From Candidatus Gastranaerophilaceae bacterium (GTDB lineage Bacteria; Cyanobacteriota; Vampirovibrionia; Gastranaerophilales; Gastranaerophilaceae): a stretch of DNA of 64,000 nt. Position numbers and translations under genes: made by a program. Numbering within the stretch: position 1 is the first letter of the stretch; the number at the start of each line of letters is the position of its first letter. Below the pieces are notes generated by a model that worked only from the letters and a program-made list of their open reading frames with translations, searched no databases and was not told the DNA's origin. Location: assembly GCA_045645765.1 (NCBI GenBank), contig JAZRJK010000014.1:10819-74818 (forward strand), read 5' to 3'. Shown here piece by piece: positions 1-64,000 of this stretch.

Positions 1-25
1 TATATGAGAAAGAAAGGACGTAAAG

Positions 26-202
26 ATGTCATTAAACATTTCAGGTAGTAACGCTTATAGCGTAGGATCTTCAATTAACAATGATGATGAAAGAAAAAAG
101 CCATTAGTTAATCCTGATGCTGGAGCCTTCATTGCAAGTAGTATTTATAATACGCCGGCAGGCTATGAGCCAAATTTAAAATCTAATAGTGTTTGGACTT
201 AA
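26..202 (+). CDS. small 58-aa hypothetical protein (not in ORF track)
   Basis: Manual translation MSLNISGSNAYSVGSSINNDDERKKPLVNPDAGAFIASSIYNTPAGYEPNLKSNSVWT*; SD-like AGAAAGGA at 11-18; followed by hairpin at 232-258. Confidence 0.55.
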   Translation: MSLNISGSNAYSVGSSINNDDERKKPLVNPDAGAFIASSIYNTPAGYEPNLKSNSVWT

Positions 203-231
203 AAAATCCGACAGAATTTTAAACTAAACTA

Positions 232-258
232 AAGGGTAGCTGTTATACAGCTACCCTT
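232..258. terminator. probable bidirectional intrinsic terminator
   Basis: 12-bp perfect stem AAGGGTAGCTGT/ACAGCTACCCTT between convergent genes. Confidence 0.7.
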
Positions 259-292
259 GGTTGTTTATTTAATGTTTGCTATATAAATGTAA

Positions 293-2173
293 TTAAATTC
301 TTTGCCTAAAAGCATTCCCTTTTCTGTCTTGAACAATATTCGGAGTGTCAATTTCAAAAACATATGCATCAGCAGGAGCTAGATCGACCCTTAGTTCATT
401 TTCTGCAACTTGAAACTCACTTTCTTCACCGTAAATAGGAGCAATATTTTTTAGTTTTTGAGATTCTTTTAAGCCTGGAATAATTATTGTTCCGGTCATT
501 CTTTCGTTTGGATTTTTATTCGCAACAACTAAGGCTGTTCTTCCACTATTATGTCTTGCATAAGTTATGATTTGATCTGCAGTATCTCCCAATTTATCAA
601 GAGTAATAAAAATACTATTTTTATCAGCAAATAAATCCTTATTTTCATTTCTCATTTTTAGAGTTTCTGTCATTACCCTCCCAATATCTGGGTAATCTCC
701 TCCAGGTTTTCTTGAATGATTAAAAATATCCATTTTATTAGCGTGATGATCCATTTCATAATATGGAACCTTTACGATATTTTCACCATAATCCTTTGGA
801 GAATATTGATAGTCATGATAACCTTCTCTTTTTTCTATAGGAGATTTCCCTTCTTCAATAGCTTGTTCTAAACTAATCACATTATAGGTTACAGTTTCAT
901 CATCATCTTTATGAGAATATTGATAGTCATAGTAATCTCCTGATTGGAAACCGTCAACAAAGTAAGGGTTACACATCGGAATTGTAGATTGAAGAATTGT
1001 TGTCATTTTACAGAAATTTTCTCCACCATGAAGCATACTTGATACATCATCATGAGTTAAAAAAGAACCGATACATGACCTTCCAACAGGAAGTCTGTGC
1101 GACATATCAAGATTTAGTTTAATATAATCAATGAATTCTTTATTTGTTTTCCATTCATGGAATATATGATACTGTCCATAATACTCATCAAAACCAGACC
1201 TTAATAAATCCTCTGGTCTATCATAAGGCATATTAACCTGAGGAGATGCACATTCATATGTGTATGTCTCTGCTAACCATGCAAACTCAGGATCCTTTTC
1301 TCGAGAATAAGGTATTAATATACTCCAAAATTCCGTAGGTTTAGCTCTAGCTACGTCCGCACGAATACCATCTATACCTAAATCTATACAAGCATCTACA
1401 TATTGTTTATGCATTTCAAGAAGTTTAGGGTTCAAAGTTCGTTTTGTTTCATCTTCCCAAGGCTCAAACATTCTAATATCAGCCCAACCTTGAGGAGTTT
1501 TATCTTCTCCATTTCTGCCAAAAGCCATTAACTCAGGCTCAGCTTCAAACCACGCTATTGAAGCACAACTAGGCAAATCTAGCATCACCTTAATATCACG
1601 TTTATGACACTCATCAATAAAAACCTTAAATTGTTCTGAAGGAGATCGTGGATCATCTTTTTCAATTAAAACTGGATCTATTGCTAAAGCTCCATCAGCT
1701 TCAAGAAATCTTGCAGGTGAATATAAAGAACCTGCTGTTCCCATTGCATTTTTTAACCCCATCGGATGAATTGGCAATACGTGAATAGTATTAATACCTA
1801 AATCTTTAAGCTCATCTAAACGTTCACTCGCGCTTAAAAAAGTCCCAGGCTTTTCTCCTTTTAAAATTGAAATTTTTTCATCACCATTTACATCTTTTGC
1901 GGTAAATGTTCTCGGTATAATAGCCATCATAACGGATTCATTATTTTTTATCATTGTACGTAAATTATTTTTATAATTTACATTTGTGACTTCTTTTTTG
2001 TTTTCAACTTTTTGAACTGTTGACTTATTAACAAGAGATTGATTCTCTAAATATGCTTGAAGCAATTCTTCACTATAATTTTTTGCAGGTAAGGTCTCTG
2101 CTTTAAATATAGGAGAGCTATTATATTTAAAAGTTTTAATAGTATTTAAGGATAAATTATTTATTAAAATCAT
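293..2173 (-). CDS. GH13 alpha-amylase-family glycoside hydrolase with N-terminal extension
   Basis: LDELKDLGINTIHVLPIH; catalytic regions GIDGIRADVAR (Asp), WLAETY (Glu), FLTHDD (His-Asp). Confidence 0.85.
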   Translation of the reverse strand: MILINNLSLNTIKTFKYNSSPIFKAETLPAKNYSEELLQAYLENQSLVNKSTVQKVENKKEVTNVNYKNNLRTMIKNNESVMMAIIPRTFTAKDVNGDEKISILKGEKPGTFLSASERLDELKDLGINTIHVLPIHPMGLKNAMGTAGSLYSPARFLEADGALAIDPVLIEKDDPRSPSEQFKVFIDECHKRDIKVMLDLPSCASIAWFEAEPELMAFGRNGEDKTPQGWADIRMFEPWEDETKRTLNPKLLEMHKQYVDACIDLGIDGIRADVARAKPTEFWSILIPYSREKDPEFAWLAETYTYECASPQVNMPYDRPEDLLRSGFDEYYGQYHIFHEWKTNKEFIDYIKLNLDMSHRLPVGRSCIGSFLTHDDVSSMLHGGENFCKMTTILQSTIPMCNPYFVDGFQSGDYYDYQYSHKDDDETVTYNVISLEQAIEEGKSPIEKREGYHDYQYSPKDYGENIVKVPYYEMDHHANKMDIFNHSRKPGGDYPDIGRVMTETLKMRNENKDLFADKNSIFITLDKLGDTADQIITYARHNSGRTALVVANKNPNERMTGTIIIPGLKESQKLKNIAPIYGEESEFQVAENELRVDLAPADAYVFEIDTPNIVQDRKGNAFRQRI

Positions 2174-4847
2174 TATTCACCTGCTTTTTTAAATTTTGAG
2201 GATTACTTAATTTTCCAAAGAAGAATTGAGCTATTATTGCTACACCAGTAATTGAACCGGCTATAATTCCAACTTTTTTAACCCATCTTTGTGTATCATA
2301 ACGTTTTTTTGCGGCATTTTTTACCATTTCAACAGGGTTTTGCCCAACTAAATTAAATAAAGAGGTTCTTGTCTTAGAATCCATTGTATAGCTTTTCCTA
2401 ACATATGGATTTAAAATATGATTTGGCTTTGTAAAATCCACAGTACTATTAGCAACTATATTCCTAAACCGTGTAATATAATATTGCATTCTATCAAGAA
2501 CATTACCTTTTGCAGAAGTATTATTTTTACTTAAAGCTTGTTTTGTTAACTCATCTAAAAATCCTTTATTTTTAGTCGAAAAATAATCTCCTCCTTCACT
2601 CGCATGTGTAGAATGTATTAAATCTTTATAAAAATTAGGATTATTAACATAATTTAATTTTAAAGTATGTTCTGACGCAGTTGAATAGAGCATCATATCT
2701 TTAGCTTCTTTTATAATAGCATTTATATATTCTGAATTTTTACTGTCAAAAATTTTAAGAAAGGTTTCAGGCTTCTCTGCTCGTTTATAAATATCAAACG
2801 TGTGTATAATTCTGTTTAAAGAATTTTTTGCACCTTGATAACGTTCTATAAATCTTGTAATTTCCATTTTTTTAGATGAACCAACACCTTTCGTATTATT
2901 ACGTAAATACTCTAATCGTGCTTCTTCTGATAAATTATTCCATTCTCCAAACGTTTTATATTGAGATTCTATTATTCCGTCGATAAAGTCAAAGAGTTGT
3001 TCTCTAGTTAAAAATTCTGTACTTAAAGTTTTAACATCTTCCTTAACAAGACGGTTAACAGTTTCTTTAAAATTCCCTAATTTAGAAATACGTTTAGCAG
3101 TGTTATTATAATTATTTTCAGTAGCGTTAATAAAATCTAATAGCCTAGATTTGTTTTCAACCTTGCCATTTAATTTAACTTCTAATTCTGATATAACATC
3201 GCCAAGTTTTTCTATTGCTTTTTTGTATCGAGATTCATCCTTACAAAGTTCAGCGATTTTTTTATCTAATAATTCTTTTGCGTAAGCCTCTGATTCACTA
3301 ACTTTTCTTAAATCTTTGCTCTTAATGCCTAAAACATCTAATAATGTTTTTTCAAATTTACCATAAGAATTAGCTAAAACTGTTCCATTTTCATCTTCTA
3401 TAAGGGTATGTCCTACTTTTTTTAAGGAAACTTGGTTTTCTTTGAATTCTCCAAGAATTTTTGCAAAATCAACAATTTGTTTAAAGCTTTCTTCTGATAC
3501 GAAAGCGGATTTTTCAGATTTTAAATGTTTTGATAAATTATTAAGAATTTCATTCTTTTTAGAATTTAAAAATTCTTTAGGTATTCCATTTGAATTTTGG
3601 ATTTTAGTATTTAATAATTCTTGTAAATCTTTTCTAATTAGTGCAATTTCTTCAGCCTTTAGCACAGCTCCATTTTCTAGTTTTGCATTTGTAGGCATAT
3701 ATTTGTTTAAAATTGAATTAAATTCTTCTTTACTTGGGACCAAAATTGAACTTATCTCATTTTTATTTCTAGCAGATATTGAGTCTTCTGATAATTTTAT
3801 AAAATTTTCTACAAAATCTTCTTGAATTAAAAATCCTTCCTGACCATTTGTTGCAGATGTTCTTAATAATTTAGTTATATCAGTTTTAATCCCTTCGGAT
3901 GTATTTACAAATAGGCCTTCATTTAATAATGTTAATAAATTTTCTATTTCTTGTTTCGGAAGCTCTTGACCTTTATATGGAGCTAAAAGAGCTTCAACTC
4001 TTTTGCTCAATTGATTTGGCTTAATTGAATTTGAATCTATAGAATTCGCCATATTAATTGTTTTTTGTAACATTTTAGAAATGTTTGTATTAGCATTAGC
4101 TAACTTAGATTTTTCAACTAAAGGTTCTGCTATATAATTTTCTATTCCATAGCATAATAGTCCTGCCAACGCAGGTGTAACGCAAGCAGTAAGCATCCAA
4201 AGAGTATTGTTTTGAGTAGCAATCTTACGCATTTGTTCCTTTATCACATCATTCCTATTAACAATATCTCTAGGTATGCCCATTCTATCACCAATTACAG
4301 AAATATCTTCTTCTGGAACAGAAGCTAAATACATGTCGTAGGGGACATAATTCGGATTTTGCATTACAGACTTTTTACGACCTTGATCATCAATGTATTC
4401 TTTATCAATATCATATCCATGAACTATTTTTGCAGGTGTGTTAATAGCTAATTTAGGATAAAGTGACATTGCAGTTAAGAACGCTCCTAAACCTACGTAT
4501 TCCATTAATCTTGTTTTTGGATTATTTGTTTTTGATGCTAAATATGTTGCGATAAGAACCCCTGCTGCAACCATCCCTACATTATTAAGTCTACCTAATT
4601 GATGATCATTTGCCGTACCATTAAAACCTGCTTTTACAGAATCTAATGCATATCCAATATCTTTAAAATAATATTTAATACTATTATTCAGTGTATCATT
4701 AACAAGATGACCTTCTGGTGGAGCCGGATGAATTTTATTTTCTGTATTAATAATTTCATTTGCATCTAAGTATGACTTATATCCTTCTTTTTTAAAAGAA
4801 GGATTCTTATAAGTATTTAAATTATATTGAATTGATTTTATTGCCAT
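2157..4847 (-). CDS. 896-aa hypothetical membrane protein
   Basis: Long ORF; hydrophobic segments near the N-terminus (VGMVAAGVLIATYLA, YVGLGAFLTAMSLY, LWMLTACVTPALAGLLCY) and at the C-terminus; large helical middle. Confidence 0.8.
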   Translation of the reverse strand: MAIKSIQYNLNTYKNPSFKKEGYKSYLDANEIINTENKIHPAPPEGHLVNDTLNNSIKYYFKDIGYALDSVKAGFNGTANDHQLGRLNNVGMVAAGVLIATYLASKTNNPKTRLMEYVGLGAFLTAMSLYPKLAINTPAKIVHGYDIDKEYIDDQGRKKSVMQNPNYVPYDMYLASVPEEDISVIGDRMGIPRDIVNRNDVIKEQMRKIATQNNTLWMLTACVTPALAGLLCYGIENYIAEPLVEKSKLANANTNISKMLQKTINMANSIDSNSIKPNQLSKRVEALLAPYKGQELPKQEIENLLTLLNEGLFVNTSEGIKTDITKLLRTSATNGQEGFLIQEDFVENFIKLSEDSISARNKNEISSILVPSKEEFNSILNKYMPTNAKLENGAVLKAEEIALIRKDLQELLNTKIQNSNGIPKEFLNSKKNEILNNLSKHLKSEKSAFVSEESFKQIVDFAKILGEFKENQVSLKKVGHTLIEDENGTVLANSYGKFEKTLLDVLGIKSKDLRKVSESEAYAKELLDKKIAELCKDESRYKKAIEKLGDVISELEVKLNGKVENKSRLLDFINATENNYNNTAKRISKLGNFKETVNRLVKEDVKTLSTEFLTREQLFDFIDGIIESQYKTFGEWNNLSEEARLEYLRNNTKGVGSSKKMEITRFIERYQGAKNSLNRIIHTFDIYKRAEKPETFLKIFDSKNSEYINAIIKEAKDMMLYSTASEHTLKLNYVNNPNFYKDLIHSTHASEGGDYFSTKNKGFLDELTKQALSKNNTSAKGNVLDRMQYYITRFRNIVANSTVDFTKPNHILNPYVRKSYTMDSKTRTSLFNLVGQNPVEMVKNAAKKRYDTQRWVKKVGIIAGSITGVAIIAQFFFGKLSNPQNLKKQVNNDFNK

Positions 4848-4849
4848 AC

Positions 4850-5878
4850 TTAAATTACCGTACTTTCTTTATTTATATCAATAGTTTTTAGATTTCTATT
4901 TTTAGCCATCTTATGAGCTTTTATAATAGTGTTAGCAGTTAATGCTAATGTTGTTAATGCTGATAAAGAAATAAGTGCTTTGCCAGAATGTTTTCTAAAC
5001 TTATTGTGTGCAGGATTTCCATTCCATAATTGTTTCCAAGAATAAAAGAATGATTTACAAAATTCTTTACTCAGAGTTAACGTATTTTCACCAAAATTTT
5101 TCATTTTAGAACCAAATTTATTTAAAGCTCCTTGCTTACCTCTAGCTACAAAACGTTTTCTATTCTTGATAGAATCAAAGAAATCTAGCCAAACATCCTG
5201 TACTGCTAATCCTACACCGACTGCAGCCCAGCAACCTGATGAAATGGATTTAGCAGTATTTGTTGTCGCAACCACATTTTGTATAATTGGAGTTGTTGCT
5301 GATTCTGAGTCTTTTAGATTTTCATCCATGCCTAATCTTAATGCAATACGATCAAAATGTTCTTTTTCTAGTAAATCTTTTCTAAAAAATTCAACACTAT
5401 CAAAAACTTTTCTTTGCTGGAATCTAACATCAACAACAGCTTGGTCACCAGCATATTTAGGTAAATTGCTCACTTTATTTTGATAAGGCATTTCTGTATC
5501 AACACCAGTAAAAGCTTTGACAGGTATCGTTACTAAATCTTTTGATAAAGTTTTAAAGGCTGCACACAAAAGAACTCCCAAAGAAAGCTTTTTCCCTGTT
5601 TTATTTAAAAGCCCAAAAACAGCCATAAATATTGCACTACCTAGTATATAAGGAACTATACCCATTGTTAAAAATTCGTAGAAATTGGCGTTTACATCTC
5701 CCTTTAAACCTTTCGCTGGGTAGTCAATAAATGCTGACATTGTTTTTTGTGTAGCTTGTCTTATCCTCGTTGCTGGGGTGCTAGGTAAAAGGCGTGTCTC
5801 GTCCTTCTTTTTATCATCTTTTGAAGAATTTTCTTTAAAATTTATTTGATTTTGTATCGGCGCCAACACTTTAATCAT
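4850..5878 (-). CDS. 342-aa hypothetical membrane protein, first gene of a 3-gene operon
   Basis: Several hydrophobic helices; 2-bp gap to the next ORF; divergent similarity to the N-terminal part of the 896-aa protein. Confidence 0.8.
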   Translation of the reverse strand: MIKVLAPIQNQINFKENSSKDDKKKDETRLLPSTPATRIRQATQKTMSAFIDYPAKGLKGDVNANFYEFLTMGIVPYILGSAIFMAVFGLLNKTGKKLSLGVLLCAAFKTLSKDLVTIPVKAFTGVDTEMPYQNKVSNLPKYAGDQAVVDVRFQQRKVFDSVEFFRKDLLEKEHFDRIALRLGMDENLKDSESATTPIIQNVVATTNTAKSISSGCWAAVGVGLAVQDVWLDFFDSIKNRKRFVARGKQGALNKFGSKMKNFGENTLTLSKEFCKSFFYSWKQLWNGNPAHNKFRKHSGKALISLSALTTLALTANTIIKAHKMAKNRNLKTIDINKESTVI

Positions 5879-5927
5879 AACAACCCCAAATGGTAACTAT
5901 TTATAATAAGTAGTGTAAAATATTTTT

Positions 5928-5956
5928 TTGCTAGCAATTAAGCATGCATTTACATT
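5928..5956 (+). promoter_or_regulatory. candidate sigma70 promoter towards dprA
   Basis: TTGCTA-N17-TACATT. Confidence 0.35.
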
Positions 5957-6106
5957 TTTTTACAATGTAGTAACGTTGATTTTTCTGTACCAATTAAAAA
6001 TCAAAAATACATCCCACACACTAGATATTGTAGCAAAAAAATATATATTTTGCATGTTATAACTACATTTTTTTATTTAATTAATCTTTATGTTAGAATC
6101 ATTGAC

Positions 6107-7198
6107 ATGAAAACAAAATTTTGGACAGCTTTTGCATCAATTGAACAACTAGATTCAACTTTTATTCAAAGACTATACAATTACTTTGGAGATATTGAAG
6201 CAGCTTGGAATGCAACTATTTCTGATTTAAAACAGATTGAAGGTTTAAGTGTTAGAAAAACCGAAAATTATTTAGAAAAGAAAAAGGGGGTAAATCCCGA
6301 GCAAACTCTTGATTTTGTCAAAAAAAAAGGAATTAAGGTTTTAACTTACGACAATGATAAATATCCTTTCATGCTACGCCAGATTTCGAATCCACCTATG
6401 ATTTTGTTTTATAAAGGCGATTTATTTTCTTGCAATCTAGATAGAACTCTTGCTTTTGTGGGTTCTAGACGTGCAAGCTTTGCGGGCAAAGAGGGGGTAA
6501 ATAGTATAATCACAGATTTGCGTGGGACTGATTTAACAATTGTTTCAGGTCTAGCGGCCGGTATTGATGCAGTATCACATGAAGCAGCAATAAGAAATAA
6601 TTTAAAAACAATAGGTGTCATTGCAAGTGGATTTGATTTTATCTATCCAAGTTCTAGCAAATATCTTTATGAAAAAATGGAAAATGGTTTTGGTGCTGTT
6701 GTAACAGAATACTATCCAACGTTTGAGCCTATAAAATTCCGTTTTCCACAGAGAAATAGAATCGTAACAGGATTATCTTATGGTACAGTTGTTGGTGAAG
6801 CTGCGATGAAAAGTGGTGCATTAATAAGTGCAAATTTAACTCTTGAACAAGGTCGGGAGTTGATGTGCATCCCAGGAGCTATTAATAATAGCAATACAGA
6901 AGGTATTTATAAGTTGTTAAAAGATGGTGCAACATTGGTTACAAAAGGTGAAGACATTTTAAACGCTTTAAATTGGACAATAGAACGTATGCCCGTTTTA
7001 TTAAAAGCACCACAAAATCTAGATGAAATAACTCAGTTTATTTTTGATATAATAGGAATTGAGCCGAAGGGGTTTGACGAAATTCAAATTTATACAGGTT
7101 TATCAACCGATGAACTTTTAATCCGTTTGACAGAAATGGAACTTAGTGGTTTGATAGAACAAGTCGAAGGTGATAGATATATTAGAACAAGGGGGTAG
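6107..7198 (+). CDS. dprA: DNA-processing protein DprA
   Basis: AFVGSRRAS, IVSGLAAGIDAVSH, FPQRNRIVTGLS, SGALISA motifs; C-terminal winged helix; upstream of topA; start moved to ATG at 6107. Confidence 0.93.
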   Translation: MKTKFWTAFASIEQLDSTFIQRLYNYFGDIEAAWNATISDLKQIEGLSVRKTENYLEKKKGVNPEQTLDFVKKKGIKVLTYDNDKYPFMLRQISNPPMILFYKGDLFSCNLDRTLAFVGSRRASFAGKEGVNSIITDLRGTDLTIVSGLAAGIDAVSHEAAIRNNLKTIGVIASGFDFIYPSSSKYLYEKMENGFGAVVTEYYPTFEPIKFRFPQRNRIVTGLSYGTVVGEAAMKSGALISANLTLEQGRELMCIPGAINNSNTEGIYKLLKDGATLVTKGEDILNALNWTIERMPVLLKAPQNLDEITQFIFDIIGIEPKGFDEIQIYTGLSTDELLIRLTEMELSGLIEQVEGDRYIRTRG

Positions 7199-7223
7199 GG
7201 ATTAGCCCTATAGAGAGGAAAGA

Positions 7224-9542
7224 ATGGCTGAGGCGTTTGCAGAAGAGAAAAAGACAAAATCTAAGAAAGAGAAGGCTCTAGTAATAGTCGAGTCTCCTGC
7301 TAAATCTAAAACTATCAAAAAAATTCTTGGCGATAGTTATACAATTGAAGCTAGTTTTGGCCATGTTAGGAATTTACCTCTAAAAGACCCTAAGACTGAT
7401 AACTTGGGCTTTGATGTTAATAATAATTTTGAACCGAAATTTGAAATAATTGATGGTAAGCAAAAAGTTGTAACTAAATTAAATGAGCTTGCTAAAAGAA
7501 GTGATAAAATTTATCTTGCATCTGACCCTGACCGCGAAGGAGAGGCTATTGCTTGGCACGTTAGGCAAATTCTAAAAGTGCCGGATGAAAAGATTTATAG
7601 AATCGTATTTAACGAAATTACACCAAAAGCTGTTAAACATTCTGTTGAAAATCCTCGTGCTATCGATATGGACATGGTACAAGCCCAACAGACAAGACAA
7701 ATTTTAGATAAGCTTGTGGGTTTTAAATTAAGTCCAGTACTTTGGAAACAAATTGGAAACAGAAATCTTTCTGCTGGGCGCGTTCAATCAGTTGCACTTC
7801 GCATGATTTGTGAAAGAGAAGAAGAAATTGAGGCTTTTGTTCCAAAAGAATATTGGTCAATCCATGCCTTGATGGATAAAGATGGAAAAACTTTTGAAGC
7901 AGAAGTTACAAAACACAAAGGTAAAAAGTTTGATATAAATAACGAAGCAGAAGCAATTGCTATTAAAGAGTATTTATTAAATCCTTCAACAGAATTTAAA
8001 GTAGAAAAAGTTACTAAAAAGGAAACTAAACGCAAACCAACAGCTCCGTTTATTACTTCAACTCTCCAACGTGCTGCGAGTACAAAATTAGGTTTTGGGG
8101 TTTCAAAGACCATGCAAGTTGCACAAAAACTCTATGAAGGTATGGAAATTGATGGAACTCCAGTCGGTTTGATTACTTATATGAGAACAGACTCTGTTCG
8201 TGTTTCTGACGATGCTCAAGAAATGGCTAAAGACTTTATCCTTAATAATTATGGTAAAGAATATTATCCAGCCTCGCCTAATTCTTATGTCAAAGGTAAG
8301 CAAAATGTTCAAGACGCACACGAAGCTATTAGGCCTTCATATCCTGATAAAACGCCAGAAAGTATCAAACAATACTTAGATGCAGACCAATATAAATTAT
8401 ATAAACTTATTTGGGATAAATTTATGTCTTCTCAAATGGCTCCTGCAACTGTTGCTAATAAAACAGTTGAGATTGGTGCTGGTGATTATACGCTAAGAGC
8501 TGGTACAAGCAAGATTCTTTTTGACGGTTTCTTAAAACTATATAATGACGCTGAAGAAGATGAAAAAGATGCTGATGCAAAGATTCCTGATTTAAATGAT
8601 GGCGATAAAGTTACTTGCAAAGAAATTAATCCTAAGCAACATTTTACTCAACCACCTCCAAGATATAATGAAGCCTCTTTGGTTAAAGCTTTAGAAGAAC
8701 ATGGGATCGGTCGACCATCAACTTATGCAACAATCATTACTGTTATCCAGACTCGTAAGTATGTTGAAAAACGAGACAAGGCGCTACATCCAACACTCTT
8801 AGGTAGAACTGTTTGTAAACAATTGGTGTCTCAATTTGCAGATATTATGGATTATAAATTTACTGCCGGCATGGAAGAAAAATTGGACTTGATTGCAGAA
8901 CAAAAACTAGTTTGGAATATTGTTTTAAAAGAATTTTATACTCCGTTTATGGAAGTTGTCAATTCTGTTATGCAAACAGCGCAAAAAGTTGTTATTGAAA
9001 GCGATAAACTTTGTCCAAATTGTGGCAAAAAAATGCTGGTAAGAACAAGTCGTACAGGAAATCAATTTTTAGGTTGTTCTGGCTATCCTGAATGTAAAAC
9101 TGCTATTTCTATTAATGATTCTTTACAATTAGATTCTGAAAATGAAGCTAATGCAATAGCACAAACTGTAGATGAAAAGTGTGATAAATGTGGTTCTTCA
9201 ATGGTTTTAAAAACTGGACCTTATGGTAAATATATTGAGTGCGTTGAATGTAAAGAACGCAAAAAATATATACGCTCAACAGGAGTAAGGTGTCCTAAAT
9301 GCGGCGAGGGTGAAATTATAGAAAAGAAATCAAAATCTGGTAAAATTTTCTTTGGCTGTAATAAATATCCGGATTGTTCTTATGCACTTTGGGATGAACC
9401 AACTGGTAATACTTGTCCAGAATGTGAAGGATTATTGTTAAAAAAGATTACTAAGAATGGCGAATTTGAAGTGTGTTCAAATAGAACTTGCAATTATAAA
9501 AAACAAATTGAAACTCTTACAGATGATAAAGAATATTCTTAA
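7224..9542 (+). CDS. topA: DNA topoisomerase I
   Basis: LVIVESPAK, ASDPDREGEAIAWH, SAGRVQS, LITYMRTDS (catalytic Tyr), C-terminal zinc ribbons. Confidence 0.97.
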   Translation: MAEAFAEEKKTKSKKEKALVIVESPAKSKTIKKILGDSYTIEASFGHVRNLPLKDPKTDNLGFDVNNNFEPKFEIIDGKQKVVTKLNELAKRSDKIYLASDPDREGEAIAWHVRQILKVPDEKIYRIVFNEITPKAVKHSVENPRAIDMDMVQAQQTRQILDKLVGFKLSPVLWKQIGNRNLSAGRVQSVALRMICEREEEIEAFVPKEYWSIHALMDKDGKTFEAEVTKHKGKKFDINNEAEAIAIKEYLLNPSTEFKVEKVTKKETKRKPTAPFITSTLQRAASTKLGFGVSKTMQVAQKLYEGMEIDGTPVGLITYMRTDSVRVSDDAQEMAKDFILNNYGKEYYPASPNSYVKGKQNVQDAHEAIRPSYPDKTPESIKQYLDADQYKLYKLIWDKFMSSQMAPATVANKTVEIGAGDYTLRAGTSKILFDGFLKLYNDAEEDEKDADAKIPDLNDGDKVTCKEINPKQHFTQPPPRYNEASLVKALEEHGIGRPSTYATIITVIQTRKYVEKRDKALHPTLLGRTVCKQLVSQFADIMDYKFTAGMEEKLDLIAEQKLVWNIVLKEFYTPFMEVVNSVMQTAQKVVIESDKLCPNCGKKMLVRTSRTGNQFLGCSGYPECKTAISINDSLQLDSENEANAIAQTVDEKCDKCGSSMVLKTGPYGKYIECVECKERKKYIRSTGVRCPKCGEGEIIEKKSKSGKIFFGCNKYPDCSYALWDEPTGNTCPECEGLLLKKITKNGEFEVCSNRTCNYKKQIETLTDDKEYS

Positions 9543-9550
9543 TCTATTAA

Positions 9551-12500
9551 TTACAACAATTCTTCAAACACAATACTAGAGGCTTGGTCAATTTCTTTTC
9601 CAAAAGATTTAACTTTTAAAGGTGCTGTAATATAGAGTTTTTTCTTCGCTCTTGTTACTGCAACATAAAATAAGCGCATAGATTCTTCGCAAGAAAATTC
9701 TTTTAATTCAAGCTCAGATTTAACCTTGTATTTTGGATTAAAACCTCTTACTTCTTCCATAAATGAAGTTGAAGATTTTAAATTCGCTTGATTAACATCC
9801 ATATTTAACATTTTTTCAGAAAGCTCTGGCATAAATACATATTCAAATTCATCACCCTTAGATTTATGAAGCGTCATTATTTGAACTTTTCCTTTAACTG
9901 CATTTTCATCTTCTTCTTCAGAGAAAAATTTAAACCCGCTTAAACTTGGACGTTTAGAAAGTGCATCTAATCTTTCTAATGTCAAATTATAATTAGAATT
10001 ATTATTCAATTTCCTTACCAAAGTTCCAATTAAATATACATTTGATTTTTCAATATCTGACGTGTAATAAAATAAACCTATTTTAATAACTAATTCCTCT
10101 AAAGGCATGGTCGAAGAATTCAGCCAATATTGCATATCCCATAAAAATTGTGCTAAATCTTGAGATTCAATTTCATCACCATTTTTTATTATAAAAGGAG
10201 TTTCACTTGCACGAATTTCTAACTGCAAGCGAGGTTTGTAAAATCCGTATTCGCTTAGTGTTTCATAGACATTTACTAAAGCTTCATTATCAAATGGAGT
10301 TTGTAAAAATTTTAGGATAGAAAAAATTGTGTTAAATACGGATTTTTGTCCTAAAGATTCACTTCTTGTAATACTCTTAAACCCAGCATCATTAACAAAT
10401 TGAGTCCAGTTTGCAACTTGATAATTTCCTCTTAAAAGTATTCCGATTGTTGCATCTTTATTTCTTGTCAAAACATTTTTGATTTCTCTTAGCACAAAAT
10501 TCTTTTCTTCAAAAGCTTTTTCAAAAGTTTTGGCAAAAACTGCATTTTCACTTATTGGATTTTTCCCTTCAACTCCTTGCATCATACTTTTAAAGAAAGC
10601 TTTTGGTAAAAGTTTTTCTCCCCAAAGGATTGTCTTGTTTGCTAAATCCATGACTTCTTGAGTACATCTTTGTGAATGATTCATTTCAACAAGCTTATCA
10701 GCGTTTTTGATAAAATCTCTAAAACCTTCTACATCTGCATTAGAAAAAGTTGTTGTAATAGCTTGATTTATATCTCCACAACGTATCAAATTTTTATGTT
10801 TTCCTGTTAACAAAGCAATAAGTCTTTGTTGTATACCAGAAGAATCCTGCGCTTCATCTTCTATAATATATTCACAGATTTCTTGATAGTGTTCCAGAAT
10901 ATCTTTATTATTTTCTAAAAGTTTTACTGAAAATAATAAAATATCATCATAGTCTATCAAATTAGCCTCATCTAATTTTTGTTGATATTCTTTATAAAAA
11001 CTTTTGAATTTTTCTATTTTTTTATCAGTAGTAGGTTTATTAATATCACCTTCCTGTAACTTCATCACAGATATTGCTCTATCAAAATCATCTAAATCTG
11101 TTTTTGTAAATTTACCATCAATACTTTTTAGAATCCTCATCCTTTGAGTATCATCACAAATTTCAAAATCAGAAGCCAAGCCTAATCTCTCGTAATTCGA
11201 ATTATCTTTAATTATTCTAAGTGCAAGCCCGTGAATTGTACTAATATTTGGAAGCTGGTTAGAATTAGGCGCCATATTTTTTATACGTTCCCTGAAATTT
11301 CTTGCAGCTGATTCCATGTAAGTGAGTACAAAGATATTAGACGGTTTTATTCCTTTATTTAAAAGTTTCATGATAAGTGCAAGAAGAATTGTTGTTTTAC
11401 CTGCACCAGGAACTGCAGAGATTGCCATCGAACCAGATTCATAATCTAGTACAGGTTTTTGATCATCACGTGGAATAATTTGAAATACAGATTTAGTATC
11501 TTCTTCTTTTGGAATCTCTGATATTAAATATTCTTCTATTCCTCCTAAGTTTTCTGCGCCAGTTGGGTCAAATAAGCTTGAAAGAGCATATGTTTTGACT
11601 TTAGCTAGAAGCAAAAGTTTTCTTAAAATTCTTGCTGTTTTTTGAGCTGATAAAAAGATATCGTCTTCAATTGTATATTCATCTTTTGTCCAATCAGCTT
11701 GCATCACCCAAGCGTTGTAAAGTGGTCCAATATCGTTTTTAACCCAATCAGAATGTGAAACATCTAACCAAAATTGATATTTTGTAGAGATTTTATTATC
11801 AATAATTTTCTGTGGAGTTGCTATTACCAAATCATTTTCTAAAATTTCTAATGTTGAACTTGGATTTTCTGCAATAATTGAGTTTTCAATTTGATTAATA
11901 ATATCAGAAACTCTATTTTTAACAACCTTTTCCCCTAAAACTTTTTCAAAATCTCTAAGTTGTTTAATAAAGAAATTGAATTTATTAATTTTTGTCTCGT
12001 CTACAAAATCAATAACACGATAAAACATTTCATAGACTTTAAGTGAAAGTTTAATGTCTTTATTTTTGATTTCTTCAAAAGCGTTATAAAAATTTTCATA
12101 TTTCTCTGAATAATTTTCAACTTCTAAAAGTGGAAGAAGTTTTGTCTTAGAGTAAGCTTCTAAGATATTTTTGCAATATTTTAAAGGTATTCCAACATAA
12201 TCAGAAAGGATAACTCTTAAATCCATTTCTGAAATTTCTATTCCTTGCATGAGTTTTAAGATATTTAAACTGGCTTTTACCAAAGGATTATCAATAAGTT
12301 TTTCACTACCTGATAAAAATTGCAGATTACAAGTTTTAAGTTTTTCTTTTAATGTAAACTTCAACATGTCGTCTTGAAGCGGAGTAATGATTGCAATTTC
12401 GCTTGGTTTAATTCCTTTTTTTAATAAATCTTCTATTTTAGCAACACTGAAGTCTATTATTTCTGCACGTTTTGAGAGAGATGTTAATGTGAAATTTTTC

Positions 12501-13396
12501 AGTCTTTTTTTAGTTTTTTCAATTACGTTAGAAAAAATTATTTCTCCGTTTTCTTCTTGGAAAGAAATATTTTTTTCTTCAATTGTTTCAACTTTTTCGT
12601 TAAATAATTTTGACAATTTATATTCAATCGACGTATCTGCACTTAAGTATCCACAACGGCTTGATCCAAGAGAGTCAAAACAAATTAACCAATCTTTTAA
12701 TTGTGGTTTTAAATATTTAATAAATTCAAAACAAACAGGAGTCATTTCATCAGCGTCATCGACTAAAAGATATTTAATATTCTTGAAATAATCTGTATTT
12801 TTATAAACATGGTTAAAGATTAATGTCTGGCGCAAATAATCTAGACTTCTTGTTTTTAATGTTGAAGACAATAATCTTTTTATAATAAACTCCGCATCTT
12901 CTCCAAAAGATTCTTTTAAAATTTTTGAACGTTCACGCACTTCATCATTATTTAAATTATTTTGAACAATTAAAGAATATCTTCTAAAAATTTGATGAAG
13001 GAGTGATTTTTTAGAATTATATCCTTTAACTTCATTTTTCTTTAATATTTCTTTTAATAAAAACTGTGAAACCTCTAGCCCAACTAAATTTGGAAGTATA
13101 AAAGATTTCTCTGATGGAATAGAATTTTCAATAAAACACCAATTTTCTTGTAAAGTATTGTATACAATTGAAAAAAAAGAATGAATTTGTAATTTCTCAA
13201 TTGCATCAATTCTTATTTCTGTCAAAATTTTATCAGTTATTTGTTTTTTTAGAGTAGAGTTTTGAATGAGAACCAATATTTCAGAGGGTTTTACTCCAAC
13301 AGAAATAAGCTCAAGATATTTCTTGATTAACAAATTTTCTCTAAAATCAACTTTAATAAAATTTACTAACATACTCCTTATAGAGTATTTTATCAC
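9551..13396 (-). CDS. SF1A UvrD/PcrA-like helicase with an N-terminal degenerate helicase copy
   Basis: C-half has AVPGAGKTT, EDEAQDS, GDINQAI, TLHKSKGDEF, LFYVAVTRAKK; N-half has relic motifs EILVL, IHSFF, LLVDDADE but no Walker A. Confidence 0.85.
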   Translation of the reverse strand: MIKYSIRSMLVNFIKVDFRENLLIKKYLELISVGVKPSEILVLIQNSTLKKQITDKILTEIRIDAIEKLQIHSFFSIVYNTLQENWCFIENSIPSEKSFILPNLVGLEVSQFLLKEILKKNEVKGYNSKKSLLHQIFRRYSLIVQNNLNNDEVRERSKILKESFGEDAEFIIKRLLSSTLKTRSLDYLRQTLIFNHVYKNTDYFKNIKYLLVDDADEMTPVCFEFIKYLKPQLKDWLICFDSLGSSRCGYLSADTSIEYKLSKLFNEKVETIEEKNISFQEENGEIIFSNVIEKTKKRLKNFTLTSLSKRAEIIDFSVAKIEDLLKKGIKPSEIAIITPLQDDMLKFTLKEKLKTCNLQFLSGSEKLIDNPLVKASLNILKLMQGIEISEMDLRVILSDYVGIPLKYCKNILEAYSKTKLLPLLEVENYSEKYENFYNAFEEIKNKDIKLSLKVYEMFYRVIDFVDETKINKFNFFIKQLRDFEKVLGEKVVKNRVSDIINQIENSIIAENPSSTLEILENDLVIATPQKIIDNKISTKYQFWLDVSHSDWVKNDIGPLYNAWVMQADWTKDEYTIEDDIFLSAQKTARILRKLLLLAKVKTYALSSLFDPTGAENLGGIEEYLISEIPKEEDTKSVFQIIPRDDQKPVLDYESGSMAISAVPGAGKTTILLALIMKLLNKGIKPSNIFVLTYMESAARNFRERIKNMAPNSNQLPNISTIHGLALRIIKDNSNYERLGLASDFEICDDTQRMRILKSIDGKFTKTDLDDFDRAISVMKLQEGDINKPTTDKKIEKFKSFYKEYQQKLDEANLIDYDDILLFSVKLLENNKDILEHYQEICEYIIEDEAQDSSGIQQRLIALLTGKHKNLIRCGDINQAITTTFSNADVEGFRDFIKNADKLVEMNHSQRCTQEVMDLANKTILWGEKLLPKAFFKSMMQGVEGKNPISENAVFAKTFEKAFEEKNFVLREIKNVLTRNKDATIGILLRGNYQVANWTQFVNDAGFKSITRSESLGQKSVFNTIFSILKFLQTPFDNEALVNVYETLSEYGFYKPRLQLEIRASETPFIIKNGDEIESQDLAQFLWDMQYWLNSSTMPLEELVIKIGLFYYTSDIEKSNVYLIGTLVRKLNNNSNYNLTLERLDALSKRPSLSGFKFFSEEEDENAVKGKVQIMTLHKSKGDEFEYVFMPELSEKMLNMDVNQANLKSSTSFMEEVRGFNPKYKVKSELELKEFSCEESMRLFYVAVTRAKKKLYITAPLKVKSFGKEIDQASSIVFEELL

Positions 13397-13491
13397 AAAC
13401 AGGCTTCAAACCTCTTGTCAAATAAAAAACTTTTTTATAAAATTAAGGAGTAATCAATTACACAGATATACATTTAAGAAGGAGATTTAAC

Positions 13492-13719
13492 ATGGCTAAA
13501 GTTAAAGAAGCAAAAATCGGTATTCAAGAACAAATTATTGAATCAGCTGGTCAAATTTACAACTATTTAAACGCTAAAGGTGAAGTTTCAATTAACAAAA
13601 TGAAAAAAGACCTTAGCTTAAATGAAAACTTCGCTGAAATGGGTCTTGGCTGGTTATCAAGAGAAGATAAACTTGAATACACTCAAAAAGCTAAATCAGT
13701 TACAGTAAGATTAAGATAG
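13492..13719 (+). CDS. small winged-helix protein (DUF2582-like)
   Basis: AGQIYNYL...GLGWLSREDKL pattern; SD AAGGAG. Confidence 0.75.
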   Translation: MAKVKEAKIGIQEQIIESAGQIYNYLNAKGEVSINKMKKDLSLNENFAEMGLGWLSREDKLEYTQKAKSVTVRLR

Positions 13720-13742
13720 TCTTTAACTTAATAGGTTTATAT

Positions 13743-13775
13743 AAAAACTGCGATAGACTTTCTATCGCAGTTTTT
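13743..13775 (+). terminator. intrinsic terminator
   Basis: 15-bp perfect stem AAAAACTGCGATAGA/TCTATCGCAGTTTTT. Confidence 0.8.
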
Positions 13776-13791
13776 ATTTTACAACGTTACA

Positions 13792-13838
13792 AAAAAAAGA
13801 TGTGGAAGATATCTAAAATATCTTCCACATCTTTTTTT
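13792..13838 (-). terminator. intrinsic terminator
   Basis: 21-bp perfect stem with A/T tails, just beyond the stop of 13849-14436. Confidence 0.8.
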
Positions 13839-13848
13839 ATTTATTTAA

Positions 13849-14436
13849 TTATCTTGTTGTTTGAATAAATAAACTAATTAAATCATTCAAAGCTGAGTAT
13901 TGTTTTTGATAATTTTGAGATTGCTTTTCAAGAGTTAAAATTTGTTTTTTATATTCTTGAATAGAACCCTGGCATTCTCTAGCAGATACCTTTAAACTTT
14001 CTTGAACTTGTTGTGCATCTTGAAGAACGTTTTTCATTGAAATCCCAAGAGCTTCCATAGTTTGTTTAATAATTTGAGCACCTGTATGTCTTGAAACACC
14101 ACTTGGCAATTGAGAAATAAGCTTTTTAAGAACCGCAATATTCGCAGGCATTTCAAAACTATCCATTGGATTTTCTACTATTGAAGCAGATATTTGAGGT
14201 TCCGCAAATAAAGTTTCGTTTGATTCTTCCACATCATCAAAGAAATTTGACTTTGGAGCTGATACAGCTTCTGCAAAAAAATCATCATCAGATGTTGTAA
14301 AAGCTTCTTCTAAATTTGATTCATTTATAGTAGTGCCTACAAACAAAGAATTATCAATAGAATCTTCCATATCCATACTTTCAGCTTGTTTTTTTAAAGC
14401 TTCAACAATCTTTTTTCCTACACTTTCATTATTCAT
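13849..14436 (-). CDS. 195-aa hypothetical protein, acidic N-half and C-terminal coiled coil
   Basis: ORF with SD GAGGGAG; D/E-rich first half; heptad-like C-terminus. Confidence 0.75.
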   Translation of the reverse strand: MNNESVGKKIVEALKKQAESMDMEDSIDNSLFVGTTINESNLEEAFTTSDDDFFAEAVSAPKSNFFDDVEESNETLFAEPQISASIVENPMDSFEMPANIAVLKKLISQLPSGVSRHTGAQIIKQTMEALGISMKNVLQDAQQVQESLKVSARECQGSIQEYKKQILTLEKQSQNYQKQYSALNDLISLFIQTTR

Positions 14437-14574
14437 TGTTATACTCCCTCGAAGTTTTCTAACTGAATTTATTATATGTTAAACATATACAAATTCAAAC
14501 CAAAAACATGAATATTGTTATTTTTCGTAATATTTTATTGTATAATTTAGTAAATCAGAATTAGGAGATATATT

Positions 14575-15597
14575 ATGACAAAAAACTTAGACTGGTCAAA
14601 TATTGGTTTTGGCTATATTAAAACAGATTATCGCTTTGTTGCGAATTATAAAGATGGCAAATGGGATGACGGAGAATTAACTACCAATGAAAATATTGTA
14701 TTAAATGAAAGCGCTGGAGTTTTACAATATGCTCAGACTTGTTTTGAAGGAATGAAAGCTTATAGAACTATTGACGGTAAGGTGGTTTGTTTTAGACCTG
14801 ACTTAAATGCTAAAAGAATGGCCGACACAGCAAAAAGACTTGTTATGCCAGCCTTTCCTGAAGAAAAATTCATAGACGCTGTTTTAAAAACTGTAAAAGC
14901 TAATATTGATTGGGTACCACCTTACGGTTCTGGTGCAGCTTTATACTTAAGACCTTTTATGTTTGGTTCTGGCATTGTTATTGGTGTTAAACCTGCCACA
15001 GAATGCCAATTAAGAATTTTTGCAACACCAGTAGGCCCATATTTTAAAGGTGATGCTAGTGCTATAGCATTAAGAGTACCAGATTACGATAGAGCTGCCC
15101 CTCGTGGAACAGGACACGTAAAAGCTGGACTAAATTATGCAATGAGCTTACAACCTATACATGAAGCTCGACAATTAGGTTATGCTGAAAACTTGTACTT
15201 AGATTCTGCAACAAGAACTAATGTTGAAGAAACAGGCGGCGCTAATGTAATTTTCGTTACTAAAGATAACACTGTTGTTACTCCAAAATCTGATACAATA
15301 CTCCCTTCTGTAACAAGACGTTCTTTAATGTATGTTGCAGAACATTATTTAGGATTAAAAGTTGAAGAAAGAATTATTCCATATTCTGAAATAAAAGATT
15401 TCAAAGAATGTGCCCTTTGTGGTACAGCCGCTGTTCTTTCCCCAGTTGGTAGGATTGATAACAATGGTGTATCTGTTTGTTTTGATTACAACAACCAAGA
15501 AATTGGTGAAATTACTAAAAAATTATACGATACACTCACAGGAATTCAGATGGGCAGAATTGATGCCCCAGAAGGCTGGATAAGAGTTGTTGAGTAA
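14575..15597 (+). CDS. ilvE: branched-chain amino acid aminotransferase
   Basis: LQYAQTCFEGMKAY, LYLRPF, KAGLNYA (PLP Lys), EETGGAN, ILPSVTRRS, GTAAVLSP. Confidence 0.93.
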   Translation: MTKNLDWSNIGFGYIKTDYRFVANYKDGKWDDGELTTNENIVLNESAGVLQYAQTCFEGMKAYRTIDGKVVCFRPDLNAKRMADTAKRLVMPAFPEEKFIDAVLKTVKANIDWVPPYGSGAALYLRPFMFGSGIVIGVKPATECQLRIFATPVGPYFKGDASAIALRVPDYDRAAPRGTGHVKAGLNYAMSLQPIHEARQLGYAENLYLDSATRTNVEETGGANVIFVTKDNTVVTPKSDTILPSVTRRSLMYVAEHYLGLKVEERIIPYSEIKDFKECALCGTAAVLSPVGRIDNNGVSVCFDYNNQEIGEITKKLYDTLTGIQMGRIDAPEGWIRVVE

Positions 15598-15609
15598 ATT
15601 TTTACAAAC

Positions 15610-15637
15610 TTGACTTGCAAGAACTCATCATTATAAC
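15610..15637 (+). promoter_or_regulatory. candidate sigma70 promoter for the flg operon
   Basis: TTGACT-N16-TATAAC. Confidence 0.45.
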
Positions 15638-15678
15638 CTTATTAACTCCCTCAATCAGATGATTTTGTAAAAAAATAT

Positions 15679-15706
15679 TAAAGTAGTATCTAAAATCTGT
15701 CGATTA
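15679..15706 (+). promoter_or_regulatory. candidate sigma28-like promoter for the flg operon
   Basis: TAAA-N16-GTCGATTA versus consensus TAAA-N15-GCCGATAA. Confidence 0.35.
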
Positions 15707-15730
15707 ACATGGGAGAAATGAGGTAATAAA

Positions 15731-16429
15731 ATGCAAATAAATGGCGGTGTTAGATTCTGCGAGCAAGGTATCAAAGCTTCAATCCGTGCTATGCACGTCC
15801 AAAGTGAAGTTCTTGGCATGATTAACGAAAACGTGTCTGGTTTTGACAAAATTGGTTTTCAAAGACGAGAACCAGTGGTATCTTCTTTTACAGAATATCT
15901 TGGCGTACATGGCCTATCAACAACAATTGATGATCAACCAGGTCGTATTATGGTCTCACAAAGTCCGCTAGATATTACTATGGCAAATAGAGGGTATTTC
16001 CAAATACAAACCCCTGATGGTGTAAAGCTCACTAGAGATGGGCGATTTAAACTGGATAAAAATGGCAATTTAGTTAATTTAGAAGACAACGCAGTACTTT
16101 CTGATGCAGGAATGCCAATAAGACTTCCTGTAGTACCGGATAATCCTTCAGAAGTCGTAGTTAATTCTAGAGGAAAAATTAGCGTTTTTAATAAAGTAGA
16201 TGGTAGTTTAATTGATGCTGGTTTTCTTGGAATAGTGGATTCAAACGGGCTCGCAGTGATTAATCCCGATGTAAAACAAGGTTACAACGAACATTCAAAT
16301 GTTATTCTTCAAAACGAGTTTTTAGCTGTTAAGCCTGTTGTAAGAAATTTTGAAGCTAATAGGCAAATCTTTAGAATGCATAACTCAACTCTACAAAAAG
16401 TGATTAATCAACTTGGCTCAAGCTCATAG
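15731..16429 (+). CDS. flgF: flagellar rod protein, FlgF/FlgG family (divergent)
   Basis: GYFQIQTPDG.KLTRDGRFKLD.NG.LV motif; degenerate N-terminal rod motif (INENVSG instead of IANNLAN). Confidence 0.7.
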   Translation: MQINGGVRFCEQGIKASIRAMHVQSEVLGMINENVSGFDKIGFQRREPVVSSFTEYLGVHGLSTTIDDQPGRIMVSQSPLDITMANRGYFQIQTPDGVKLTRDGRFKLDKNGNLVNLEDNAVLSDAGMPIRLPVVPDNPSEVVVNSRGKISVFNKVDGSLIDAGFLGIVDSNGLAVINPDVKQGYNEHSNVILQNEFLAVKPVVRNFEANRQIFRMHNSTLQKVINQLGSSS

Positions 16430-16440
16430 GAGATTTAATA

Positions 16441-17154
16441 ATGTATAACATACAAGCAACAATAAGAAAAAGTATAAATAATACAACTACTCAATTTGAG
16501 CGTCTTGGCTACATTGCGAACAACCTAACTAATTACAATACTGTAGCTTATAAAACAAATCGTTTTGAGCAAATTCTACGTGAAGATGGATACCTTGACG
16601 GTGCTATTAGAACAAACGCTTTAAGAGGTGGAATAAGAGTAAGTGGGAATCCTTATGACATCGCTATTGATGGTGAAGGTTACTTCCCAGTTGTTTCACC
16701 AGACGGAGAAGTCCAATATACTCGCGACGGTTCTCTTAAACGTGGTAAAGGCGGATATTTAATGACTGTAGATGATTGGCTAGTTGGAGATGGTATTAAA
16801 ATACCAGCAAACTCTTACAAAATTGAAATTCGTCCAAATGGTGATGTATTCAACTATGATAATGCAGGATCACTTCCAGAAAAAATTGGTACAATTCCAA
16901 TTGTACAATTTGATTGTCCTGAAGGTTTAGAACAGGGCCATAATAATAAAATGACAATGACAGAAGAATCTGGAAATCCAGTTATTGTTAAAGCTGATCA
17001 AAACATTAGACAATATGCAACCGAAACTTCTAATACAAATATCTTCGACGAGATGAATGATCTAATGAGACTAAACACTTCAATGATTGCAAGTTTTAAT
17101 TTAATGAAAGTTGCAGACGATATGTATAGCAAATCAATCAGTATTACAGAATAA
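16441..17154 (+). CDS. flgG: flagellar rod protein, FlgG family
   Basis: IANNLTNYNT.AYK, DIAIDGEGYFPV, YTRDGSL, ETSN. Confidence 0.78.
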   Translation: MYNIQATIRKSINNTTTQFERLGYIANNLTNYNTVAYKTNRFEQILREDGYLDGAIRTNALRGGIRVSGNPYDIAIDGEGYFPVVSPDGEVQYTRDGSLKRGKGGYLMTVDDWLVGDGIKIPANSYKIEIRPNGDVFNYDNAGSLPEKIGTIPIVQFDCPEGLEQGHNNKMTMTEESGNPVIVKADQNIRQYATETSNTNIFDEMNDLMRLNTSMIASFNLMKVADDMYSKSISITE

Positions 17155-17183
17155 TAATTGATTTAAACTAAGAAAGGTAAAGT

Positions 17184-17534
17184 ATGACATTTACAGCTTT
17201 GGATTCAATGGGAAAAACTAATTTAATGTTAGACTTGATTTCTCAAAAACAAAGAGCAATCGGTTCAAACATAGCAAACGTTGATACACCTGGCTATGTT
17301 AGACGTAATATTGATTTCTCACAGTATTTAGGAAGTATGAATAGTCCTATTGAAACAAAGTTATCAACAGCACTAGGTCCTTCTAGCGTAATTGAAGATA
17401 GGCAAGGCCAAGAAATCGATATAGCATCAGAGTTAGCAGAAATGCAAAAAAACTCTTTGATGTATACAATGGCTACACGAAGAATGTCAAATATTATTAC
17501 AGAAATGAAAACTGTAATAAATGTTGGAAAATAA
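17184..17534 (+). CDS. flgB: flagellar proximal rod protein FlgB
   Basis: SNIANVDTPGY; DIASELAEMQKNSLMY. Confidence 0.88.
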   Translation: MTFTALDSMGKTNLMLDLISQKQRAIGSNIANVDTPGYVRRNIDFSQYLGSMNSPIETKLSTALGPSSVIEDRQGQEIDIASELAEMQKNSLMYTMATRRMSNIITEMKTVINVGK

Positions 17535-17559
17535 GGTGTTTAAGAAAGATAGGTAAAAT

Positions 17560-18003
17560 ATGAGCATTTTAGAATCAATGAACATCGGTTCAAACGCATT
17601 AAGAGCGCACGGATTAAGATTAGATATTCACGCAAAAAACATAGCGAATATTGACACTCCTAACTACGTCCGCCGAATTCCGGTTTTAAATGCTTCAGAA
17701 GATATATCTTTCCACGGTCTAATGAATACAATGAAGAATGATGTATTTGGCGTTGGCACTTTGCCTTATTTACAGGGAGGTGTTGTATTTAATGGATGCG
17801 TAGAAGATCCAACTCTCGGTGAAAGAATTTATTCACCAGGACATCCTGATGCTGATGCAAATGGTTACATAAGAGCTTCTAATGTAAATGCTATGGTTGA
17901 TATGGCAGATGCCGTTATGGCGCAAAGAGCTTATGAAGCAAACTTGGCACTAATTAATATTTCAAAAGCTATGGCTTCAAAAGCAACCGAAATAGGTAGA
18001 TAA
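17560..18003 (+). CDS. flgC: flagellar proximal rod protein FlgC
   Basis: NIANIDTP, YSPGHPDADANGY, SNVN, AQRAYEAN. Confidence 0.92.
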   Translation: MSILESMNIGSNALRAHGLRLDIHAKNIANIDTPNYVRRIPVLNASEDISFHGLMNTMKNDVFGVGTLPYLQGGVVFNGCVEDPTLGERIYSPGHPDADANGYIRASNVNAMVDMADAVMAQRAYEANLALINISKAMASKATEIGR

Positions 18004-18028
18004 TTCTTTAATCGTGTAGAAGTAAATA

Positions 18029-18068
18029 AAAAATAAGATGCTCAAATTTTATTGAACATCTTATTTTT
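18029..18068. terminator. bidirectional terminator
   Basis: 17-bp stem with one mismatch between convergent flgC and 18070-18399. Confidence 0.7.
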
Positions 18069-18069
18069 C

Positions 18070-18399
18070 TTACTGTCCTCTTTTTTCAAAAAGTTGAGGA
18101 GTTCCTGATGGATTACAAACCCCAAATTGACAACTAGTATTATAACTATAATCTACAGGTTGGGGACCAAAATCTCTTAGACTTTGGCTCGGCTCACTAT
18201 TTTGTGAAGGTTTTAAACGAACTTCAGGAGAACCTGCAAATTCTTTAATTGTTGATTTGGGTGAATAAGTTCTTTGCATCGGCTGAGGTTGTTGAATTTC
18301 TGCAATAGAACAAGCAGTTGCATCTCCATCTATTTTACAAGCTCCAAAAGCAAATGATTGTATTAATAAAAATAGTAATACAGATAAACATTTTTTCAT
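18070..18399 (-). CDS. small exported Cys-containing protein
   Basis: Sec-type signal MKKCLSVLLFLLIQSFAFG (start moved to ATG at 18399); two Cys pairs. Confidence 0.7.
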   Translation of the reverse strand: MKKCLSVLLFLLIQSFAFGACKIDGDATACSIAEIQQPQPMQRTYSPKSTIKEFAGSPEVRLKPSQNSEPSQSLRDFGPQPVDYSYNTSCQFGVCNPSGTPQLFEKRGQ

Positions 18400-18573
18400 A
18401 GAAAAATTTCTCCTTTTCCTATATTTTAATAACCCAATTGGAATTATCATTAACCGATAGTAGTAGTTATAAATACCATTATTATATTCAACTTTTAATT
18501 CAACTTTTTGTAGGATTAATAAAACTTTACATTTTGATACTATTGATTAGGAAGGGATTCGGAGGGCATTTAA

Positions 18574-19782
18574 TTGTACGCTTACCGCCAACAAGTTCAG
18601 ATAAAACCACTACATGTTGTTCCTCAACGTAAAGTTGAACAGCCAATCCGTCCTAAGCGTATTTTAGGGAAAAAAGTTAAGCCTAAAAAAAATCCTATTA
18701 TTGAAATTTTCAGATTTATAACAACTGTGTCATTATTATCTGCTTTTGGCATATTTATTCAGCCTACTGCATATAATACGCTTATTAAACAAGTTATAAA
18801 CCCTACAGATTTTTCAACTAATATTGGCTACAAAAATTCAATGTTAGAGAACCAAAACCCCACTTTTGATACGTCTATTAATTTGTATACGATTTCGAAT
18901 CCTATCACAAAATATCTTCATAATGATTTATTCGATAACCAACTATTATTAACCCCAACTCTTCAAAAAACTCATAGTGAAGTCACTACTATGTATCAGA
19001 CTTCTGAAATGACAGGACTAAAACAACAATTAGAAAATTTAATAAAATCCTATCCCGCGATTAAACCTGCCATTTATGCTTGGGAATACGATCAAGGACA
19101 ATTTGTAAATATTAATGCAAATGAAATTTACCCAGCAGCAAGTATTATTAAAATCCCCGTTTTAGTTAGAATGTTTAAATCTATCGAAGCTAACGAATTT
19201 ACGATTTATGATGAGATGAAAATGACAGAACAATATCGTTCATCAGGTTCAGGGAATTTACAGTATTCTCAAGCTAATCGTAGTTATAGCATGGATTATT
19301 TGGCTAAAATAATGATTCAAGACTCAGACAATACTTCCACAAATATGATTATGTCAAAAGTTGGAGGAATGGATGATATTAACATTGGGCTAAGAGATTG
19401 GGGAATTTCTACTACTTATGTAAGAACTTGGTTACCTGACTTAAAAGGCACAAATAAAACAACTGCTATGGATATGGCAAAAATCCTTTATAACTTAGAT
19501 AATCCAGGTTTTTTAAATATCAATTCAAGAGAATATATTATTGATTATATGAGTCATGTTAAAAATGATAGGCTTATTCAAGCAGGACTTGGAGATGGGG
19601 CTCTATTTATACATAAAACAGGAGATATTGGTTCTATGTTAGGTGATGCAGGGATAGTATTCGCACCTAACGGTAAAAAATACATTGTTGTTATTTTAGC
19701 AAAACGACCACACAATTCTTATCAAGGTAAAGAATTTATTGTTAAAGCTTCTGAATTAATATACAAAGCTATTGTTGGTTAA
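18574..19782 (+). CDS. membrane-anchored class A beta-lactamase-like serine hydrolase (PBP-A type)
   Basis: SxxK (ASIIK), SDN, KTG; omega-loop RTWLPDL has Leu where class A enzymes have Glu166; N-terminal TM segment. Confidence 0.85.
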   Translation: MYAYRQQVQIKPLHVVPQRKVEQPIRPKRILGKKVKPKKNPIIEIFRFITTVSLLSAFGIFIQPTAYNTLIKQVINPTDFSTNIGYKNSMLENQNPTFDTSINLYTISNPITKYLHNDLFDNQLLLTPTLQKTHSEVTTMYQTSEMTGLKQQLENLIKSYPAIKPAIYAWEYDQGQFVNINANEIYPAASIIKIPVLVRMFKSIEANEFTIYDEMKMTEQYRSSGSGNLQYSQANRSYSMDYLAKIMIQDSDNTSTNMIMSKVGGMDDINIGLRDWGISTTYVRTWLPDLKGTNKTTAMDMAKILYNLDNPGFLNINSREYIIDYMSHVKNDRLIQAGLGDGALFIHKTGDIGSMLGDAGIVFAPNGKKYIVVILAKRPHNSYQGKEFIVKASELIYKAIVG

Positions 19783-19810
19783 TTTTATTTTTTATTTGTT
19801 TTTTTATTTT

Positions 19811-21898
19811 TTAGTAACCAGCAGATTCACCAATTGTATCTACTGCCTCAACTTTAATATCTGTAATTAATTCAGAATAAGAAATTACAACAATGGTTGG
19901 AATATGACGTTCAAGAAGTTGATATAGAGGCAATCTAATTCTAGGAGAACACAAAATTACTGGCTGCATACCAATAGCTTGATGAGCTCTCATTAGTGTC
20001 ATTGCTGTTGATTCAATTAAATCTTGTACTTGCATTGGATTGAGCAAGAACATCGTTCCTAATTCAGTTCTTTGACAGCTGTCATCAAGAGTTTTTTCCC
20101 ATTCAGGAGAAAGTGTTAGTGCATATAGAACTCTCTCTCTATCTACGTTTGTTAAACAAATTTGGCGTCCTAAAGCTGCACGCAAACGTTCCGAAAGAAT
20201 ATCTGGTTCTTTAGAAAACCTTGCATAGTCACATAGTCTTTCAAATACAAAGATGATATCTTTTATAGAAACTTTCTCTCTGATCAAGTTAACAAAGATT
20301 TTTCTCAAATCTGATGTAGAAATAATTGCTGGAACAAGGTCGTTGACAAGAGTTGGGTCTTGTGAACGTACAAGCTCCATAAGTTTAAGCACATCTGTTT
20401 TTGTCATAACTTCGTCAACATGCTTTCTTACACATTCTTGTAAGTGAGTAACAAGCACATCGGTTGCATCAACAGCTGTAACACTTTTAGCTTCTTTTGC
20501 GTCTTCTTGACTAATCCAATATGCTTGAGTTTGATATGTTGGATCGACCCCAACAATAGCATCTTCTGGTATTGTTTTCTTAACAGAATCCCATTGATCT
20601 GCAATTACCATGTATTTACCTGGATAAACGTAGCCGGATGCAACCACATTATTACGAATAGAGATTACATATTCATTCGCCTCAAGTGCTGATGAGTCCA
20701 TAATACGTATATTTGGTAAAATATAGCCAAGCTCGTCTGTAACTCTTTGACGAAGTGCTGCGATTTTAGCAAGCAATTGACCTTCTTGATCTGGGTCAGC
20801 AATTACCAACAAACCTGCACCTACCTGTAAACTTAATACATCAACACCGAGTCTTTCATACATTTTATTAGGATTAACTAAGTCTTGCATATTTTGTCGA
20901 ACATTTTCCAATTGTCCTAATTGAGACTGAACGTCAGCATTTACTAAAACAGAGAAACCCGCAACCGCAAGAATTATTGTAAAAATCAAGAATGGTAAAA
21001 ATGGTAGACCAGTTATGGGACAAGTTATTGTAATTAATCCTAAGAATAAAGCAGCAAAAAATAGAGAATAAGGCTTTGCCATAATTTGGTTTGTTAAATC
21101 ACCACCTAATGAAGTGTTGCCAGCAGAAGCACGAGTCATGACAATACCTGCAGCAATTGACATCAAAAGAGAAGGTAATTGTGATGCAAGACCATCACCA
21201 ATAGTAAGCACTGTATACTTTTGAACAGCATCAGCGGCAGGCATTTTATCTACTAAACATCCAATCGTCAAGCCTCCAATAATGTTAATAAGCACAATGA
21301 TGATACCGGCCATAGTATCACCTTTTACGAACTTCATAGAACCGTCCATAGAACCGAATAAACTTGATTCTCTTTGGAGGTCTTCACGTTTTTTAACAGC
21401 TTCTTCTGGAGAAATTAATCCAGCGTTAAAGTCTGCGTCAATTGTCATCTGTTTACCAGGCATCGCATCCAAGGCAAAACGAGCTGCAACTTCGGCAATA
21501 CGCTCAGCACCTTTAGTAATTACCATGAATTGTACAACTGTAATAATCAAAAAGATTACACCACCTACAATCATGTTTCCACCAGTAACAAAAGTACCAA
21601 ATGCGTGTACAACCTCACCAGCATCACCTTTTGCAAGGATCAGACGAGTCGATGCAATTGAAAGTACAAGTCGAAACATTGTACCAATAAGAATAATGGA
21701 AGGAAATGCTGCTAACTCTAAGGGCTTTTGAACATATAGAGAAATCATTAGTAAAACAATTCCTAAAGTAATGTTTAAGCTTATTGAAAAGTTAATAACC
21801 CAATTCGGCATTTCCATAATCAGAATTAACACTAACGTCATTACGAAAAGTGCTAAGAATATTTCCGATATGGGTTTGTTTTGATCTTCTGCCGCCAT
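19811..21898 (-). CDS. flhA: type III export gate FlhA (SctV family)
   Basis: FMVITKGAERIAEVAARFALDAMPGKQMTIDAD, FGSMDGSMKFVKGD, IFVNLIREKVSI. Confidence 0.95.
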   Translation of the reverse strand: MAAEDQNKPISEIFLALFVMTLVLILIMEMPNWVINFSISLNITLGIVLLMISLYVQKPLELAAFPSIILIGTMFRLVLSIASTRLILAKGDAGEVVHAFGTFVTGGNMIVGGVIFLIITVVQFMVITKGAERIAEVAARFALDAMPGKQMTIDADFNAGLISPEEAVKKREDLQRESSLFGSMDGSMKFVKGDTMAGIIIVLINIIGGLTIGCLVDKMPAADAVQKYTVLTIGDGLASQLPSLLMSIAAGIVMTRASAGNTSLGGDLTNQIMAKPYSLFFAALFLGLITITCPITGLPFLPFLIFTIILAVAGFSVLVNADVQSQLGQLENVRQNMQDLVNPNKMYERLGVDVLSLQVGAGLLVIADPDQEGQLLAKIAALRQRVTDELGYILPNIRIMDSSALEANEYVISIRNNVVASGYVYPGKYMVIADQWDSVKKTIPEDAIVGVDPTYQTQAYWISQEDAKEAKSVTAVDATDVLVTHLQECVRKHVDEVMTKTDVLKLMELVRSQDPTLVNDLVPAIISTSDLRKIFVNLIREKVSIKDIIFVFERLCDYARFSKEPDILSERLRAALGRQICLTNVDRERVLYALTLSPEWEKTLDDSCQRTELGTMFLLNPMQVQDLIESTAMTLMRAHQAIGMQPVILCSPRIRLPLYQLLERHIPTIVVISYSELITDIKVEAVDTIGESAGY

Positions 21899-21916
21899 TA
21901 TTATCTTTCTTTAAAA

Positions 21917-22684
21917 TTAATTTACTTCTAATGCTTTTTTAATAATTTCTATTTGAGTGTCAATTGAGGCATCTACAATGCCATTATTGGTTTGCAAAAC
22001 ACATCCACCTTCTTCTATTGAAGGGTCTGCTAAAATATTTATTTTTGAATCTATACCATACTGATATGTAATATTAGGTATAGTGTCCTTAATTAGCTGA
22101 ATCGATTGTGGGCGAACCTTGATTGTGATTTTAGGTTCGTTTTTAGAAACTGTTTTTAGAACATCTACAATTGTATTAATTAGAACTTGAGGATCAGATT
22201 CGAGTTCTTTTTTTATAATTGTTTTAGCAATGTTAACGCTGATTTCTAATATATCAGGAGCTATGTATTCAAAAACGTCTTTTTTAGCATTCATAAAATT
22301 TACGAGTTCTTTATTAAAGTTTTCAATATCAGCTTGAGCTTTTTCTAGCCCCAATCTATAACCTTCTTCAAAAGCTGATTTTTTAATATTTTCAGATTCT
22401 TCTTGTGCACGTGAAACGAGATTTCTATCATCAATTCTTCTATAGCCCCTACGACGAGACCCTCTCCTACGTTCTTGTCTTTGAGTGAAATCAATATTTT
22501 CTATATCAAATAAATCGATTTCTGGTTCTTGAGGCTTTTGTTCTTCTACAGCAAGTTGAGCTTCTACAACCTTTTCAGTAGACAAATTTTCAACAACAAT
22601 ACTTGAAGCTTCTTCTTTAAGAGCTACTTGTTGTTCAATTTTCTTTTCCTCTCCCGTATTTCGATTACGCTTTTTTATAATCAT
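21917..22684 (-). CDS. fliH: FliH/SctL family ATPase stalk protein
   Basis: AFEEGYRLGLEKA repeat; C-terminal ADPSIEEGGCVLQTNNGIVDASIDTQIE. Confidence 0.82.
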   Translation of the reverse strand: MIIKKRNRNTGEEKKIEQQVALKEEASSIVVENLSTEKVVEAQLAVEEQKPQEPEIDLFDIENIDFTQRQERRRGSRRRGYRRIDDRNLVSRAQEESENIKKSAFEEGYRLGLEKAQADIENFNKELVNFMNAKKDVFEYIAPDILEISVNIAKTIIKKELESDPQVLINTIVDVLKTVSKNEPKITIKVRPQSIQLIKDTIPNITYQYGIDSKINILADPSIEEGGCVLQTNNGIVDASIDTQIEIIKKALEVN

Positions 22685-22692
22685 AATTTTTA

Positions 22693-23775
22693 TTATATAC
22701 TATCTTCAATATATTCTGCAACTATTCCAGCAACTTTTAACGGTAATTCACCATATTCACCATCAAAAGCGCGACTCACAAATCTTTTTACAAGAGGACG
22801 TTCTCGTTTTAAAACCTTTTCTATCTTTTCTCTTGAATGTTCTGAATATAATCTTTTTAAGTCTGCGAGAACATTTTCCTTTGTTAATTTTCTTTTAACT
22901 GGTAGAAAATCTTTCATTCCCTTTAAACAATCAACAACCAAATCACTATCTAAATGAGATTCTAAATCAACCATATTCATGTAATTTGAAATACTTATAG
23001 AATCATCCGAATCAAACTTGTTAAGTATTGTTGTAACCTTATCTTGAGATAACACTTTTAAAACTAAAGCTAGTGACATAAGCTTCATTTGTTTATGAGT
23101 AATACCCTGTGGAATTAAAGATTGAACCTGTGCATTTTTTTCTGCTTTAGCTTTTGCTCTGCGTTCTTCTTTTCGCTTACGCGCTTCTGCCGCATTTTGT
23201 TCAGCTTGAGCCACAATATCTTCTTGACGCTGGGCCTGTTGCTGTGCTTGTTGTTCCAGCTCTGCTTGTTGTGCAGCTTGAGCTTGTTGAGCCATAGCGT
23301 CTATATTCGACTGACTTTCAGCCTTATTTTTAGTTTCTTCGTCAATGACACCTTTTTCTTGTAATTCTTCAATGCTTTGTTTATAGACTTTCACAACATG
23401 GTGTTCTACAGCTTGTAATAACTGATCCTGTGGTATATTACGAATTACAGCTTGTTTTGCTACTTCAAAAATCGTAAATGCAATTTTTTGCATAATACTA
23501 TCCCAATATTGAGGAAGTATTCCTGAATTAATAAGGTCAATAGATTTATGATAAGACCATTCTGCAATAATTTGAGTTATAAAGACAGCTTGATCCGCAT
23601 TGATATTTAAGGAAGTATCATTATAAAGTGCTTCTCCAGCAAGCATAGTGAAGTTGCCGAGAGTTTTAACAATATATTCCTTTTGAAAATCTTGCAAATC
23701 CGGCGGAACTAAATCTTTAGCCTGTTCCGACATTGATGCTGCAAAACCTTTATAATCAAACCCTTCTATTGCCAT
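22693..23775 (-). CDS. divergent FliG-like / SctK-position protein
   Basis: Lies between fliF and fliH; segment SLALVLKVLSQDKVTTILNKF resembles a FliG ARM repeat; the rest is not recognisable. Confidence 0.5.
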   Translation of the reverse strand: MAIEGFDYKGFAASMSEQAKDLVPPDLQDFQKEYIVKTLGNFTMLAGEALYNDTSLNINADQAVFITQIIAEWSYHKSIDLINSGILPQYWDSIMQKIAFTIFEVAKQAVIRNIPQDQLLQAVEHHVVKVYKQSIEELQEKGVIDEETKNKAESQSNIDAMAQQAQAAQQAELEQQAQQQAQRQEDIVAQAEQNAAEARKRKEERRAKAKAEKNAQVQSLIPQGITHKQMKLMSLALVLKVLSQDKVTTILNKFDSDDSISISNYMNMVDLESHLDSDLVVDCLKGMKDFLPVKRKLTKENVLADLKRLYSEHSREKIEKVLKRERPLVKRFVSRAFDGEYGELPLKVAGIVAEYIEDSI

Positions 23776-23838
23776 TTTATTTTCTATTCCTATTTTATAT
23801 ATTTATTTTTGACCTTCGGTTCCTTATTATATTTACCC

Positions 23839-25503
23839 CTAGCCTTCAATCCAGCTACGAATTCTTTCTCCTGCCTCAGAGTCATCTACGCCATCAAATT
23901 CTCTTTTCAATTCTTTTAACGCTTCTCTGATTTCAGCACCGGAAGTTCTAATTGCCGGACGATTTTGTTGTTCAATCAGACCTTGATGCAACTCAGATTG
24001 TTTTGCAATTAAATCTGCTGCATTAGCGCTCAAATCTCTTATCTGTTGTTCTTGTGCTTCGTTTTGTTGTCTTAATCTTATTAATTCTTCCTCTTGCGCA
24101 GCCTTTGCGGAATTAATTTTTTGGGTAAGAGCTTTATGTCCAAAGAACAATCCAAATGCAAGAAGTGCAATTGCTAACCACCAAGGGTTTCCGTGCTCTG
24201 CCTTAATTGGAGCCTTAACATTCTTATCACCAGCCATGAATGGATCTAATGTTTCTGCAAATGCAATTGTGACATTATTTGGATCAGCTTTTGGGCTTGC
24301 TGCATGAGCAACAAGTTCTTTTAGTTCTTCCAAAGTTAATTCCATAGGTAACGCATCTTTTTCCAAAGTCACAGCAATAGAAATTTCTTCAAGCACACCA
24401 GGTGACATATATTCATTTGTCTGAACTTTAGTTACACCAAACTGAGTTTCGCGCGCAGTTCTTGAATAACTTCTGTTTTGACTTGAGTCAGAACTACCAG
24501 CAGGAAGACCATTAGGAAGATATACACTAACAGCATTTGTATTTTTATTAACATCTTGAGTTTGATCCCCCAAACCTTCTGAAAAAGTTTGTTCATTAAC
24601 CGCTGTTTTTCTATTTGGATCATACTCAATAGTAAATCTTTCCACAGGAGCTTGTTTAAGGAAAGTCGAAACTGTTGCAACATATTTCCCTGCTCCAATA
24701 AGACGATTCAACTGAGTTTGAACTTTTTCTTGCATGTATTTATCTTGTTGTTGAATTCTTTCAATCATTTCGGATTGTGCATCTACAAGACTATTATATA
24801 CATGTCCATTTGTATCTGTAATCGAAATATTTTCAGATTTTAAACCCGATACACTACCTAATAATAAATTAGAAACAGCTTTAATTGTTCCCATATTTAA
24901 AGTTTGGCCAACAGCTACAGTTAATTGAACTGTTGCTGTAACAGGCTTTTGCATTGAAGAAAACATTGTTTGTTCTGGAATAGAAATAAATACTGAAGCG
25001 TTTTCTATACCATCAATTCTTTTTATTAAACGAGCTAACTCGCCATTCATAGCACGAACCAAACGGATTCTTTTGTCTTCTTTAGTTGATGTAAAGTCAC
25101 CTTTATCAAAAACTTCTAAACCAACATTTTGGTCATATAAACCACTTTCAACAATTAGCATAACTGCCATATCACGTTTTTCTGTAGTACATTTTCCTGC
25201 ACCTGTTGTACAGTTTTTTGCTTTTAGTCTTAATACAGATTTTGTACCATCAGCAGCTCTTGCTACAACAATCCCGTGCTTTGCAAGCATTGCTTGAATT
25301 TCTAAAGCTTTACCTAAATTATCTGTTGTCAGTAAATCTACATCTTCTTTTAAAGGTTCATTGGATACTTCAACTGCAACATTATCATTTTTAGAACCTG
25401 ACGCAACAATGCTGCAAGTTATAGCAATAGCAAGTATAAGTACTACAGCACCTGCAATTGCTGCTAAAAACATTTTATTTTGAGTTAAAGCTTTTAAATC
25501 CAT
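23839..25503 (-). CDS. fliF: MS-ring protein FliF
   Basis: N-terminal TM; GLEVFDKGDFTST, RAMNGELARLI, ASVFISIPE, VSGLKSENISITDTNG; C-terminal TM. Confidence 0.87.
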   Translation of the reverse strand: MDLKALTQNKMFLAAIAGAVVLILAIAITCSIVASGSKNDNVAVEVSNEPLKEDVDLLTTDNLGKALEIQAMLAKHGIVVARAADGTKSVLRLKAKNCTTGAGKCTTEKRDMAVMLIVESGLYDQNVGLEVFDKGDFTSTKEDKRIRLVRAMNGELARLIKRIDGIENASVFISIPEQTMFSSMQKPVTATVQLTVAVGQTLNMGTIKAVSNLLLGSVSGLKSENISITDTNGHVYNSLVDAQSEMIERIQQQDKYMQEKVQTQLNRLIGAGKYVATVSTFLKQAPVERFTIEYDPNRKTAVNEQTFSEGLGDQTQDVNKNTNAVSVYLPNGLPAGSSDSSQNRSYSRTARETQFGVTKVQTNEYMSPGVLEEISIAVTLEKDALPMELTLEELKELVAHAASPKADPNNVTIAFAETLDPFMAGDKNVKAPIKAEHGNPWWLAIALLAFGLFFGHKALTQKINSAKAAQEEELIRLRQQNEAQEQQIRDLSANAADLIAKQSELHQGLIEQQNRPAIRTSGAEIREALKELKREFDGVDDSEAGERIRSWIEG

Positions 25504-25551
25504 TGTTCCTTCCCTACATTATTATACACATATAAATCAAATATGAGAAGT

Positions 25552-25893
25552 CTAAATTTGTAATTGCATGATTTTATCATACGCTTGGATGACTTTTCCT
25601 GTAACAGTTGTCGCAACACTAACAGCAATCTCTGCTTTAGACATCGCTGTCATAACATCGTGAATATCGACATTTTCATTACCCATCATTACATCTTTTA
25701 ACAAATTATCTGGAGCTTCCATTGTAGTATTAAGGTTTTCCACTAATCCTGACATAACAGAAGAAAAATCTGCAGAACCAACTTCTTCAACACGGTTCAT
25801 TCTTGCAGAAGGAATATTATACCCCCAAGAATCAAGTTTAGTGTGTTGAATTCTTGCCTCTAAGTCATATCTTGGAATAAAACCTTTAAACAT
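25552..25893 (-). CDS. fliE: hook-basal body protein FliE
   Basis: VDIHDVMTAMSKAEIA...KVIQAYDKIMQLQI. Confidence 0.88.
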   Translation of the reverse strand: MFKGFIPRYDLEARIQHTKLDSWGYNIPSARMNRVEEVGSADFSSVMSGLVENLNTTMEAPDNLLKDVMMGNENVDIHDVMTAMSKAEIAVSVATTVTGKVIQAYDKIMQLQI

Positions 25894-25917
25894 TTTTCAC
25901 CTCTTATTTTTATATTT

Positions 25918-25944
25918 TTATCGGATGATTTTGTATAAATTTTA
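25918..25944 (-). promoter_or_regulatory. sigma28 (FliA/SigD)-type promoter for the fliE operon
   Basis: Minus strand reads TAAA-N15-TCCGATAA, about 25 nt upstream of the fliE start. Confidence 0.65.
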
Positions 25945-26222
25945 GCTTTTAGTCTCAAAAATCATCTATTTGTACTAACGTTTTTAATAAATTTTAAAGA
26001 GAAGTCAAAATTTGACGTAGTATTTATTAAAAAAGGATCGGATTATGAATTTACACGAAGAATGCTTATTAAAATATCTTTTAAATCCAAAAGATTTATT
26101 CAAATCTACAGAGCTTTTAAAATACAATAATTTACTTATTAAAGAAGGAAATTTTTGTATTAATAGTCAAAATGTTAAATATAGTGCTACAATAATATAA
26201 AATTGTTAATTGGAGAGGAATA

Positions 26223-28061
26223 GTGAAAAAAAATATTAACAAAAAGTTATTTACATTTGCTACATACATATTACTTGTTTTAGCAATAATGCTTATCGGC
26301 TATACATTATTACATAATAATAAAACTTTGAATAATGTTATAACTTCATTCTTTGAAGTAGCAGAAAATAGAGCTTTTGATTATAGACAGTCTTTAAAAA
26401 TTATACATAAACCTCCTATGCCCAATAGTGATATTGTAGTGCTTACAATTGATGATGCTAGCTTAGAAGGGCTTTGGGAAAAATATGGAGAATGGCCTAT
26501 TCCTAGAGTTGTTTACGCTGATTTAATCGAACATATTGAAAAAGATAAACCACAAGCTATTATCTTTGATTTACTGTTTATAAAGTCTATGAAAAACGAA
26601 ACTGAATCAGATAAAGCTCTTATAACATCAATGAATCGCTATAGTAACATTTATACAGGCATGAACTTTGATGTTCAGCCTTCAGATTTGAGAACCCCTA
26701 TTGATTTACCTGAAAGGTTGGCTATAAATCTTGAAAACGAGTCTAAAATAAATATTAAAGACAAATATAGCTACACTAATTGTCGCGCAATTTTGGAAGG
26801 CTTAATTAATGGTAAAGTGAATATCGCAGCTACTAATGTAATTAGAAGCAATGATGGAATTATAAGAAGCGTAGCTCCATTAATGGAATATAAAGGGAAT
26901 TACTATCCGTATTTATCATTCAAAGCTGCTATAGACAATGTAGTAGGCAAAAATGTTAATAAAATGAAAATAAACGATAAAGGAAATCTATTAGTTAATG
27001 ATAGAAAAATACCTTTAACAAAAAATGGTGAAGCAATATTGAATTGGTATGGATTAAGCGGTACACATGAATTATATCCTTTTTATAAGGTTGTAAATGA
27101 AGTTTATAATGGCAGCGCAGAAAGATATAACTTTAAAGATAAGATAGTCATTATTGGTACCTCAGCAATGTCTTTACATGATACAAAAAGCGTACCAATT
27201 CAAGAAGAAGTCTATCCTGGTGTAGAAGTACATGCTACATTTATAAATAATGTTCTTGATGACAATTTTATTAAGCAAGTTGGTGACACTATTGATATAC
27301 TAATTGTTATATTGGTTATTATTGCAATTGGTACTATTGTAATGCTTTCAACATCTACAGTATTTGCACTTCTATCATCTATTTTGTTTACAATAGCATA
27401 TTTGTTTATATCATATTACGCAATGGCTTTATATAATTTATGGATTCCACTTGTGGTCCCTGTATTTTCAATAATGCTAGCATTTGCATTATCTTATTTG
27501 GTTAAATATTTGATAAAATCAAAAGATTTTGAACAACAATATAAATTGGCTACATTAGACGGCTTAACAGAATTATATAATCACAGATATTTTCAAGAAG
27601 TGCTTAGAAACCAAGTAGAAATTGCAAAACGTTATAATCAAGTATTTTCTTTAATTATGATTGATATAGATTATTTCAAAAAATTTAATGACACATACGG
27701 ACACCAAGCTGGTGATGCAGTATTAAAGCAAGTCGCGAAAATATTAAAAAATAATTCTAGAACAACCGATTATGTTTGCAGATATGGAGGAGAAGAACTT
27801 TGCATAATCCTCCCAAACACTTCTGCGGAAGAAGCATTATATAATGCTAAACGTATTAATAAAACCATCGCAGAAACAGAATTTGAATTAAACAATTCTA
27901 ACAAAGGAAGTGTTACCATAAGTGTCGGAGTCGCTACTTTCCCAGAGAATGCAGAATCTGCAGAAGAATTAATAGAACATGCCGATAGAAGCTTATATTA
28001 TGCTAAAGAGCATGGACGTAACCAGGTTATAAGCTTAGCAAAAATAGTGAGAAAAGATTAG
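26223..28061 (+). CDS. CHASE2-GGDEF diguanylate cyclase
   Basis: CHASE2 motifs (WPIPRVVYA, IIFDLLF, DGIIR, PGVEVHA); three TM helices; DIDYFKKFNDTYGH; I-site RTTD; GGEEL. Confidence 0.92.
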   Translation: MKKNINKKLFTFATYILLVLAIMLIGYTLLHNNKTLNNVITSFFEVAENRAFDYRQSLKIIHKPPMPNSDIVVLTIDDASLEGLWEKYGEWPIPRVVYADLIEHIEKDKPQAIIFDLLFIKSMKNETESDKALITSMNRYSNIYTGMNFDVQPSDLRTPIDLPERLAINLENESKINIKDKYSYTNCRAILEGLINGKVNIAATNVIRSNDGIIRSVAPLMEYKGNYYPYLSFKAAIDNVVGKNVNKMKINDKGNLLVNDRKIPLTKNGEAILNWYGLSGTHELYPFYKVVNEVYNGSAERYNFKDKIVIIGTSAMSLHDTKSVPIQEEVYPGVEVHATFINNVLDDNFIKQVGDTIDILIVILVIIAIGTIVMLSTSTVFALLSSILFTIAYLFISYYAMALYNLWIPLVVPVFSIMLAFALSYLVKYLIKSKDFEQQYKLATLDGLTELYNHRYFQEVLRNQVEIAKRYNQVFSLIMIDIDYFKKFNDTYGHQAGDAVLKQVAKILKNNSRTTDYVCRYGGEELCIILPNTSAEEALYNAKRINKTIAETEFELNNSNKGSVTISVGVATFPENAESAEELIEHADRSLYYAKEHGRNQVISLAKIVRKD

Positions 28062-29374
28062 TGAATAAAGTTACAATAATTGGAGCTGGTCTAGCAGGTT
28101 CAGAAGCTGCACTACAGTTATCAAAACGTGGTATTAAAGTTAAATTATATGAAATGCGCCCAAATAAAACTACAGGAGCTCATGTTGGAGCTGATTGTGC
28201 AGAATTTGTTTGTTCTAATAGCTTAGGCTCATCTGATATTACAAATGCAAGCGGACTTTTAAAGAAAGAAATGGAACTTTTAGGTGGCGAATTAATAAAA
28301 ATTGCGATTAAAAACTCTGTACCTGCTGGTAATGCGCTCGCTATTGCAAGAGAAGACTTCTCAAGAGCTGTTACTAAAAGAATAGAAGAAGATCTTAATA
28401 TTGAATTAATTAGAGAAGAAATTAGTAATATCCCTGAAGGTAATGTAATAGTAGCTTCTGGGCCTCTTACAAGTGATTGCTTAGCAGAAAGTATTAAAAA
28501 TTTTACTAAAAGTGAACATTTACATTTCTTTGATGCAATAGCGCCAATTGTAGAAGTAGATTCTATTAATTTTGATAAAGCGTTTTGGGCTTCAAGATAT
28601 AATAAAGGCGAAGCTTCTTATATAAATTGTCCAATGAATAAGGAAGAATATGAGCGTTTTTATAATATTTTGATTAACGCTCCAAGAATTGAACAACACG
28701 AAATAGATAAAAAGTCGAAGTTCTTTGAATCTTGTCTTCCTGTAGAAGTTCTTGCTTCTCGAGGTGTTGATACATTAAGATTTGGCCCGATGAAGCCTGT
28801 TGGACTTATAGATAAAAGAACTGGCATAGAAAACTATGCTGTTGTTCAATTAAGACAAGATAATTCTGCAAAAACTCTATTCAATCTCGTAGGTTTTCAA
28901 ACAAACCTAAAATGGGGGGCTCAAAAAGAACTTCTTCAATCTATCCCAGGGCTTGAAAATGTAAATATTGTCAGATATGGAGTTATGCATAGAAATACGT
29001 TTATTAACAGCCCTCAAGTCATAAATCCAACAATGGAAGCTAGAGAACGTGAAGGCCTATTCTTTGCAGGACAATTAACAGGAACAGAAGGATATACAGA
29101 ATCCATTGCAACAGGAATGTTAGCTGGTATAAACATGGCTAAACGTATTTTAGGTGAAGAACTTGTTGTTTTGCCTCAAGAAACAATTTTAGGAGCTTTA
29201 ACAAGATACATTTCTGACAATAATCATACACACTTTCAACCAATTAACTCAAATTGGGCATTAGTTCCACCTATTGAAATACCTAAAAAAGAAAGAAAAA
29301 ACAAAAAGCTTAAAAACGAGCTTCTAGCAAAACGTTCAGTAGAAATATTAACTAGTTTTATTAAGAATTGTTAA
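28061..29374 (+). CDS. trmFO: tRNA m5U54 methyltransferase TrmFO
   Basis: IIGAGLAGSEAA, FVCSNSLG, FFDAIAPI, RYGVMHRNTFI, AGQLTGTEGY. Confidence 0.95.
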   Translation: MNKVTIIGAGLAGSEAALQLSKRGIKVKLYEMRPNKTTGAHVGADCAEFVCSNSLGSSDITNASGLLKKEMELLGGELIKIAIKNSVPAGNALAIAREDFSRAVTKRIEEDLNIELIREEISNIPEGNVIVASGPLTSDCLAESIKNFTKSEHLHFFDAIAPIVEVDSINFDKAFWASRYNKGEASYINCPMNKEEYERFYNILINAPRIEQHEIDKKSKFFESCLPVEVLASRGVDTLRFGPMKPVGLIDKRTGIENYAVVQLRQDNSAKTLFNLVGFQTNLKWGAQKELLQSIPGLENVNIVRYGVMHRNTFINSPQVINPTMEAREREGLFFAGQLTGTEGYTESIATGMLAGINMAKRILGEELVVLPQETILGALTRYISDNNHTHFQPINSNWALVPPIEIPKKERKNKKLKNELLAKRSVEILTSFIKNC

Positions 29375-29381
29375 GCTAGCT

Positions 29382-29422
29382 TTAACAAAAAAAGCAATTT
29401 CCCTTTAAAGAAATACTTTATA
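29382..29422 (+). promoter_or_regulatory. copy of the shared bipartite upstream motif
   Basis: TTAAC..AGCAA-N16-TACTTTATA, same spacing as the cassette leaders at 58-62.8 kb. Confidence 0.55.
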
Positions 29423-29459
29423 AAAGTAAGAGGATTATTATTTAAAGGAGAATATTATT

Positions 29460-31949
29460 ATGGGTGAAATCAAAATTAGCCAACTTAAAGGTTTTTTAAG
29501 GACAGCTGCGGAACAAGCTAATATTAATGGTGATAAAAAAATAAAAGGTGACGAAGAAATTTCAACTTTTATTGCCACAGCAGATAAACTCGTTGAGGCT
29601 GGCTTAGTTGATAAAAACTATAAAGAAACTTTAGGCTTAACATTGAATGCATCTTCTAAAGGTGTAACAATGCCAGATAATAACTTCAAAGTCGAAAAAG
29701 ATGAAGTAAAATTAGAAACTACTAAACTTAATCGTCAAGAAAAAAAATTATTTAAAGATGTATTAGATTCTGTAACTAGTTTAGATATGGTTTCAACAAC
29801 ATTAGACGAAAGATTTACTGATGCTAAATATACAAAAGCAAAAAATGTAATTAATATGTATATTGCAGATATTAAAGCAATGAATATTAACTCAAAAGAA
29901 GATGTTAATAAAATTGTAGATTTAATTGATAAAAAATATGATAATTGTGATGGATTTAATAAAGATATTGCTAAAAAATTAGCAAACATCGTTAAATATG
30001 AACAAATTAAAAAAGAAAAAGACAATTTATTAAATCTTTATAGAGATATTAAAACTCAAAATCCTGGTAAAACTTATACCGGTTATGTAGAATTAGTAAA
30101 TGCTCAAATGGAAGCTAAAGGTTATAAAGGGTCTTACTACAAGAATGAAGCTTACAATGAATTTATTGCAGAACTTAAACAAGAGGCAAATAGCTATTTA
30201 GATGCTAATTTGCGTGAAACTAATGGAAATTACGGCAGAACTCAAGGTGATACAAGTAAACAAGTAAGAAAAGAGTTACAAGCTGCTGCTGGCGATGATA
30301 AATTCTTAAAAAATGTAATCAAACATGATAAAACAGACAACTCTTTGGAAGCCAGATACAATAGGTTTAGGGCTGTAACAGAAGTGCTTAAGAATACGAC
30401 ATCTGAAATGTTAAATGATGAACTTAAAGATGGCGTTGTTGCGAAATTAAGCGCAAGTTATATTAATAAATTTCAAAAAGAAAATGGAAATTACGATTTA
30501 ACAGAATTACAAGCAGAAATAGCAAGACTTGTTGGCGATGATTTATTGTTAAATCGTTCTCAAGACACTGAAGTCGCAGAATTAAAACATGTACAAGATA
30601 AATTAAAAGAATTGACAGGTTCTGATTTTTCAAAGAAAGAGGTCAAAGATTTAATTGAATTCTTGGGTATAGGCTATGAAAAACGCGATAAAAGCGCAAA
30701 AACGGTTCTACGAAACATGATACCAGGTGCAGCCTCAGGAGCTCTTGGTGGAGCTATTGCTGGAGGAATACACGCCACAAGATTAAATATTACCCAAAGA
30801 GTTGAACTTAATTTAGAAGGCAATCAAGCTGAAAAATTGTTAGAACAATTAGGTCCATATGCTTCAGCTGTTAAAAATGCAGATGGATCATTTTCTGTAA
30901 AAGTACTTCAAAAAGTTAATATTGATAAAACATTAGTAAGTATTCTGGCTGGTGCTATGGAAGGTGCTGTAGCTGGCGCATTACTTAATGCATTAGCAAC
31001 TATGATTACAGGTGAAGATAAAGCCTTCGAAAAATCTTGTTTCTCAATGACATATTTAACTGATTTAGTTAATAGCGGAAAAGATTTAAGTGAAATTCAA
31101 GATGAAATTTGCAAAAAATATCCTGGAATGAAAGGAACTATTTTAGCTGCATTAGCTGAAAATGCTTATAATAAAGCTGAAGGCAAAGATGAATGGAAAT
31201 TAAATTATTTAGGCAAATTATCAGAAATTGCGGGTGTTGGGTCTAATCCAAACTGTGAAGAATTACAAGGTAACAAATTTACTAAACCAGAAGTAGAAAC
31301 AGTAAACCCAACAGAAGAAGATACTCACGTTTACGACACCAGAGAAACAGCAGAAGTAGCTCCTGTATACGAAGATGTTCCAACTATTGACGCAAAACGT
31401 TCTTCTTGGGCAAAATTATCAGAACAATACGATTGTTTAGATGAAATTAATACTAAAGATTACCCATTATGTACTAAAAACAGAGCAAAATTACCAATAA
31501 GAATGCTTAAAATAGCTCAAGCAATTACAGATGGTAACTATTCACAGGAAAGAATGTTACAACTAGCAGAAATGACATTTGCTTCTCCTAATACTAAATA
31601 TGAAAATTTAAAAAGTATTGAAGGAATTGATCACGCAGTATTAGTAAATATTATGAATGCAAATTGGCTAAGTGATAGCGTGAAAATGCCTAAAACATTA
31701 GCTGGTTGTAATAGAGATGATTCTATTTCAATTATTGCACCAAGAGCAACTGAAAGAGGTGGTAACAGAGCTCCTGTTAGAAGTGCAGGAGATAGGACTC
31801 AAACTAGCGCAGGGCAAAATGCAAGATACTATGCTAGTTTTGACACTGGGGCTTGGCAAGAATATCCATCTGCAAAAGTTAGAGATGAAGCGGTTTCCGA
31901 ATTCAAAAAGAAATATCCAAACGCAACCGTTTCAAAGAAAAATGATTAA
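29460..31949 (+). CDS. 829-aa hypothetical protein with Gly/Ala-rich hydrophobic segments
   Basis: SD AAGGAG; EF-hand-like NINGDKKIKGDEE; two Gly-zipper-like hydrophobic stretches. Confidence 0.8.
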   Translation: MGEIKISQLKGFLRTAAEQANINGDKKIKGDEEISTFIATADKLVEAGLVDKNYKETLGLTLNASSKGVTMPDNNFKVEKDEVKLETTKLNRQEKKLFKDVLDSVTSLDMVSTTLDERFTDAKYTKAKNVINMYIADIKAMNINSKEDVNKIVDLIDKKYDNCDGFNKDIAKKLANIVKYEQIKKEKDNLLNLYRDIKTQNPGKTYTGYVELVNAQMEAKGYKGSYYKNEAYNEFIAELKQEANSYLDANLRETNGNYGRTQGDTSKQVRKELQAAAGDDKFLKNVIKHDKTDNSLEARYNRFRAVTEVLKNTTSEMLNDELKDGVVAKLSASYINKFQKENGNYDLTELQAEIARLVGDDLLLNRSQDTEVAELKHVQDKLKELTGSDFSKKEVKDLIEFLGIGYEKRDKSAKTVLRNMIPGAASGALGGAIAGGIHATRLNITQRVELNLEGNQAEKLLEQLGPYASAVKNADGSFSVKVLQKVNIDKTLVSILAGAMEGAVAGALLNALATMITGEDKAFEKSCFSMTYLTDLVNSGKDLSEIQDEICKKYPGMKGTILAALAENAYNKAEGKDEWKLNYLGKLSEIAGVGSNPNCEELQGNKFTKPEVETVNPTEEDTHVYDTRETAEVAPVYEDVPTIDAKRSSWAKLSEQYDCLDEINTKDYPLCTKNRAKLPIRMLKIAQAITDGNYSQERMLQLAEMTFASPNTKYENLKSIEGIDHAVLVNIMNANWLSDSVKMPKTLAGCNRDDSISIIAPRATERGGNRAPVRSAGDRTQTSAGQNARYYASFDTGAWQEYPSAKVRDEAVSEFKKKYPNATVSKKND

Positions 31950-31984
31950 TACAAATAGAGATGTAAGATGATTGTTTAGAAATA

Positions 31985-32010
31985 AAAGAGGTCGAATAAT
32001 CGACCTCTTT
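31985..32010. terminator. bidirectional terminator
   Basis: 11-bp perfect stem AAAGAGGTCGA/TCGACCTCTTT between convergent genes. Confidence 0.75.
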
Positions 32011-32033
32011 CCTTTATTATTTAATTATTTTTA

Positions 32034-33977
32034 TTAATTAAATTTATCAGCTAAATCATCTCCATCTGGAATGCTTTCATTGCCTGGAGTATTATCTGCA
32101 ATATGTTCACACTCGCATTTATATTCTTCAAATATTTGGCTTAATGTTTCATATTTCGCAACATCATTAGGATTAGTTGGGTCATAACCTTTCAAGAAAG
32201 CAAGGATTTCAGCTTCTAAACCTAATAATTTATTGAATTCAGGAGTGTAATCTTTTTGGTTTTTGATTTCAGCTCTTACTGCAGCTAAAAGTTCTTCAAT
32301 TTTTTGGACACTGCCAGGAACCTTATCAAATCCAAATTCAACGATGAAGTTTTTAAATTCTTCTGCAAGTCTTGTATCACGTTCCTTATCACGTTTTTCC
32401 ATTGCTTCTACGAATTCATCTCTTGTCATACCTTTTGCATTAATATCTTTCATTGCAGCTTCTAGTGCATCAGCTTTTTGAGTTAAGATATATACATAGT
32501 TTTCAATGTTTTTAGCTGTTGTATTTAAGTCTTTAAAGTTAGCTTTAATTTCTTCTAATTGAGCATTGCTTATTTTTTGACCAGATTTTAAATCTTTTAA
32601 ATCCCCAGTCATTTCACCTAAATGATCAAACAATTTAGCCCAATTGCCTTTTTGATCCGCAAAGTATGCTGAAAGATTTGAGGTGTTTTTAATTAATACA
32701 TCAAGTTTTTGAATAGCTTTTTCTAACTGAGCTACAACATCTTTTATTGATGCTATAACATCATGGTTACCAGCTTGATAAGCTTCTTTCATATCATTAA
32801 TAGCATCTTCTAAACCAGCGATATTTGGTATATTTTCTAAAATATCAAGTTTAGTATTAATACTATTTAATAGTTCATTTTGTTTAGTTTCATTACCTAA
32901 ATCATTAACCATCCAATTTTGTAACAATGCTACAAGTTTTTCATTAGACATATTGATTACGTCTTCCATTTTCAAACCATAAGCAGCAAACATAGCTTCA
33001 AATTTAGCATAGTCAATGTCACCAGGCATCATTGCTTTAAGGTCTTCCATAAACTGTTTATATTTATTTTCATCGGTTAGAATTCCTAGGAGTTCTTTTG
33101 TATTAATTTCAATATTACCTAATTTTTCATTCATTTCTGTTGTATTTTTATTTAAATTAGCTAAATAACCTGTTTGAATTCTACCATTTTTATAAATATT
33201 AAATAATAGTCCCATTTCTTGATCTTTTGCTGCCATATATTCAGCATGATTTTGAGCAATTTGTTCTGAAATTTTTACTACAACTTTGTAAATATCTTTA
33301 ACAGTAGTATCGATACTCTTTAACAATTCAATAGCTTGTTGCCAAGTAATTTCATCTCTTTCAAGTCTTTCTAAAATTTTAGTTGCTTTTTCATTTAATT
33401 CATTATTTGATTCTGCAATTTCTTTTTCTGTAGCACCATTTTCTTTTAAAATTGCAATTTGTTCATCTTGTTTTTGTATATAAATATTTTTAAATTCTTC
33501 TACTTGTTCTTGAGAAAGAATTTGTTGTCTATACATGTCTTCAAGCTTGCTAGTAATTCCGTTTAAAGCATTTAAAATTTTATTTTGAAGTTCAATAGAA
33601 ATATCAAATTTTTTAAGCATTTGTTGTAACAAGTTAACCATTTCTTGCATCATATTAAAAAAAGCTGTCATATCTACATTCACAGATTGTGTGACTTCAT
33701 ATTTCTCACAAGATGTCATTGCTGGTACAGCTGCAACAGCTAATCCCATTGCAAGAGCAGCAGCTTTAGGAAGATTTCTCATTTTTTGTAGCAAAGATGT
33801 GCTAGCACCTTGGAATGCAATATTATTTTTACCTTGTAAATCTAAAGCATTTAATGTTGCTTCTGGTTTTGTTACAGATTGTTCAACAGTTGTTTCTACA
33901 GTAGGTGATACCGGGTTTGTTTCACCAAATTTCATGTTTTTGTTAATTAACAAAAGTTCTTGAGCGTTGATTTTCAT
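32034..33977 (-). CDS. 647-aa coiled-coil protein with an internal lipoprotein-type signal
   Basis: SD AAGGAG; MRNLPKAAALAMGLAVAAVPAMTS-C at about residues 66-90; long heptad-rich body; C-terminal CEC. Confidence 0.8.
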   Translation of the reverse strand: MKINAQELLLINKNMKFGETNPVSPTVETTVEQSVTKPEATLNALDLQGKNNIAFQGASTSLLQKMRNLPKAAALAMGLAVAAVPAMTSCEKYEVTQSVNVDMTAFFNMMQEMVNLLQQMLKKFDISIELQNKILNALNGITSKLEDMYRQQILSQEQVEEFKNIYIQKQDEQIAILKENGATEKEIAESNNELNEKATKILERLERDEITWQQAIELLKSIDTTVKDIYKVVVKISEQIAQNHAEYMAAKDQEMGLLFNIYKNGRIQTGYLANLNKNTTEMNEKLGNIEINTKELLGILTDENKYKQFMEDLKAMMPGDIDYAKFEAMFAAYGLKMEDVINMSNEKLVALLQNWMVNDLGNETKQNELLNSINTKLDILENIPNIAGLEDAINDMKEAYQAGNHDVIASIKDVVAQLEKAIQKLDVLIKNTSNLSAYFADQKGNWAKLFDHLGEMTGDLKDLKSGQKISNAQLEEIKANFKDLNTTAKNIENYVYILTQKADALEAAMKDINAKGMTRDEFVEAMEKRDKERDTRLAEEFKNFIVEFGFDKVPGSVQKIEELLAAVRAEIKNQKDYTPEFNKLLGLEAEILAFLKGYDPTNPNDVAKYETLSQIFEEYKCECEHIADNTPGNESIPDGDDLADKFN

Positions 33978-34168
33978 ACGTATTATACTCCTTTTTTAAC
34001 GTAATTATATTTCTTGCGATAATAACTTAAAAACTGTAAAAAAAATTTTTGCTACTAATATATAAGAAAATAAAAATATTTACAAAATTTAAAAAATAGA
34101 ACTTTTTCTTGTAATAATCGTTATTTAAATATATAATAAATAAGCTTATTAGTTAAGGTATAAATAGA

Positions 34169-35434
34169 ATGAAAGATATAATTGTACAAAAATTTGGGGG
34201 AACATCTGTTGCTGATACAGATAAAATCAAAAATGTTGCTCGTGCTGTTATAAGAGAGAAGAATTTAGGCAATGATGTCGTAGTAGTAGTTTCTGCTATG
34301 GGACATACGACAGATATTTTAACAAAATTAGCTAAAGAAATTTCTCCAACCCCATCTTCAAGAGAAATGGACATGCTTCTATCAACAGGAGAGGGAGTGT
34401 CAATAGCACTTTTGGCTATGGCTTTACAAGCTCAAGGATGTGATGCTGTTAGTATGAACGCAATGCAAGTTGGTATTTTTACAGAAAAAATTCACTCAAA
34501 TGCAAGAATTCTTGAAATTAAAACAGATCGGATCCGTGAACATTTAGACAAAGGTGAAGTTGTTGTAATTGCAGGTTTTCAAGGTATAACAGAAGATTTT
34601 GAGATAACAACTCTTGGTCGTGGTGGTTCTGATACATCTGCAGTAGCTTTAGCTGGAGCCCTTAGAGCTAAGCGTTGTGATATTTATACAGATGTAGAAG
34701 GAGTCTATACTACTGATCCAAGAATAGTTCCATGTGCTACAAAATTAGAAAATATTTCTTATGAAGAAATGTTAGAACTTGCTCGGGTTGGGGCGAATGT
34801 CCTTCACCCTAGGGCAGTAGAAACCGCAAAACAATACCAAACACCATTAAGAGTGCGTAGCACATTTAAATTAGATAACTTAGGTACTTTAATATTAGGA
34901 GTTGAAAAGATGGAATTACATAAGCCTGTTACAGGTGTTGCTTCAGATTTGTCTCAACTAAGAATTGTGGTTTGTGATGTAAAAGATAACCCAGGTACTG
35001 CTGCAATTTTATTTGATGGCCTTGCAAAAGATAATATATCAGTTGATATGATTATTCAATCTTATGCTAGAAAAGATTTAAATACTAACGACATTGCTTT
35101 TACAATTGATAAAGGTGATTTAGATAGAACTAAAAGTATTTTAGAAAAACTTAAAACAGAATTAGAATTTAGCAATATTTTTGTAGATAATTCAATTGCT
35201 AAAATATCTATTGTTGGTGCAGGCATGATTGATAGGCCAGGTATTGCTGCAAAAATGTTCAGAACTCTTGCGAGTTTAGATATTAATATTAAAATGATTG
35301 CAACTAGTGAAATTAAAATTAGTTGTTTAGTAGAGCAATCAAGAGCAAATGATGCTGTAGAAGCACTACATAAAGTTTTTGGTTTAGATAGTAAGGAAAT
35401 CGCAGAAGTAAAAGGTGATTTGCCGAATATATAG
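34169..35434 (+). CDS. lysC: aspartate kinase
   Basis: VQKFGGTSV, VVVSAMG, TTLGRGGSDTSAVALA, IYTDVEGVYTTDPR; two ACT domains. Confidence 0.96.
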   Translation: MKDIIVQKFGGTSVADTDKIKNVARAVIREKNLGNDVVVVVSAMGHTTDILTKLAKEISPTPSSREMDMLLSTGEGVSIALLAMALQAQGCDAVSMNAMQVGIFTEKIHSNARILEIKTDRIREHLDKGEVVVIAGFQGITEDFEITTLGRGGSDTSAVALAGALRAKRCDIYTDVEGVYTTDPRIVPCATKLENISYEEMLELARVGANVLHPRAVETAKQYQTPLRVRSTFKLDNLGTLILGVEKMELHKPVTGVASDLSQLRIVVCDVKDNPGTAAILFDGLAKDNISVDMIIQSYARKDLNTNDIAFTIDKGDLDRTKSILEKLKTELEFSNIFVDNSIAKISIVGAGMIDRPGIAAKMFRTLASLDINIKMIATSEIKISCLVEQSRANDAVEALHKVFGLDSKEIAEVKGDLPNI

Positions 35435-35443
35435 GAGAAAATA

Positions 35444-35917
35444 ATGAAAAAACTATTATTAACACTCTTTACCCTTGCAGTTATGCCTTTATTTGTATTA
35501 GCTGATGATAAACAGGAAGCTCTAGACTTTTTCAATAGCTATGTTGATGGAGCTAATAATTACAGCCCTACAATTGCAGAAATGTATTCGCCTGATGCAA
35601 AAATCATCCGTCAAGTAGTAAAACCTGATGGAACAACAGTTGATGTTTCAACAAATACCTCAACTTATATAAAACAAATGAAAATAGGACAAGCCGGTGC
35701 TAAACTAAGAAAATACAAAAATTCTTATACTAATGTGACAGTTGTCCCTGTAACGAATGGGTTTAAAGTGTCTTCTTTAAGACAGCCAAGTGGTGAAACA
35801 TATAAATTAAAAGCTTATATGATCATGCAAAAACAACCTAATGGGAAATGGTTAATTGTTGAAGAAATGATGCAGACAAAAGAACAAATCTTTTTGAGAT
35901 ATGCAGATAAAACATAA
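35444..35917 (+). CDS. exported protein, possibly NTF2/SnoaL-like fold
   Basis: Signal peptide MKKLLLTLFTLAVMPLFVLA; MYSPDA motif and terminal KWLIVEE strand typical of NTF2-like domains. Confidence 0.65.
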   Translation: MKKLLLTLFTLAVMPLFVLADDKQEALDFFNSYVDGANNYSPTIAEMYSPDAKIIRQVVKPDGTTVDVSTNTSTYIKQMKIGQAGAKLRKYKNSYTNVTVVPVTNGFKVSSLRQPSGETYKLKAYMIMQKQPNGKWLIVEEMMQTKEQIFLRYADKT

Positions 35918-35918
35918 A

Positions 35919-35955
35919 AAAGAAAAGAGCTTGATTTAATCAAGCTCTTTTCTTT
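35919..35955 (+). terminator. intrinsic terminator
   Basis: 17-bp perfect stem; a second hairpin at 35966-35994 probably serves the opposite strand. Confidence 0.75.
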
Positions 35956-36011
35956 ACTTAAAATAAAAAGCCCTCTTTATTTAAGAAGGCTTTTAGAACT
36001 CTATCTTCTCA

Positions 36012-36368
36012 TTAGCTCAAAGCTAGTAATGATTTTACTGAGCGAGCATTCTCTTTAACCGACTCATCAGAGTGTAAGTTAATTGTATCATCAAGAATTC
36101 TTACTACTTCAGATTTATCTTTAAGAGCAAGAATTTCATTGATTGTACTCATTGCAACTGCAGGGGAAAGGTCATTAATTCCTTTACCTTGGTTAATGAT
36201 AACAACTTTTAATGAGTCATGAACATTTTTTCTAACTAAAGCTCTAGATGTGTACTCTCTAACTTCATTGTCAGGAGAATTAGTACCTAATTCTTCTAAA
36301 ACTCTGATTGAATCCATGTCTTCATGAGCAGTAAGTGCATCAATAATTTCTAACACATTTCTATTCAT
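36012..36368 (-). CDS. 118-aa HEAT-repeat-like helical protein
   Basis: LEELGTNSPDNEVREYTSRAL and LHSDESVKENARSV patterns; start overlaps the upstream stop. Confidence 0.65.
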   Translation of the reverse strand: MNRNVLEIIDALTAHEDMDSIRVLEELGTNSPDNEVREYTSRALVRKNVHDSLKVVIINQGKGINDLSPAVAMSTINEILALKDKSEVVRILDDTINLHSDESVKENARSVKSLLALS

Positions 36369-37030
36369 TATACACCCCCTAATTCTAATCTCAAAGCAGC
36401 TTCTAACTCTGCAACAGGGGTTGCTGCTGTATAACGAGCTCTAGAAGGTAATTTTGCGATGATATTTGACCATTGCGCTTGAATATCTTTTCCAAAATCG
36501 ATAGCTCCATCTTGTAAAGCTAGCATTCTAGAAGATATTCCACCTTTTATACCAGCCATTTTTTCAGACAAACCATCTATTACAGGAATATTTATAGGAG
36601 TATTTAAGATCTCTCTAGCTGTATTAATATGATTTTTAATTCCATCATTAATTCTTCTAGCCCCAGGAATTGCTAAAACTGCATCAGAGAAATTTGTATT
36701 TTTAGCATAATCCCAAGCACTAACAAGGCCACCATGGACTCTTCTAACGAAATTAACAATAGGTTCAGCAATATTAGTTCTAACTTTATTCATGCTACCT
36801 GTAACAGAAGAAGCAATTATTCTTAACTTGTTAGCAGGTGATGCTTTAAAAGATGGCTTAAAGCCTTCAAAAACATCTGCAAACTGTAGAGTATTACCTT
36901 CAAAGTTTGTAAACTTAAAAGGATTCGTTGCTTCATTTGAATTTCTATAAGTATGAAGCGGACTAACTTTTTTAATTTTTTGGGAGGTAAATGTAGGATT
37001 TTGCGAACCTACTTTAATAATTTTCGCCAT
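36368..37030 (-). CDS. 220-aa hypothetical protein
   Basis: ORF with SD AAGGA; N-terminal PTFT/PSFK motifs. Confidence 0.72.
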   Translation of the reverse strand: MAKIIKVGSQNPTFTSQKIKKVSPLHTYRNSNEATNPFKFTNFEGNTLQFADVFEGFKPSFKASPANKLRIIASSVTGSMNKVRTNIAEPIVNFVRRVHGGLVSAWDYAKNTNFSDAVLAIPGARRINDGIKNHINTAREILNTPINIPVIDGLSEKMAGIKGGISSRMLALQDGAIDFGKDIQAQWSNIIAKLPSRARYTAATPVAELEAALRLELGGV

Positions 37031-37132
37031 ACTATTCCTTTCTTAATTAATTGACTTCTTAACACATAATAGGATAACAGGGTTGAGTTAATATTTAATC
37101 GTCTAAATAGATGAGTTCTTTTGTTTTTTTTG

Positions 37133-37161
37133 TTTACAAGGTGAAAAAGTTTTTGTATAAT
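37133..37161 (+). promoter_or_regulatory. sigma70 promoter of tRNA-Ser
   Basis: TTTACA-N17-TATAAT, 17 nt upstream of the tRNA. Confidence 0.75.
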
Positions 37162-37178
37162 TTAGTATATAAAATCAA

Positions 37179-37265
37179 AGAGGGGTGTCCGAGTGGTTTA
37201 TGGTGCGATCTTGGAAGGGTCGTGTGGGGGCAACTCCACCGTGAGTTCGAATCTCATCCCCTCTG
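37179..37265 (+). tRNA. tRNA-Ser(GGA), CCA not encoded
   Basis: Acceptor AGAGGGG/CCCCTCT plus G73; anticodon stem CGATC/GGTCG with loop TTGGAAG; long variable arm GTGGGG-GCAA-CTCCAC; T arm GTGAG-TTCGAAT-CTCAT. Confidence 0.92.
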
Positions 37266-37447
37266 TAGAGAAGGTTAGTGCTAAAGCAAAGTGCTAACCT
37301 TTTTTAATTTTAAACCCCGCCAACAGCGGGCTTTATGCCGATTACGAATACACTTTGAGCATATTCTTTAGAAAATTTTTCATAAAAATACGCCCTTTTT
37401 ATCAAAAGTCTCAAAAGACTTTTTTAAAGTGGCGTAACTTTTTACAG
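37258..37447. repeat. dispersed ~200-bp repeat, copy 0 (fused to the tRNA-Ser 3' end)
   Basis: 8 differences over about 186 nt versus the copy at 61175-61359 (manual alignment). Confidence 0.92.
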
Positions 37448-37511
37448 CACAAAATTAACTCAACATTTCTAATTATTGAGAACACTTTAAAAGATTAAAA
37501 TATAAAAATAT

Positions 37512-37682
37512 TTAATTTAATTTTACTAACCTTCTTTTTTTCTCTTGCAAAAGATATTTAATATCAGCTCTCATAATTGCATCTACAACTAAATCTGTCA
37601 TATTTATACCATAGCGTCTTATTTTATCTATCTTTTTTATTGCCTCATCACTGTAAGCTCTAACTACAAGTTCTCTATACAT
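37512..37682 (-). CDS. 56-aa ribbon-helix-helix-like protein (not in ORF track)
   Basis: MYRELVVRAYSDEAIKKIDKIRRYGINMTDLVVDAIMRADIKYLLQEKKRRLVKLN*; SD GGAGG; strand-helix-Gly-helix pattern. Confidence 0.65.
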   Translation of the reverse strand: MYRELVVRAYSDEAIKKIDKIRRYGINMTDLVVDAIMRADIKYLLQEKKRRLVKLN

Positions 37683-37751
37683 AAATACCTCCTTTTTAAG
37701 TATAAAAATTATATAGTATATAAATACTTTAATCCGACATTAAAACAAGAA

Positions 37752-37779
37752 AAAACGAGGTAGAAATCTACCCCGTTTT
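37752..37779 (-). terminator. terminator downstream of hup
   Basis: AAAACG-AGGTAGA-AA-TCTACC-CCGTTTT hairpin. Confidence 0.6.
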
Positions 37780-37794
37780 AATATTGTTCAAAAA

Positions 37795-38067
37795 CTATTT
37801 TACAAGTTCTTTAAACTTTTTGCCTGCTGAGAATGCTGGAACTGTTTTCGCAGCGATTTTTAATTCTTTTCCTGTTTGAGGGTTTCTTCCAACTCTAGCA
37901 GCTCTTCTTCTTGATTCAAATGTACCAAAACCAACAAGAGTTACTTTCTCACCTTTTTTAACCGCAGATTGAATAGTATCAATTGTAGCTGATAATACTT
38001 CAGATGCTTCTTTTTTTGTAACTTTTGCAACTTTTGAAATTTCTGTAACTAACTCTTCTCTGTTCAT
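37795..38067 (-). CDS. hup: histone-like DNA-binding protein HU
   Basis: GEKVTLVGFGTF...RVGRNPQTGKELKIAAKTVPAFSAGK. Confidence 0.96.
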   Translation of the reverse strand: MNREELVTEISKVAKVTKKEASEVLSATIDTIQSAVKKGEKVTLVGFGTFESRRRAARVGRNPQTGKELKIAAKTVPAFSAGKKFKELVK

Positions 38068-38085
38068 AATAATCTCCTTTTTTTA

Positions 38086-38550
38086 TTATTTAACTATTTT
38101 CGCAATTTCTGATGTGATATCTTCACCACCATACAATACAGTCGATTTTGCTAAAACAATATCATAGCCTTTTGCTTTTGCTTGTGCTGCTATTGTTGAA
38201 GAGATGCTTGCATCAATTGCAGCTAATTTTTTTGTATATTCTTTTGTATTGGCTTCTTTCTTTTTCGCTAAATCTTCATTATATTTTTTTAGTAATTTTT
38301 GTTTATTTGCTTCTGTCGATTGTTTTTTTACATCAGCATTTACGGTTTCCAACCATTTAGCCAAGTCTTGAGCTTTTTTTGCTTGTTCATCTTTTAATGC
38401 TTTTACTTGAGCTGACTTTGCAACGATTGCAGGTACATCTACAACGGCGATTTTTTGAGATGGCATATTAGACATAGCAAAATTACTTGAACCAAGAACC
38501 AAACCTAGAACTAAACAACCAATTGACATTACTTTTGAATCTATTTTCAT
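38086..38550 (-). CDS. skp: periplasmic chaperone Skp/OmpH
   Basis: Signal peptide; KIAVVDV; helical body; AKAKGYDIVL...VLYGGEDIT; start moved to ATG at 38550. Confidence 0.85.
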   Translation of the reverse strand: MKIDSKVMSIGCLVLGLVLGSSNFAMSNMPSQKIAVVDVPAIVAKSAQVKALKDEQAKKAQDLAKWLETVNADVKKQSTEANKQKLLKKYNEDLAKKKEANTKEYTKKLAAIDASISSTIAAQAKAKGYDIVLAKSTVLYGGEDITSEIAKIVK

Positions 38551-38568
38551 CTTTTTCCTTTCTTTCAC

Positions 38569-41500
38569 TTACAGTGAACTAACTTTTTTGTATTTTATAT
38601 TATCGTATGATATTTTATGGAAATATTTAATTTTACTGGTTTTAGATTTTGAATTATTAATAACATCAAATATATTAGATGGTGAAACATATTCATCTAC
38701 ATGATTTTTTATAATACCTTCTCCATATGATTTTTCAATATTTGTCTTATATGTTCCTTGGGTTGGAATTTTGTATAATAAAGCTTCTGTCTTTTCTATT
38801 GTTTTTTCTGAAACATTTGTATTTTTTATAGAAGTAGCAGATGATGAATTTATTGCACTATTCATACTATTATTGTTATTATCAGAATTTACTAAAATAT
38901 TACTGTTATGTCTTGTAACATTTACAGCCTCTGTAATTATATTATTATCACCATTAATTTTTATACTAGCCGGAAGTTGTGTTAAGTATAATTGCACATC
39001 TGCATTAATAATAGGTTTTAAACTTGTATTATCAATAATAACACGTTTATTTCCAGTTGTTAATGTTGCACTCTTTTCAACAATAAGATTATCTATTGAT
39101 AAATTATTTGATGAAGTTGTAATTTTTGCTTGTTCTACATTTATATTTTTAATATTTATATCATCATCTGTGTATATAGCAAAAGCTTTTGTTTCAATAT
39201 TTGAATAATTTGCACCTGTTCCATTTGTTGATAATGAAATTAGATTATCTGATACCATTGATAATTTGTTTCCATTTGTAAGCATAATATTTAGAGGATT
39301 ATCCAAAGTCCCTATAGTTTCGTTAGCTTTTAAAGTAATATCTTTTGCATACAAGTTATAATCATCGGTGTCTAATCCATTATAAATTGATTTTTCAGAT
39401 CTAATATCTAATGCTGTAGTATATGCATTTTTATTCCCTGAAATATTACCTATATTTAAGTCTTCAGAAGTGTATATATTGGCATTATCAACATTAGCAT
39501 TTATATTTCCTACTAACATAATTTCATCTATTTTTAAAGTATTAGCAATTGTATTTAGATATCCATAAATGCTTGCATCATTAATCGCAATAGAATCAAT
39601 AGCTGAAATTGAAGTATTACCACCAACAGTTAGTTTATTTGTAACTTCTGTATCTTTTGAATTATTTACAAGATTACCATCAACGGTTGCATTAGCGATT
39701 GTTGTTTTATCTGTAGTTGTGATATTTGCATCACCTGAAACAACCATATTAGCAATATTTGCAGTTGTTGAACTTGTTGTTAATGTATTCAATTCAGCAT
39801 TGTTAACAACTAGAGCCTCTGACTCGTTATTAAATATTCCTTCAATATTTGCATTATTTATATCTGTTGTATTTTGAGCTTGAATTAACGATTTATTTGC
39901 AACTATAGTTCCTGTTATATTAACATCTGAAGCACTTTTTGCAGTTAATTGATTACCAACTCTAACGTCTTGAATTGCAAGAGATGTATTACCCTCAGTA
40001 TTCAACAATAAATTGTTAGAAATTTCAGATGAAATAATATTTAAATCAGAACCTTGACCATTAATATAAGCATTGATGGCTTTTACGCTTAAGCCTTTAT
40101 TGATATCATTTGATACAGTATTAACATTAAGATATTTTATAGATGTACCAATATCTTTGTTAGAAGTTAATACAATATTATTTGCTTTAATATTAACTCT
40201 ATCATCATTTGCTGAATTTATTATATTTCCTTTTGCAAATAAAACTACCTCACCAAGTACACTATTGGTATTTACAAATTCAGTTGTTGAATCATAAGTA
40301 TTAACAGAGCGAATTTCGTTAATATTTAAATTATTATCAGTTGTCAAATAAACATTTTTGCCATTACCAGCAAAGACAGTTACATCTTTTAAAGCATCAA
40401 TCTTCAGTGCAGATGCTACTGTTCCAACATCTCCGTTAACAGCAGATAAAACAATCTGCGAACCTGTTAATGAAGAACTATTATTTGCATTCAAAATTGA
40501 TTTTTCAGAGTTAACAATAACGTTTCTTGAAGCTTTCACATTACCTAACTTCATATCTTTAAGACCGGCTGTATATGCATTAAGAGCTGCTTCTCTTTCT
40601 GAATCACTAGTTAAAGTTGCTAGATACTCTTGAGAAATTTCTTTTTTAGAGATTAAAGAAATCGAAATATCACTCATACCTGAAGCAATTCCATCGGTAT
40701 AACCTGCAATAGCATTAATTACTCCATCTGTATTTATTGCAATATTTTCAATATTCCCATGTTTAGTATTTAAATCAACTCCTGTTGCTGAGTAGATATT
40801 ATAAATTAGACTTTCAGAACTTGTCGCTGCAATAATACCATAATCAGCATCTAAATTAACTTTGCCATTCAAAGACTGAATGCTATCAGCATGTATTCTT
40901 CCAGCTGAATAGATATTAATATCGCCATTAGATATAACGTTATAAATACCATCACGTGCTACTTTTAATACATTATCTGAAGTCCCTACATAGCCATTTA
41001 AAGCCTTAATTACGACATTACCACCATTGATGTGATAAGGATTTAAAGTTTCGTTATCAGTGGCAATTATTGAGCCTGTTTTAGAACCTAAGGCAATATT
41101 ACCTTTTGAAGTAGAAACTATTGATGAAATATTTAAGTTGCCTTTGTTAATTAAAGCAATATCACCGTTTGCACGAGCTTTAAGCTTATTAACTTCAATA
41201 TTAATTTTATCATTCTTAGTACTATCAAGTTGAATAGATCCATTATCTGCTCTTAATTCCAAAGAATCAGCATTTATAGAAACCTCACCATCTAATCCAC
41301 CAAACTGCAAACCAGAAGTTGCCAAGTAAGCATTACCAGTAGCATCAACTATTATATTACTAATTTCTGAATTTGGATAATTAATATAAACATTCGCTGC
41401 TTTAACATTTAACATGCCTTCATTATATATTGCTGTTTGAATAGGCTTTAATTCAGAACCGATATCATTATTTGCCGACATGTTTATATTTTGTGCTGAA

Positions 41501-44500
41501 ATAATATTGTTAATACTATTAGTTGTAATGGAACCGTTACTTGAAGATAATCCAATGTTACCAGCTAAAGCACTAATACTATTATTCATGATGATAGAAC
41601 CGTTTGAATTTACATTAATTTGTGGTGTACTAAAGCCTTGGAATTGAACATTTACTGAATTTTGAGCAACGCCATATTCAGGTTTATGAGTTACTGTATA
41701 ATAAACGGTTCTATATAATTTACCATGCCATAATTCAGTCCACCAAGAACGTTTAACATATTCTGTATATGATTTTGTTTCTGTAGAACCGGCTTTTGTT
41801 ACATAATAAGCATCTGTACCAGGAGTATATGTTATAATATCAATATTTGCCCCATCAGCTCTGGTTATAGATGATGCAGAACCCCAAGTACCATTGCCTT
41901 CTGTTATTCCTTTTGTTGAAGTAACAATATTTCCTTGACTATCGACATTTGCAGTATAAGTACCGGTATTTTCTGACAACCAAGTCGCGTTTTCAATATC
42001 TTCTTGTTTTAAAGAGTCAAAAGCTTTACCACCTTTATCTGATTCTGAGAATTTAATATCGTTAATTGTTAATTTGCCAGCTATATTAGCATCAGCATTT
42101 AATGCACTAGTCACCAAATTGAAGTTAGAGTTATTTTGAACATCAATATGCCCATAGCCATTAACTAAAACGATTTTACCTTTGTTAGATGTACTTATAA
42201 TATTACCTGTCAGTGTTATATTTCCACCTTGTATTTCTGCTTTGAATAAATGAATATCACCTAAAATATTATTTACATTAGTTTCATCTGAAGGTTTAAA
42301 ATATGCTTTTATCATTTCTAAATCAGAATCAAGTTGACCATTACCAGATAAATTCAAATAATAGTAACCGTCACTTGCACCTTTTTGCATTGCGACCTTA
42401 GAATCACCAATTACTTGATAATACACACCATTTTCTTTAATAACTTTAAAGTCAGGAATTGTTACAGATTTTATTTCTGAGCCACTTTGAATAAGGCCAT
42501 TAATATCAATTATTTTTGAAGCAATATCAATATCACCGGAAGCAACAATTGCTCCATTTCCTGATGAACCACCTACTGTAACAGTATTATCACTATATGT
42601 TTGAGCATAACTACCATTAGGAACAGATATTTTCAAATCTTTTGCAGTTATAGAACCTTCAGATAAGATATTACCTGTATAATTAATGAATTTTACCAAA
42701 CCATTAACATTTTCAATGTTACCATTAAATACCATATCACCAAAACCATTTTTAACATTTAAGTCAATTGTTGGATCATTGGCATCAACAGTATTAAGGA
42801 TTGAAATACTGTATTCATTTGTACTATTTAAAATATTTTTTGTTATTGTTGAAGCAATATTTGAACCATGAATCAATCCTGAAATATTTCTACCAATTTG
42901 TATATCTTTATATACAATGTCACTAGAACTATTATTTACAATATCTACAGTAAACTTATTACCGGGAGCTGTTATTGTACCATTACCTTCAACTTTTCCG
43001 GTTAGAGTGGTATCACCTGAACGAACAATAATATTATCAATAAGCAAAGAATAAACAGGGATTGAAGAATTTTCTGCAAGTTCTTTTTGATTATCTAATT
43101 CCTGAATTATACTATTATAGTATTCTGTAATTTTTTCTTTTTCTGCATCAGCCTTAGCGATTTCATTTCTAGCTGCTAAAACATTTGCATTAGATGCGTT
43201 TATAGCATCGTTACATATACTTATAGAATTATTATTTTTAACAATTTCTTCATTTATTTCAGTAATAAATGAAACCAATTCAACGTTATTAGAACAATTA
43301 ACCTGAGTATTAATTGCATTTACTGTAGTTGCAAGAGTTGTATTTATTGAATTTAAATTGTTTATGCTATCTTCTTTTGTTGATTTTAAGTCCAACATAT
43401 CACTTATTGAGTTCTGAAGTGCTAATAAATTTGTACTTGATTTATTAGCAGAATATAGTTCCCAAGCAGACTGAATATTATCTATGCTGTTATTATCAGC
43501 ATATTCTTGTAATACCAATCCAAAACTTTCATCAATTGTAACAATATTATTAGATTTACTATATGCATTTTCCCAAGCTTCATTTACTGAATTTAATACA
43601 TTAACCTCTGCTTGAGTTTCTTTGATAGTATTATTATTTTCAATAATATTATTTGCAATATTAATTGCATTTGTATATTCTTGGTTTTTAGACTCATAAG
43701 CTGCTTTTTGCGTTTGAGCTTCTGTAGATGAGTTTTGAGCATTTCTTATTATTTCGTTTTCAATACTAATATAATCATCTATTTCAGCTAATTTGTTATT
43801 TTTAGTAAGCTCATACGCATCGATATCAGATTGAACATCACTCGCTGTGATTTCTCCAACCTGTTCTTTTCCAATTACATTAACACCATTTGAAGAATAA
43901 GAGCCGTCTTTATTTATAACTAAATTTCGATTAGCACCAAGACCACTTTCTAATTGTCCATTAAGCGTTATAAGCGCATTCGAATTATTTGTTTCAGTTT
44001 CATTACCCTCTCCGTAAATAGTAATAGGAATACCAAATACAATATAAGTTGTACCTTTAGCTGTTCTAGCAGCACTTAAGTCTGAAGTTGTATCCAATGC
44101 TGTAAGATTCATAGAGTCATATGCTTTCAAAATAGCATTATTCTCAACAATAATTTCTGAAATAGAATTGTTATATGCAACAGCCTTTGAGTTACCAACA
44201 GCTCCAATTAACCCATGTGTTGTTGCATACATATAGGCTTGAATATTTTTATCACAAACTGATTGAATATACGTATCCCTTCCGCTTATAGAGTTAACGC
44301 CTGACGAAATTATTACAGAAGATATGGCTTTATTATTTTCTGCGATACTAGAACCATCCGCAATTGCTATTCCACCATAAGATGATACATTCGATTTTGT
44401 ATAAATATCAATATCATTATCTGCTAAGAAATAAATATCATCATCTTTTGTTTTAATGTCTTTGTTCTTTATGTACGTTTTAGTTTTAACATCAGATATT

Positions 44501-47500
44501 ACTTGAACATTACCATCAGCTACGGGTACAGCACCTCCTGCAGTAACATCAACTTTTTCATTAACATTCAATATACTTTGAGAAGAAACATTAATGTAAC
44601 CATTATCAAATACTCCTAACGCATAGGCTTTATTTCCATCTAATGTTGCTATTGTTGACATTATAATATTATCAGTTAAATTAGCTGCACCAACACCAAC
44701 AACACCCCCTGCTCCACCATATAAGTCGTAATTTGATACACTATCTTTTTTAACAGTATTTGTTGCGAAAATTTCAATTGCTCCATTTGCGTTTATATCT
44801 GCATTAGATATTGCAGAAACAGCTGAATTAACAGTGTTAGCAATAATACCCGCAGTTACACCAACAGCACCATATGCGGAGGAATCATTATATGATTTAT
44901 AAATATTTGAAGTATTTGCTAAAATACTGTACGCACCATCTGTAGTATTAATGGAATAATTTTTACCAACAACAACATCGTTAGTTGATGATATATTAGT
45001 ATAAACTCCTGAACCACTTACACCTACAGCAGCCCCTGCTCCAGCTCTTGTTTGAGCATCAACATTATTTTCGACAGAAGAACTTATATCTACAAGTTTC
45101 GCTGAAATTAACTTGTTAGTATTTGCATCTGCAATATTGACTCCAGAAGTATTTCGGATAATACTATTAGTCATTGTGCCTCCGGCAGAAACTACTCCAT
45201 ATGCTCTACCATCAGTTTCTGCAATTGATGTATTTTTAGCAACAGAGGTAATTTTTGCAGCTAATTTAGCTAAAATGTTTGTATTTTTACCAATATTAAC
45301 AGTATTATTTTTACCAGTTTGAGCATTAGCTTCTGCACCAACTCCACCAAGAAGACTTCCGGATAAAGCATCAGCAATAGCTGTAGATTTTTCATCAGCA
45401 TTTGTTTTTATTGTCAAATTACCCTCTTTAGATAGTAAATCAACATTGTCATCGATATCAATTCGAGTGTTGCCTTTTATAATTGCATCCGCAACAGAAA
45501 CACCAACAGCTACGCCACCATGTGAATCACCATCAACAGTTGATGAAATAATACCTTTTGACAGCGCATTTAACAATAAATCAGAAGTAGCTTCCAAAAT
45601 AGATGACGATAAAATATAAGTATTTGCAGTTTTATTTGAATTAATTTTAGCTAATCCACCAGATCCTGATATAATACCACCTGATGCTGATTTTACGTTA
45701 ATATCTTGGTTATCAACAGACTCAGAGCTAATATTAATTCCACCTGTTGAATCAATTACAACATTATTTGAAATAAAAGCATTTGTTGTTGTATAAACAT
45801 TTGAAACTCCGGCAGAAACGCCAACAACTGCAGCTCCATATGTATTACCTGAAACTTTAATGTCAACATCATTTGTATTTTTTGCGTATAAAGATGTGTC
45901 CTTTGTATTAAGTTTAGCCCCGGAATCAACAAATGCTGAAGTTGTATTTAATCTGGCTGTAGAACCAAGACTAGAACCTGAATTTTCTGATTTAGTAAAT
46001 AAAGAGAATGTGCTTTCAGTATTTGTACCTGAATACTCTTTATAATTTTTATCTGCATTATTTAATTCATTAGCAGATGCTATTAAAACATTCTCAGCTT
46101 GTGTTTTTGCAGTTTCATAAACAGTTGCATCATCACCTGTTAAAGCATTTTCTTGGGCATTATCAACAACTTTTCCGATAGTATTATGAATAATACCACC
46201 ACTCAATGCTACTGAACCACCTCCAACAATTGATGCCGTGGCATCTATAATTTCATTACTATGAGCTTCTAATGTTAAATTGCCAGATGGCATATTTAAT
46301 ACAGAATCAACACCTATTAGGGTATTAACAGTATTATCTATATTATTTACTCCAACAGAAGCTCCAACTCCTGCAACCCCACCAATTGCAACTCCTCCGA
46401 CACTTTCATAAATATTAGTATCTGCTTGAGCTTTTAAGGTTAAATCGCCTGTAGAAATTATGTTATTCTTCTTGCCGATATAGGCATTCACATTATTTTC
46501 TACTGTATTAACTAAAACAGCACCTGTAGCAGCACCACCTGCTGCAGCTGTTCCTGCTGCTATGTATAATTTGTTATCTTTAGTCCCTAAATTTGTTATA
46601 GATGTTGCATTTATTTCAGATTTTGAAAGTTTTAAATTTACATTATTTTCCGTATAAGCTTCAACAGTATTAGTGATTTTATTTACACCAACTGAAGCCC
46701 CGCCTGCAACATACTGTGCTCCAGCACCTGCAACAACAGAACCTGTAATTGATGTAGAATCATTTGCCTCAATTTTTAAGTTTGATGCAGACTCAATGCT
46801 AGAATTTTCTTTTATATAAGATTTTACAGTTGCATCCACAATATTAGCTAAAGAAGAACCTCCGACACCTACTTGTCCTCCACCAAAGCCCATCGCTAGT
46901 AAATTATTAAAGTTTTGAATGCCTTGAGAATTTACCATAATATCATCAACTGTGATACTTTTTGTATCAGTAGAGCCAATATATGCCAATATTGTACTTG
47001 TAACTGAGTTTGTTGAAATAGTTGCACCAACTCCTGCAGTAGCCCCACCTGCTAGCGAACCCGCCATACCATTGAAATTAACAGTATCAAGGGCTTTAAC
47101 AGTTAATTTATCACCGGTAATATCACCTAATACATATGCTGTTATAGTATTATTTACAACATTGGTTTCAACAACACCTGCACCACCAGCATTTTTACCA
47201 CCAGCGCCAGATATTGCGTAAATATCATAAGTTGAATTTGCACTAGCAGTAACATCTAATATGTTAAAATCTTTCACTACAGATTGGTTAATAAATGAAG
47301 TTATATCATATCCAATAACATTCGTAGTAACAGTAACACCAACACCAACTACACCCGCACCTGCAACAGCACCAGAAATATCATCATAATTTGCAATTGC
47401 GTTTGTATTGATATTGATATTTTGGGCTGAAATAGTCGATTTATCTATACCAGACTTCATTTCGCTATTAACGACAGTTGTATTTACAACTCCTGAACCA

Positions 47501-50500
47501 GCAATTTCCCCAGCGCCTGAACCAGCTACAGCAGCAATTGTAATATTATCATTAGCACTTGTATTTAATTTAATGCTATCTGAAGTCAAACTAGAACCTT
47601 CTTGTATTAATGAATTAATATGTTTAGTAATTACTACTGTACTAATTGTTGCACCAGCTCCGACTTCGGCACTAGCACCTATAGCTCCTGCAAGTACTGT
47701 TAAATCTGTATTAGCAATTGAAAGCACATCAATATTTTTAAATTTAGAATTTTCAATATTATCGGTATTATCCAAATAAGCAGAAATCGTCTTATTAAAA
47801 ACAATTGTATCAACTGCACCACCAACACCTGCTTGATTACCAGCAGAACCTGCTATTGTACCACATTTAAATATATCATTTTGGGTTGATTGAACAATAA
47901 GATTTTCGAGAGAATTAGATGCGTCGTAGTTGTCAAATGTGGTGTCTTCAATAAATGCTTTGTTTTCGCCACCAAGAACAGCCGTCAATACAGAAGCTCC
48001 AAAAGCTAAATTTTCTGTTGAAATGCCAACAGCTCCAACCACATCTTTAGATTCAAAACTATCTTCAGTTTTTACACTTACATTTTTACCAGTTTTAACA
48101 ACTGATTTTTTAATATATGCATCCATGTCCTGCGATACAACAATCGTACTAATAGAACCTTCAGCGGAAGTTTCACCACCACCTGCCAAGCCAACAGCTA
48201 CAGTCTTCTGTTTTTGAGTAGATTTGGCCAATACATCAACACCTTTTTGACTTTCTACAGTCACTCCTTCGATGCCTGCACTTATATCTGCATCATTAAC
48301 ATAAGTATTTATAGCGGCACCAGCTGATGATTTGCTTGTAGATATAGCAACATTTCCTGTTGTAGCTAAGAAATCAATATCACTTTCAGACTTAACTGTT
48401 ATTTGCCCTCCGGCTTTTACTGTTTCATCACTAGAATTATTGCCATCACTAGAACTATTGTCATCGCTAGCACTATTGTTATCGTTAGAACTATTGTCAT
48501 CACTAGAACTATTGTCATCGTTAGAAGTATTGTTATCGCTGGAATTATTGTCATCTAAAATAAATGTGTATATATTTGAACTATTTACAATAGTATTTAT
48601 AGCACCTGAACCAGAAATGCCATTCCCTCCTGCGCCACCAAAAACAATAGAATATAAATCTTCATCAAAATTAGATGTTAAAATAATATCTTTAACAGTC
48701 GTAATATTTGAATTTTTAATATATGTATTTACATAATGTCCAATACCTACAGCATATGAAGATGCACCAATAGAGGTATTTTCTGGCCCTAGACTTGCTG
48801 CTATTGCTCCTGTAACTGCAACATTAAACATTGTTCTATCAGTATCTAAATTTAAACTGTTTGCAGTTACTGTAGAATTATTAATATAATTATTTTGATT
48901 GGAAACATTTGCTAAAACACTTATAACTCCAGAATACGCACCTTCTTTTGATGAACCAGCTCCTGCTACAGATATTGCAATTTGTTCAACATCTTCTTTA
49001 TTAATAACTGTAACATCACTAGTAGCTGTAATAGTTGAGGCATCTATATAACTATTAATTGTGTTATAAATAACATCTCCTCTTATTGAACCTCCAATGC
49101 CAGTTTTGTTGCCACCTGCAACAACACCATTTACCACTAATTCATAAAAATCGCTGCTAGCATCTAATGTTATAGTTCCTGCATTAATAGTAGAATTATT
49201 AATATATGTTTCAATAGTATTTACGGCAACATATGCTGCAATAGTTCCAGCAATAGCTTTTCCTTGTAATGCCGCAGCCCCTGCAACATCAATAACAATA
49301 AAATCAGATACATTTACTGCTTTAACATTTAGTTCTTTTGATGCTTTCACTCTAGAGTTATCGATAAAAGCTTTAATATCATTTTTTACAACATCCCCGT
49401 CTAATGTTGCTCCTACTGCTTTTGCTTTTTCAGAAGATGTTTCGGAACTATTTTGTATGGATACAGCGCCTACAGTTTTAACTTCTTTAGATTTATTTTC
49501 AGCGTTTAAGTTTATTATTTGAGTTGTAGAGACATTATCCGCATCTTGATTTATATTGGAATTTTTTATTGCTGATGTGATTTTGTTCACTTGAACAATA
49601 GAAGAAATATTTCCTGCACCTGCCACATCTTTAGCCGATGCAATACCTGAGGATGCCTGAACAATAGTTAAATCTTCTTTTGCATCAACTATAATATTGT
49701 TAGTAGCATTAATACTCGCATTTTCTACAACAGCAGAAACGTCGTTATTAAACACATCGGCTAAAATTGTTGCCCCAACTCCAGTTTTACCTTTCGCCGA
49801 CAAAACAAGCCCTATATCATAAACATTATCATCTGATTTGGCTTCTACAGAAACATTTCTGGCATTAACATTCGCTCCATCACTAATGGTTGCTTTTACA
49901 TCATTTGCAATACCTGTAAATGAAATAATCCCCGCCATTGCGGCGCTATCATCAACTGATGGTTGAGCGGCATCTATATTGATATTTTCTATATTTGCAG
50001 TTCTTTCTTGAATATCTTCTGGTAATTCTGGATTTAAAAAGAAATTTGCACACCAATTTTTAAATTTAGCCCATTTACTAGCAGTTGTTATTGTTTCTGC
50101 ATTTAAATCAGGAGAAGGCTCTTCCGGCTCAGAAGGAGTATTAGTACTATCATCAGGAGTTGTATCATTAGAATCTTTATCCTTAGCTAATCCTAAGTTT
50201 AAAATTGCATTAACAGCCAGCTTATCGTAAATAGCTTTTACTATAACATTTTCTTCAGCTTCTATTGTTCCGTTGATAAAAGAATTGACACTGTCAAGAA
50301 GTACAATTCCTGATAATGCTGCTCCATAAGCTTTATCACCTAATGTTATTGCGAGTATTGGATTTACATAGTTAGCATCTTTCACAGCTTTTACTGTAAC
50401 ATTGTTAGCTTGAATTTTTGTTTCTTCAGATGAAGTTCCAATACCCGCTTCTGTATTCCCGTTAACAATATTCATAGATATTGAACCACTACCACCTGTA

Positions 50501-53500
50501 GCATCCGCTGTAGCAGAGCCATGTGATGCTGTAACATAATTTCCATCAGAAAAAGAAGATACAAGGATATTTCCAATTTGAGAATCAGAAATTTCAGCAG
50601 CTTTAACGATATTTACATTATTACCTATTTTAGCATTTGTTTGTGAATCTGAGTATGAAATTGTTACAGCAGCACCATATCCACTACCATTTTTAGAACC
50701 AATTGCCCAAATCTGGTCTAAAATTAAAGTTAAAGGATTTAATAATGTCGCCATTGTCCATAGTTCATTATTAGATTTCGCTTCTATTGTTATATTAGCT
50801 AAATTTTTATCAATAATATTAGACACAACACTGGAATTATCTTCTAAGACAGCATTTGATGTCGTATTAAATACTTGAGCAGCAATCGCACCTGTATAAG
50901 ATGAAGTAGTAGAATTATTCTCTGAGCGTGCATCTGATGCTGATTGAGCATAAGTATTAAACAAATATTGCAATCCAAAATTATCTACATTCGCCGCAAC
51001 TTTCATCATTACATCTGAAGTTAGCAAATCCATAATACTTGTTTCTTCAGAAACTCCGGCTGTAGTTAAATAATTACTTACATTATTATCATCCAAACCT
51101 TCCCATTTGGATTGTACCTCTGCAGCCGATTGCTTGCCATCATTTTTAAAATATGTCTTACAATCATTAATAAAATCTTTCACATAATCATACCAAACAA
51201 GAGAATGCAACACTTCTGTATTAGATTTTATAGAAAGAGCACTAGGCTTATGTTCTGCATAATAAACCTTATCCAATTTTGTATAACCGGATTTATTTGT
51301 CAACTTATCATATTCTGTTTTTGTTATTATGTTACCGAGTGAATCAGAATAAAACTCCCCACTTGCTGTTGAAAAATTTGTCTTATATGCAGCATCAGTA
51401 GTATAGGCAATATCTCCTTCAAAAAAATTATATTTATAGATTTCAACATCTTTGCTTAACGCTTCATATAGCTTTTGTTCTCTTTCAGGTAACTTATCAT
51501 ATTCTGCTTTTGTTATTACATCATGAGAATTCTTTAATCTGTAATAAGCGCCTCCTTCAATATTGTCTGTTACAATATTGTTTGCCGTAGTGAAGTATAT
51601 CAAAGAAGCGACATTGTTTGACAATGTAAAATCACCGTACGCAGACGCTTTTGAATCTAAATTCTTCAAATTAAAAGCAAGAGCCCCACCTTTTCCACTT
51701 TCTGTACCTTCTGACAAAGAAATTGCAGAAATAGAACTTTTATCATCAATTAAATCTGCTTTTAAATTAATGCTACCTGCTTTTATTTTTGGTTTTATAC
51801 TAGATAGAGTATCTCCATTTCCTTGATTAACATGTCCAATTTTAGCATTAGAGTTAATATTTGACACTGCAACACTTATTGCACCAGCAACACCACTATC
51901 AGTTATGTTTGTAGAATCTATTAACCAATCAACTAATTTTACTCGTCTTAATAATTTTTGGGCTTTCCATCCCATAGTATCGTTTCCGCCACCGGAATAA
52001 GCATTTGAGTAAGAAATGATATTTCCTTTATAGTATGATTGAACATTCAAATCACCAGTTATATCAGCATCGGCAAGCATAATAGCTTCATTATCAATAT
52101 TAGTTACGATAATGTCGACAATAGCACCTAGTGAACTTCTATTTTTATCTACCAATGGAATTAAACCATTTTGTGCAGCATCAGTATGATAACTTAAAGT
52201 TGTTGCAATAATAGAAATATTATCGGATACGCCTTCTAAATTTACTCCGTTTTCTATTATCGCTTTATTAACAATTGTATTTATTGTAGTAGATATACCC
52301 ACATTTCCTATATCGGCACTACCCCCAAAAACTTTTTCCCAAGCGGCATTAAAACCCTGATTTAGCATAGCTGTAACTTTAGTTGAAGTATTCAAATTCA
52401 AGTTGGTTAATGCATCTACTTCAAGATTTTTTGCACTTATATTTGCTTCGCTTTTTACAATTGCTTGAGTTTTAGAATCTATTTGAGTGTAATTTAAAGC
52501 AAGTATTGGTGCAATTGTTGAAGAAGACAAAGTCATATCCGTTATAGCCATCAAATTAACATCATTTATTGCCGAAAGTATTGCATCTTTTTCTATAATT
52601 ACTTCAGTTATAGGTGTAACTTTAGATGTAACAAGATCAATAACTTGATCGACCCCTGGTATAAAACTTTCTGAAACGCTTACATTACCCATTTCATCTA
52701 ATTTAGTAACTGCTGTAGCATTAATATTAGAAGCATTTGTCTTTGAACTAGAATTAAATGTAACTCTTGAGATTGCTTCATGTGTGCCGGATGGCTTATG
52801 TACCTCCGTTTTCACATCGACATCCGCTCCGTTAGCATTAATATCGCCTTTTAAATTTACAATTGCACTCAATACATCATCGGTTGTTCCAGTATTGGAT
52901 GCAACAATAACAATATTTTTTCCGTCTTGCATTGCGAGATTTTTAGGATAATTAGCTGTAGAAAAACTCTGAGTTATTGTATTCGGAGTAGCTGTAACAA
53001 TACCATTAACTTCTGAAAATTTCATATTTGCATTGAGTTCAGAACCGCTATATAAATTAATCTCAGAACCGGAAATTAAGTCAATACCTGCACCTGAATT
53101 TATTTTACCTGATATATCTATTTTACCTGCGGCTAATTCTATTGGATTTTCAGCATTTCCATTAACTAAATAATTATTATCATTAAAAGTAAAGCCTATT
53201 AGGCTTTCAATATTTGATTCATTCCAAGTTTTAACATCACTAAATACGCTTGTATTTATAAGACTCTTCATTGAATCTTCAGTCGGTGTCATTAAAGTTA
53301 AAGAACCAACATTAAAAACACCATGCTCACCTATAACAAAGCCATTCGGATTTGCAAATAATACATTACCACCTATTTGTCCATTTAAGTAAGAATTTAC
53401 AACACCATTAATTTGTGATGCAGAATTATCAAAAATTAAATTAACTAATTTGTTTTGACCATTTACCAAATTTAAATTAACAATATCACCTTGATTAACA

Positions 53501-53721
53501 TTAAATCTGTTAAATGAATTTATACCGATTTGACCTGAACCAACAGTTGTATTTGTTTGAATATTTGTAATATTCCCATTTGTAAGTACACTTGTATCAG
53601 TAGGTAATGGCCCGCCAACAGAAATATCTGCAGCAAGTGCTGATATCAAAGATTGATTTACTAAAAATGCACAAATTAAACAAGATGCTATAATCTTTTT
53701 CATATATTCTCTTTTCATCAC
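38569..53721 (-). CDS. giant two-partner-secretion exoprotein (TpsA, filamentous haemagglutinin/leukotoxin LktA-like), 5050 aa
   Basis: Signal peptide from MKKII (53703); TPS domain INSFNRFNV...SQING...FANPNGFVIG; thousands of residues of G/A/S/N/T-rich beta-helix repeats. Confidence 0.9.
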   Translation of the reverse strand: MMKREYMKKIIASCLICAFLVNQSLISALAADISVGGPLPTDTSVLTNGNITNIQTNTTVGSGQIGINSFNRFNVNQGDIVNLNLVNGQNKLVNLIFDNSASQINGVVNSYLNGQIGGNVLFANPNGFVIGEHGVFNVGSLTLMTPTEDSMKSLINTSVFSDVKTWNESNIESLIGFTFNDNNYLVNGNAENPIELAAGKIDISGKINSGAGIDLISGSEINLYSGSELNANMKFSEVNGIVTATPNTITQSFSTANYPKNLAMQDGKNIVIVASNTGTTDDVLSAIVNLKGDINANGADVDVKTEVHKPSGTHEAISRVTFNSSSKTNASNINATAVTKLDEMGNVSVSESFIPGVDQVIDLVTSKVTPITEVIIEKDAILSAINDVNLMAITDMTLSSSTIAPILALNYTQIDSKTQAIVKSEANISAKNLEVDALTNLNLNTSTKVTAMLNQGFNAAWEKVFGGSADIGNVGISTTINTIVNKAIIENGVNLEGVSDNISIIATTLSYHTDAAQNGLIPLVDKNRSSLGAIVDIIVTNIDNEAIMLADADITGDLNVQSYYKGNIISYSNAYSGGGNDTMGWKAQKLLRRVKLVDWLIDSTNITDSGVAGAISVAVSNINSNAKIGHVNQGNGDTLSSIKPKIKAGSINLKADLIDDKSSISAISLSEGTESGKGGALAFNLKNLDSKASAYGDFTLSNNVASLIYFTTANNIVTDNIEGGAYYRLKNSHDVITKAEYDKLPEREQKLYEALSKDVEIYKYNFFEGDIAYTTDAAYKTNFSTASGEFYSDSLGNIITKTEYDKLTNKSGYTKLDKVYYAEHKPSALSIKSNTEVLHSLVWYDYVKDFINDCKTYFKNDGKQSAAEVQSKWEGLDDNNVSNYLTTAGVSEETSIMDLLTSDVMMKVAANVDNFGLQYLFNTYAQSASDARSENNSTTSSYTGAIAAQVFNTTSNAVLEDNSSVVSNIIDKNLANITIEAKSNNELWTMATLLNPLTLILDQIWAIGSKNGSGYGAAVTISYSDSQTNAKIGNNVNIVKAAEISDSQIGNILVSSFSDGNYVTASHGSATADATGGSGSISMNIVNGNTEAGIGTSSEETKIQANNVTVKAVKDANYVNPILAITLGDKAYGAALSGIVLLDSVNSFINGTIEAEENVIVKAIYDKLAVNAILNLGLAKDKDSNDTTPDDSTNTPSEPEEPSPDLNAETITTASKWAKFKNWCANFFLNPELPEDIQERTANIENINIDAAQPSVDDSAAMAGIISFTGIANDVKATISDGANVNARNVSVEAKSDDNVYDIGLVLSAKGKTGVGATILADVFNNDVSAVVENASINATNNIIVDAKEDLTIVQASSGIASAKDVAGAGNISSIVQVNKITSAIKNSNINQDADNVSTTQIINLNAENKSKEVKTVGAVSIQNSSETSSEKAKAVGATLDGDVVKNDIKAFIDNSRVKASKELNVKAVNVSDFIVIDVAGAAALQGKAIAGTIAAYVAVNTIETYINNSTINAGTITLDASSDFYELVVNGVVAGGNKTGIGGSIRGDVIYNTINSYIDASTITATSDVTVINKEDVEQIAISVAGAGSSKEGAYSGVISVLANVSNQNNYINNSTVTANSLNLDTDRTMFNVAVTGAIAASLGPENTSIGASSYAVGIGHYVNTYIKNSNITTVKDIILTSNFDEDLYSIVFGGAGGNGISGSGAINTIVNSSNIYTFILDDNNSSDNNTSNDDNSSSDDNSSNDNNSASDDNSSSDGNNSSDETVKAGGQITVKSESDIDFLATTGNVAISTSKSSAGAAINTYVNDADISAGIEGVTVESQKGVDVLAKSTQKQKTVAVGLAGGGETSAEGSISTIVVSQDMDAYIKKSVVKTGKNVSVKTEDSFESKDVVGAVGISTENLAFGASVLTAVLGGENKAFIEDTTFDNYDASNSLENLIVQSTQNDIFKCGTIAGSAGNQAGVGGAVDTIVFNKTISAYLDNTDNIENSKFKNIDVLSIANTDLTVLAGAIGASAEVGAGATISTVVITKHINSLIQEGSSLTSDSIKLNTSANDNITIAAVAGSGAGEIAGSGVVNTTVVNSEMKSGIDKSTISAQNININTNAIANYDDISGAVAGAGVVGVGVTVTTNVIGYDITSFINQSVVKDFNILDVTASANSTYDIYAISGAGGKNAGGAGVVETNVVNNTITAYVLGDITGDKLTVKALDTVNFNGMAGSLAGGATAGVGATISTNSVTSTILAYIGSTDTKSITVDDIMVNSQGIQNFNNLLAMGFGGGQVGVGGSSLANIVDATVKSYIKENSSIESASNLKIEANDSTSITGSVVAGAGAQYVAGGASVGVNKITNTVEAYTENNVNLKLSKSEINATSITNLGTKDNKLYIAAGTAAAGGAATGAVLVNTVENNVNAYIGKKNNIISTGDLTLKAQADTNIYESVGGVAIGGVAGVGASVGVNNIDNTVNTLIGVDSVLNMPSGNLTLEAHSNEIIDATASIVGGGSVALSGGIIHNTIGKVVDNAQENALTGDDATVYETAKTQAENVLIASANELNNADKNYKEYSGTNTESTFSLFTKSENSGSSLGSTARLNTTSAFVDSGAKLNTKDTSLYAKNTNDVDIKVSGNTYGAAVVGVSAGVSNVYTTTNAFISNNVVIDSTGGINISSESVDNQDINVKSASGGIISGSGGLAKINSNKTANTYILSSSILEATSDLLLNALSKGIISSTVDGDSHGGVAVGVSVADAIIKGNTRIDIDDNVDLLSKEGNLTIKTNADEKSTAIADALSGSLLGGVGAEANAQTGKNNTVNIGKNTNILAKLAAKITSVAKNTSIAETDGRAYGVVSAGGTMTNSIIRNTSGVNIADANTNKLISAKLVDISSSVENNVDAQTRAGAGAAVGVSGSGVYTNISSTNDVVVGKNYSINTTDGAYSILANTSNIYKSYNDSSAYGAVGVTAGIIANTVNSAVSAISNADINANGAIEIFATNTVKKDSVSNYDLYGGAGGVVGVGAANLTDNIIMSTIATLDGNKAYALGVFDNGYINVSSQSILNVNEKVDVTAGGAVPVADGNVQVISDVKTKTYIKNKDIKTKDDDIYFLADNDIDIYTKSNVSSYGGIAIADGSSIAENNKAISSVIISSGVNSISGRDTYIQSVCDKNIQAYMYATTHGLIGAVGNSKAVAYNNSISEIIVENNAILKAYDSMNLTALDTTSDLSAARTAKGTTYIVFGIPITIYGEGNETETNNSNALITLNGQLESGLGANRNLVINKDGSYSSNGVNVIGKEQVGEITASDVQSDIDAYELTKNNKLAEIDDYISIENEIIRNAQNSSTEAQTQKAAYESKNQEYTNAINIANNIIENNNTIKETQAEVNVLNSVNEAWENAYSKSNNIVTIDESFGLVLQEYADNNSIDNIQSAWELYSANKSSTNLLALQNSISDMLDLKSTKEDSINNLNSINTTLATTVNAINTQVNCSNNVELVSFITEINEEIVKNNNSISICNDAINASNANVLAARNEIAKADAEKEKITEYYNSIIQELDNQKELAENSSIPVYSLLIDNIIVRSGDTTLTGKVEGNGTITAPGNKFTVDIVNNSSSDIVYKDIQIGRNISGLIHGSNIASTITKNILNSTNEYSISILNTVDANDPTIDLNVKNGFGDMVFNGNIENVNGLVKFINYTGNILSEGSITAKDLKISVPNGSYAQTYSDNTVTVGGSSGNGAIVASGDIDIASKIIDINGLIQSGSEIKSVTIPDFKVIKENGVYYQVIGDSKVAMQKGASDGYYYLNLSGNGQLDSDLEMIKAYFKPSDETNVNNILGDIHLFKAEIQGGNITLTGNIISTSNKGKIVLVNGYGHIDVQNNSNFNLVTSALNADANIAGKLTINDIKFSESDKGGKAFDSLKQEDIENATWLSENTGTYTANVDSQGNIVTSTKGITEGNGTWGSASSITRADGANIDIITYTPGTDAYYVTKAGSTETKSYTEYVKRSWWTELWHGKLYRTVYYTVTHKPEYGVAQNSVNVQFQGFSTPQINVNSNGSIIMNNSISALAGNIGLSSSNGSITTNSINNIISAQNINMSANNDIGSELKPIQTAIYNEGMLNVKAANVYINYPNSEISNIIVDATGNAYLATSGLQFGGLDGEVSINADSLELRADNGSIQLDSTKNDKINIEVNKLKARANGDIALINKGNLNISSIVSTSKGNIALGSKTGSIIATDNETLNPYHINGGNVVIKALNGYVGTSDNVLKVARDGIYNVISNGDINIYSAGRIHADSIQSLNGKVNLDADYGIIAATSSESLIYNIYSATGVDLNTKHGNIENIAINTDGVINAIAGYTDGIASGMSDISISLISKKEISQEYLATLTSDSEREAALNAYTAGLKDMKLGNVKASRNVIVNSEKSILNANNSSSLTGSQIVLSAVNGDVGTVASALKIDALKDVTVFAGNGKNVYLTTDNNLNINEIRSVNTYDSTTEFVNTNSVLGEVVLFAKGNIINSANDDRVNIKANNIVLTSNKDIGTSIKYLNVNTVSNDINKGLSVKAINAYINGQGSDLNIISSEISNNLLLNTEGNTSLAIQDVRVGNQLTAKSASDVNITGTIVANKSLIQAQNTTDINNANIEGIFNNESEALVVNNAELNTLTTSSTTANIANMVVSGDANITTTDKTTIANATVDGNLVNNSKDTEVTNKLTVGGNTSISAIDSIAINDASIYGYLNTIANTLKIDEIMLVGNINANVDNANIYTSEDLNIGNISGNKNAYTTALDIRSEKSIYNGLDTDDYNLYAKDITLKANETIGTLDNPLNIMLTNGNKLSMVSDNLISLSTNGTGANYSNIETKAFAIYTDDDINIKNINVEQAKITTSSNNLSIDNLIVEKSATLTTGNKRVIIDNTSLKPIINADVQLYLTQLPASIKINGDNNIITEAVNVTRHNSNILVNSDNNNNSMNSAINSSSATSIKNTNVSEKTIEKTEALLYKIPTQGTYKTNIEKSYGEGIIKNHVDEYVSPSNIFDVINNSKSKTSKIKYFHKISYDNIKYKKVSSL
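48427..48552. repeat. 7 x 18-bp in-frame tandem repeat inside tpsA
   Basis: Units of ATC(A/G)(C/T)TAGAACTATTGTC-type sequence encode (D/N)DNSS(S/N) hexapeptides. Confidence 0.92.
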
Positions 53722-53894
53722 TTTTTTTATTACAATACTCCACCATTAATTATATCTAATAAAAATTACGAATAGTGTAATGTAACGAAAAATTAAGTTA
53801 TCTTAAAAGAGAGTTGTTACAATTCTTAATTATTTTCTCAAAGGTTTTATTTTTATGATATATCTTACTTAAAGTAATTAATTTAAGTGGAACT

Positions 53895-55721
53895 ATGAAA
53901 AAGAGAATTTTATCAGCTATAATCATTGCAACAGTTGTATTAGGAGCTACTTGTACACCTGAATGTTGCGCAATCGAAGAAATTACACCCCCCTTGACAA
54001 AAAAAGAACTGAGAGAACAACGTAAATTAGAAAAAAAAGCAAAGAAACAAAACAAGAATTTATTCACAGAAGAAATAAATAAAAACATTCTTACACCGAA
54101 CATTTCTCCGGGGTTTATGAATGATACTGAAAAAACCAGACGCTATTATGAATCTTTTGAAGGCGCTCATAGAACAGAAATTGAAAAAGCTGTTGAAGAA
54201 CCTGTAATTGAAGATGAAATATTAAAATTGCCGGCAAGAATTGAAAAAGATGCAATGACTACTAAAATTGAAAAAGTAGAATTTTCTAATTCTGAAATCT
54301 TTACGGAATTAGAATTATATCAGTTTAAGTTGTTATTAGAAGGACAAAATGTAACGGCAGAAGATATCAACAATTTTATAGACATAATTAATTCTCAATA
54401 TGCAAAAAAGAAAATTATAACAGCCAGAGCAATCCTTGAAAGTCTTGAGGCTGGAGTTCTAAAAATAGAACTTATGGAAGCACGTATCGGTTCGATTCAA
54501 GTTGAAGGTAATAAGTTTAATAGGAAGTGGTTTTTAAAAAGACAAATATCATCAAAACCTTCTGATATTTTAAATTTACAAACATTGGAAGAAGATTTAA
54601 GAATATTCAACAAAAATGCAAGAAGTATAAAATTGTCTGCGAAACTGCAACCAGGGGAAGAATATGGAACGACGGATGTAATTTTAAAAGCTGATGAGGA
54701 ATTCCCATATCATTTTTCTGCATCTTGGGATAGTTTTGGTAGAGAAACTACAGGATTGTTGCGTGGTGGATTAATGATGTCTGCTGATTCTTTATTCGGT
54801 TTTCAAGATCGTCTAACAGGTGCGATTAATATGGCTCGCTCATCTTTTAATCCTTTTGTAGATTATAATGTTCCAATTAATAGAAAAGGTACTCGTTTTG
54901 GTGGTAGCTACATGTACGGTAAAAGTAAAGTTACCAGTGGCGATTATAAAGATTTTGATTTAAATGCAAATACTCATGTTTTTAGTACCTACATATCACA
55001 TCCGTTAATTGATACACAAAAAGCACAATTAAAATTGAACACCTCTGCTAATATCAAACTCTCAACTGCTGATATATCAGGTTTTCAATATACCAACTAC
55101 AAAGATTACAATTTGGCCGTTGGTTTGGGTGGAAGATATAATTTTAATAAAAGTGTATTATTTGGTTCTGTTTATTCTACAAATGGTATAATTCAAGATG
55201 ACATTAGGTCATATTCTCAGTATTTTACAAAAGTAAATGCAGACGGTTATTATATTCACTATTTACCAAAAGGTATTATTGCAACAATTAGAACCGGCGG
55301 ACAATATTCTCCATACAATCTTCCTTTCTTGGAACAATATCAAATAGGGGGTATTTCTAGTATAAGAGGTTATTCTGAAAGTTTATTGTTGGGTGGAAAT
55401 TCCTATTTTGCAAGTATTGAAATGTTATTCCCAATTCCATTTTTACCGGAAGAAATAAAAGTTCCGTTCAAAAAAGAAAGCAAATTTAGAATGAGAGACT
55501 CAATTAAACTTGCGACATTCTTTGATAATGGTGCTATCATTCCTAATGATGGTAAAACTGGAACAACAAATTTTCTTGCCAGTGTTGGTGCGGGTTTAAG
55601 AATAGCTGTTTCTAAATTTTTAACTGCGAGAGTTTATGTTGGTGTACCTTTAATGAATGCTGGTATGTATGACCAAGCTAATGCTAGACTACATTTTGAC
55701 CTAATAGCTTCACCATTTTAG
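53895..55721 (+). CDS. TpsB (ShlB/FhaC/HecB) outer-membrane transporter
   Basis: Signal peptide; POTRA domains; IGGISSIRGY motif; terminal FDLIASPF; adjacent to tpsA. Confidence 0.9.
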   Translation: MKKRILSAIIIATVVLGATCTPECCAIEEITPPLTKKELREQRKLEKKAKKQNKNLFTEEINKNILTPNISPGFMNDTEKTRRYYESFEGAHRTEIEKAVEEPVIEDEILKLPARIEKDAMTTKIEKVEFSNSEIFTELELYQFKLLLEGQNVTAEDINNFIDIINSQYAKKKIITARAILESLEAGVLKIELMEARIGSIQVEGNKFNRKWFLKRQISSKPSDILNLQTLEEDLRIFNKNARSIKLSAKLQPGEEYGTTDVILKADEEFPYHFSASWDSFGRETTGLLRGGLMMSADSLFGFQDRLTGAINMARSSFNPFVDYNVPINRKGTRFGGSYMYGKSKVTSGDYKDFDLNANTHVFSTYISHPLIDTQKAQLKLNTSANIKLSTADISGFQYTNYKDYNLAVGLGGRYNFNKSVLFGSVYSTNGIIQDDIRSYSQYFTKVNADGYYIHYLPKGIIATIRTGGQYSPYNLPFLEQYQIGGISSIRGYSESLLLGGNSYFASIEMLFPIPFLPEEIKVPFKKESKFRMRDSIKLATFFDNGAIIPNDGKTGTTNFLASVGAGLRIAVSKFLTARVYVGVPLMNAGMYDQANARLHFDLIASPF

Positions 55722-55727
55722 ATGTTT

Positions 55728-55838
55728 TTATTTAACAAACTCCCAATGGAAACCATAAGCTGTTCGATTTGGATTCTTGCAGGCGAACTTAATCCCTGAA
55801 TCTACTGAATAACTTGTAGTAACACCTTTTTCATGTAG
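55728..55838 (-). pseudogene. NUMOD1-domain C-terminal fragment
   Basis: Manual translation LHEKGVTTSYSVDSGIKFACKNPNRTAYGFHWEFVK*; in-frame TAG upstream and no start; IxxAC...TAYGFxW is the NUMOD1 tail. Confidence 0.6.
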
Positions 55839-56030
55839 CTATGTGTTTGTGAACCCTGAGACAATGAAACCTTATGTGGATATTAAGAAAGCGTGGGCTA
55901 CAGTTCTAAGCTCAGCTAAGATAGATAATTTTAGATTTCACGATTTAAGACACACTGCAATCACTAGGATGGAGGAAAAAGGAATACCTTTACTAGTAGT
56001 TCAAGAAATAGCAGGACATACAAAAATAGA
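55836..56030 (+). pseudogene. tyrosine recombinase catalytic-domain fragment
   Basis: YVFVNP...FRFHDLRHTAITRM...VVQEIAGHTKIE, then similarity breaks before the catalytic Tyr; N-terminus missing. Confidence 0.85.
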
Positions 56031-56191
56031 AAGGTTTTTATTCAAAACAAACATTAAATTGGTTAGAAAAAATATTAAAAGAAAATCCAAATAAACAATT
56101 TTTAATTTTTCAACATTTCCCACTGCTTGAACCAGTAAAAGACTCTGCGTATGTTCATAAGCATAGCACTCGAAAAAAAAGAAATTATGAA

Positions 56192-56323
56192 TTAAATAAA
56201 AGTGAAGATTTTAAGGTTATTGATTCTCCTATCACTATAACCGACGAAAATAATTTCTTCAGTTTTGAAATTGATAAATGTTTGAACATACTCCTTAAAT
56301 TGAAAAATGCTAAACTCTGCCAT
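56192..56323 (-). CDS. 43-aa ORF or frameshifted gene start
   Basis: MAEFSIFQFKEYVQTFINFKTEEIIFVGYSDRRINNLKIFTFI*; SD AAGGAG 8 nt upstream; shared upstream motif at 56357-56391. Confidence 0.35.
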   Translation of the reverse strand: MAEFSIFQFKEYVQTFINFKTEEIIFVGYSDRRINNLKIFTFI

Positions 56324-56553
56324 ATTATTTTCTCCTTTTCCTGTATTTAAACTGATATTTATATAAAAATATTTTACGTAAAAATTTTGTGTACATTTTT
56401 TCTTTTTTTAATAGCATTCAGCCCTATTGGTTATTGTAATTACTTTTGAGCCAATTGTAATGTTTTAAAAATTTTCTTAATCATACTAAGATTCTTAGGT
56501 CTTATTCAATGTCAATTGTTGAATATCTGGATTTTGTCTGATTTGTATTAATA

Positions 56554-57039
56554 TTACCTAAGTAGTTCGCTTTTTATTCTATTATAGTCATATTGTGTAA
56601 TTATATTGTTTTTGTATAAATTTGCATTTTTTCTAAGCTCAATAGCGTTGTCTAAGTCGATAGTATTTATATTTGCTTTTATTTTGTTAAATTCGCTTTG
56701 AGCGATTAAACCGCTTTGATACAGTTCTGAAGTTATTTTAAGAATTTCTGCTGTATTGTTTTGTTTAATTACGACCTCTTGTTTTTTAGCGGGAGTAGTA
56801 TCTTTTTTTGTAACACCGCTTCCTCTGTAAACAGAGAATCCGTTTGTGCATAGTGTTCCGTTTGAATTACACATAATTCCATTTTGTGCATAAATGTCTG
56901 ATCCGTATAACGTATAAAATCCAACGGTACAGACGGTTCTGTTCTGATTACATAAAACACCCCCTGTTGCAGAACTTGGTTGAGCTGAGGATAGAAAAAA
57001 ACATAGACAAAAAATAAAACAGTATAAAAATTTTTTCAT
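56554..57039 (-). CDS. exported protein with Cys repeats and two SHOCT-like motifs
   Basis: Signal peptide; CNQNRTVC and CNSNGTLC repeats; ELYQSGLIAQSEFNKIK and LYKNNIITQYDYNRIKSELL. Confidence 0.75.
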   Translation of the reverse strand: MKKFLYCFIFCLCFFLSSAQPSSATGGVLCNQNRTVCTVGFYTLYGSDIYAQNGIMCNSNGTLCTNGFSVYRGSGVTKKDTTPAKKQEVVIKQNNTAEILKITSELYQSGLIAQSEFNKIKANINTIDLDNAIELRKNANLYKNNIITQYDYNRIKSELLR

Positions 57040-57403
57040 ATAACTCCTTTCCGATTCTTTATTTGCTTATTTGTATTTGGCTGATATTGAGGTATTTATT
57101 AAAATTATTTTTAGCTAACAGAGGTTTTTAGTATCAAATTTATGTTTCTATTATTGAAACGAAATTAAAAAATTTTTGTTCAAAAATTTAATAAAAATAG
57201 CCAAAAATTAAATTATATTTGAGAAACGCCTTTTAGTAACCTTCTTTTATGTAAACAATTCTTAATAATTCCTTTTTTTTAGTATAATTTGTCAAAATAA
57301 ATTGAAAATGCCGGACAAAATATTTTGAAAATTTCAATTTTGCGAAAATTAAGGGGAAGTTTTTCAATTCTTTCTGTCAGACATTTTAAATTGAAATGAT
57401 AAA

Positions 57404-57445
57404 AACTACAAAACTCTCTGATAAATTCAGAAGAGTTTTGTAGTT
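57404..57445 (-). terminator. terminator of the ART-like gene
   Basis: 14-bp perfect outer stem AACTACAAAACTCT/AGAGTTTTGTAGTT plus inner CTGA/TCAG. Confidence 0.7.
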
Positions 57446-57466
57446 GTTTCAAAAGCACTAATTATT

Positions 57467-58036
57467 CTATGTAAAAGACTTTATTTCATTTCCTTTTTTA
57501 AAAATTTCCTTTAACATACTAGTTGCACTTTCGTTTAATTCAGTTGGTGAAACTTCAAAAAAATCCCCAATATTGGATGGAACTTTGGCACTTCCAACAA
57601 ATTCTATCGATGTAGGAGAAATATCACCACTATGTATGTATTCTATCGAATGGCCATTTCGCTGATACAACTTGTATTTATTTGCTTTCGACAAAATCTC
57701 AGCTCCAGGTAAAATAGAATTTTTATCTATACAATATTTTTGACTACGGACAACTACCGATGATGTTAATTTATTTGTAGGGATCCTAAAACAACAAAGT
57801 TCTCTTGCACCATCTTTTAAAGCTTGACCAAATATTAAACAACTATGCAGACCATAACCATCTGACATAGGCTTTGTCCAATTTTTTGCCAAATTCTGGG
57901 CATCCACCATATAAACACTTGCATTTCTCACGCTATCATCCCAAATATTCTCAGAAGCTTTAATTCCTTGTTTTAAAATTTTTTGCATATTCTCTATACT
58001 AGTAAAATGATATAAAAATCTCGGTAAACTTTTCAT
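57467..58036 (-). CDS. ADP-ribosyltransferase-fold protein (cassette 1)
   Basis: LYHFTS..N...IL..GI, VYM, IEYIH.GDISP..I: H-Y-E arrangement. Confidence 0.6.
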   Translation of the reverse strand: MKSLPRFLYHFTSIENMQKILKQGIKASENIWDDSVRNASVYMVDAQNLAKNWTKPMSDGYGLHSCLIFGQALKDGARELCCFRIPTNKLTSSVVVRSQKYCIDKNSILPGAEILSKANKYKLYQRNGHSIEYIHSGDISPTSIEFVGSAKVPSNIGDFFEVSPTELNESATSMLKEIFKKGNEIKSFT

Positions 58037-58064
58037 TGAATTAATATATCCTAAATTTAAATTC

Positions 58065-58340
58065 CCTTATATTTATATAAAGTATTTTTCTCACCAAAAA
58101 TTGACTTTTTTGTTACAAAATATTACTCATTTACCCCCTCTGCAGAGAGCTACGAGCGGTTGGGACGCTGTAGAGAAAGTTAGTGCTAAAGCAAAGTGCT
58201 AACCTTTTTTAATTTTAAGCCCCGCCAACAGTGGGACATACGCCGATTATGAATACACTTTGAGCATATTCCTTAGAAAAATTTTTAATAAAAATACGCC
58301 AATTTTATCAAAAGTCTCAAAAGACTTTTTTGAAAGTGGC
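58065..58340. repeat. leader plus core repeat, copy 1
   Basis: 58065-58177 is identical to 59649-59761 (113 bp); core continues to GAAAGTGGC. Confidence 0.95.
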
Positions 58341-58386
58341 ACGTCTAGTTTTAGTGCATTAAACAATGCTCCCTACTAGCTAAATG

Positions 58387-59628
58387 TTATACATGAGTTC
58401 TATACTCAAACATTTCACCTTTTAATGCTCTTGCGACAAAATCATTATCAATATTTTTCAATTGTTTTTTTGCTGTAGCAATTGATGATAACAATATTTC
58501 TTCATTGACTTCAAAAAGTCCTCTATAAGAATTATTTCCGATTATACCAAGTGAAAGAATATCTGTTGTATTTGTATCTATTTTTATATTTTTGCTTCTA
58601 TTACTAATGATTTCTATTAAATCCTTTTGTATTGGTGTAAATTCATTATCTTTAGATATAATATTTAAGATTGTACGAATAGGACGCCCACTACCATCAA
58701 TTCTACCAGCATCAACAGATATGCCAACAACCTTCCTGCCATCAGATAAAGTTTTTATTAGATAATTTCCAGGCATATCGGGTGATAAAAATTCTGGTTT
58801 TATTGTTTCATCAAAACCTTTTGTCGGTGTCATACGAATTCCTTTGTATAATGTATGATTTTCTGCGTCAATTAATACTCTTCTGTAATCAGTTTCTTTA
58901 GATCTAGAGCAGATTTCAATAAAGGACTTGTCATTGTTGTAATTGTGTTTTTCTAATTGTTTTAATAGATTTTCATAATCTTTTCCAGCATCAAAATTAG
59001 GTTCGTTAGCGGTCATTCTAAAATTATTCTTTGCATCTTCTAAAGTTGTATATTTTTTTATTTTTTCACCTGTTTTATTTTTTAAATGTTCCGCAGTTTT
59101 AGCCGTTTCAATTTTAATTTCTGGCTTTATAGCTTCAGGATTAATAGTTCCTGGGTTTGTACCTCCTGGTTTTGAAAAACCAGGTGTTGTATCATTAGGT
59201 TTAGAATTATTTCCTTTTAGTTTTCCCCATAAATTTTTAACATGTTTGCCTTTACAGAACAAGAAATCAGCGCCAATAGCTAGAGCTGTTGTTGCTCCTA
59301 TTCCAATTGCCCATTTAGCTCCAGTTGACAAGCCTTCTTTTTGAGACTTAGCTTGTATCTGTTCACTAGCTTTAAAATTTACGGTATTGGGTAAATTTTG
59401 TACGTTTAAATTTTGTTGGGGGGTGATTACTGATTGGTTGCTTTGACGAGTATCTATATGCATTGGATACTGATAACCATAGTCTTGACACATATTAACA
59501 TCAAATTGAGGTGTATTAAGTGTTAGGTTATTGTTTAAACATGTTCCAAATACAGGATATTGATAACCATAACCGCCATTTTGATACATATTATACGGAT
59601 AATAGTTCATTTGAGAATAATCGTACAT
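58387..59628 (-). CDS. 413-aa membrane-anchored hypothetical protein (cassette 2)
   Basis: Y/Q/N-rich N-terminus with YGYQYP twice; VNFKA; TM WAIGIGATTALAIGADFLF. Confidence 0.8.
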   Translation of the reverse strand: MYDYSQMNYYPYNMYQNGGYGYQYPVFGTCLNNNLTLNTPQFDVNMCQDYGYQYPMHIDTRQSNQSVITPQQNLNVQNLPNTVNFKASEQIQAKSQKEGLSTGAKWAIGIGATTALAIGADFLFCKGKHVKNLWGKLKGNNSKPNDTTPGFSKPGGTNPGTINPEAIKPEIKIETAKTAEHLKNKTGEKIKKYTTLEDAKNNFRMTANEPNFDAGKDYENLLKQLEKHNYNNDKSFIEICSRSKETDYRRVLIDAENHTLYKGIRMTPTKGFDETIKPEFLSPDMPGNYLIKTLSDGRKVVGISVDAGRIDGSGRPIRTILNIISKDNEFTPIQKDLIEIISNRSKNIKIDTNTTDILSLGIIGNNSYRGLFEVNEEILLSSIATAKKQLKNIDNDFVARALKGEMFEYRTHV

Positions 59629-59648
59629 AATTCAACCTTACCTTTCAA

Positions 59649-59920
59649 CCTTATATTTATATAAAGTATTTTTCTCACCAAAAATTGACTTTTTTGTTAC
59701 AAAATATTACTCATTTACCCCCTCTGCAGAGAGCTACGAGCGGTTGGGACGCTGTAGAGAAGGTTAGTGCTAAAGCAAAGTGCTAAATTTTTTAATTTTA
59801 CCCCCCGCCAACAGCGGGCTTTATGCCAATTACAAATACACTTTGAGCATAATTTTAGAAAAATTTTTAACAAAAATACGCCCATTTTAACAAAATTCTC
59901 AAAAGACTTTTTTGAAAGTG
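59649..59920. repeat. leader plus core repeat, copy 2
   Basis: Direct alignment with the other copies. Confidence 0.95.
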
Positions 59921-60006
59921 ATACATTGTTTTTCAAAGCTTAAACAATATATTCGACCTACTTTTTGAACTTTTTTTATTATAAACCGAGTAACTTATTT
60001 TTGTTT

Positions 60007-64000: not shown

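What the first reader, a model, noticed from the sequence alone, without database searches (positions are those of the whole stretch)
37179..37447. tRNA-Ser 3' end is fused to, and resembles, the start of the cassette repeat
The tRNA ends CTCAT-CCCCTCTG-TAGAGAAGG. Copies 1 and 2 read CTCAT-TTA-CCCCCTCTG-CAGAGAGCTACGAGCGGTTGGGACGCTG-TAGAGAAGG. The extra 28 bp lie between two CTG(C/T)AGAGA direct repeats. This looks like an att junction at a tRNA 3' end, a common tyrosine-integrase target. The tRNA also has an atypical A1-U72 pair.
Basis: partly seen in the sequence, partly recalled or inferred. Interest (0 to 1): 0.65.

Follow-up and report, generated by a model that had tools for sequence, protein, structure and literature searches.

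The report
tRNA-Ser end anchors a gene-cassette stack
In this gut relative of cyanobacteria, the stretch just after a serine tRNA gene has been copied between a row of unrelated effector-like genes and marks where they are joined, so the tRNA end is the anchor of a small, reshuffling gene island: a variant of a known way in which such islands grow.

Summary
tRNA-Ser(GGA) lies at 37179-37265. From its last three bases (CTG) onward, about 185 nt (trailer, terminator hairpin, two more hairpins) recur four times at 58.1-63.2 kb between unrelated minus-strand genes. In 19 copies from 10 sources the left edge of the shared block is always CTG|TAGAGAAGG. To its left lies a full tRNA-Ser, a 29-39 nt tRNA-Ser 3' fragment, a 40-nt cassette "left arm", or the end of a mobile-element-like region.

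Relatives show a bare site, a scar and occupied sites with arrays starting at the tRNA. One 2,058-nt contig closes one cassette plus one repeat on itself.

In this window, the 20 kb between the tRNA and the array looks like a later insertion.

The att reading is partly supported:
- The junction is a recombination junction anchored at the tRNA end.
- No intact integrase is linked to it, only a 75-aa fragment.
- The repeated block is mostly tRNA trailer, not tRNA.
- The "28 bp between 9-nt direct repeats" holds only for this genome's copies 1 and 2 (partly 4).

RecA-type exchange between repeats is not excluded. An earlier follow-up on this genome's array (e1-5276524) reached a similar verdict. 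This is a new variant of tRNA-anchored island growth, of moderate interest.

The parts
37179..37265 (+). tRNA-Ser(GGA), the only copy in the genome, with an A1-U72 acceptor pair. Its last three bases (CTG, 37263-37265) are the left end of the shared block.
   Evidence: ARAGORN; sequence; the same acceptor stem in relatives.
37266..37331 (+). Core of the repeat at the tRNA: the trailer TAGAGAAGG, the terminator hairpin (37274-37297 plus a T run) and a second hairpin (37316-37330). This is the tRNA's native 3' flank.
   Evidence: Present after tRNA-Ser in G061 and G063. G067 has a variant with compensatory stem changes. The first 32 nt differ at 3 of 576 positions over 18 copies.
37332..37447 (+). 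Right arm of the repeat at the tRNA. It is not part of the native tRNA flank in G061, G063 or G067.
   Evidence: Alignments; 95% identical to the right arm of copy 3.
37448..57457 (.). About 20 kb that now separates the tRNA-linked repeat from cassette 1. It holds a 56-aa ORF, HU, an OmpH-like gene, a 5050-aa exoprotein with its ShlB-type transporter, an integrase fragment, a phosphoesterase fragment and a SHOCT gene. It is inferred to be a later insertion, bounded by AGCAC on both sides.
   Evidence: In metagenome contig L052 the same right arm runs straight into the 3' end of the cassette-1 gene. The transporter has only 27-30% relatives in four congeners. Pfam hits.
55816..56040 (+). Fragment of a tyrosine recombinase. 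It has the HDLRHT box and is cut off before the catalytic Tyr.
   Evidence: PF00589 hit of 42 bits; translation. Its best in-genome relative (44%) is a truncated integrase next to tRNA-Ser(UGA) on contig C78.
57467..58036 (-). Cassette 1 gene, 189 aa, with a weak DarT/ADP-ribosyltransferase-like N-terminus.
   Evidence: Pfam PF14487, E=4.5e-4, below the cut-off; PADLOC DarT, E=0.007.
58123..58341 (+). Repeat copy 1: left arm 58123-58170, core from 58171, right arm to about 58341. It is preceded by the generic leader at 58058-58120.
58387..59628 (-). Cassette 2 gene, 413 aa, no family match.
59707..59923 (+). Repeat copy 2. Leader plus left arm plus core positions 1-7 are identical to copy 1 over 113 nt. 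The two diverge after core position 32.
60007..61077 (-). Cassette 3 gene, 356 aa, with an HExxH motif. It is conserved together with both flanking repeats in the G062 array (90.6% over 1683 nt), but next to a different neighbour gene there.
61130..61346 (+). Repeat copy 3. Its left arm is of the type found in other genomes and is not tRNA-like.
61744..62760 (-). Cassette 4 gene, 338 aa, no family match above cut-off.
62983..63199 (+). Repeat copy 4. It is separated from its leader (62776-62838) by an insert of about 140 nt (62843-62985). It is followed by 270 nt and then the stop of the pyruvate kinase gene (63466).

Best explanation
The tRNA-linked copy is the proximal junction of a cassette island anchored at the 3' end of tRNA-Ser(GGA). 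The repeat (about 215 nt) has three parts: a 40-nt left arm, a 66-nt copy of the tRNA's own trailer, terminator and second hairpin, and a right arm of about 110 nt. Each unit is one effector-like gene with its own generic leader plus one repeat.

Shown:
- All copies share one sharp left edge, three bases inside the tRNA.
- The core derives from the native tRNA flank.
- Arrays in other genomes start at the tRNA.
- The same cassette sits beside different neighbours in two genomes.
- One cassette plus one hybrid repeat forms a closed path in a metagenome assembly.

Inferred:
- Cassettes are inserted, lost and swapped by recombination inside the nearly invariant trailer/terminator segment. That segment has imperfect inverted arms around a 7-nt loop, the layout of a tyrosine-recombinase core site.
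- The recombination is carried out by an integrase encoded elsewhere, of the kind whose remnants lie at 55.8 kb and next to tRNA-Ser(UGA).
- New units entering at the tRNA push older ones outward.
- The hairpins probably also insulate the independently transcribed genes.
- In this genome a 20-kb insertion later split the first repeat from cassette 1.
For: Sharp common junction with full tRNA, tRNA 3' fragment, cassette left arm and mobile-element-like end as left contexts.

Site states in relatives:
- Native bare site in G063 and G067, the latter with compensatory changes in the terminator stem.
- Scar in L055.
- Occupied sites in G061 and G062.
- The core is foreign in genus g34, where homology with 16 congeners ends at the tRNA 3' end.
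- In G061 the insert ends with leader plus left arm-CTG, followed by unrelated DNA.

L017 has a 141-nt terminal repeat equal to the assembler's k. Its repeat is a hybrid, and the switch falls between core positions 9 and 43.

The first 32 nt of the core are 99.5% invariant, whereas the arms differ by 6-25%.

The five copies lie in one locus only. The integrase fragment and its relative beside tRNA-Ser(UGA) are documented. Cassette 3 is shared with G062 beside different neighbours.
Against: - There is no intact recombinase on the contig, next to the arrays of G061 or G062, or next to tRNA-Ser(GGA) in five relatives.
- The identity block (185 nt) is long for an att core. It is mosaic between copies, as gene conversion would make it.
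- The right edge is fuzzy, with two subfamilies.
- The last copy in the window still has a right arm, so the distal end of the array is not a clean attR.
- G061 places the crossover at CTG, while L017 places it inside the hairpin.
- L017 could be a tandem duplication rather than a circle.
Confidence: 0.5

Rival explanations
1. There is no dedicated recombinase. The tRNA flank was duplicated once, and the array then grew and reshuffled by RecA-dependent unequal crossing-over and by replacement of incoming DNA between 200-nt repeats. The sharp left edge is inherited from the founder duplication.
For: No linked integrase. The repeats are long enough for homologous exchange. Variants along the right arm are mosaic. 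The L017 hybrid repeat is also what unequal crossing-over gives. Copies 1 and 2 share a 113-nt identical block, which looks like gene conversion.
Against: - Several unrelated left contexts meet the core at the same nucleotide, including a mobile-element-like end and a 3.5-kb insert in another genus.
- In G061 the left arm is followed by non-core DNA, which homologous exchange between repeats does not produce.
- The trailer/terminator segment is far more conserved than the arms.
Confidence: 0.28
2. The repeat is kept mainly for expression. It acts as a terminator/insulator module between independently transcribed genes, or as the template of a small RNA of about 80 nt that ends at the tRNA-type terminator. 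Its link to the tRNA is only one of origin.
For: The terminator stem uses G-U pairs that work only on the + strand, and it is kept in all array copies. The repeat holds three to four hairpins. Each gene has its own leader.
Against: - No conserved -10 element faces the core. The TTGACT/TTGCCT box is not followed by a usable hexamer in copies 1 to 3 (sequence).
- There is no Rfam match.
- Fold z-scores are only -1.8 to -1.9, and there is almost no covariation.
- This reading does not explain the shared junction or the closed contig.
Confidence: 0.12
3. The cassettes move as single strands through a folded hairpin site, as with integron attC sites or IS200/IS605-type ends. The left-arm hairpin that spans the junction (stem CTAC.AGCG/CGCTGTAG, 7-nt loop) would be the recognition element.
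For: The hairpin is predicted on both strands and crosses the junction. All units have one orientation. Insertion always follows CTG.
Against: There is no IntI-like gene near the arrays; no HUH transposase family was searched for. The repeat does not form one long attC-like hairpin. The hairpin is degenerate in L052 and in one G062 copy.
Confidence: 0.06
4. The repeat is a MITE or transposon footprint, with the 9-nt CTGYAGAGA repeats as a target-site duplication.
For: The direct repeats in copies 1 and 2.
Against: All five copies lie in one locus. There are no terminal inverted repeats. The 9-nt repeat is absent from copy 3 and from relatives.
Confidence: 0.02

Closest known systems
tRNA-anchored genomic islands built by successive integrations, as described for the tycheposons of Prochlorococcus (10.1101/2020.12.28.424599, read)
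   Same: - The island starts at the 3' end of a tRNA gene (tRNA-Ser among the targets there).
- Units stand in tandem, separated by a repeated att-like piece, and newer units push older ones outward.
- Fragmented integrases and partial tRNAs are scattered about.
- Tandem and circular junctions are seen.
- The cargo is flexible.
   Different: - The repeated piece here is the tRNA trailer/terminator plus two arms, not a partial tRNA. It overlaps the tRNA by only 3 nt.
- The units are single genes of 1.4-1.9 kb with their own leader and without integration or replication modules.
- No intact integrase is linked.
Integrons (IntI, attI, attC cassettes)
   Same: A one-way stack of unrelated single-gene cassettes, each bounded by a repeat with a fixed junction. 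A possible circular cassette.
   Different: There is no IntI and no attC-type hairpin. Each cassette carries its own promoter-like leader. The anchor is a tRNA end, not attI.
rAID-1 clusters of Bacteroidales (10.1101/471110, read)
   Same: A gut bacterium with an array of orphan genes separated by repetitive intergenic sequences reminiscent of integrons.
   Different: rAID-1 is defined by a conserved XerD-family recombinase at its head and by immunity-gene cargo. Here there is no such recombinase, the cargo looks effector-like, and the array is anchored on a tRNA.

Membership tests
Integrase-mediated integration at a tRNA gene (att sites, island accretion) | Inserted DNA is flanked by direct repeats that include the 3' part of the tRNA. 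| tested here: inconclusive
   In the window the repeat shares only CTG with the tRNA. In G062, L051 and L053 a 29-39 nt tRNA-Ser 3' fragment precedes the repeat.
Integrase-mediated integration at a tRNA gene (att sites, island accretion) | An integrase gene lies inside or next to the element. | tested here: not met
   Only a 75-aa PF00589 fragment at 55816-56040. There is no PF00239 hit on the contig, and no integrase next to tRNA-Ser(GGA) in five relatives.
Integrase-mediated integration at a tRNA gene (att sites, island accretion) | Bare and occupied sites exist in related genomes, with the boundary at the att site. | tested here: met
   Bare sites in G063 and G067, a scar in L055, occupied sites in G000, G061 and G062. 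In genus g34 homology ends at the tRNA 3' end in 16 congeners.
Integrase-mediated integration at a tRNA gene (att sites, island accretion) | An excised circular form or tandem junction is found. | tested here: inconclusive
   L017 is closed on itself by a 141-nt terminal repeat equal to k. It could be a circle or a tandem copy. No reads were available.
Integron | An IntI-type tyrosine recombinase with attI at the head of the array. | tested here: not met
Integron | attC sites: one imperfect hairpin of 60-140 nt with paired R''/L'' and L'/R' boxes. | tested here: not met
   The repeat folds into a stack of short hairpins with z-scores near -1.9. No attC model was available, so this rests on folding only.
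Integron | Mostly promoterless cassettes read from a common promoter. | tested here: not met
   Each cassette has the family-wide leader motif directly upstream.
MITE / transposon footprint | Many dispersed copies with terminal inverted repeats and target-site duplications. | tested here: not met
   Five copies in one locus. The 9-nt repeat is not conserved.
rAID-1 | A conserved XerD-family recombinase gene at the start of the cluster. | tested here: not met
   definition from 10.1101/471110.
rAID-1 | Repetitive intergenic sequences between orphan genes. | tested here: met

The most novel reading that the evidence does not exclude
A self-contained cassette-capture system without IntI or attC. 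Single promoter-bearing effector genes would circularise and re-insert at the trailer/terminator of tRNA-Ser(GGA) through a 215-nt site that mimics the tRNA's 3' flank, driven by a recombinase acting in trans. This would be a second, independent invention of integron-like gene stacking, in Melainabacteria.
Probability: 0.2. Interest if true: 0.75.

Novelty: new variant of a known kind. Interest (0 to 1): 0.48.

Why it matters
Gastranaerophilaceae are uncultured gut bacteria with few recognised mobile elements. This locus shows where and in what units they exchange effector-like genes. It also gives a short, nearly invariant 32-45 nt sequence (the tRNA-Ser trailer and terminator) that can serve as a probe for such islands in metagenomes.

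If the exchange proves to be site-specific and to act in trans on single-gene units, the system would be a compact, integron-like capture mechanism built on a tRNA terminator. If it is plain homologous exchange, it is an ordinary variable island.

Tried and rejected
- MITE reading: rejected on copy distribution.
- attC-like fold: not seen.
- Rfam: no family on the repeat. The tRNA itself scores best as tRNA-Sec, below threshold.
- Phage, plasmid and viral-contig searches with the repeat: no match.
- Family-wide BLAST with leader plus repeat: hit only the generic leader, in 104 of 401 genomes.
- Left-arm pattern: absent from 400 sampled family genomes other than G000.
- Search for the far end of the L050/L054 element: only a 100-nt piece was found, and no integrase.
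- Search for a bare site matching G061's distal flank: nothing found.
- Homologues of the cassette-3 protein elsewhere: solitary genes in core contexts without the repeat.
- The HU gene of the 20-kb segment: many paralogues at contig ends in relatives, with no useful synteny.
- Extra tRNA-Ser fragments in five relatives: none.
No read-level test of circles, empty sites or transcripts was therefore possible.

Full report
**What is there**

The window comes from a Gastranaerophilaceae (Melainabacteria) genome of 2.08 Mb and 31% G+C. ARAGORN finds one tRNA, tRNA-Ser(GGA), at 37179-37265 on the + strand. It is the only GGA isoacceptor in the genome. From its last three bases onward, 37263-37447 is repeated four times at 58123-58341, 59707-59923, 61130-61346 and 62983-63199, with 91-96% identity. 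There are no further copies in the genome.

I divide the repeat into three parts:
- a left arm of about 40-48 nt, found in array copies only;
- a core of about 66 nt, made of the trailer TAGAGAAGG, a terminator hairpin with a 7-nt loop and T run, and a second GC hairpin;
- a right arm of about 110 nt with a third hairpin.

Each array copy is preceded by a leader of about 60 nt and followed by an unrelated minus-strand gene of 189, 413, 356 or 338 aa. The leader is a family-wide upstream motif, matched in 104 of 401 genomes and upstream of solitary homologues. It is therefore not part of the repeat proper.

The strings quoted are correct, and the 28-nt insert is far beyond chance. However, the tRNA-like look of the left arm (CCCCTCTG.AGAGA) is significant only in copies 1/2 (6 of 5000 shuffles) and copy 4 (54 of 5000). 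Copy 3 and the copies of a related genome read AACCCTCAGCAAAGAG and score at chance. The 9-nt direct repeats are thus a local feature, not a conserved duplication. A1-U72 is shared by all relatives' tRNA-Ser(GGA).

**Where the core comes from**

In G063, tRNA-Ser(GGA) is followed by the same trailer and terminator, then by a diverged version of the second hairpin and unrelated DNA. In G067 it is followed by a variant of the terminator with compensatory stem changes, then unrelated DNA. Other species of the genus have other terminators directly after ...CCCCTCTG. The core is therefore a copy of a native tRNA-Ser 3' flank.

The terminator stem uses G-U pairs that only work on the tRNA strand. 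Its first 32 nt differ at 3 of 576 positions over 18 copies from several genomes, whereas the arms differ by 6-25%.

**The junction**

I collected 19 copies from 10 sources: this genome, four species genomes and six metagenome contigs. In all of them the shared block begins at CTG|TAGAGAAGG. To the left stands one of four contexts:
- (a) the full tRNA (G000, G061, G063, L055);
- (b) a 29-39 nt 3' fragment of tRNA-Ser preceded by the upstream region of pyruvate kinase (G062, L051, L053);
- (c) the cassette left arm (G000 x4, G062 x2, L017, L052, L053);
- (d) the end of a region with HipBA, a ParB-methyltransferase and a DUF5681-like gene (L050, L054).

Context (d) shares a short AAC.CTCAGC box with (c), so the two may be distant relatives. 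The right edge is not sharp. It has two subfamilies and several truncations.

**Arrays in relatives start at the tRNA**

In G062 the order is as follows:
1. the gene upstream of the tRNA;
2. an intact tRNA-Ser;
3. a foreign 300-nt flank with repeated AGTCTCC motifs;
4. pyruvate kinase;
5. a degenerate tRNA 3' fragment;
6. repeat, 503-aa gene, repeat, 356-aa gene, repeat.

This is what integration of a second element into the tRNA itself would give, displacing the tRNA's 3' end together with an array that already began there.

The 356-aa unit with both flanking repeats is 90.6% identical over 1683 nt to cassette 3 of the window, while the neighbouring genes differ.

In G061, which belongs to another genus, tRNA-Ser is followed by the core. 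Then come 3.5 kb with four genes, then leader plus left arm ending in CTG, and then unrelated DNA. Sixteen congeners of G061 lose homology exactly at the tRNA 3' end, and none has the core. The core therefore came in with the insert.

**Why the tRNA copy is 21 kb from the array here**

In contig L052 a right arm of the same subtype as the tRNA-linked copy runs straight into the 3' end of a homologue of cassette 1. Joining 37447 to 57458 restores that arrangement, and both ends of the intervening 20 kb carry AGCAC. That segment holds a two-partner secretion pair whose transporter has only 27-30% relatives in four congeners. It also holds a tyrosine-recombinase fragment and a phosphoesterase fragment. 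I infer a later insertion into the first unit. This is inference from one contig.

**Signs of movement**

L017 is a 2,058-nt k141 contig binned with an unrelated MAG. It has an exact 141-nt terminal direct repeat. It consists of one unit (the 503-aa gene) plus one repeat closed on itself, and is 99.95% identical to the G062 array. Its repeat is a hybrid. Leader, left arm and the first part of the core match the distal G062 copy (G at core position 9). From position 43 on it matches the proximal copy. The only mismatch in 1953 nt is that position 9.

The contig is either an excised circle or a tandem duplicate. In both cases the exchange fell inside the trailer/terminator segment. Copies 1 and 2 of the window likewise share a 113-nt identical block and diverge strongly only after core position 32.

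**Recombinases**

The genome has nine PF00589 and three PF00239 hits. On this contig there is only the 75-aa fragment at 55816-56040. Its best in-genome relative (44%) is a truncated integrase lying 140 nt beyond the terminator of tRNA-Ser(UGA) on C78. Integrases of this kind therefore do sit at serine tRNA genes here. None lies next to tRNA-Ser(GGA) in five relatives or at the arrays of G061 and G062. A further 24-nt tRNA-Ser 3' fragment lies on C52.

**Reading**

The junction is a real recombination junction anchored at the tRNA 3' end, and the array is a tRNA-anchored island made of single-gene units. This matches the accretion model described for tycheposons: successive integrations, older units pushed outward, fragmented integrases and partial tRNAs (10.1101/2020.12.28.424599). 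It differs from that model in three ways. The repeated piece is trailer/terminator rather than partial tRNA. The units are single genes with their own leader. No integrase is linked.

It is not an integron: there is no IntI, no attC-like fold and the cassettes are not promoterless. It is not an rAID-1 cluster, because there is no XerD-type gene at its head (10.1101/471110).

Whether the exchange is site-specific or RecA-driven stays open. The common junction, the G061 insert and the extreme conservation of the 32-nt segment favour a site-specific enzyme. The long mosaic repeats and the lack of a linked recombinase favour homologous exchange.

An earlier follow-up on the array of this same genome (e1-5276524) reached a similar verdict and pointed me to tycheposons. 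I checked that comparison against the paper and my own loci.

Noticed in passing
window 58058-58120, 59642-59704, 61076-61138, 62776-62838: The leader of about 60 nt upstream of each cassette gene is a family-wide motif. It matched in 104 of 401 Gastranaerophilaceae genomes and has about 40 copies in this genome. Its 20-nt centre also precedes solitary homologues of cassette 3 in other genomes.
   Followed up: partly
window 37448-57457: A 20-kb segment bounded by AGCAC on both sides carries HU, an OmpH-like gene, a 5050-aa exoprotein and its ShlB-type transporter. The transporter has only 27-30% relatives in four congeners, so the segment looks like an island inserted into the first cassette unit.
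   Followed up: partly
G000 contig C78:13940-14465 (locus L129 1248-1842): tRNA-Ser(UGA) is followed, 140 nt after its terminator, by a truncated tyrosine integrase (145 aa, catalytic Tyr present) reading towards the tRNA. This is a second decayed integration at a serine tRNA.
   Followed up: partly
G000 contig C52: about 990-1015: An isolated 24-nt copy of the T-loop and acceptor 3' strand of tRNA-Ser(GGA), not followed by the repeat core. It may be an old att scar.
   Followed up: no
L044 10680-10972 (G062): The foreign flank after the intact tRNA-Ser carries five copies of an AGTCTCC(G) motif. Similar motifs follow tRNA-Ser in G468 and G019 and occur in the ends of L050/L054. They could be arm-type binding sites of the element that split the tRNA from its 3' fragment. 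The pyruvate kinase gene lies between the tRNA and its displaced fragment.
   Followed up: no
L054 1148-2546 and 3361-5194; L050 865-2974: The region abutting the repeat core carries HipBA, a ParB-domain DNA methyltransferase and a DUF5681-like protein. It looks like the end of a phage-like or integrative element. Its other end was not found.
   Followed up: partly
window 62843-62985: An insert of about 140 nt sits between the leader and the left arm of copy 4. It has a GGAGAGG/CCTCTCC hairpin at its end and no other full copy in the genome.
   Followed up: partly
window 56030-56130 and 65057-65890 (beyond the array): A phosphoesterase (Metallophos) fragment lies beside the integrase fragment. 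An intact Metallophos gene follows pyruvate kinase. Its 89%-identical homologue lies about 0.6 kb beyond the distal end of the G061 array, separated from it by a 110-aa ORF.
   Followed up: no
window 37179-37264: In the permissive (E-value threshold) Rfam scan, which keeps only the best match per clan, the tRNA is listed as tRNA-Sec at 30.5 bits, below that family's 47-bit threshold. The general tRNA model scored lower. The tRNA is class II with A1-U72.
   Followed up: no
relatives G462, G469: contig ends: Paralogues of the HU gene at 37795-38067 lie at several contig ends in related genomes, as if HU were part of a repeated element there.
   Followed up: no
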